Assembly (NCBI GenBank): GCA_965153285.1
Contig: OZ229113.1
Direction: 5' to 3' (one strand)
Length of the DNA stretch: 64,000 bases
Origin: Podarcis tiliguerta
Lineage: Eukaryota
Part shown: in pieces, positions 1 to 64,000 of the stretch
Numbering within the stretch: position 1 is the first letter of the stretch
Layout: each line of letters opens with the position of its first letter
The notes under the pieces: generated by a model
The model's input: the letters and a program-made list of their open reading frames with translations, nothing else
What the model was told of the DNA's origin: nothing
The model's database searches: none
Position numbers and translations under genes: made by a program

Positions 1-616
1 ACAAAAAGCAAACAAACTATTGAAGCTCTATCTAACCTTACTTTGCAAGCAATAAATATGTCATGGCAGAAATAATTTCCAGGGAACCAGATCTTGCAGA
101 ATATTTGACTTTGGAACAGCACCAGCCAATAAAGCAGCAGTACACAAATTCTTAAATTATTTAAACCACTTGGCTTTCTTTCCATATTACCCTAGTCAAG
201 TTTGAAAGGGAGGTTGGGAGCAGCAGTTCATATAACTTAAAAGTCTATACAGTAGTTGGTTCTGCATGGACAGCTTCCTGAGTGAAAGTGATTATAGCAT
301 CAACTGCCTTTGTTAATTCTTGGTGAATTTCCTGAAGTATAAGTGAATAATGCAAAGAATGTTACTGCATCTCTGGGAGGAAACCTGACCCTTGTTTCCA
401 AGGATGACCTATTAAGAAGATATGAAAAACAATGAAAACAAGGAGGCAGGCTAAGGTACATTATGCCTCATTATGGTTCAAAGTATGCTTGGAATTTACT
501 GTACTTCTCATATATAAGAATTTAATAAGTAAACAGTGCCTGAGAACAAGAGACATTCCTTCATATTTGCTCCATTCTTCAAATCCCTTTCTGAATGGTC
601 AGTGATATATATTTAT

Positions 617-864
617 GTGTGGTGTAGTGGTTAAGAGCAATAGAAACTCGTAATCTGGGGAACCGGGTTCGCGTCTCTGCTCCTCCACATGCAGCTGCTG
701 GGTGACCTTGGGCCAGTCACACTTCTTTGAAGTCTCTCAGCCCCACTCACCTCACAGAGTGTTTGTTGTGGGGGAGGAAGGGAAAGGAGAATGTTAGCCG
801 CTTTGAGACTCCTTAAAGGGAGTGAAAGGCGGGATATCAAATCCAAACTCCTCTTCTTCTTCTT
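617..864 (+). mobile_element. tRNA-derived SINE (Squam3-like) with (CTT)n tail
   Basis: Box A GGTGTAGTGGTT, box B GGGTTCG, CTT tail; near-identical inverted copy at ~15392-15637. Confidence 0.8.
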
Positions 865-2089
865 ATGTTAGGCATAAAGCAGTTAGTGAGCCTTGTGGAG
901 CTTGTTTCACAACCTTCATGCTCTGCTCTAACATGGAAAGAAAAGAGTGTGAATTTATTTTATCATATGTGTAAATCAGGGGTGGGGAACCTACAGCCCA
1001 TGGGCCAATGCAGGCCTACCAGTGGATCCAATGCAGCCAAGTGAGGCCATTTCCCCCAAACCTTGTCCATTGGCTGACATCACCGGGCAATTTGGGGTGA
1101 TGGGTGGAGTTCAATTCTGTGTTGGCTGCTCCTGCTGGTTCTGCAAAAGGAACTGGCATGTGCAGTCAAAGCAGCAGGATTTAACGCCTACTCACCAGCT
1201 GAAATATAACAACTCAATGCCCTCATATTTGTGCATACTATGCCTAAATACTGATCAACATGCAGACAAAGCAGAAGAAACTTTGCATATTTAGTTCTTC
1301 AGACAGTAATGTAAACCTGATAGCATTCTTCTCGCCTTAGACTTTAATATTGAGGTTTTCTGGCCCTTGAGAACCACTGAATATAAATCCACAAAAGGAG
1401 ACTTTTCAAGTAGAGAAGGCATTTTTTAAAACAACCACCCAATTATTAAAAATGTCTCTCTGAAATATAGGTTGGTATTAGTTAACAAATGTAATGTCTT
1501 TTTTTAAACGTGGCAATTTTTTGTAGTGCATTCAATTCTATTAGAATGGCATTTTGAGAAAATAATTGAAGAAACAAAAGATAATGAATTAATCCAGTAC
1601 AAAAAGAAACTTGTTTTTGTGCAATAGATTTGTTCATTTGAGAGAACTAGGGGAAACTGATGGATTAACAATAGCGATTAACAAGATTTATCATAATCCT
1701 GGTTCAAGGGTACTTGAACTGCCCAATTCGTCTTCACTTAGCAAAACACTTAGAGCTAGCTGAAATGCCTTCGAGTAGGAATATTTCAGATTCCAAAGCA
1801 CTAGCAAGCTACTGAGTTAACTGTTCTCTCATGCTCAACTCCTGTGCCTGGGGAAAAGACATAGGATCAAGCCCATTCCCCCCTAAGTAGCATAATTCTC
1901 TGGTCAGCCGGATCATCTATTTCAAGGTGTCAGCTTTGAACTTTGTATGTCAAAGAAAGCTCGGAGTCTAGCAAGCTAGAAATCCCCAAAGGGGCAACCT
2001 TCCCCACATAATTATTGTGGGTAATTTAACCATTTTGTACTAGCAGCATGCTATCATCCCCTTGATCAAAATGCTCAGGGAGATCTTGA

Positions 2090-2385
2090 GATGAAGAATG
2101 AAATCAAGGAAGCACCCAAAAGAGGCATTAGAGTAATGGGTGACTTCAACTACCCTACATATGGCTTTAAGAGAGGATTAGACAAATTCCTGGAGGTGAG
2201 GGCTATTGATGGCTACTCTGCAGTTGGAGGCAGTAATATCAGTTGCTACCACAGGAAGCTGGAGTGCTCTTGTGCTCAAATTCTGCTTGCGAACTTCCGA
2301 CAGGCCTCTGGTTGGCCACTGTGAGAACAGGATGCTTGGCTAGATGGGTCATTGTCCTGAACCAGCAGGCTCTTCTTATGTTTTT
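2090..2385 (+). mobile_element. CR1 LINE fragments
   Basis: Endonuclease-like VMGDFNYP and RT-end GFKRGLDKF plus 3' UTR; related copies at ~47095-47355 (+) and ~19040-19230 (-). Confidence 0.7.
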
Positions 2386-2687
2386 AACTATGAAATCCCA
2401 GTTGCGTAGACCCCACAAGCCCAGATTACCTCGCACCTTTCATCATGAAAGGAAAACAGAAAACAACACACTTGACACTTTCTGGGTATTCAATTGACTG
2501 AAGACACTATTTGCTAATGTTTCCATAGTCACCTTTGACTGGATTTAACTGTCCAGGGGTCATTTATCTTTACCTTACCATAGAATTTACCTTTTTTTTT
2601 CTTGAACTAGAACAATGTGAAGCAAGGTCATCCTTTTTGTGAAGAGCTGTCCCTAACTGTCAAGACTTTGTAGCTCTTTCATGACAC

Positions 2688-3012
2688 AGAATCTTAAGAG
2701 TTGGAAGGGACACAAGGGTCATCTAGCCCAACCCCCAGCACTGCAGGAATCTTAGCTAAAACATCCATGACAGATGGCCATCCAACCTCTGCTTAAAAAC
2801 CTCAAAGGAAGGAGAGTCCGTCACCTCTTGTGGGAGTCTGTTCCACTGCTGAACAGCTCTTACTGTCAGGAAGTTTTTTTGAACATTTATTCAGAAACTT
2901 AAAGCCATTGTTTCGAGTCCTACCCTCCAGAGCAGGAGAAAACAAACATGTTCTCTCTTCCATGTGAAAGCTCTTGGGATATTTGAAGATGGCTATCGTA
3001 TCTTCTCTCAGG
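2688..3012 (-). mobile_element. CR1 LINE 3' fragment
   Basis: AGAGTTGGAAGGGAC...GGTCATCTAG..CAACCCC terminal motif followed by degenerate RT end. Confidence 0.7.
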
Positions 3013-3099
3013 CATGCCTAACAGTAGTGTGATTGGGATACTTTCTCATAAGGTCACTTAGCAAAACAGGTATTTCCAAACCACCAGCTGCACATTAAT

Positions 3100-6000
3100 G
3101 TAGAGAGAGAGAAATATTTTATTTTTCGTAATCGTGAAAAAAGCACAACTTGGGGGGGGGGGGGCTGGCTGCAAAAATACACATTAGGCACCTTAATACA
3201 AAGCACTGTTTGGTTTATTAAATCACATTGCTCCCTGTAAAGGACAGAGGGAAAACTATTGGGCAAAATGCTGCTTGTTCACACTGTAGCCAGTGACAGT
3301 GAGTGGTAAAACAAAAATGAATGTTAGAATGACATCCTGACACTTTCTATCCTTAACTTCTTCCTTTTCGATTTATAAAAAGAGAATTTTGCTTCAATTT
3401 ATTAGTTGAGATGGAAGAAATAGTACAGACCACAAGTTCAATAGATAATTTAAAGGGATTGTTGTCCTCAGGTTTGTGTAAGACATACACCCATAATAGA
3501 TGCTCGTTAAGACTCTGTCTTTTGCCACTAGATGGTGCTGGTAAACTCTTTTGATGCACTACTGACGGAAATCGAATGGAGTTTTCCATCCCATTATTAA
3601 AGGAATGTTTAAGACAGCTATGGTGTTTTAACATTTAGATACACTGATGGAAGGGCTTTGTTTTCAATTCTGAATCCTTAGGATAGCTATGGAAGTGCAA
3701 AACTGCATGTTTACAGTTCACTTAATAATACGTACAGTGAACACCACACATCTATGGACAAGACCTACAGCCAGAAAAGTGAAATTTAGTTGAGAACTCT
3801 AAAAAAAAAAATAAGACACATAGCCTAGTATATTAAGCACACATATTTACTTAATTTATACAGAACTGAGTAGATAAAATTTCAGATTCACATTAGTGAA
3901 AAATCTCTACAAAATGTTCTTGAAAAGCAAAAACAAGACTGGCTATTTTATTCAGCATTTCTTTTTCATGAAAGCAGGTATGGGTTGTAAAAATAAAGCA
4001 GAGTGTTCAGCACAAACTAAATATCTGCATCACTTTTCACAGTTATTTCCATCTACAGTCTGAAGAGGTAGATTTTCTGCAACACCTGAGAACTGAACGG
4101 TAACGTAACCAGGTGTAATAGAGAGAGGAGAACGGATTGGGAAGATACAGCCCCCAAGCATGTATGCAAATACACTTAAGAATTACAAATGAAAAAGAGT
4201 GTTGGCTTTGAGGGTCCTGTGTGAGAATAGTTTAGGATTCTAGGGCTTAATCGGCAGATTAACTGTGCATTTGAACCACCGGTTATGCAATAGGAAAAAC
4301 AGTGCGCTCACCCCCCCCCACTGTACGCATCATTGCAAAAGGTATAGAGAGATGGACGGTACAAGCAACAGCCTTAAATTTAGCACATGATTACTGGAAT
4401 TCGCACATTAAAGCAGCTGCCAGTGGTAAGCATGGGTTGTACAGGTGGAAGTACATTGGAAAAAAGAGCTGGAGAATAGCAGCGCAATTCCAGATCAGAC
4501 AAGGACTGAGCTTATCCCATGCTGGCCCTCTCACTGGTCAATGTATGGAATGTCTTAAGATTTCAGGAAACAAAATTTAGTTCTACACTTAGAAAAGACA
4601 GGAACCAGAAAGAATAGTCAATGCAATTCAATTACGTTTAAGTATTAGTGGCCACAATCCTTAGGGTGTTTTAATGCACTGTGACTCAAAGTCTACTCTT
4701 CTCTAAAGAGAGCAAACGTTACACCAATCCTGGCTACAGGCAAGGCAACCACATACATTGGGTTGGTGGGGTGGGATGGTTCAGATACACTGCAGTTTGG
4801 TCCTTCAAAATTGCATTCAGTTTCAAATTACTTACTATGACGTCTTTGCTTACACATATATTCTTTAAAGTATTGGACAAGGTTGTTCTTTTTAAAGGAA
4901 ACATCAGGAAATTTCTCTCCAGAATCAATTACAATCAAATGGTTATGACTGACAAAGCTCATTCTACCCTTCCTCACTATAAAACCTCCCACCAGCTTTG
5001 CTTTCTTTTACTGTACTTGAAATGCATACCAAAAAAGAAAAGGAAAAACTGCAAATGCACCTTATAAGGAATATTCACTGGCCAGTTTCCAAATTAGGTC
5101 ACTGCAGATGCCAATTTGATTTTGCTCAATGGTATTAGGTAACATTCAGTAGGTGTGATCCAACCTTTATTTCCTTTCAAGACATCTATTTCCATTCTGT
5201 ACATTTCATCAGGAAAAGGGTAGCACATAGCAACATAGCCTGAACATTCAAGTAATCTGCAATTCAGAGAGAATGGGTAGGCAAGGAGAGAACCTGCCAA
5301 CAATTATGTGCTTGAGTCAGAAATCCCTTAAAAATGAAAACCAAATTAAAGACCAGAAATAGGAGTATTTGTATTTTTCAAAACAACCAGCAACTAGAAA
5401 GCTACTAACTGCAAGGCAGAGTTAAACAGCAGCTTCTGACCTAGTAGCACTCTGCCTAACATTAACAAAGAAAACACTATTGGTCCCTGTCTTTTAAATA
5501 AATAAAAGAAACACAAGTCCAAATTATGGGGGTATCTGGGCTTTTCCAGGTCAATCTACATTCACAACACTAACCACAAACGCAACAGAAATAAAGTGGA
5601 GCCTCGCTTGCTGTATATTAGTTAACTGATGTGCCAAATCTACCAGGTAACCTATAGATACCAGAAGGCACTTTTGCTTACAGGTGTGTTTTATCTAGTC
5701 ATACGTTTTTATTTTACAAAAGCAATAGTTGAGAAAACAGATCAGAGTATTCCCCCCCTCCATCCCTAGACGACAAACTGTATTATCTATACTCTGACCT
5801 ATCCTTGTTAAATAGGCAAGTAAGTTTTCATGGGAACATGTTTCCAGTAAAATATGTGCATTATGGTCTGCTGTACTGTCTATTAAAGGGACCAACAGAT
5901 GGAGCGTTATTGGTCATTACACCCATTTTCAGTGATGAACACCTTTGTAGCTGTTCATTATCTCATGCTAATTAGGCACCAAACCTAGTGAAGAAATAAT

Positions 6001-6887
6001 GGGAGAAAAAAGTACTTTTGCCTAGCACCCACAAACCAAAAACCCATTGCATTTTGTTTTATCAGACAAGCCACAACTACACACATGCATTTGTAGGCAG
6101 TAGGTTTTAACTATTAAGGTTTTATCTCCAGAATGATGCAAAACTGTGCTCAAAATGCATCTGAGCTTTGGTCAGTGGTTAGTTGGACAAACTTTTGAGC
6201 ACCCGTTTTCTTCCCTTGTTTCTTCACTTTAACAGGTCAGGCAACAGTCACTCCATCTATGAATTGACTGTGCAGGACAATCCTGAGAAATATGTGAGTT
6301 GTACACCCTGTTTTCCAGTTGCAAAATTATATAGATTTCAAAGCTGTAGGCAAGACTGCAGCTACACTAAACCCTGTAAGAGTTTTTAGTTTTGTTCATA
6401 TATGAATCCAGTAATGAGCTCCCACTGGCCATCACATCTCCAATTATAGTTCACTGTAGTATTTGGTCATTACAATTCAATACTAAGCCTTAATTCACTT
6501 AACAGAAGCAACAATTCCCTCCCCCCCCCCTCAAACCCGAGTCTGCGACACTCTGGCCACAGTTGTTCCCCTGACATGATGTTAAATCTGTACACGAGTC
6601 TTAGATGACATGGTGATGTGTGCTATGGGGTCAGAAGGAAGGAATCTGCATGCATCCTTTATGAGTTCTGTTTTAAAAAACGAGGCAGATGTGCAACACA
6701 GTTGTGGAAAATTTATAGATAAGCTATTCAATAGCCGCTATGCAGCTTCCTGTACCAGGCAAGTTCTGTTCTAAGAAAATACAGATATGGTAGAAAAAGT
6801 AAGAAAATTTTCACCACAAAACTAAGAGTTACCACCACCAGTTAAAGTTATACACAAAATATATCTCTCAATACAGTGTTTACACTT
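3100..6887 (-). other. TXLNG: Probable long TXLNG 3' UTR
   Basis: About 3.8 kb with no recognisable repeats, unlike its flanks; minus-strand AATAAA at 3118-3123 and 3214-3219; the end point is inferred. Confidence 0.5.
3523..3540 (+). promoter_or_regulatory. Candidate CTCF site
   Basis: TGCCACTAGATGGTGCTG closely matches the CTCF core CCASYAGRKGGCRS. Confidence 0.55.
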
Positions 6888-24442
<17,555 letters not shown>

Positions 24443-24469
24443 AGTGTGACGGTAATACCCAAACAAGCC

Positions 24470-24740
24470 GGCCTACGCCGGAAGCGCCTCCCCTCAGCCA
24501 ATCACCGGCCACCCTTTCCCCTGTCATGTGACGCAGAAGAAACGCCCACCGCTTGGGCCCGGGTGAAGAGGCGAGTGAGGGAGCGAGCCAAGGACTCGCT
24601 GGAGAGGCGGCCGGGAGAGCAGCTTCGGACTACAATTCCCAGCATGCCCTCTCGCTTTCCCTCCCGCCCGCATTGCTTCGCGGGAGTTGTAGTCCAAAGC
24701 GCGCTTCCTTGGTAGCGGCGGGGTGCGCACATGTCCGCTG
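24470..24740 (-). promoter_or_regulatory. TXLNG CpG-island promoter
   Basis: ETS CCGGAAG ~24478, CCAAT ~24498, E-box GTCATGTGAC ~24523, ZNF143/THAP11-type ACTACAATTCCCAGCATGC 24629-24647 and an inverted ACTACAACTCCC 24682-24693. Confidence 0.85.
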
Positions 24741-25265
24741 CGGGATGCCTTCCACTCCTGAGGCGCTTTCTCAGCAAAGCGCCCCACTCCAGGCTGGGGT
24801 GAGTCCACTTCATTTTCAGGAGTTGTTTTTGTAATCCCGGACAGGCATTCCGACGTTTCCTGAAGCTGCTAAACGTAGAATGCTGGCGGGCGAAACCCTG
24901 GTCTCTCAAGGGGTGGGGCAATTTAGTGTGAACACAGTACCGCGAAACAGCCTCATTAGCCCTGCTTTATCCAGGAAGAAATGTACTTCGCATTAAAGGA
25001 GTAGCATCAGCAAAGAGGAGGCCTGGAGACTTATTTTTAGGATCACAGTTTCACTTCCACACTTTTAGAACAGTATGCAACTAAGTTAGAATAGATCCCG
25101 GAAATTAATGGACCCAAGGGAGTCGTGTCCATTATTTTCAGTGCATCTACTCCAGGTAAGAGTAACTTTGGATACACCCCAGTGCCCATCTAATTTAAGC
25201 ACAGTGTAGTAAGTGAACACTAACTTCAGTCCAGGATACTGTTTATACATCTAAAATAAACAAGG

Positions 25266-25271
25266 TTTATT
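25266..25271 (-). terminator. Candidate SYAP1 polyadenylation signal AATAAA
   Basis: Plus-strand TTTATT at the end of an AT-rich ~1.85 kb 3' UTR-like stretch. Confidence 0.5.
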
Positions 25272-26982
25272 GAAAGCAGGCATACAGGGACGTCAAATCC
25301 TTGTATGTATTCCTGTGTGTAAATCACATCCCTATTAGTTGTTTCGGTAAGGGAAAAGAATAATACAGCTTATAAGACATCCTACAAGACAAGTTAAGAC
25401 TCAGCTTGGCTATACCTGCTAAAGGAAAAGCCCCCCCCCCCCATCCCAAGCCTAGTTTTGCAACCAGCGTGCCCTTTAAAGGAAAAACGTAATTAATCCA
25501 ATCTGGCAGTGTGTAACAGAAAACTCAATCTGCATAGAAACATCTCTTAATAAATATTTTTGGACTTTTAACATTTGTTACATTTTCAAAAAAAAAAAAG
25601 GGTGTCTATTTTTAAAATTGACAACACCGATTACCACTTCAGATAAATTCTCTTCTAATGCACAGTATCTACTTCATTTTATATAATGTTTCCATTTTGT
25701 ATTAGCCTTCTAGTATAGTAGTAGTGTATTAAATTATATACATTAGCATAATGATCCTCAGAAGTGCAGACTTCACACAAAGCCAAATAACTTGCTCATG
25801 TATTACAGAGAACCAAGCTATTTCCTGTAGGAAAACAACAGCTTATTTATGATTCTGTGAAATCTTTATTTGGGAATTAGTAAGAAAAGATGTCTCGTGA
25901 ATTCTTTACATCTGGACATCAAGCTGAGTTAACATTATGCTTTAGCAACCCATCATTTCAGTTACTAGTAACTAGTTTATTCTCCAGCAGTTTGCTCAAA
26001 AAATCAAGTTCCTAGTACTTTACATTTTAAGCAAAGGCAATAGAAGTCAATTACTGACCCAAAGTTAGATGCGTAGTCTCCTGCAACACTGCGAAATATA
26101 ACATATTACCACCTTCCATTCAGTTCTGATCCATTTATCCAGCTGTAGGTGTTGCCTTTTCAGTCTAGGATGGCAGTCATATTTTGACTTCTGATTATTC
26201 ACACTACAATGTTCCTCCCACACCTTAATAAACATTTAACACTTATGAGTATAGCACTACTCAACCACACCCACAGGCCAAGCCTGAATTTCTTGCTATA
26301 CTTTGGTTCTACTTTTTAACCTATGCTTCACTCTAAAGTATATTATACATTTTAGCAATTAAATGAAGAGATACTTTTATCTTAAACAGAAGAACTGAAC
26401 CGTTTTTCTTCTAAAACACTCTATTATTCTTGGAGTGAAAAAATCCCAATAAAGTAAGTGAACCCTGAGCCAGTTGATGTGCCATTTATGTATATCTTGA
26501 GCGGTCATTGCTTTATCTGTCCAGTGACTAAAGTGAGGATAACTGAATCACTGAATTTTTGATTAGCCACACCATATCATCACTCTAAACCTTCACTGCT
26601 TTTGATGTCCAGGTGCCGACGTTCTGCTAAGATAAAAAAAGCTATAGACAAAGCCTGATAACACTTTCTAAGAGAACATATGGTATTAAGGGACTAATAC
26701 CTAGATGTATTATGAACTTATATTTATAAATGAGCCAAAGGGATCAAAATATTAACATGACTTCCTATTACTTGTAGGAGTACGGTTAGAAGTTTTCAAT
26801 TTTCACCCCAGTACAGAAAGCAGCTCACAAATTATTTTTAAAATTCCGATTATCCAGTTAACATTTCCCAGCAACTTTTGTTGTTTCATTAACTTTTAAA
26901 ACTTGCCTCGCATGCCACTGGATTATTAACAGTATTTTCAAAGAACTGTTTTTACACCCGATTACATATCACCTGGAGTCCG

Positions 26983-26983
26983 T

Positions 26984-27019
<36 letters not shown>

Positions 27020-27021
27020 TC
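26983..27021. repeat. (TTTC)n microsatellite in SYAP1 3' UTR
   Basis: Direct reading. Confidence 0.95.
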
Positions 27022-27112
27022 ACAAAGAGCCATTTTATGCCTTAGAAAAGTCTCTGAAGCAAGTATAAAAATGGGTTCACATCAGTTTCCAAAAAACATT
27101 TATGCAAAGTGG

Positions 27113-27240
27113 TTAATTTTCTCCTTGTAGCATTTCCTCTATTTCTTTGTCCCAGTTATCATCTCGTTTTTCTGACTCTGCAACTACTTCATATTCTTGA
27201 AGTTCTTGTTGTAGTTCCTTTTCCCAGTCTGCAGTTTCTT
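27113..27240 (-). CDS. SYAP1: SYAP1 last coding exon ([13 protein letters not shown]...GEN*)
   Basis: Acceptor ttgtttttag, TAA at 27113-27115. Confidence 0.95.
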
Positions 27241-30200
27241 CTAAAAACAAAACATATACAGGTCACAGGACTGAATAAATGTTGCACTAATTTAGTACTA
27301 ATTTTGCTAGTAAGGACTAGTCTACCCACATAACAAAGTGTTGTGTACCAGTTCAAACTGCAAGTAAGGGGAAATCACAATTGTTTAAATACTTCTCTAC
27401 TTTGTCAGTTTACACTCTGTTCTCTTTGGCATTCACATTTCCAAGCTTTCTTAAGCATGAACGTGTAGAAAACAAACCTGTACATCAAGAAATTACTGCT
27501 ATATTTTTGACTAAAATATCTTCCAAATGCTATGCATTTGGGAATTGCTGGTGTCCCAGATTATCTAATCACATGCAAGGCATGCCGATTGAAAGAATAC
27601 TCTGGAAGGGCCAGAGCTGAGCACATACAGAAATAAAACCCTTACTTGGATGTAAGTTGTATGAAAAAGCTGTTCCCAAATTAGTGACATCTAGGTTCCC
27701 TTTTCAACACTGTTCTCTTCCTTGGGATATGCACTTCCTATAAACCTAGACATCCAAGTACTCTAAATCTGCAAAACCAGTTTCCTGCACATACTGCTTC
27801 AGCCACAATCCAGGAAATAAAGGATACTGCTGTTAACAATTATGGTAAGATCCTTCAAGACTTCAGAATGCAGGGAAGATGAGCAGTGTTAAGAACAGGA
27901 CGCATGTCTAGCTTTGCTTATTATAAACCACCCTGCGAGCTTTGGATAAAGCGTGGTATAGAAACTTACTAAATAAATAAATAAATCAAATAAGCAAATA
28001 AAGGCATAAATCTTACTATTTCAGATAGCCTATCCTCATTGGGTAAGGGGATATTTCTAAAACTATTTTTGATTCAAATATGGAATATATTTACAAATAT
28101 ACCCATAAAGAGAGGGAGCAGAATTTGCAAAAAGATTTTTTTTTTTTACCTTCTACTAAAGTTGTTTCCTTGCTCTTGTCAAGTACAAGTTGTTCAATCT
28201 CTTTCCTCAAATCTTCCCGATTCAAGCTGCATGCATCAAAAGCGTCACTCACAAATTCTGATACACCTGGGCTAGTTGAAATTTCTTCTTCCTCCTTAAA
28301 TTGGAGATGAGAAAGGAAGGAAATCCTTATTTACAGGAGATGGTGAAGGAATTTAAAAGTGTATATATATATATACTAATATCATGGGCATTTCTCCTTA
28401 ATGTTATGCACCGTTTCCCTATAGCGAAAGGGAAAACAATAAGGTCACATGCACAGAATCTCTACACAGAACAAAGGCCTAATAGGAATTTGTAAAATAG
28501 CTTATCTTCATGAGAATCATCATGGCAGGTAGAAGGGATAGACAAAGTCATTTTGCCCTCATTTTCCTTCTGTATTACTTTCTTAGGAGATATGCAATGC
28601 AGCAGAAAGCATAAGTCAGATGTGGAGAATCACTGGCCCTCCACATGTTGATAAGCTACAACTCCCATCAGTCCCAGCAGACATTGTCAGGGATAGTGGG
28701 AGCGGTTGTTGACATCCATCTGTCTCAAGAGACAATGGAGTGTGACTGTGGGGATGAAGTCAAACCGCTAGCAGCACTGAAGTGACCTCCCCAGGGTGCA
28801 AGCCTGGGCAATGTGCTCGAAGGTCCTGCAACATCTGGAGGGTCAAAGGTTCCTCATACCTGGTGCTGGCCAACATTACAAAAACAGCTACCTTTGTTTT
28901 CCAGCTGGAAAATTCAGCACTGAGCTATGCCCTTCCACTATTCCTTTTCACGATCCCATCCCACATCTGGCATTAATGGTATAAATAAAATACTTGAATC
29001 AACCATAGCAAAGTGCAAAGTTTCCCAAAGAGAGGAAGTGATGTGATACAGGGTTGGGGAAGGGAAAATTGCACTTTAGCTGCTCAGCTAGAACTTGCCA
29101 ATCATAGGCAATCACTTGATTAAAAGGGTGACCTCCTTTGCTCAGGATTCTGAAGGTCCTCACACAGCCACCATTTTAAACCTTGTTTCAGCCAAATTCT
29201 TGATTCCTCCAGTACATTTGTGAAGCAATTTTGGAGTTGGCCAAACTAACATGCATCTAAAAAACTTAAAGTATAAAAAATGGTTATGCTGTAAATACAC
29301 ATATTAATCTTAACTGGAGAATAATGTTACCTCTTGAGGCTTTAGCTGAGATTTGATCGCTACGGGTGGTGTCTTTGGTCGTACAGTTTCTAGGAAAAAG
29401 ACAGAAAGGATAGAATTTAGAAGAGCATTTAAAGCTTAAGTTGTGGCTGAGTGAACAGTGACTCAAACATAACAAGCCAAGTACAATACACTCACACACT
29501 TCCTCCCCTTCCTCTCTCTCTCTCTTCACACTAAGGATATTTAAAGCTTCTGGTTCTGATTTATAACAAGCTGCAGCTTCCCTTTATGAATAGGTAAAAT
29601 TGTGGTTTGTACAAGCCATGTTATCCAGTTTGATTTTCTGGTTTGTTAACCATGGTTGAACAAAATGTAGTTTGAAGCTTTTTGGTCAGTTTGCAATGTC
29701 TTTGCTTTCTTTTTTGTGGAAGAGAAAGAGTGTGTTTGTGTGTGCAAATTCTGTGCTTGCTGCAGCTCATATGCATATGCATGACTTATTCACACGTCTG
29801 ATCCCACAATTCTTGACTGGCCTTGATAGCTGAAATGGATTTTGTCGTTGCCAGGAGCTACCCATCTCCTTGTCCCTGGCCTTATACTGTGCTATAATGT
29901 GAGGTTAGAGATAATACTCTGCTTCCACCTCAGGCTCCAAATTTGGAGCCTTGGTAGTTTGTCCTTGTGCTTTCAAGGCACTCCTTGTGTTTCAGTGCAA
30001 TGGCCAAACCACTCTATCTTCCTCCTAGCCTTAGAGCTAAGGAAGGAACAATGATAATCCACACCCCCATGTTCAGCTCCTGAGGTAAAAAGCTAGGGCT
30101 TCATCCCCACCAAAAGGCAGCAGCACAAGCTTTCATGAAGAGCAAAACTCTCTACATGAAACTATTTTTAATTCTTAACAGAGAAAGTAATATAACTGAA

Positions 30201-33200
30201 TATTGTGAAGAAATTGAACTATAGTTCTGAACTTGTGCTATATTGTGGAAATATGTATCTTAGATTTCTCTTCCTCGACAAGAATATCTGTGGAACTATA
30301 ACGGAACTAGTTTGCTTGTTCTCAAATGGTTGAAGGCTAATAATTTATGAAACTTCCACCATAAGAAATGTTTAAAAATTGACGGAGGGAGAAAGTCTGG
30401 AATGTGTATTTGTCAGCCAGGTGAGAAAGGAGTCGCCACCCAACATAGTGAAACAAATCTCTACCTGCTAGCTGTCTGTCCTCTTGGCTGCCATTCTGCT
30501 CTTTCCTCACGGCTTGCTGTTGTGCAGCCAGGGCTGTGAGCTGTGCAGACTGCTTAATCAGGGAGACACGGTAAAAGTAATTCCTCCAAAACACATCTTC
30601 TTTTACACTGGAGACAACAAAATATATGGTTTTGATAACTACGCTATATAAATATAACATGAAACATGCATGCAAGGTGGGAGTTTACTGTATGCGTAGT
30701 GGAGGGATGTGTGGAGCAGGAGATCTGCTTCGGTTTCTTCCCCGCAAAGCAGCTCGGAAGAGCCGTAGGACCTTCCAGAACAGTATGAGAGATGGCATGG
30801 AAAAAGGGGGAATTGACAAAAGTCACTCTTCCTACTTTTCCACTGGAAGCCTCTGCTGGATTGGAGTTTGCAGGTGGGCATATCTGGATCCAACCTGATG
30901 GCTACCAAGCTACATGTATTTGGCCAGGAATAATTCCCACTGGACTAAATGGAACTGGCTTTTGAGTACTTATTCATAAGGTTGTGCTATGAGCTTACAC
31001 TAAACTATTACTAGCTCTGACAAAGATAAAATAAAATTCCTCAGAGGTAGGCATAACAGTATTTGGCAAGTTAGGTTTCCGAAAAAAGAAAAAACAAACA
31101 AAAACCCCACTGAGAAATAATTTAATGTTCAGGTTTAGACTGTGACTTAAATTTCAGAACAGAATACCATGAACTATTTATTGTCACATTTTAATGTACA
31201 AATGGAAACAAAATATTAGTAAATATTGCAAGTTACACAAAGCTATTATTTTTACTCAGACTTAAAAAATTGTTCAACAGCTTATGAAAATATAGGGAGA
31301 TCACTCACTGCTTTGGAACAAGATCAAATCTCATTCTGTTCAGAAGTTCATCTTCTTGGAGCATTACCAATGCCACTGGATACATCTGATCAAAGTCAAA
31401 ATTAAATTGAACCCCAGCTGGTGGGTCACGCAGGAAGTTTCTTCGGTCCTTTGCAAAAAAATAATAATCTATCTGTCAATGGTGAAAACATTATGTTTCT
31501 GTTTCCAAAGAGCACTTGTCAATCAATTACTTTGAAAAGTAACTTATAGCACAAGCAGCTCTGCCAGATACATGGGGAAACATTTTTCAATAAAAGAAGT
31601 CTTTGTATCATCAATTAACATGATCTCACTAAATCCCATCAACAGTTTTATTATTCAACACACTGATGCCTCAAAATGTAAAGTCCTGTTTTAGGTAGGC
31701 AAAAAGGAGGAGGAAGAACCTTAAATAGAAACAACATAACACTACTTACTGCTGATAATGCCAGTATTTGTTGCTGAATTGTTTCTTCTTCATTGCTGTC
31801 TACCCAAGGAGGCACAGCTGCTTCTGTAAGGAAAAGGGGAGCATATGTATATTGCATTCAGTATTAGAAGACATATGAACTACAGGCATTTTTGATTGAA
31901 AAAGGCCTCTTGCCAAGATCTGCGTGAAAAATGTTCCCAACTAAATTTCATTTTTAGCTGAGGGAATTAGGATGCTCCAGGTGTCCCTCTGGCAGTGTGT
32001 GTGCATGGGTATGCTGCCACAGAGATCTCTGCTGTGCTATCTGAAAGCATAGGGGAATGCATGCTACTACTGCCAGTGTTCCCAGTGGCAGAAAGAAATC
32101 ACTGTTAAGGCTCCAAAACAGGACGCTGCAGTGGTAGGACAGGACCTGTGATGGACCCACTAGATCCAAAGCTGGTTCATTTCCAAAAGAGGGACCCAAT
32201 CTAAATACCTGTGCTCTGCTGTGCTGTCCTGCAACAAAACCCAAAACCTTTATACCCTGGTTAGCAGGGCTGCAGATGCAGCAGGGATTCCATTGCCCTG
32301 TGTCCTCCCAGCCCTGGTTAAGATTACGCTGTTATGCATTACCTGATTTCTTTGTTTGCTGCTGTTGAACAAATTTTTTCTGCTCCTTCTGAAAATCTCC
32401 TATAATTGTCTATAAGAAAAAACAAAGTTATATATAGAACAGTAATAAATTTGCCAGACTACTTGGGTTCTCACTGTTGCCAACAACTTATTTACATGTA
32501 AAACTGGAATCTATTTGTATTGCCCAAAGTCAACCAAATTCATATCTGTAACAGGTATATATCAGAGCCCAATAGTACACCCAAATACTTGCACATTGTA
32601 TAGTGACTTGAATGTAACTGCCTTCAATACAAAGGTTTAGATCCAGACTACGCACAGATGCAGCTCCATCCATGCAGCCCTCTTCTGGAGGAAGGTTGGG
32701 GAGGCTATTTTCATATATTTGCCCTGCTGCCACCTGAAAATCTATTCCATAGGACAGGAGTATGTCCTGGTACAGCATGGGAGATGGCACAGAGAGCTGT
32801 AGGGGGAACTGGCAAAAGAGTCTACCCATCTTTCTTTAGCAGGAACCTCCACTGGATCTTGATCTCTTGCTTTCATGAAAGGAGCTCTTCCATTCATGAA
32901 AGGTGGGTCTGGAGCCAACCTAAAGAACTTCAGGCTGAGTACTGGGATACCTCCACATACCTTCCTCTCTTAACCTGTCAGACACTGCCCCTTTTCTTCT
33001 ACCAGCATAATTATTTGTTATGATATAGGTATGAGAGGAGAGGAATAACCAATAGTATCCCATAAACTTTTTTTTAAAAAAAACCTTTTAAAAATGTGCA
33101 GTGTGTGTTCGCAAGCTGTGATTGAACCAACTGGGAATTTTCTGTTGTCTCTGACAAAAACTGCTAGAAGACCCAATGCAGTTCTTCTTCCAATCTTCTG

Positions 33201-35967
33201 AGCTAGCATAGGGACACCTACAGCGGTCAGTATGCAGGCTCATGGTGCCTGCAGACTGTACATTATAGTGTCAACAAGTTTCTAATTGCTTTCAGTCCCA
33301 CATACTACCTTTGATAAACACAAACAACTGTGAAAAGGCAGTATAAATATCAAATAGTGGCCTAACACATAATATTTTTTGCAGCACAAATTGATATATT
33401 TCTTGTAAACTGCTTACAATTGTTCCAGGATATTTCCTGTGTGTGCTTGGTTTGTCTGAATTATATTACTGCATTATTAAGTATAAAAATTTAAACGAGT
33501 GGTACTGATTAATTATTGTGTTTAAAATATTCCTAAAGTAGCTCAATGAAGTTTTTATTAGCTGCTGATCTGGCCTACATTTCAGTTTTTCTTCCTTGAG
33601 TACAGTGCTTGATCAAAACACTTTATTGGCACCAAACCCGTAATGTCAATAGCCTTAAATATAAGTAGAACATGCAAGAGCAGATACTAAATTTATTAAC
33701 AAATTATTTACAACAGAAAAGTTACCTTGTCAATTATATTTTCTATTTTTCCTTCTTCTACAGACTTCTTTATAGTTTGGGCCGTTTCAGCAACTGACTC
33801 AGATATCTTTTTTGTGGCAGTAGTGGCAAAACTGAAGAGATAACCTTTTGGAAATAAAACAATTAAATTTTTCTTTATTACAAAGTCCTTAAGATATGCT
33901 GCATGATCACCTACTAGAGCCTTACAGAGTCACTCATTCAGTTCTTCCAATTCCTAGAACAGTGTGGTCTAATGTGCAGGCCTTGAGGCATTTTTGGTAG
34001 CCCTCAGCAACAATTCACACCCCCATACCCTCTTTGCCTAGTGCTGCATTACCAAAGCCAGGTGAGGGATGGGCTTTGGTAAGGTAGTGTGAGGGCTCTG
34101 ACAGGGTCCTAGAGCCCTCCCCTCTCCTTCCCAAAGCCTGGTACCTTGCCAGGGGCAAACTTTGGTCTTTCAAATTTCAGCAGTGCCCTATGCGAGCCAA
34201 AATTTGGCACCCCCAGTCTTCTTGATTTTAATTTTGCTCAGTTCACTACATCATAGTTGCAATACCCTGCAGTGCCCCTAGGCTCAGTGCCAACGGCGGC
34301 TGAGCTGGCCATGCTCCCCTAAATCCACCTCTGGCCTCACCCAGCTTTGGGAATGCAGCACAAGGACTTGGGGGGTGTCAAATTTTTGCCTCTCCTTCCA
34401 CGTGATAAGGCAGTGTGCGGCCTGTGGGTTCTGTGCCAAAGCACTCTTGCGGCCCACTTGATATGAAAAGTTGGACCACCCTGTCCTACAAAAACACATG
34501 ATATTGATGCACAGGCCACATTAATTTCCATCTACCTATTTGTGTGTGTGGCAGATGTGAGGAATTCTGGACTGCGCATCTTGTACAGTGGGAAAGAGCA
34601 ATGTGTATTATGTAAAAATTTAAGGTAGCAGTACCTTTTTCAAGATGCTGCATTTGAAGCTGTTCTAAAGTACACAGCAATAGAAAAGGAATCCATTATG
34701 AAGACAATCTGTTTTGCAGACATAAAAAGCTAACATTTATTTGTATCACTGATAACCTAATGCCTTATTTTAGCTGGATTTGTTGTTACATTAAGAAAAA
34801 TCTAACTACTCTGGAATTAGTGCTTTACTGCTTACTATCCATTCCTCAGTTGTAATTTAAAGTCAGTTGTGGTAGTTTCTATTAAATTCAAAGCAAATAA
34901 TGACAATTTAGTAAAGCTCAAAATGTTGATAGAGAAATCTAGTTATGTTCAGAGAAGTCACATACTACTTTTAATAACTCAAGCGGTATCATTATTGCAA
35001 ATTGGAAAGGACCAACAGGGCTTGCATAAAGATACAGTACTGTTATTTCCCTTTAATAACACATCCAGAGACCATAATTTTGAAGTGTTCCTATTTTTAA
35101 AAAGAGTCATACCCCACCAAACCACAGAAAACACTAGGCACAAAGCTGACACCCCACTGTTTTTGTTAATGTCACTTATGTTTTAAGATGTATGGAACTG
35201 TAACAGAACATATCTGTTTTAAAGAAATATCCACAGCATTGCATTTCTTGAACCTTTTCTAGTGTCCCTGAAAGAGGTGAGCAATTTGCGTTTTTCTCAT
35301 GCTTAAAAGATGCAACTCTTTAAGAGATGTTGGGGTGCTCACTGAAGGTGAAGCAATAATTTCAAAAGGAGGTTTGCTCAGAAATAAGGCCCCCAGAAGT
35401 GGGTGAAGCTTACTGCCTGAGTACTTGCACATAGGACTACTTAGCTGCAACCCACAATCCATACTAACGGAAGCAACTTCCATGGAGTAAAACAGGCTAC
35501 AGGCTGCTGCTTTGAAAGCCGCACTTAGGTTGGCAGTAATCCCTAGTGAGCACACTCCTGCGAAGCTCCACGCTGCGCAAGTGCACGTCCAGGGGGGCTT
35601 AGCTCCAAGCAACTGCGAAGAGGGTACCTGAGCAGGTGGCTTGCTACGTTAATGGGGCGGGGGTGAGGGTTAGTTATATGAGCTGAGCTGGCTTGAAGGG
35701 ACGCGAGGAAGGCCTTTGGGGAAAGCGCGTTAAAGGGGAGCAAGGGAGACACTCACTGCCCAGCCCCTTCGCCTGGTTCAGAAGCGGGTCCGAGTCCCTC
35801 TGCAGCTCCACCTGCTCGGGGCTCCGCACTGCCGCGTCCCCTCCAGTCCCCTCTTCTCCCTCCTCGGCAGCAGCAGCAGCAGCTCCGGCTTCCCCTTCGA
35901 GGAGAGGCGGCTTCTCTTCCTCGCCTTCCCGGCTCATGCCGAACCAGCCACTCAGGCCGCGCAGCAT
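27113..35967 (-). CDS. SYAP1: Synapse-associated protein 1 (BSD domain), full spliced CDS span (9 exons, 1086 nt, ~361 aa)
   Basis: [10 protein letters not shown] start, [11 protein letters not shown]-domain [28 protein letters not shown], acidic C-terminus; phases consistent. Confidence 0.96.
28150..28294 (-). CDS. SYAP1: SYAP1 exon 8 ([20 protein letters not shown]...LVE)
   Basis: 145 nt, AG/GT ends. Confidence 0.93.
29331..29389 (-). CDS. SYAP1: SYAP1 exon 7 ([19 protein letters not shown])
   Basis: 59 nt, AG/GT ends. Confidence 0.93.
30465..30607 (-). CDS. SYAP1: SYAP1 exon 6 ([12 protein letters not shown]...RQLA)
   Basis: 143 nt, AG/GT ends. Confidence 0.95.
31309..31448 (-). CDS. 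SYAP1: SYAP1 exon 5 ([15 protein letters not shown]...LVPK)
   Basis: 140 nt, AG/GTGAGT ends. Confidence 0.95.
31750..31823 (-). CDS. SYAP1: SYAP1 exon 4 (AAVPPWVD...LALSA)
   Basis: 74 nt, AG/GTAAGT ends. Confidence 0.95.
32343..32409 (-). CDS. SYAP1: SYAP1 exon 3 ([14 protein letters not shown]...KKS)
   Basis: 67 nt, AG/GT ends. Confidence 0.95.
33726..33844 (-). CDS. SYAP1: SYAP1 exon 2 ([20 protein letters not shown]...IIDK)
   Basis: 119 nt, AG/GT ends. Confidence 0.95.
33960..34483. mobile_element. hAT-type non-autonomous element
   Basis: TIRs CAGTGTGGTCTAA / TTGGACCACCCTG; 8-bp TSD TCCTAGAA / TCCTACAA (7 of 8 match). Confidence 0.7.
35757..35967 (-). CDS. SYAP1: SYAP1 exon 1
   Basis: ATG at 35967, donor A|GTGAGT, 211 nt. 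Confidence 0.94.
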
Positions 35968-35969
35968 CC

Positions 35970-36210
35970 TAGCTAAGTGGCGAAACGCCGCCCCCTGCGA
36001 GCAGGTCGCCTACTAATGCAGCGCCAAAGCCCCGCACCCCTTCAACCGTTTCCAACGACTTCACAGGAACGGCGCCCCTTCCTGAGAGCAAGGCAACGTT
36101 GTTTGTTTCCGGAAAAGGGTGCTCGGCTACTTCCGAGTTACGTCACCCCGACGCGTCACCGCGGGCACCGACGCTCTACGCTTCCTCTCCACTCCTCCAA
36201 ATGGCTTTGG
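35970..36210 (-). promoter_or_regulatory. SYAP1 CpG-island promoter
   Basis: CpG-rich; CCGGAA (ETS) ~36109, TTACGTCA (CRE/ATF-like) ~36138. Confidence 0.75.
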
Positions 36211-37794
36211 CTGGGTATAGTTATAATGTCGATCCCGCTCGTATGCGTTTGTTCGAAAGAGCTCCTTCCTTCGACAATGTTAAGATTGTTTCTTCAAAAA
36301 GAAATTTTTGAGACGCGTAGCGTGATATTTTTATTCCTTGCATTTAGCAATGTTGTAGTGGAAGTTCCCCACCCCCCAGCCTTAAATGCAATATCTTTAG
36401 GCGAGCCTACGAAGAACCAGGCTGCAGCACCTGAAAGAATGAGGCTAGCCCGCGCTTAACATGGGCACAGCACAGGGGAATTTACTTTCAAACAAACATG
36501 CAGAGGATTACGCTGTAACATTATGATGGCATAAGCTTTCATGAAGGGAACTGAAGCCCACAAAAGTGTGTGCATCCTAAATACGTAATGGTGCAACACT
36601 ACGCTTGTCTGCTCAGGATGCCCCACTTAGTTCAATGGGACTTCTTCACAGGTGTGCATTGGTCTGCTGCCTTATCAGCTATTAGAACTCTCTTTTGCTT
36701 TTTTTACTGTAGCAGATTCCCTCCTGTAGGTTTTCAGCAGTGATTACTAGTAATCCTACATTAATCGTGGCTTAATAAATACAGCTAATTGAACTTCAGT
36801 TCCCATCCTGAACACTGTTAAGGAGCACTATTGCTAAAGGGACTAGTCAAGGCTGTCACACTAGAGTTTTGCGCCAAAAAAGGAGTAATTATAATAGAGC
36901 AAATAATGAAATGCACAAATGAATAATTAGGTCCCAGAGCTTGTCCAAAGAGATTTCAGGATAAACTAGCACATGATACAGCCATCTCTTCAGTCCCATA
37001 GATTTAAAAGGAGAATCAAATGCATGCTAGTAAAACTGCAATCTCTATGTGCATTTTCTAGGGAGTAGCGCCTAGTAAACTTGTTCTTGGCCATATAAAA
37101 CATGCAGGATTGTGTTGCGACCCTATAGCTTGGTACCAAGCATATTAACTGCCCCCAGGGCTATTGGATGGGTGGCTGAGGGGAACTTTAGCTGTCCCTG
37201 TTGTTGGACTCCAACTCCCATATTTTCCATATTTTGACTGATGCTGATGGAGTCCAACAGTATCTGAAGGGCCACAGGTTCCCACAAGGTAATAACTGAG
37301 TAGCTGAATATTCAAAAATCATATATTTGCCTTTAGTGTAGACCAAGGGACAATATTATAAAGCAGACATCTGCTATGGATTCCTAGGTCTTTGCAAATC
37401 ATTCAGCCTCTTTTGTAAAAATGGGCCTTAATATACTTCTATTCCACTCCTGCTTCTTCCCTGGCGAGGAGGGGGCACCATTTTGTCATTCGCTTCATGT
37501 GCCAAAATGTATTGAGCTGGCCCTACGTATTGTTTTTGTGGGCCAAAAAACTCTGACACAGATGGCAGGCAGCCTGTGGCACTGGTACTCCATAAGTTGC
37601 AGGAGCAGCTGCAGAAGGTCTTGGGGACCTGGTTATGGTGCAAAGCCAGCCCTCCTTCCTTGCTGCCTACCTGTCACCTCAGTCACCCACAGAAGTGATT
37701 CTCGCATCACTCTGCATGCGAATGGTGCACAAATCTGCCCTGTGGGCAAATCTGGTGGCTCCCATGCATGATAGAAAGCGAGTGCCATTATTAG

Positions 37795-38005
37795 CAGGTT
37801 ACAGGTAGGTAGCTGTGTTGGTCTGCCATAGTCGAAACAAAATAAAATAAATAAATTCCTTCCAGTAGCATCTTAGAGACCAACTAAGTTAGTTATTCGT
37901 GTGCATGCACACTTCTTCAGATACATTGAAACAGAAGCCACCAGACCTTTATATATAGTGAGAGGGTGGGGAGGGGTATTACTCAGAAGGGTGGTGGGAA
38001 TGGGT
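37795..38005 (-). mobile_element. Penelope-like element terminal fragment
   Basis: Recognised terminal sequence with hammerhead-like CTGAAGA-palindrome-GAA core on the minus strand. Confidence 0.6.
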
Positions 38006-38009
38006 AGAG

Positions 38010-38296
38010 GCAAACGGCGCTGCCTCTGTGCGCGTGCAGAGCGCATTCCGCCTCATTCCTTCTGGGGTTAAGAAGGCAGGACTTCTGCGCCTCAGGGACC
38101 CGTTTTCCTTTCCTGAAGGAAAAAAACAACAGCCGCTGGGCTTGAGAGTTTTGAGCTCCCCCCCCCCCTCTAGCGGCCGCTTGGGATAGGGCTCCTGCGA
38201 AAGCGACCGTCTCCTTGCAACCAGCCGGCGGGAAGGGGACGCCGACGGCCGGGGAACTTGGCTGCGACGCCGCTTCTAGGGCTGTGCCGGGAGCAG
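38010..38296 (+). promoter_or_regulatory. CTPS2: CTPS2 CpG-island promoter and non-coding exon 1 (ends 38296)
   Basis: CpG island, donor GAGCAG|GTAAGC at 38296/38297; exon 2 acceptor at 39693 precedes the ATG. Confidence 0.75.
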
Positions 38297-39733
38297 GTAA
38301 GCGGCCTCTCGGGCCTCCCCGCCAGGGCGAGCGCGCTGGCTCTCCTGAGCGACCACGGGAGACCCCCGCGTCACCCGAGGGGCCCCGCGGCGGCGGCAGG
38401 AGGAGAAGCGCCGGCCAAGTCCCCTGGGTCGCAGTGGGCGCCCCGTCCCGCGGCCATGGCGGCTGGCTCCTGGGGGGTTGATTCCTAGAGCAGGCACAGC
38501 AAAGCTTCGGGCCTCCTCCTTGCTCGGATCCCTCCTCTCCGCGACGGCGATAACAGGTGCAGGATTCGGGTTCCGTTCCTCAGCTACCTACCGCCCGCAC
38601 TGAATTCCCGGGAAGGAGGATCTTTTAATACGCCACATTTTATAGAGTCCCTTCCAGAGCGGGTTTCTTTATTGATTGCGTTCATTGTTCCCCGGTTTGC
38701 CCTCCAAACAACCCTGCGAGGTAGGTTGAGCTGGGAGATTGCGACTGGCCCAGCCGTTGCTATGTCCCAACAGTACAACCGCTGCACTATTATACTGTAC
38801 ATGGTTGTTTAGCTTTGGCGCTTTTTAAAAAAAGTGCAGTGCTGCGCCACAAAACAAGTATTTATTTGTTAATAAATAATTCGTTGCAAGGGTGGCTAAT
38901 GAAAACTGTGGAAGGACCCATCTGGGGGCCTCATCCCTGGCATTGGCAGCTGTTCCCTAGGATGCCAGATAAGTGTTTTTCCCAGAGATGCCAAGGATTA
39001 GACCTGAGACCTTCTGCCAGCAAAGCATATGCTCCACCACTGTCCATTTAGCTCAGTATTTTGCCTTCCGCAGTGCATGATGTACAAGAACCAGAGTACT
39101 GTACTGTGAGTGGACCCTTTGGAGTTCCCTTGTTCAGGGTTTTAGGGAGCCAGCCATACCTTCTTTCAGAATTCTCCATTCTGTTGCTCCCAATCAAGTT
39201 TAGCAATCTGTGGCCCCTCACCATACGCAGTCCTCATTGAATTGTTATGTTTTCCCCCACCACTTTAACATTTATTGTTAAGAAGATTTTTTTCTACTAT
39301 TGTAAGCTTTGAGGCACCCTCTCTCTTGTTTTTCATTAGCCCAGTTTTGGCTACATAGCTGTCATTAACTTAGCACCTAAATTTGTTGATTGTCGATATG
39401 ATTCCTGTCATTAGGAATACTCTGAACATCACAGTGCCTTCTTGGATACTCTGCCTTGTTGCTGGTGATGTCGAAGGTCCTGTCTTTAGGCATTTCTCTG
39501 TCCTTCCTTGAACCTGTTTATATTGCTGTCTTCTGGTGTCAATGAAGAATTTTAGAACAACATAAATTTCACAGGGAGTTCCATGAAAAGCGTGAAAAAT
39601 ACTTTTCCATATTGAAAATAGCTCCAGCTTTTCTTCTTTTTATGGGGAAATACATAGTATTTCATAAGTTCACTTTTAACTCTTCATTTTTAGATTTCAA
39701 GCTCAAGTACCACAGTGTATCCATAATTATCCC

Positions 39734-39899
39734 ATGAAGTACATCCTGGTAACTGGTGGTGTCATCTCAGGCATTGGTAAAGGAATTATTGCAAGCAGCA
39801 TAGGCACCATCTTGAAATCATGCGGTCTACGAGTTACTGCAATCAAAATAGATCCTTACATTAACATAGATGCTGGAACCTTCTCGCCATATGAACATG
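39734..39899 (+). CDS. CTPS2: CTPS2 exon 2, coding part
   Basis: 166 nt, donor G|GTACGA. Confidence 0.96.
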
Positions 39900-42800
39900 G
39901 TACGAGTGACACAAACGTCTTTTCCCTGCAAATTTGGTTGCATTCCTTTTTATTGAGAAATTGATCTCTCTTTTTTGGAATATGAAGCTGTGAAATGTCT
40001 GATATAATAGAGACTTCAGTATTGTATTTATGCATGACTGCAGAAACAGAAGTCACACTGAGTTCAATGAGGTTCCTAAAAACAATCCAATGTACATTTA
40101 ACTAGGAGTAAGTCTCATTCAACTCAGTAGGACTTACATCTCAGTAAACACACTTATCTTGCATTTCTCTCAGTTAACTGCCCAGTGTAATATCTACTTT
40201 AACATGTGTTAATCTTGTGTAGGATTGGTTCACATTTGTTAGGATCTAGTTCTTCTCCTGCCAGTCCTCCTACATCATTACCCATCTTCTGTCCTCATGC
40301 ACTGGGTTTTTTCTGAAACATCTGAACTGTCTATAGAGATTTCTGAATTGGATTTGGTCTCTGCAGAGTTTCTTGATTCATGACATATGAGAATTAGGGG
40401 CAGGGGGAGGCGTTGCTCTTGCTTTGATTATCACTAGTAACCTCTGATCCAACCTAAGCCTGCATAACTTTTGATGTTGATGCAAACCAGTTATATATTG
40501 TCATAAATTTGGGGGGAGAGGAGAGACCCCCCCCAAACCCAAGAAATTAATGAATGTCAAAATCTAGTTAATATTTGTACTACTGAACGGAAGATTCCAG
40601 GCCAGTGAAAAAATACAGGCTAAGCTTCCTTTCCAAGCAAGGGCCTCGCCTGGGCTAGAGAGGTTAACATGACAAAAGGTGTTGATGACCCACATCCAAG
40701 AGGAATCCTTGGGCCTGGGCAGACAGGAGTTGCTTATATGACAGGGAGGGGGCAGGTTGTACTCAGAGGAAAAATGTTCCTGTAAAAAACCTGGTTTGGA
40801 ATAGCAGATGAATGAGGAGGAGTTATTTGGGCAAGAGGTGTGCTGGGAAGAAGGAGAGCAAAGGCAGGTCCATCTTGGTAGAGTGGCTGAACGCAGGCTG
40901 GGAGAGATGCCTTGGAGTCCAGTGTTGCAGTGCTGTGGGGAACAAACCCCTCTTGAGATGACCATGCTGTAAGATCTGAATTCCTTCCATCCAAATTCAG
41001 GTATAAATATGTGAATAAATCATATTTTGCTGTCACATCTTGATTTTCAACAGAAACACAAACCCGTGGTGAGCACCTGGAACCACCTGTAATCTTGCTA
41101 CCACTCAGCAGAGTTTGGGGTTGGTGTGCCACCTATGTAACAATATAAACAGGAATTAGATTTAAAGCACCAGAAAGGTATGCGGTTGGGTGCTTCTGAA
41201 CCTTGGCCTCCCTCGCCCCCAATGACTTTTTCTTTCAGCCAGGATCACTTTTACTATTTGAGCCTGTTTGGAGGAAAGGTCTCCCAGGATTTGATGAACT
41301 TTGGGAGTAGCTGATGGGGAAAGTTCAATATCCCCCCCCCCCATGTGTTCCTTTTGCATTATAAATCAAGTGTTTTCCACTATTGAGGCCAGTCCATTTT
41401 TGAAGACAGATCTATCACAATCATGTCTAATTTGGGCCTCTGTTTTCTATGTGGTTCTAACCAGGTTTACTAGAATAACTGGGACTTGTGAACTAATATA
41501 ATCTTGCTGATAAAAGAAAAGGCATTACGGTAACTTGCAGACAGAGGTTACAAGGACATAGCTACTAAGACGGAACGACTAATTTGTAGGATTTGTATTC
41601 TCATACATTACAGGGTAATTAATTTGAGATTTATTGTTAAGAATCTCAACAGCATAGAATCACTCAAAAGAGCTGGCTGTAAAATGTGATGCATTTTATA
41701 TTAGACCTAATGTAGTAGGTGAATTTTTAACAGTAGCCCTTGGCACAGACATCTGTGACATATGATTTCTGGTAGAGGTAGCTGACCATGGTAATGCAGA
41801 TCATGGAATATATTTTATGACTTAACTAATTATTTTTATTTTGTAAGAGATGATGCAAGGTGGCCTTTCTGCTGAGCTAATCATTCTTTTTGTGTTAGTT
41901 AATTTCTCCTTGACCCAAGCATACAAGAAGAAAATGTGTCAGGGCATTAAGGATATATGATAGGCCCAGAACAGAAAAACAGTGTGGGGAAATGGAAATC
42001 CCCTTTCAGCCTCATTCTAATATATAATGAATGTTCATGTAATTTCATGGATTTGGATATTTTTACCAAATGATTTTTTTTCATGATTTTACTTAAATTG
42101 GTGGAGTCTGTCCCCTCTCCACCTCGAAATGGTATTAAGATTTCTCCAAGTTGTTTACAATGCATCTGCTAGTGGAAATTAGTTTTGTTTTTAGTTTATT
42201 TTTAACCATTATACATTGTCTTTCTGCTACTAAGAAATTACCTCCGTTCAAGATAAATACGCACTGTCTCTCTTAAAAGTAACTTGGCCTTCTGTCTTAT
42301 TTTATGTTTTTGTGCTTCTTGTTACTTTTGTATTGACTTTGATTTTTTAAAAAACTTTTTTTTAAACGTACTTAGAGCAGACTTTTACTTCTCTGCGCAC
42401 TGAAACTAGTAAAAGCTCCTGGTTCACAGTCAAATATAAAAGGCATATTCTTTAATTTGGACATATAGAACGGATGTACTTGAAATATATGTTTGTGCAT
42501 AACATTGTGAGATTGAAGAATAAATATGTATGTTTCACCAAAATATGTAAAAGCATTATTTGTTTCTTTAGGTGAAGTTTTTGTGCTAAACGATGGTGGA
42601 GAAGTTGACCTCGACTTGGGAAACTATGAACGATTCTTGGATATTAACCTTTACAAGGATAACAACATCACCACTGGAAAGATCTATCAGCATGTCATCA
42701 ATAAAGAAAGACATGGAGATTACATGGGAAAAACAGTTCAAGGTGCTTTATCATATTCATATTCTGCCCTCCCTTCCTCCGTCTGTCGTCATCCCAATTT

Positions 42801-45383
42801 ATCTTGTTGACAACAACCCCCAGGTGTTAGATTAGACTGAGAGATTGTGATTTGGCCAAGGCCACCCAGTGATCTTTGAGCAGAGGCTTAATCATAGGAC
42901 TTCCAAATCCAAAGTCTTCAGTCATCTTCATATGGATTAGTTTAGTGTCTCATAACCAAAGTGTGGTATAATTGCCAAAAGTTTTTTAAAAAATCTTTAT
43001 TTATTAGCTTAGTGTTCGAAACACACACCTAATGTATTTGACTGATGAAATAATCTTTGCAGGGCTGGCATTCCACTGTTGCCATATTTATCTCTGCGAT
43101 ACTGTTTTCTTATTTAAATGCATAACCTTTCCTGGATGGCAAGTAGCAATAAAACTGTTCAAAATGTTGAAAGCAAATGGCGACGACATATGTACAGTAT
43201 TTACAGAGGCATGTTTTAAAAATCTTATGCAGAAGTGTTCAAACCCACTTCACCAGTGTTTCTAATAGTATAGAACCAGCCGAAATTGGGTGAGTTCCAA
43301 CATTTCACTAGCTGATACTGTGGGACTTCTCATTCCTTTTCTCCCTGCTGAATCACCCTGTTAGCTTTCCCCCAGGTTGCTTCAGACAGTCCCCCAACCC
43401 TCTAAGCATATTGTTTCCTCCCTCCTAAAGACAAAATCATGTTTGTGCAAGAAGTAGTCTGTCGCACAAGTGGGATGCTACTCCTAGATATCATCCATTG
43501 CATTTGTACTTTATTTTCACTTCATTTATTCTTTTTTACTTTGGAGTTTTTGAGGGACCTTTTCAGATTCGTATATGAAAGGAATTTGCTATAGCTTTAA
43601 ATGCTATCTTTTTATTCTAATTTAACTGGATTGCCTCTGATTTTTACTTGGAACAGAGTTGTATCTTGTCATGCATTTTTCACCTTTTCTAGCATTACCA
43701 TGTGGTTTGCCTTGCAGTTGTCCCACATATTACTGATGCTGTTCAAGAATGGGTAATGAATCAGGCAAAGGTTCCTGTGGATGCTGATAAGAAAGAACCA
43801 CAGATATGTGTAATTGAGGTAAGTAAGAAATTGTGTGAAATAGTGGATAAAGACAGGGTTTGTTTTATAATGTGAATGCAGAGTATTTTTCCTCATTGGT
43901 TTTATTCTGTCATTCTAAAGCTACTTTTAATAACTGCAAGGAAATAATTATTAAACAATCATTATTTATTGCTATTACGTATGTGGGTTGCATTACAAAA
44001 GCAGTTGTCATATCCGTCAATAGCTACTTCTCATTGACCTATGTTATTTTTGGCAATCTGCATAGGATGGTAGTTCTTTCCTTTTTTAAAAAAAGCAACA
44101 CTAAACTAAAATTGAAGTATATAGAGGTGATATAAGTCAATTTCCTTTTGTGTTGCTCCAACTAGTTGACTATAGATATTCCTTTTCAGCTGGGTGGAAC
44201 TATTGGAGATATTGAAGGAATGCCTTTTGTTGAAGCTTTCCGACAATTTCAATTTAAGGCCAAAAGAGAGAACTTCTGCAATATCCATGTCAGCCTTGTA
44301 CCACAAGTAAGTCATTTTCATACTCTATTGTGCATTATTGTTTTACACATCTAAATTTTGGGGGGAAATATTCATATAGGGTATTTTTAAGGACCGTGAA
44401 CAATGAGCAAATTACATTAACTTGGTGATAGATGGGCTGATACCTGTTCATTTTATTCTCACCCTAGGTTTGGTTGCGAAAAATATAGTATCTTTTGGGG
44501 AAGGTTTGAGAAGCTAAACATTTATTACAGCTGATGAAATAGAATAAAGCCTAAACATTTTAGATGGACAGCACTGAGCCTTATAACAGATTTTAAGCAA
44601 TCATTTAATATAAAATAATCCATTAGCTATAGACACGTTACTCTGTTTGAAGATATGCTTTAGGAAATCTGGGAGACTGTATGACTCCTTTTTAGAGAAG
44701 TCCAACATGGGTCTGTGGCTTCATACTAATGAGACAAAGTAGTGTACAACTCTTACTGTGGATGTTTGTGCTCGGGCAACCATAGAACAAGTCATTAAAG
44801 CAGAGAAATAGCTACTTTAGTGGCTTCGGTGCATATTAATATAGTTGCTGATCAGATTTTAATTTTGCAATGGCAGTCAATGGTACAAAACATTTATTTT
44901 TCAGCCTAATGCTACCGGAGAACAGAAAACAAAGCCTACTCAGAATAGTGTTCGGGCTTTAAGAGGGCTTGGCCTTTCTCCTGACTTGGTGAGTTTGATA
45001 AAATTTTACAATACCATGTTAGAAAGGAAGGCCAGTATAAAGGTAGCAATATAACTCAGGCAGCAGGAGTGACTAGTTGGGGTGGTGGGCATTACGACAT
45101 ACCTAGTCTCTCTTCAGCATTGTCACTGCACTTATTAAGAGGTTGTTTGTGAGAGATGGCAAGGAAGTTGGCACAGTGGTGGATCCAATCCATCAGCTGC
45201 TCCTGTCAGGTTTGAGTAGGAATGTGTTCAATAAAATCATGAAAATGTGTTCAGAATCCAAATACTTTGTTAAATGTTTAGGGAAGCTTTTAATGTTTGA
45301 TGTATTACAGTATTTTAATATTTTTTTTGGAAGCCGCCCAGAGTGCCTGGGGAAGCCCAGCCAGATGGGCGTGGTATAAATAA

Positions 45384-45422
<39 letters not shown>

Positions 45423-48400
45423 ATAGCAATGTATTCTTTGATGGAACAGGTAATATGCTAATGGGATGTTAAGCTAGGTGTCCATTTGATCACACAACTT
45501 TGTTTCTTTCTGTGCCTGTTTGGTTTTCCACCTTCATGCTTAATCCTGGGAAAGTTAAGTACCTTAAACAGACATGCATATAAGTTTTCTATTTGAAGGG
45601 CTTGCCTTAAATCTTTCGCTGTGCATATTGGTTCAGATCTGGACTTCACTCCCTTAGGCGTGTTTTGTGAGTAGAGTTCCACTAGGGGCTAATTCTTGTC
45701 CTGGAATGGTGAGGTGTGAGCAGGCAACATTTGCCAATTTACTCATCGCTCTGCAGCCCCAGCGACACCTCACAGCATTTCTCCATCCACAAAATATTTC
45801 CATAGAAATATTTCCATAGAAAGAGCTTTTCCACATGTGGAAGGCAAATTCTGGATCCAATCTGCTTTGCTTATTTATTAGACAGTGAACCCCTCCCCTC
45901 CAAAAAAAGGGAACACATATTATTGAATGTTCTCTGGCAAAAGTACAAGACATGCAAGCGAGGCCCCAGTATATAGACGTTTAACATGTCCATTTATTTC
46001 AATCAGAAAAGCTCTTAACATGGAGGCAATTTGTGTATCCCCTGCTCATGCAGAGCAGCTCATTGTAGGGCAGAAAAAGAAACTTATAATCGTTTAGATG
46101 ATAAGATGCTGTTGTTTGACTGTAAGTTGTTCAATGGGAGTGTGTTTTTTCTTCCATAGAAATCAGGACATTTAAATATTATTTATTAGTTTGTTTGTTT
46201 GTTTGTTAATTATTTAAATAAATAAAAAGGAGGAAGATGTTGGTCTTTTCACAATTTGTGCTGCTTATCTGTAGATTTGTATTTTTGACAGATAGTCTGC
46301 AGAAGTACTAAACCTATAGAAATGGCTGTGAAAGAAAAGATTTCCATGTTTTGCCATGTGGAACCTGAACAGGTTGGTAAGGTCTTTAACAGTCACAGTT
46401 GTTCTAATGTCTGCAATCATTTTCTAAGTGTTTTATTTTTAGTTCATGTGACCGAGTATGTGGGACATTGGAGGCAGGTTGCGGGGGACAAACAGCAGCT
46501 CATTGAGATAATCAAAAAGCAAATAGTTATTTTCAGGATTCCTTTATTCTGTAATTTATAATAGTTTATGCATTATGCTACATACAGTAATATAGGCTAC
46601 AAACCTAGCTCTATTTGTCTGGGATTAATCCTCCTTGAATTCAGCATGATTTATGGAAGCTGTACGCCGGCTCCCTCGGCCAATAAAGCGAGATGAGCGC
46701 TGCAACCCCAGAGTCAGTCACGACTGGACCTAATGGTCAGGGGTCCCTTTACCTTTACCTTTTTAATCAGGTGATTGTGCTGTTCATCACTAGGACAATC
46801 AACTTATTCAGAAATCAGACTCCCATTACATCCCAGCAGAGGTCAGTGTTGCATTCTTAGACAAGCCTGCAGATTACAAATTTACTATTCAAAGTTGTCT
46901 AACCATGAAATGAAAACAGATTCATGAGCTCCCTCCCGCCCCGCCAGTGCAATTGTTTGTTTAGAGGCTGATAACTCAAAGGAAGAGGTGACATAATAGA
47001 AGTTTATGAAATTATGCGTAGCACGGAGAAAGTGGAAAGAGAAAAGTTTCCCCCCCTCTCTTTTAAGACCAGCACTTACTCTCCTAAGAGGCAAAGATGG
47101 CTTTAAAAGAGGATTAGACAAATCCATAGAGGAGAGGGTTCTCAATGGCTACTAGCCATATGACCACGCTCTACCTCCTCAGATGGAGGCAGCAATGTGT
47201 CTCAGTACCACTTGCTGGAAATTGCAGGAGAGAAGAGTTCTCTTGTGCTCATGTTCTGCTCCCTGGTTTCCCACAGGCATCTGGTTGGCCACTGTGAGAA
47301 CAGGATGCTGGACTAGACAGGCCATTTGGCCTGATGCAGCAGGCCCTTTAGATGTTTGATAGAAAATTATGCCTTCTCAATGCAAGTTAAAATACGGGAC
47401 CCATCAGATTTCCCCCCCCAATGTGGGTTTGCAGGAAGTGCAATTGTTTAGCGTTAAAAATAATAATGCATATTGGACGGCCAGTATATTACAAGCTTAT
47501 TTGCAGTGCAGTGTTATACATGAGTACTCAGAAACCCGGGGTCCAGAACAATCACAAGCTTTAACCAAAGAACAAATATTAGTTCCAGCTTGCATTGGTT
47601 TAATGCAACACGAAGCACCTGTGAGCTCGTCTCTTCGCATTGGCTTTGCTTGGTGTGATGTGTGAATCAGGCCTTTGTGTTTAGATTATCTGTGTGTATG
47701 TTGCACTAGGCACCATAGCAGAAGAGCCATGTATCAGATTCATTTGGGGCACTTTTTAATGAATTAATTGAACTGATTAATTAATTAAAATGATTACCAG
47801 CTAGCTTTAAAGTATTTTCTTCCTTTTTAGCAAGATTTTTAAATAGCTATATGATTGTATATGATTTGTATAGATGTACTGTATCTTTCAATTCTAAGTT
47901 TCACGTATCAGTAATTTAAATTTTGTATTTCATAGGTAATATTCATCCATGATGTTTCTTCCACTTACCGAGTGCCTCTTCTGCTGGAAGAGCAAGGGAT
48001 AATTAAATATTTTAAAGAGAGGTTGAATTTGCCAATTGATGACCAGCCAAGTGATCTTCTTTTCAAATGGAAGAAAATGGCAGATAGGTACTGTTCTTCT
48101 GTTTCTTCTTCTTCTTCTTCTTTTTACTTTGCACCTGCAAATCTATTTGCCACAGGGTAGCGAATAACACAATATGCAAACATAATTTTAATGATAGTCC
48201 AAAATCTCCCATTTGAGACAGAGCACTTTGCCCTGCTTATTGGCTGGAGCCTAGTTGTAATAGAGGTCTTAGCAATCTGAATTTACAGCGTTTCAGATTA
48301 TGTTTTTCCATGTGTTTTTTTTTAAAAACAAACCATATGTAAGAAATAGCTATTTAGACCAAAGGTAATTCAAGTTTATAAGTGGTTTAGTGACTTACTA

Positions 48401-51400
48401 AATATAAGAAAAAATGTCTCCCCCCTTCCTTGTGGAAATTTGCAAATTGATTGATCTTTTGTATTGTCAGGTATGAAAGGATGTTGAAGACATGTTCTGT
48501 AGCTCTGGTTGGCAAGTATACGAAGCTGAGTGATTGCTATACCTCTGTTTTCAAGGCCCTAGAACATTCAGCCCTAGCAATTAACCACAGACTCAATTTA
48601 ATGGTGAGGACTTACTGTATTTTTCCATGTATAAGACGACCCCCCCCCTTTTTAAAACCCAAGATTTAAGAAGTCTTAAGTCTCCCTAGGCAACTGTGCA
48701 TGCTTCCTATGTTTCTCCAATGCCGCCCGCCAAGCAAAGGGGTGGGGCAAGCCCAGGATTCACTTTCCTTACAGTGCTCCAGTTGCTGCCCTTAACCTTG
48801 CATGGTTTGCAGCATTGCGCTACCCAGCACCCATGTGTGTGCGAGAGAGAGTGGCACGTGCATCGGGGGGGGGGGAGGAGGAGGCAACACTTGCGGGGAG
48901 CTGTGCCTGCCTCCCATGTGGAAACCTGTCTTTGGTGGCGGAAGCTTTCACTGCAGATGGGAAGATCAAGGAAATCTTGGTCTCTGTGTTGCTGAAAGAG
49001 AGGGGCTGTATTTTTCCGTGTATAAGACAATCTAACATAATTTAGCAAAAAAATAAATCACCTTATACATGGAAAAATATGGTACCTTGCTTCCGTTCTT
49101 TGCATTCTCATTCCTTACCTAATAGCTAGGCTTTCACTTCATGAATATTGCTTAGAAATAAAGGATAAGTTGATTATAACTTAATGGGCATAGAACTATG
49201 AGTGACTTGAACATGATGTTTATTTTGAAAAACGATACAGTAATTCCCTTAACTGGATTTGTGCATTATGAAGGGAATTGCACACATTTAACAAATACTA
49301 AGGTGGATATTTGTTGACTTCATTAATCCTATTTGCAGCATTAAGTACTAAGGCATTGATTTAACATATGACTAGGAATATCCATTTCCACTTACAATTT
49401 TTCAACTGGCTAATCTACTTTAGGTGTAAGTGTTCTGTGGACTGTTGTTTTAACTCTACACTCCTGTGTTCCCCAGGAGAGCATTTCAGTATTTATAGGA
49501 AACATCAGATCTCACTTTCCAAAGCAGTAAAGAGAGTTCAGAGGAAAGAGGGGAGTATTCAGTATTGGATTACTCCTCCCCATAGAAACGTCCATGGCCT
49601 GTAGCTGCAGTGTCAGTAGTGTCAATGGGATGTATGCCCTGTGAGGACCAGAGGACGATTTGTAGCCAAAAGATCCAGCGACTTCTCAATCCCCCACCGC
49701 AGCCCCAAACAAGGAGATCAAACTATGCCAGCCTTGGAGCATTTATGTGAAGTATTGATAGCAGCAAGCTCCTGCATTTTACAGGCTTTCTTTGGCTGCA
49801 TGTGCCTGGCACATAACCTAAGCAGGATCTCACCCCCACTCATCAGCTAATTGCTATTGGGAACAGGCCCCTGCAGCCAATGCAAAATTGAACCCTGCCC
49901 TCCCTCCCCCAGCTGATGTCATGGGTGATATCAGCTGATTGACAGGTGGGTTTGGTTTGGGGGGAAATGGCTTCACAGGCCAAACTGGACCCCCTAATGG
50001 TTCAAGCTTGTCCTCCAGGCTGAAAGTTCCTCCACACCTGCCTTTTCATCATTTGGAAAAACAAAAAATGTAAAATAACTGCTTAAGGCATTTTCTATCA
50101 GAAAGTTAAAAGGGAATATAGTGATACAAGATAGTTTCGTAGCATAGCAAAGCTTTCATGTTGTTTAAGTTACAGCAATCCTAGTCATCTATGGAGAAAA
50201 GTAGGTACCATTCTGAGGCGATGGTATTTTTCATGTATTCAATTTTGCCCCCATTGGAAATGCCTATAGTTTTTTCATTAGTTATAGAGTATGAAGATCA
50301 TTATATGAAAATGATTGTATTGTCTTACACATGAATGTGAATGTGTATGTGCTTTCTTAATTAGTATATAGATTCAACAGACCTTGAAAATAATACAGAG
50401 GTTGAGAATCCAGTCAAATTCCACCAAGCCTGGCAAAAACTATGCAAAGCAGAGTAAGTGATGGTCTAGTTCTTAACCTCAAATAATTTTAAAAGTTTCC
50501 AGTTTCAATACCTTGTTGCCTTATAATTTCAAGTGCTTGATTTTGTTAGTTTATTCCTTTGCAAATATATTGTACAAAGACACATAGATTTGTTAAAAAC
50601 TCACATTAGCCCTTAAGCCAGGGCTTTCCAAACTTTTCATGTTGGTGACACACTTTTTAGACACACGTCATTTCACAACACAGTTATTCAGTTTTACCAG
50701 CAAACTGAAGATTAAACTAACCCCTTTCCAGCCCTGGGAGGAGCACAGGGAATGTTCAGGCAACATACCTACACACTGCAGCTGACACAGTAGCATGCCG
50801 CGACACACAGTTTGAAAAGCTCTGCCTTAAGCATTGGGATGCCTGTATTTAGAGCTTATCCATGCTGAATTGATACTATGATTCTGAACATGTTAATTTA
50901 AAGCAAACTTTCTGCAAAACTTACAATTTGTTCTGAGACTCTTAATAGGCACATAAAATGCCATGTAGACATGGAATTTTAAAACTGAACACTTGACAAA
51001 TGTAATGTTGATGGGCTGTTAAGAGATAACAAGAAGGATGGCTTAAACTGATTGCAAAGGCCTTGTGTTTTAATATATGCCTAGTCTAGTTTGTTTTGCA
51101 CAAATTTGTCAAATGTCATAAATTAAAATAAAACAAATGTATTTTAAAGTGTATATTTTCATTGAAATATAGTGGGAGCCTTTCTGAATGCTTCCACTAT
51201 TTCAGGTTTACAATTCAAAGCACCGGCTAGGATTCATAATGTGTGCACACTGTACACTTCGGCATTTTGGTCTGTAATTTGTGACTTGAAATTACTCCAG
51301 AATTGGTGAATAATTTGGTGAATGTTAATAGAGATTTATAGTATTTGAAGCAGAACTGATGCTTTATGGTGATTATGATGTATTTGTACTGTCCAGTTTT

Positions 51401-54400
51401 CATGATGTGAATTTAGTTGTATCATAGCCGTATTATTCTTGGATCAGAAATCTGAACAAGCTGAAAGCTTTTGTGCACAGTGAGGTCTTGCTGCTGTTCC
51501 TGTACATACATGTCACCCCCCCCCCCCAAAGAAACATGTTAAACTAACTCGCCATTCTATCTTCTCATCTGCTGCTGTGTTTGCATTTTGTATTTTATTC
51601 CAGTTGTATATTAGTTCCTGGAGGTTTTGGACATAGGGGAACAGAGGGAAAACTTCAAGCCATTTCATGGGCAAGAAAAAAGAAAAAGCCTTTTCTTGGT
51701 AAGACTTCAACATCAGGAGTGGGCCAACCTGCGCAGTCTCATATTTATAAACTAGAATCCATCTGCTTAACCGATGTGTTTTTGATTTACAAAACATAAG
51801 TGTCCACTCAGAGACTATTATTAATTAAGGCATGACTAATCTGTGATCAGTTGGCCTGAATATGCACTTCTTAGCGAAGTGCCCTACTAATTGAGATCAA
51901 GGCTCACCTAGTTCAGCATTTTAATTTTTTGCAAAAGTCACAGCAGCACTAGGGACCTACTGGAAATCAACTCGCCCTACCTTCTGCCCAGTGTTCTAGG
52001 CACATTTTGTGACAGGGAATTTCATTAGCGGCAGCAGTTTCTGATCTCTGGGTGCAGTACTGCACCTAAGATTTCAGATTAAAACTGCAGAGTGGAAGGA
52101 AAGGAGGGCCCTTTTCTGCCTCCCCACTTCCAGCTACTCTATGAAAACTGGAGAAGAGACCCTCTTAAGAATATTAGGGGGGTGGGCAGGGGAAGGACCA
52201 GGCCATGTGAAAAATGAACATAATATCTTAACTGCAGTTCATTCATTTTCAGCTTTGTATTCTTCTTATAAAAAAGCATGTCTAGACATTCCATTGTTGC
52301 GCTCATAACCTAGGATTAAGGTGCCATTTAGCTCCTAGCTTTCATATCTCAGTTTCTAACACTACTTCTGACTATTCCTGCAGTACACTTCCATTTCTTA
52401 CTGAATGTTTTTGACATGCAGCATGTTTACTCAGAAGTATATTGTACTGAGTTCAAGAAGACTTACACCCTCATAAGTGTGCATAGAGTTCTAGCTGTAA
52501 GGTTAAACTAGAGAAGATGAAACCATACTGGAGGACAGTTTAGATCAGGAAAACAAACAGTGCATGGGAGGAGGGTTAAATTTCCCTTTCCATTTTCATG
52601 GCCCCAATCCAAGTCTGTCATGGTTTCATTTATTCAACCTTTTATAACATTGAGGCTATGTGATTGTGTATGACCTATTGTTTGTTCTGATTTGGCCTCA
52701 GTGTTTAAAGTAAAACTAAACTTTGCTGAAAAAAGCAAAAAAGAGAAACTAAAAAAGTTTTCTAGTTCTTAGATAGGTCCATATATTCATTTCATTGGAG
52801 TATACAGTTATAAGTTTGGTCCCATTTAAATCGCTTTAGCAGAAGTAAATTAGGACTGGTCGGTTTTGATCTAGTAGGCATAATGAATCCTGTTGGGATT
52901 GTATTAAACAGTGAAAAACCTAATCTTTCAAATTAAATCCAAATCAAATGCTTAGCCCAATAGTTGCAAAGATAATTCTGAATTTTTATAAGGTCAAAAA
53001 TGTCCACTGTGGTCATTAGTGCCTGAAAAAGATGCTCACACAGTTTAGGAAGTCTGTAAATTGGGCTAAACATTTCAGGAATATAAAAATTTAATTGGTC
53101 TCTTGTGAAAAAATGCATCATTAGTTTTGCATACTGGAAAGCATTTCAGTTTTCACATTTGAAACTGAGGTTTGTTTTTATTATAATATGTTGCTACAAT
53201 GTTGAGTGAGTGGGAAAGAAATTGGTTTGGATTGTGTTTGGAAACAATTTGTTGCTGTTTTATAACATGTAAGAACTTCTATGGAATCAGTACCTGAGAG
53301 TTTCTAAGGTTTGATTTAAATGATATACAAATACATATATTGTAGAAACTGCTCATGTGGTTGCATTTTCTGAATATCCATGGTAGTTGGTCAGATATGG
53401 ACCCTGGATTTTAATATTCCTGAATCTGAGCTCCAGGCAGTGAATAGAGACAAATAATCAGCAAGGTATAGGGCAGTCTTCCTCAACCTTGGCCCTCCAG
53501 ATGTTTTGAGATGTTTCCCATTATCCCTGACCACTGGTCCTGCTAGCTAGGGATCATGGGAGTTGTAGGCCAAAAACATCTGGAGGGCCAAGGTTGAGGA
53601 AGCCTGGTATAGGGGAAATGAGAGAAAGGAATATAGGATGTCAGCAGGCCAAGTAAATAGAGGGAAGAAATGTATGGAACATCAGTGTTTGGCCTGTGCA
53701 TGTTTTTTTTCTTTTCCTAAATAGCAGTTGTGAAGTGAGGAGGTCCAGATTGGGACTATGGGAAGGGAGAGGGGTACAAAGGGTTAACAGTCCCTTCCTC
53801 CAGGCCATGGTCCCAATCTGCATGCCCCATAGCTGCCATTTAGCTAAGAAAAAGCAAGCATGCAATGGCCAATCACATTATTAACATCACATCTGGTTTG
53901 TACTTGAAAGGAGATGGAATAATGGGTGAAGTGTTAGAAGCAAATGGGGCATATGAGGGAAAGGCAGAGAGCATTATCATAATATTTGAGGAAGCGGGGG
54001 AAGAGAAGAATGAAGAGAGCAATGTATTACTTAATAGGGGAAGAAGTAGGGAGAAGGGGGAAGAGGTAGAGGATGTTGGTGGTTCTGGATCAAGCAGGAG
54101 CCAAAGGGAAAATGAGAATATGGTCCGAGAGATAGGAGAGAAAAACGGAATCTTATGTCAAAGTCTGGGGTTGTAGCTTGAGGCAATATTTGCACCACTA
54201 ATGAACATATAGGTACTTACCTATAGCAGGCACTTCCGGTAAGGTTTTCATTGATTAATCTGGGCAGACTGCATTTGCCTATTTTGCCAATCCTGTGATT
54301 GTTTTGTGCTGGCAAGTTGAGGGTGAGCTGCCAAGGCTGTACTAGAAAACCAAACTTACAGGGTTCTGGCATTGCCAGGAAGAATTGTTCCCTCCACCCC

Positions 54401-55100
54401 AAACTACTCTGAATTTAAATAGTGGTTAGTGAGAAGTGATTTGTTGCAGCAGTTAATGGAAAAATCTTTTGGCAAACACATTTGATTTCATTTTTATATT
54501 AAATCCCACTTTCCCATAATTGAGTTCTCAAAAGCTGATAAATATGAACTGGGTCATGGCCTAGAATATAAAAAGTGTGAGTTTTTGTGCTCATTCATTC
54601 TTTCCTGTTTCTTCTAGGGGTTTGCTTGGGGATGCAGCTGGCAGTAGTGGAGTTTGCAAGAAACTGTCTAAACTGGCAAGGTGTGTTACCTTCTATGAAA
54701 ATTGTTCATGTAAAGCAGGGATGGGTGACATTTGCTAGCCAGTGGGCTAGATCTCTCTGCCATGCCAATTTGACTGGTGGACAAAAAATTGTTATTTCCT
54801 GACCCTCATCTTCATTCTTCTGCTGTGGATGTACTCCTTATATTGGCCTTTAGCTTATCTTTATTTCCTGAAACAAGGACAAGTGAAGTGCTGTAATTTT
54901 GAACATATGTCTCTCTGTGGATGTTAAAATTCATATGATCCCCCCAAACGTTTTGCTGATATGTGTGCCAAAAACCTCTCCTTCAAAATGACAAAGGTGC
55001 TGTATTTAGTTTCACCATCTTTAACATTTTAAAATGTAGTTGCTCTTTTTCTGCAGATGCAAATTCTACAGAATTTAACCCAAACACAAAGAATCCTGTT
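39734..55100 (+). CDS. CTPS2: CTP synthase 2, coding exons 2-13 (3'-partial; continues beyond the window)
   Basis: [42 protein letters not shown]; GGFG oxyanion strand; catalytic GVCLGMQ; CTPS2-type residues and SYAP1 synteny. Confidence 0.96.
40499..41142 (+). mobile_element. Solo LTR (Gypsy-like) in CTPS2 intron 2
   Basis: TGTCA...TAACA ends flanked by a 4-bp ATAT duplication; internal TATAAATA and AATAAA ~41003-41019. Confidence 0.6.
42572..42742 (+). CDS. CTPS2: CTPS2 exon 3 ([21 protein letters not shown]...KTVQ)
   Basis: 171 nt, AG/GT ends. Confidence 0.96.
43718..43818 (+). CDS. CTPS2: CTPS2 exon 4 ([11 protein letters not shown]...ICVIE)
   Basis: 101 nt, AG/GT ends. Confidence 0.96.
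44190..44306 (+). CDS. CTPS2: CTPS2 exon 5 ([13 protein letters not shown]...SLVPQ)
   Basis: 117 nt, AG/GT ends. Confidence 0.96.
44905..44988 (+). CDS. CTPS2: CTPS2 exon 6 ([13 protein letters not shown]...SPDL)
   Basis: 84 nt, AG/GT ends. Confidence 0.96.
45384..45420. repeat. (ATT)n microsatellite (retroposon tail)
   Basis: Direct reading. Confidence 0.9.
46292..46372 (+). CDS. CTPS2: CTPS2 exon 7 (IVCRSTKP...VEPEQ)
   Basis: 81 nt, AG/GT ends. Confidence 0.95.
46661..46764 (+). mobile_element. 5'-truncated Sauria/Squam1-like SINE 3' end
   Basis: GCGAGATGAGCGC...GGTCAGGGGTCCCTTTACCTTTACCTTT tail. Confidence 0.7.
47936..48087 (+). CDS. CTPS2: CTPS2 exon 8 ([14 protein letters not shown]...KMAD)
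   Basis: 152 nt, AG/GT ends. Confidence 0.96.
48471..48603 (+). CDS. CTPS2: CTPS2 exon 9 (YERMLK...VGKYTKL...LNLM)
   Basis: 133 nt, AG/GT ends. Confidence 0.96.
48615..49082. mobile_element. Tc1/mariner-pogo type MITE, 11 bp inside CTPS2 intron 9
   Basis: TIRs CTGTATTTTTCCATGTATAAG / CTTATACATGGAAAAATATGG with TA flanks. Confidence 0.75.
50365..50453 (+). CDS. CTPS2: CTPS2 exon 10 (YIDSTDLE...[12 protein letters not shown])
   Basis: 89 nt, AG/GT ends; keeps the His equivalent to the filament-forming H355. Confidence 0.95.
50619..50824. mobile_element. hAT MITE
   Basis: TIRs CAGGGCTTTCCAAACT / AGTTTGAAAAGCTCTG; perfect 8-bp TSD CCTTAAGC. Confidence 0.85.
51604..51698 (+). CDS. CTPS2: CTPS2 exon 11 ([16 protein letters not shown]...KPFL)
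   Basis: 95 nt, AG/GT ends. Confidence 0.96.
53474..53606. mobile_element. Palindromic hAT MITE
   Basis: Long TIRs; perfect 8-bp TSD GTATAGGG. Confidence 0.88.
54618..54680 (+). CDS. CTPS2: CTPS2 exon 12 ([20 protein letters not shown])
   Basis: 63 nt; glutaminase catalytic Cys. Confidence 0.96.
55057..55100 (+). CDS. CTPS2: CTPS2 exon 13 ([14 protein letters not shown])
   Basis: 44 nt, AG/GTAAGT ends. Confidence 0.95.
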
Positions 55101-56529
55101 GTAAGTATTGAATTTCCCCTTATGATAGATCTTTTGTGCTGGCTACTTAACAATTGTGTCAGTCATAGTGACATTAAGAGAGGCTGAGAGTTTGTTCCTC
55201 TATAGCAGGGGGTGGGAAATCTGTGGCGCTCTAAATATTGCTAAACATTACTAGACTTCCATCTCTTCCAAGCAGCACCAACCTGCCCAAATGATGAGGG
55301 ATTTTGGAAGTTGTATTTCAGTGGGTCACATGTTCCCCATACCTTTTTCATATCCAAAGAAATAATTGCACATTTGTTAATATTCCATTTTGTATGTTCT
55401 GGTGCTCAGCTCCAACAGAGAAAACATTTTTGGCATTTTGCCCTGATGATCTCTGGTCTCAGTTAATGAGACTTTCCATTAGACAAATTTAATGGGATAT
55501 CACCATTGCAATTGATCAAACTGTAAAGAGGTTGCATAAGAGAGGTCATAGAGCAAATAAGTGAATCATTTGCAAATTGCTGATGGGTTTTGGATAAATC
55601 TGTTTAAAAAGATCATTATCTTGAGGATTAGTAAATGAAGAAGTAATAACAGTACTAATTTTAGCAGTTGCAGGTGGTCAGAATAATTCTGGAATTACTT
55701 TAATGTCAAAAACACCCTAACCATTATCATGCATTGATCAAGAGCTGACTAGTGTTCTGTATAGGATAATAGAGCCCATATTAAAGAATATGTCTCTGGT
55801 TGGACTTTTCAGATAGCTTTTGCCAAGCTCCCCAGCTCTAAAAAGCCTTTGCATTCGGAGATGTACTCCTATTTTTAGGGTTCAAAAGCCAGCTAAAAAA
55901 CAAGAACCAGAAGTTATGAATAACAGAGAATTTTACAGTGGAGAGTTGTAAACAGCTGGCTAGTAAGATTAGGATTATTTGGTGGTGGTTGGTGCCCATT
56001 GGTGCATTCCATAGGATGCAAGGCAGAGAGACCAACAGCTGGTGGAGCCAGAACGAGCGACCAACAGACCCAGTCCTAGACTGGTTGTAAGCAAAATGAC
56101 AGGTGGGTGGCTGAGGGCAGACTGAGCTGGTGGGGCAGTGATCCTAAGAGCCATAGCAGAGAAAGCTCATATAAAATGTCAACTCAGTGTAATGCAACAG
56201 TGAAAAGGGCCAAGTTTTTAGGAACAGGACTAGATATATATAAAAAGAAGTATTAACCATAGACTTCGTCCAGTTGCATATGCTTTGTGTAAACCCTTTA
56301 AATCTACTGGTCAAGATGGTGCATGGTTTTACCAGTCATCATACATGCATGGTTTCAAAGCAAATAAAGTAAATAAAGTAGATTTTTATTCAATGACATC
56401 CATCGTTCCACAATGATTAAATTTAGTTTTAGAGAGATTCTTTGTACAAATATAATTGTAAATGTCCATAATAGGTTGGTTTGGGGATCTTGGAAGTACT
56501 TTCTGTCTGTTGTCTCTTCATTGGATGCC

Positions 56530-56679
56530 TTAGGAGAGCAAACCGGTTATTCCAGCCAAATTAGACAATCCTGCCAAACTGCCTAACTTGCTCATCAGTG
56601 CCTTGAAGTCATTAAAGTTGATTTTTCCATCTTTATCCAAGTCCGCGTATTTGGATATATCGTTGAGAGACATTGAACC
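56530..56679 (-). CDS. S100G-like exon 3, coding part (canonical EF-hand plus extended tail)
   Basis: Acceptor cttacag, loop DLDKDGKINFND, TAA at 56530-56532, AATAAA at 56385-56390. Confidence 0.85.
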   Translation of the reverse strand, partial: GSMSLNDISKYADLDKDGKINFNDFKALMSKLGSLAGLSNLAGITGLLS

Positions 56680-59600
56680 CTGTAAGTTTTATTTGGGTGG
56701 TGGTAAGGGAGTGGAAAAGAAAGCAAAATAGTTTTATATACGATAACTTTCAGAATAGTGAGTTACAGAACATATTTAAGCTAAATTCTTTCCTTGAAAC
56801 ATGGTTATCTATACACAATAATTTTGAGCCAGCCTTTTCATTTCCTTATAGGCGGTGTACAATTTTATCAGGGTATATGTTGGGTACACCTATGAACAAT
56901 TCTGGAACACTGTTTTTTCCCCCATCAGCCCTGTTCTGTGTTCCTCTTCCAAGTTAGAAACGGAGACAATATTCCTTGCCTTTCTCTCAGGAGTTAGAGG
57001 CTACATTTGGTTTGGGAAAACAGGATGTGGGAGCAGGTATAAAAAAGTAGACCTGCCCTGTCCCTTACTTGGCCTGAGTGAATGGCCTCATTGATGGGTG
57101 ATGGAGAACTGGGAGAGTGGATTAGAAAAGAACTGTAATTCCCCTTCACATCCAACATAACAGGCTTTTATTGGTTTCAAACACTGCCTTTCAAAATAAA
57201 AATATATAAATACAATTTTTTATATTTATAAATATTTTCCCAAAGCATAATAGAAATATAAAATGAAAATATATCAAAACAGATACCTAAATCATAATTT
57301 AAATACTGAAACAGAAGTTTATAAAACAAACATTGAAATACTCCGCTAACCAATATATGCAAAAGCCATTAATTATAATTATAAGTTTTTTAACTTTCCA
57401 AAGTTGTTTTTCAAATAGTTGTGACTCGCCCCGTGACCTTAGCGTTGAAGGGTGGGTAACAACTTAAAATACCAACGAAAACAATAATAATTGACTCTAG
57501 CATCACACCAAGATATGTAGCTTGAGTAAAGGGACGTTAAGAAGTGGGGCAGATAGAATCTGGCTTAGTTCACAAGGGCTCTCAGTGAATTAACTGAGTA
57601 CCATTCACATCTGTGGAAAAAAACCAAAGCACTGTACTTGGACCAGTTAAGCTAGAAAGCTAAACCACTGAGCTTTTGTTACGGTGCAAAATCTGCTCTG
57701 CTCTTGACACTTAGTGGCTCAGCCTCCGTGGCCATTGCATACTCTCCCTCTAGCAGTCCTCTTGTACTGAACAGACAGTCTACAGAAAGGTATAATAGGC
57801 CAGGAAAGCAAACCTAACTCGCTGTGCCTTTAGCGTCACAGCCAAAGTATGCTTTGGTCCTGCCCAAACCTGCCTTTAATTTAGGGAGATGGCAAGGCAA
57901 ATGTTAAAATCTGATGACATAAGATTGACATGAGACCCATATTAGTAGGCCTCCATTAGCCTGTGGCTGGGATTTTGTTATTATTATAGAAACCAGACAT
58001 GGTGTCTCTGTGCCCGGCCGCTTTTGTTCCAGGCCACAACCAGGATCACAGCACTGCCATTCACTGAACAAGTGCTTCCCAAGAACATTCGGCAACTATT
58101 TTTAATCCCAGGCTGCTGCTTGTGGGAAAAGCAAGATTAGATCTGTGGACGAAGAACAATCTCTTGGCTGTTGCTGGGAGGTGTGAAGGAACTTTGCATT
58201 GAATGAATGGCATGACCATGCTGCTGTGCACCTTGTGAAAGAGGGTTAGGACTTCTGCTCAACACTCTACATGGGGCACAAAGATTGCACTACTCTCAGT
58301 AGCTGTACCAGGCACGCTAACAAAAATAAGATACATTTGCAGATAGTTCAGTCTACTTTTGCAGAGCATTTTAAGCATTTACTTTCACACTGCTTTTTAA
58401 AAAGTGCAGCTGCACCCTTTTCCTCATACTTTGTTTTATTAGCACGCTATGTGCTTGTTTGAGAGAGTGCATTTATCTCTTAGTATTTTAGCTTTTGTGC
58501 TAGCAAATGCTGTTTGTGAATGTGACCTGTGGTGCATATTCTTTTTGTGGCATTCTTATCTACTGGGTATTATTATTTCTTTTAATACTTCTATGACTCA
58601 CATTAAGCTGAAAGACAGTGATTGCCCACCTAAATGGGTATCTGAACATGTATTTCTTCATTGTTCAAAACAAACACTCTAGCCACTAGATTGTACTGAT
58701 CCTAACAGCTCTGGTGAGTTACATTTTTCAGCTGCAATTTTCCCTTAATGTATATTCCCACTGTCCTTGCTAAACTCATCTCACTTATGACCACAAAACA
58801 ATAATTTTGTTCCAAAACTATTATAAAAATTACTTTTATGTAAAATTTATCTCCAATATTAGCTTTCACTAAATACCTAAATGAAACACTTACATTTTAG
58901 CAAGGAGCATATATTTTTTAAAGTACCTATTAATTGTGCATAGTTTTCTCTAGATTTCATTTTGCACAGAAATGGATAGACTAGACCAGGCTTCCTCAAA
59001 CTCGGCCCTCCAGATGTTTTGAGACTACAATTCCCATCATCCCTGACCACTGGTCCTGTTAGCTAGGGATCATGGGACTTGTAGGCCAGAAACATCTGGA
59101 GGGCTGAGCTTGAGGAAGCCTGGACTAGACTCTTTGTTTCAGAAAGCACTGGAATACTTATTATGATTTTAAACAGAACTTAAGCAAATTTGCTAACATT
59201 TACTCTGTACACAGGTATTAACCCATTCTTGTTTGGGCCTGTTCTGACAGAGTCTTGTTTATATCCATTGAACACTTTGGGGTCTGGTTGTTGTTGTTTT
59301 TTAAATCTTCCTGCTGGAGGCTACCATATTAAAAACTGGATGCTACCATATTAAAAGAGAAAGAAAATTTTGAGGGCTTTATATTGTTGGCATATTCAGC
59401 AAGTTCACTAGGTAATTCTTAGAGCACCCTTCTGTTGTTCGAAGTCCTGACTTTGATATCTTTCCACTGTGGTTCTCAATTTATAATTTCCCCACCTATT
59501 CTGTAACCCAGTGACGCTCTTTATGTAAGTAATTTAGAGAGGACTCTCGCCTCAAAAACCAACAACTAACTTCAGCTAAAATAATAATTTTGTTTTCAAA

Positions 59601-60453
59601 ATTTGATATTATAATCAACTTCCTTGTCTCTAGCTACTTAAGATTCTAGCAGTAACTAAAATTTCACCATAACACGTTCATAGATTGCCCAGTGTTTTGT
59701 ATAATCAAACCCATATATTTGTCTAAAGAAACCCTTAAAATGTTAATTAAAATGTTTGAAAAACATTTTGATGGAGAGATTTCAATGTTTGAAAACATGA
59801 TTTCATCTAAATTAAAACTTTTCAAGTGCGATCAACAAAAACAATCTAAACATTGCAAATGTTTTTCTGAACAATATTTTCAGCATGTAAAGACAAACAT
59901 TCAAGCATCAGTGTACTAGATTTCTTTTTGCCTTGTTACCTTTTGTAAAACATGCTTTTCTTAGGATCAGATTATCCTGCTTTTCTTAGGTTGCCTAACA
60001 GCTACAAATAATCATTATAGAAGCAGTTCACCAAAGTAAAGCCTATATTAATTTCATTCAGACTTGGATATGAAGCTACATAAATTATTACAATGAATGG
60101 AAGCTGTTGTCTATCTTACTAAATTATTCCCACATTGCTGTGCCTCCCCATCCCTCCCTTGCTGTCCAGTCATGTTTTAAACTCTTCAGAGCTTCGTTGG
60201 ACTATGTCCCTTGTTTGTCCTTTAGTGAATTGGATTTGTTTGGAAAATACCACAAATTAGATGCAGGCTTCAGTAAATATTAATGTTATCTAGTGTAATT
60301 GGCAGTGCAATTTGGAAGACTTACCAAAACATTTGAGAAGTGGCTCTGAATCAAACTTTTAAGTCCGTCCATGGAAAGCAGATGCTTGCTACCTTCTTTC
60401 ATAGCATACTGAGTGAAGAGACTTAAGAGTTGGTCACTATTAAATTCTGCCAT
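56530..60453 (-). CDS. S100G: S100G-like (calbindin-D9k family) EF-hand protein, 92 aa, nested antisense in CTPS2 intron 13
   Basis: Two coding exons joined in phase 0: MAEFNSDQLLSLFTQYAMKEGSKHLLSMDGLKSLIQSHFSNVL + GSMSLNDISKYADLDKDGKINFNDFKALMSKLGSLAGLSNLAGITGLLS*; same position and exon layout as mammalian S100G; orthologue versus paralogue is unresolved. Confidence 0.8.
58987..59122. mobile_element. Palindromic hAT MITE (same family as 53474-53606)
   Basis: CAGGCTTCCTCAA / TTGAGGAAGCCTG; perfect 8-bp TSD GACTAGAC. Confidence 0.88.
60325..60453 (-). CDS. S100G-like exon 2, coding part (pseudo EF-hand)
   Basis: Acceptor ctcttttacag (exon starts 60472), ATG at 60453, FxxYAxKEG motif, donor TTG|GTAAGT. 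Confidence 0.88.
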
Positions 60454-60862
60454 ATTTGTGTATATTCGAAAGCTGTAAAAGAGCAAACAAAGTTAACCTA
60501 TTTTGAAGTTTATAGAGGGGAAATACATTGATTTAATACGACATCTACATAGGTATGTGGAAAATGTAGTTTTATATAGCAATTACAATGAAGCCATTTT
60601 CTCTTAAGTTGCTAATTCTGCTCATACAACATTAATTGCAAGCTAACTGACATCATATGTGAAACTTCTGACATGTAAGAAGCTGCGGTATTTTCTCCTG
60701 TGGAAAAACTTTATCATGTTTTCCTGAAATATATTTTTCCTGGAAAGATAAAAAACACATTTTTCTTTATACACTGTGGTGCACTGCATTCTGAAAGTAG
60801 TAGAATTGAGGACATTCATAGAAGACATCCAAAAAGACATAAAATAAATAAATCATAATTAC

Positions 60863-60935
60863 CCAATACTCCAAAAGCAGAGGCTCTGCAAACGCAATGT
60901 GAGAAGCTCAGGGCTGAGGCATCCTTTTATGTCTC
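60863..60935 (-). promoter_or_regulatory. S100G-like TATA-type element (CATAAAAG ~60924-60931) and short non-coding exon 1 ending 60863
   Basis: TATA-like box about 30 nt upstream of a ~40 nt exon ending TGG|GTAATT; typical S100 layout. Confidence 0.65.
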
Positions 60936-62006
60936 TCCCGCTCCACCCTGTTATGCCTCTCACTCCGCCCTGATTATGAAATTTGTCTTTGCTGACAGAT
61001 GTTAGCAGTGTAACATACTTTTAGCATTCAAGTTTATTTTTTTAAAGAACAAAATATGGTAATTGGATGCACCCTGCCGGTGTATCTTAAAAGCTTTGCT
61101 TTTTTCCTTTTCAGATGTGTTTTTGGGATAAGGAAATAGCTGGATATTGCTAGAACTTTGTTATATTTTTAACAGCAGCCCACGCTTTTGTCAGGTCTAT
61201 ATAGGATCTTTGTAACCAAGCACATTGCAGTATTACAAGTTTTTCCTGATTCCCCTCATTCATACTTGTGATACATCTGTGTGGTGTAAGTAGGAAATGC
61301 CACAGCATGCCCTGGCCCATGCCAGCACTGGAAGGCCCATGTCTGATAGTTAAGTCTATATCGATAAAAGAAGCACTTACAGCAACTCCCGCAGCGCATA
61401 TGCACAAACATGCCTCTAGCCACCAAGCAACTCTCCCCCCACAGATATGCTCCTTGCAGTGCAGTTGCAGCAACAGTGAGACCCTGCCCCTCTGCTGGCT
61501 TATATTCCCTCACCTGGTGGGTTGTACACCGACAACCTGAGACGTCTTCTGCATGGAACTCATTGCCTCTCTTCTTGCTTCAAGCACCTCCTGGTTCTCA
61601 GAGACAGTGGGTTGGGGGAAGGTGGGCAGTCTCCCGACCCATCTGTCACTTGAACAGCCTCTTCTTCTGCCACATCCTGCACACCTTCCTTCACCTCCGA
61701 CTCTCCCTCCTCCCCATGCCCTGGCTCCTACTTGCGGGTGGCGTCAAACCCCATAAGTTACTGGTCCCCTCTCCGGGGTCACTCCCTCGGTCCCCTGCCT
61801 CCGCCACACACTCTTCAGAGCCCCGTCAGTCCCTGACATAGCAATGCACTTAGCATAGCTTCATACTAGATAGCACACCTGTAGCCCTTGAAAACATCTA
61901 TCCTTCCAAAGAAATTAAGTAACCTAGAAGAAGGGTTTTTTTCTTCCGCTGCTCTGCCTATATTTAGTTTTCAAACAGATTTACTGAGGGAACAAGAGTT
62001 TCAAGC

Positions 62007-62007
62007 A

Positions 62008-62047
<40 letters not shown>

Positions 62048-62064
62048 AAGAAAGAAAGAAAGAG
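62007..62064. repeat. (AG)n/(AAAG)n microsatellite
   Basis: Direct reading. Confidence 0.9.
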
Positions 62065-63599
62065 AATGAGTTATAAAATGACTATTAAGTCGTCCTGATT
62101 TTACCACAATTCCATGTAGTTTTGGCATTTTAGCAGGATGTTAGAAACTAATATAGACAAATGGTTTTCAGAAGAGATAGGTAATACAGGTAGGTGGCAG
62201 CTACCTGTAGTTTGTAAAATAATATTTTAAGCAAAGTATACTGACTTCATTGGCCGGTAGTAGTATATCAAATTTCAAATCTGAATTCAGGACAAACTAA
62301 GCTGATACTTTTAATGAATTCTCTATATCACTGGTTCCCAATTAGCTATTTACTGAGGACCCCCTATATTTCAAAGGCCAAGCCACAGACCCCCTACTTT
62401 TGAAAAATTTTATAGCTCCATGGTAGTTACCTCTGCAGAGCAATTTTTTGAACAAAATATGGGGTAGCCCCTAAGAAGCAAAGGATTTTAGGTATATTAA
62501 AAAACAGACTAGGGCTGAGCAATACCTGGTTTTCAACATTGTGATATATCAGCAGCTAAACATCACAACATTCCGATATATCATGATGTCTGAAAAGGAA
62601 GATCAGGCATGGGGATGAGGGAAGGAACGGTCACAGAGATCTGTTAAGAGAGTCAAGTAAGTATTTGTGAGGGAGTGGGGTGGGTGCCACTGCTGGTCTG
62701 CTTCAGGTTACTGCATTAACTGCACCTTATTAGTGATGATGTTTTAAATCTTCAGAACGACACACCTGTTTGTTGTGACAATGAAGAACACTGCTACTGT
62801 TGTATTGTTGGCTGCATAGCACTGATTTGTTACCATGATGATGCCTGCTGCCATTTACTCCCTGCTTATCTCCTCTCCATCTAAACACCCCCACATTTCT
62901 CATAGGGCGTATGCTATATAAACTGGGTGTGTACATTGAATCTAGGCAGCTTAATGATTGGCCTAGGGCGCTAGGATATTTAATTCTGAAGTTATTGCTG
63001 GCCTAGAAGGAATATGGTCCTTTCCATCATTTCATTTCTGATAATAAGATCTAAGAAAACTTATTAATCTTCAGTTATAAACTGTTATTCATCTTGTGCA
63101 TTTCTGTACCCCCATCTGTTGTATTGATAAATGTATTTACAACAGAACAAATCTTTGCTAACGAATTTATTCAAAGGTAGTATGATGCTGAGAGACATGA
63201 TGTTGTTTGACAGGGTTAAAGGAAAGGCAACCGCTGCAGGAGACTCAGGAAGTGGGGCTTCTAAAGCAAACAGGCAGAAGTATTGCATGTTTGGATGAAG
63301 GCATGCCAAGAGAAGCAATCGCTATATAAAAGCTAGTTCCTAAGTTCCATCCTGCTCTGCCAAACTCAGACGGGTCCAACATTCATACTGTTTCACTACA
63401 AAATGTCATTTCTTGCTGTTATCAACTATAAAATCTACCTACAGTATACATTAAACTGGGAAAAACAGGACTTTATTTTGCATTTTTGGCAGTTTATGTA
63501 TTGGTGGGGGGTGGGGATGAAATCACATGTACATGATTCGTAATGGTGTCCGTTTCCTAATCGTAAAGGTGATTCAATAATGTATGGAAGGGATGCTGT

Positions 63600-63760
63600 G
63601 GATTGTTTTAGGGATCCAGATTGGAGATCCTGTCTCAGATGTAGCTGCAGCTCTTTCTTCTCCAAATTTGGTGGATACCTTTTGGTTTGTGCAAGTTGAG
63701 GATGTGGACATAATTCTTGGGAAAGTGTGGTCAACTACATTCTTGCCTATCCTGGCTTAC
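63600..63760 (+). mobile_element. Decayed L2-like LINE ORF2 fragment
   Basis: Plus-strand EDVDIILGKVWSTT resembles the L2 pre-RT motif. Confidence 0.4.
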
Positions 63761-64000
63761 GACAGCACTTTAGGACTGAATTGCTTGGTGATAAATATCC
63801 CATTTAGTAAGTATCCCATTAGAAAAAGGAACAGATTTTTAAAATTAACAATCAGTCTCCAATACACCATTCTTAGACAACATATCTGAGTGTGTTGTGG
63901 TATTTGGCCTTGTAAAATCTGGGTTTGTTTTGTTCAGGTAATTGGGAATGGCAGTGAATAAAGGTGGCATTTAGTTCTAGTTTTTTTCTTTTAATTTTTT

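Follow-up and report, generated by a model that had tools for sequence, protein, structure and literature searches.

Cooperativity between EF-hands is commonly taught on calbindin-D9k (S100G), its textbook model. The mammalian gene is split into three exons and nested antisense in CTPS2, and as a functional class S100G is expressed in intestine, uterus and kidney under the control of vitamin D or oestrogen. The S100 family also contains S100A10 (p11), a member that does not bind Ca2+ in either EF-hand, carries deletions in its loops and binds annexin A2 as an obligate dimer. Calbindin-D9k is usually considered to be a mammalian intestinal calcium buffer, with calbindin-D28k said to take its place in birds and reptiles (PMC4280901). 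Our search of the literature on S100G in lizards, squamates, reptiles or birds, or in connection with CTPS2, found nothing relevant. Here, we analyzed a locus in a stretch of 64,000 nucleotides from Podarcis tiliguerta (contig OZ229113.1; hereafter the window), which a first-pass annotation had described as an intact S100G-like gene of three exons nested antisense in a CTPS2 intron.

The CTPS2 exons, confirmed by Pfam and PDB matches, are located on the plus strand at 39746-55106, and the S100G-like gene occupies the next intron on the opposite strand. The last exon before this intron (55062-55106, plus strand, six-frame reading) belongs to the glutamine amidotransferase domain, and the neighbouring exons match CTP_synth_N and GATase. 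The host was identified by its PDB scores, 77.7 bits for CTP synthase 2 versus 66.7 bits for CTP synthase 1. The nested antisense position that marks the S100G group in mammals is therefore present in the window.

Direct reading of the minus strand, to which all coordinates of the gene below refer, gave a TATA-like box followed by one short exon without coding sequence and by two coding exons that together form an open frame of 92 aa. The TATA-like box, ATAAAAGG, is at 60923-60930, with an imperfectly duplicated GGGYGGAG...CATAA motif ahead of it (60970-60925) and RNA 5′ ends 37-48 nt downstream. Exon 1 (60863-60886) is non-coding and its 3′ end reads ...GTATTGG/gtaatt at 60863; its 5′ end was set by the reach of the RNA contigs, and the start may lie slightly further upstream. 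After intron 1 (60473-60862; 390 nt, gt..ag, deduced from the sequence and from RNA-like contigs), exon 2 (60325-60472) begins at the acceptor ttttacag/CT, with 60472 as its first base. It consists of 19 nt of 5′ UTR and 43 codons encoding an S100-type pseudo-EF-hand, and the donor gtaagt follows 60325. The ATG at 60453 is in a good Kozak context (A at -3, G at +4). Intron 2 (56680-60324) is 3645 nt long, in phase 0 and bounded by gt..ag. An interspersed repeat is located inside it at approximately 58856-59187. Exon 3 (56366-56679) starts from the acceptor cttacag/GGT at 56679 and comprises 49 codons (56679-56533), the TAA stop codon (56532-56530) and approximately 164 nt of 3′ UTR to the proximal poly(A) site. 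The AATAAA signal (56385-56390) follows the stop by 140 nt and precedes the poly(A) site seen in RNA by 19 nt.

The reading reproduced the earlier TATA-like box, exon structure, start codon, division into 43 and 49 aa, phase-0 intron and AATAAA, and two details required correction. The span had been given as 56385-60935, but 60935 falls in the TATA region and the RNA 5′ end is at approximately 60886. Exon 3 had been considered absent from the ORF track, but part of its frame appears as an ORF of 47 aa that starts with ATG. No Rfam match was found in 55000-64000, and a consensus scan near the gene detected no good ERE or DR3 (VDRE) site, although consensus absence proves nothing.

The exon junctions were inspected in four sequencing runs that are presumed to be RNA. 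The coding junction 60325/56679, for which the first-pass annotation had proposed this check, was found in contigs of the three runs X1, X5 and X9, derived from three studies of two organisms closely related to that of the window (introns approximately 3% and 6% diverged), as a joint of 56678 with 60324 that skips 3645 nt, and the joint ends are CT..AC on the plus strand, that is, GT..AG on the minus strand. The other proposed junction, 60863/60472, is supported by X9, in which a contig passes from exon 2 into sequence whose final 13 nt match 60877-60865, unique in the window, at the 3′ end of exon 1. Contig 5′ ends running into sequencing adapter were located at 60886 (X1) and 60882 (X5), and in X9 a loose end with a T-run at 56366 corresponded to a minus-strand poly(A) tail. 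Intron 1 was retained in one X1 contig, which was unbroken over 60397-60886 at a depth of 641, compared with 9206 for the exon 2 bin. The word depths of spliced contigs were 8100, 4325 and 660, versus approximately 50, 15 and 15-29 for intron contigs, although expression levels are poorly reflected by such depths. The locus was nearly silent in one run of the four, which suggests tissue or condition specificity. Between the window and the organism with the closer introns, 50 of 1515 intron nucleotides differed and none of 155 in exon 3. In these close relatives, transcripts of the gene are present, spliced at precisely the predicted sites and polyadenylated.

Each coding exon matched Pfam above the gathering score, exon 2 with S_100 (PF01023; 28.5 bits, E 1.2e-6, cut-off 22) and exon 3 with EF-hand_1 (PF00036; 29.3 bits, E 4.7e-7, cut-off 25.4), indicating that the gene is more than chance. 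As in mammalian S100G (PDB 1cb1, 2bca, 3icb, 4icb), an N-terminal S100-type pseudo-EF-hand of 14 residues is combined with a C-terminal EF-hand of the canonical 12 residues, although position 12 of the latter is Asp instead of Glu. Searches were run per exon or with natural full-length orthologues rather than with the joined 92-aa model. Calbindin D9k gave the best PDB matches for exon 2 and the top score for the full-length orthologues, the next single-domain S100 family scoring 9-19 bits lower (gecko, 36.7 vs 20.5; skink, 44.7 vs 25.8; alligator, 49.3 vs 40.6; turtle, 56.3 vs 37.6). The scores of these S100-G-type proteins with calbindin D9k form a graded series of 56 bits for turtle, 49 for alligator, 45 for skink and 37 for gecko. 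For the skink orthologue, an AF2 model (pLDDT 78) had calbindin D9k, 2bca, as its top Foldseek match (TM 0.80). Judged by bit scores, PDB matches and Foldseek, the closest member among the S100 proteins is S100G. The hinge agrees with this assignment in that it is short and needs at most one gap in the alignment with mammalian S100G, whereas other S100s need three extra residues; it is one residue shorter than the mammalian hinge. The coding intron falls in this hinge between the two EF-hands, in phase 0 between ...FSNVL and GSMSL..., giving the three-exon plan, and exon 2 ends at the same place in bird and turtle genomic read-through products (...QYLK/VS). As a minimal, monomeric S100, S100G is also characterized by the lack of a C-terminal extension, but the window protein has a tail of 18 residues after Lys74. 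The Pfam, PDB and CTPS2 exon matches agree with the original description of an intact, nested S100G-like gene.

Relatives of this protein were collected by a profile search of protein databases, which was required because the gecko protein as a single query returned only itself and one fragment. The family includes proteins of gecko, turtles and birds named 'protein S100-G' in RefSeq, and an 81-aa form of alligator. Exon 3 alone gave no homologue in a protein search with a length window of 27-86 aa, which excludes the 89-92-aa orthologues. The window protein is identical at 70 of 92 positions (76%) to lerEdw1_016646 of the skink Lerista edwardsae (92 aa, same tail) and at 55 of 89 (62%) to XP_077199277.1 of the gecko Paroedura picta ('protein S100-G', 89 aa), and only about 45% identical to the 81-aa S100-G of turtle, bird and alligator. 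The latter differ from the squamate forms by an extra hinge residue (Lys), but the intron position is the same in all. In the tree, both window exon rows fell in the squamate clade with 100/100 support, and the branch between the squamate and archelosaur clades was long (0.86 changes per site). The change was probably faster in squamates than in turtles and birds, the acceleration being assigned to the squamate side of this outgroup-free tree by the bit scores against mammalian calbindin. The skink orthologue is approximately 40% identical to calbindin D9k, in comparison with approximately 80% identity of the CTPS2 exon to mammalian CTPS2, which bears out the claim that the nested gene has diverged from mammals far more than its host. 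The named S100-G series and the well-supported squamate clade point to a fast-evolving orthologue, one of the two alternatives offered originally, and no extra paralogue has been demonstrated. We conclude that the locus is very probably the squamate S100G orthologue, a TATA-driven and polyadenylated gene of three exons, antisense in the CTPS2 intron, that encodes a 92-aa protein with two EF-hands. As for novelty, equally diverged orthologues from Paroedura picta and Lerista edwardsae were already public; they appear there as automatic annotation only, and the squamate-specific changes appear to be undescribed.

The two calcium sites depart from the mammalian pattern. According to HMMER alignments with calbindin D9k, the site I loop is residues A17-G30, AMKEGSKHLLSMDG (60364-60405), in which Gly30 replaces the bidentate Glu of mammalian S100G, and the same Gly was found in all sauropsid copies. 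The site II loop, residues D56-D67, DLDKDGKINFND (56608-56643; translation and alignment), is a canonical 12-residue EF loop except for Asp67 in place of the Glu at position 12. The window and skink proteins have Asp/Asp/Asp/Gly/Ile-or-Val/Asn/Asp at the ligand and structural positions of site II. Positions 1 and 12 are lost in gecko (QVDKEGKISFDA), and site II of turtle, bird and alligator (DKNNDGKVSFEE) is canonical. The S100G functional class is defined by two high-affinity Ca2+ sites, both of which end in a bidentate Glu, and at the sequence level neither site of the window protein has this ending. Asp for Glu at position 12 of an EF loop lowers the Ca2+ affinity and favours Mg2+, although such a loop can still bind Ca2+. 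The parvalbumin mutant E101D, in which the -Z ligand is likewise changed from Glu to Asp, reportedly has decreased Ca2+ affinity and increased Mg2+ affinity; parvalbumin is of another protein family, and the effect is carried to S100G by analogy. Read from the loop residues alone, the calcium sites of squamate S100G would be weakened.

Calbindin ends soon after helix IV, whereas the window protein continues into an uncharged C-terminal tail, L75-S92 (56533-56586; translation and alignment). The 18 uncharged residues after the last Lys form six hydrophobic-small-small triplets (LGS LAG LSN LAG ITG LLS). The tail is also found in skink and, three residues shorter, in gecko, giving a length of 15-18 residues in squamates, and is absent in turtles, birds and alligator. 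Its mean Kyte-Doolittle hydropathy, 1.26, is under usual transmembrane values, and the skink model extends helix IV into the tail, with low confidence (pLDDT 42-50). An origin of the tail from an 18-nt tandem repeat was also considered, and it is weak at the DNA level since TRF detected no tandem repeat in the tail-coding DNA and the two full units are only 12/18 alike; the peptide is periodic nonetheless.

The other alternative offered originally is a lineage-specific tandem paralogue with a new function, a conventional S100G lying further along the CTPS2 intron or elsewhere. Tandem duplication of S100G is known in sauropsids, pigeon having two adjacent loci (Q9966_007614 and Q9966_007615) that are 80% identical, and the long branch between squamates and archelosaurs and the position of the window, which ends within the intron and leaves the rest of it outside, are consistent with this idea. 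However, tblastn queries from the family, gecko and alligator among them, matched a single locus in the 64-kb window and no second copy. The only squamate proteins matched in the profile search were tail-bearing forms (gecko, skink and Logan exon 2 read-throughs), and none was of the 81-aa turtle and bird type, a weak argument considering the thin squamate coverage. In addition, the gecko form bears the RefSeq name S100-G, and intron position, phase and site I Gly are common to archelosaur S100-G. We therefore found no support for this proposal and consider it improbable. A transcribed relic that is turning into a pseudogene, its EF-hands in decay and its tail a product of read-through, is less probable still and was rejected. 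The terminal Glu is gone from both loops and the protein has diverged quickly relative to its neighbours, but the frame is open with canonical splice sites and a good Kozak context. Moreover, gecko, skink and window keep the same 89-92-aa architecture, exon 3 is identical in the relative whose introns differ by approximately 3%, and spliced contigs are far deeper than intron contigs.

A further possibility is that squamate S100G has become independent of Ca2+, with both sites dead as in S100A10, and acts through its new tail, either as a constitutive adaptor or in association with membranes. The Glu of site I is missing from all sauropsid copies, and the gecko protein has lost positions 1 and 12 of site II, yet frame, intron position and tail are conserved. 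The uncharged, fairly hydrophobic tail would suit such a role as well. S100A10 provides a precedent for an abundant and functional S100-fold protein with crippled loops, but it is not an orthologue, and its loops carry deletions whereas those of the window protein are of full length. Furthermore, site II of window and skink keeps its ligand and structural residues and passes Pfam EF-hand_1, and the tail, modelled at low confidence, falls short of transmembrane hydropathy. Complete independence of Ca2+ is accordingly possible but rather unlikely. The wider scenario that parallels S100A10, namely departure from the calcium-buffer role, with site I dead in the sauropsid ancestor, site II weakened or lost, the fold under selection and the tail providing a new contact with a protein partner or membrane that depends little on Ca2+, is offered only tentatively.

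For the fast-evolving S100G orthologue, we prefer the following mode of action. The protein would fold like monomeric calbindin D9k, and high-affinity binding of two Ca2+ has probably gone. Site I is missing its only side-chain ligand, the bidentate Glu, as in all sauropsid copies, and site II keeps positions 1, 3, 5, 6, 8 and 9. Given the lower Ca2+ affinity and the preference for Mg2+ expected with Asp at position 12, the protein most likely works in the cytosol, probably at high abundance in the cells that express it, through a single weakened Ca2+/Mg2+ site. The conservation of the tail since the gecko split suggests that it may add a protein or membrane contact absent from mammalian S100G.

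This is neither a new gene nor a new kind of system and changes no major view, and the squamate changes are of modest interest. Sauropsids retain an S100G orthologue without the site I glutamate, and squamates altered site II further and gained a conserved tail. As predicted from the loops, these proteins provide a natural series for the S100G fold with decaying calcium sites: mammals have two, turtles and birds a single canonical one, the skink and the window species one with Asp at position 12, and the gecko probably none.

On the minus strand, a TATA-like box (ATAAAAGG) at 60930-60923 precedes a short exon 1, which ends at 60863 in ...GTATTGG and is followed by the donor gtaatt. Exon 2 starts at 60472 after the acceptor ttttacag, and its 43 coding codons run from an ATG at 60453, which has a good context (A at -3 and G at +4), to the donor gtaagt after 60325. 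The coding intron, intron 2, is in phase 0 and spans 3645 nt (56680-60324), as judged from direct reading and from the RNA-like contigs described below. Exon 3 starts at 56679 after the acceptor cttacag and adds 49 codons up to the stop TAA at 56532-56530, and an AATAAA signal is located 140 nt past the stop (56390-56385). Reading of the minus strand and exon-wise translation thus reproduced the three-exon model proposed by the first-pass annotation. The core promoter (60925-60970, minus strand) contains an imperfect direct duplication, GGGCGGAGTGAGAGGCATAACA then GGGTGGAGCGGGAGAGACATAAAA, so that GC-box-like and TATA-like motifs are both present twice.

The translated exon 2 matches Pfam S_100 (E 1.2e-6, 28.5 bits, cut-off 22) and exon 3 matches EF-hand_1 (E 4.7e-7, 29.3 bits, cut-off 25.4). 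Among solved structures, the top match of exon 2 is calbindin D9k (1cb1, E 1.6e-4), with S100A6 and S100B behind, and exon 3 alone appears as a generic canonical EF-hand for which calmodulin-type matches come first. Six-frame reading of the plus strand located CTP synthase exons from 39746 to 55062-55106, five of which match CTP_synth_N or GATase, and one 51-aa exon scored 77.7 bits against CTP synthase 2 versus 66.7 against CTP synthase 1, with ~80% identity. These exons place the S100-type gene antisense within the next CTPS2 intron, the one after 55106, as had been claimed; its numbering as intron 13 is plausible to within one.

Transcription was assessed by comparing four sequencing runs from four studies with 56200-61150. 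The candidate RNA runs are small contig sets whose RNA status was guessed, none being recorded as RNA, and they derive from close relatives of Podarcis tiliguerta, coded organisms A and B, with intron divergence of ~3.3% and 5-7%, respectively; near-complete contig sets over the region, from organism H, are probably DNA of the source. Three runs, X1 (organism A), X5 and X9 (both organism B), each contain one contig joining 56678 to 60324. The 3645 nt left out between these positions are bounded by CT..AC on the plus strand and hence by GT..AG on the gene strand. Word depth, a rough guide to abundance only, was 8100, 4325 and 660 for the joint contigs and about 50, 15 and 15-29 for the intron contigs (X1, X5 and X9). 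A loose end of Ts at 56366 in X9 corresponds to a poly(A) tail 19 nt past AATAAA. Because this depth contrast and the poly(A) tail fit neither DNA nor a retrocopy, the joint-bearing contigs are RNA, and the splice between 60325 and 56679 that the first-pass annotation had predicted is present in these relatives. At the 5′ side, Illumina adapter terminates X1 and X5 contigs at 60886 and 60882, respectively. In an X9 contig, exon 2 continues into 121 other letters, and the 13 on the junction side match uniquely in the window at the 3′ end of exon 1 (60877-60865). This match supports the 60863/60472 junction as well, with one substitution in organism B. The gene is confirmed as real and expressed, and the possibility of a pseudogene was rejected. 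The near-silence of the fourth run, X8, over the region points to uneven expression among samples.

An 875-nt X5 contig (depth 840) and X1 sequence at a depth of about 92-99 extend beyond 56200, and the X5 contig implies that organism B also uses a more distal 3′ end. Together with the proximal poly(A) site at 56366 in X9, this indicates alternative 3′ ends, with a longer 3′ UTR form in the relatives. One X1 contig is unbroken over 60397-60886, through intron 1, at a depth of 641 versus 9206 for the exon 2 bin, which suggests some retention of intron 1, or a start within it, in organism A; X5 shows almost no read-through of this kind. Two indels between the relatives were seen: an organism A contig lacks 432 nt of intron 2 (58203-58634; jump from 58202 to 58635), and an organism B transcript contig lacks 36 nt just past the proximal poly(A) site (56330-56365; jump from 56329 to 56366).

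A HMMER scan with exon 2 over 1.84 billion representatives gave seven matches in total, among them a genomic read-through of a relative with 98% identity, the 89-aa XP_077199277.1, named 'protein S100-G [Paroedura picta]' by NCBI, and a hypothetical protein of alligator. A family profile built from the gecko and alligator proteins and the two window exons as separate rows found the 92-aa 'hypothetical protein lerEdw1_016646 [Lerista edwardsae]' from a skink, 81-aa 'protein S100-G' entries of four turtles, and S100-G-type proteins of pigeon and several passerines, some bearing the same RefSeq name. Identity to the window exons was 32/43 in exon 2 and 38/49 in exon 3 for the skink (76%), 28/43 and 27/46 for the gecko, and about 21/43 and 12/31 for turtles, birds and alligator. 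The last three groups are 65-81% identical among themselves and 46-53% identical to the squamates, and gecko and skink share 64%. In an unrooted maximum likelihood tree of the family members and the two exon rows, both rows, skink and gecko formed one clade (support 100/100), with the skink nearest to each row and 0.86 changes per site on the branch separating this clade from other sauropsids.

Two features of individual family members were observed. In Columba livia, a pair of S100-G-type genes bears neighbouring locus tags, Q9966_007615 (P0014) and Q9966_007614 (P0018), and their products share 80% identity, which marks a tandem duplication specific to this bird's lineage. Four deposited proteins, P0006 (alligator KYO30237.1, 127 aa), P0016 (Passer domesticus, 128 aa), P0010 and P0027, are extended at the N terminus by residues without any counterpart in the family alignment, which leaves the family start Met internal (M47 in alligator). 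In birds, these extensions have '...SSRQHLRN' in common directly before that Met, and since this resembles a translated 5′ UTR, the extensions are likely annotation artefacts.

The first-pass annotation had offered two origins for the diverged protein, a fast-evolving S100G orthologue or a tandem paralogue with a conventional S100G further along the intron. As external yardstick we used the score against mammalian calbindin D9k, the product of S100G, which was the best solved relative of every orthologue scored: 56.3 bits for turtle (next single-domain S100 family 37.6), 49.3 for alligator (40.6), 44.7 for skink (25.8) and 36.7 for gecko (20.5). An S100P-annexin A2 chimera ranks above it for turtle and alligator because its two domain scores are added. 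Such graded scores are what a fast-evolving orthologue predicts. A lineage-specific paralogue is left some room by the host intron, which extends past the window end, but tblastn of the family against the whole 64-kb window gave no second locus, and this explanation is unsupported. A shared placement within CTPS2, a shared exon layout with an intron in the hinge, the graded scores against calbindin D9k and the RefSeq name of the gecko copy together make the squamate orthologue of S100G the best reading of this gene.

The fold was predicted for the natural 92-aa skink orthologue with the family alignment, standing in for the window protein. In the model (mean pLDDT 78), two short strands and four helices make up an EF-hand pair, and helix IV runs on into the tail at low confidence (pLDDT 42-50). 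Its top Foldseek match is Ca2+-loaded calbindin D9k (2bca, TM 0.80 on target, 40% identity), with S100B behind. Loop residues were read from HMMER alignments to calbindin D9k and from the family alignment. In the pseudo-EF-hand of S100 proteins the terminal Glu is the sole side-chain ligand. Site I, this loop in exon 2, reads AAKEGDPNQLSKEE in mammals, AMKEGSKHLLSMDG in the window and ALMEGSTSALSIGG in turtles and birds; thus Glu closes the site in mammalian S100G, whereas Gly replaces it in all sauropsid copies. At site II, the loop in exon 3, turtles, birds and alligator have a canonical sequence (DKNNDGKVSFEE), the window (DLDKDGKINFND) and skink (DIDKDGKVNFND) proteins carry Asp at position 12, and the gecko loop has lost positions 1 and 12 (QVDKEGKISFDA). 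Asp at position 12 of an EF-hand lowers Ca2+ affinity and favours Mg2+, and on this general knowledge site II of the window and skink proteins would bind Ca2+ less tightly and favour Mg2+.

Past Lys74, the window protein ends in 18 uncharged residues of mean Kyte-Doolittle hydropathy 1.26, which fall into six triplets of the pattern hydrophobic-small-small (LGS LAG LSN LAG ITG LLS). The skink tail is LQS LAG LAN LAG LAG LTS and the gecko has five such triplets; in the family alignment, turtle, bird and alligator proteins end shortly past helix IV after a few polar residues. On these alignments the tail is a squamate trait retained since the gecko split, and such retention argues for function. 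TRF found no tandem repeat in the tail-coding DNA, in which two full 18-nt units are alike at 12/18 bases.

Intron 2 also holds an interspersed repeat (58856-59187), with a similar copy at ~53531-53650 and one 22-residue reading frame common to both. Its word depth of about 8,600 to 118,000 in all four runs and the many differing loose ends at 58981-59023 indicate an element present in high copy number and transcribed widely, which may be SINE-like; Rfam gave no match. P0007, an unnamed exon 2 read-through product of 97 aa from a Logan contig, matches the window at about 50% identity over exon 2. Some 65-70 nt past the start of intron 2 it also has a 10-residue stretch in common with window 60227-60256 (FVIFSKQIQF vs FVVFSKQIQF), which may represent a conserved intronic element beside the donor.

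The usual view assigns calbindin-D28k to reptiles and birds and D9k to mammals (PMC4280901), and our search for literature on S100G in sauropsids found no relevant paper. Public protein sets already contain copies that are just as diverged, so the gene in itself is no novelty. Three features seem to be undescribed: the loss of the site I glutamate across sauropsids, the additional decay of squamate site II and the conserved squamate tail. Squamate S100G is thus a modestly interesting version of a known protein and no new kind of system.
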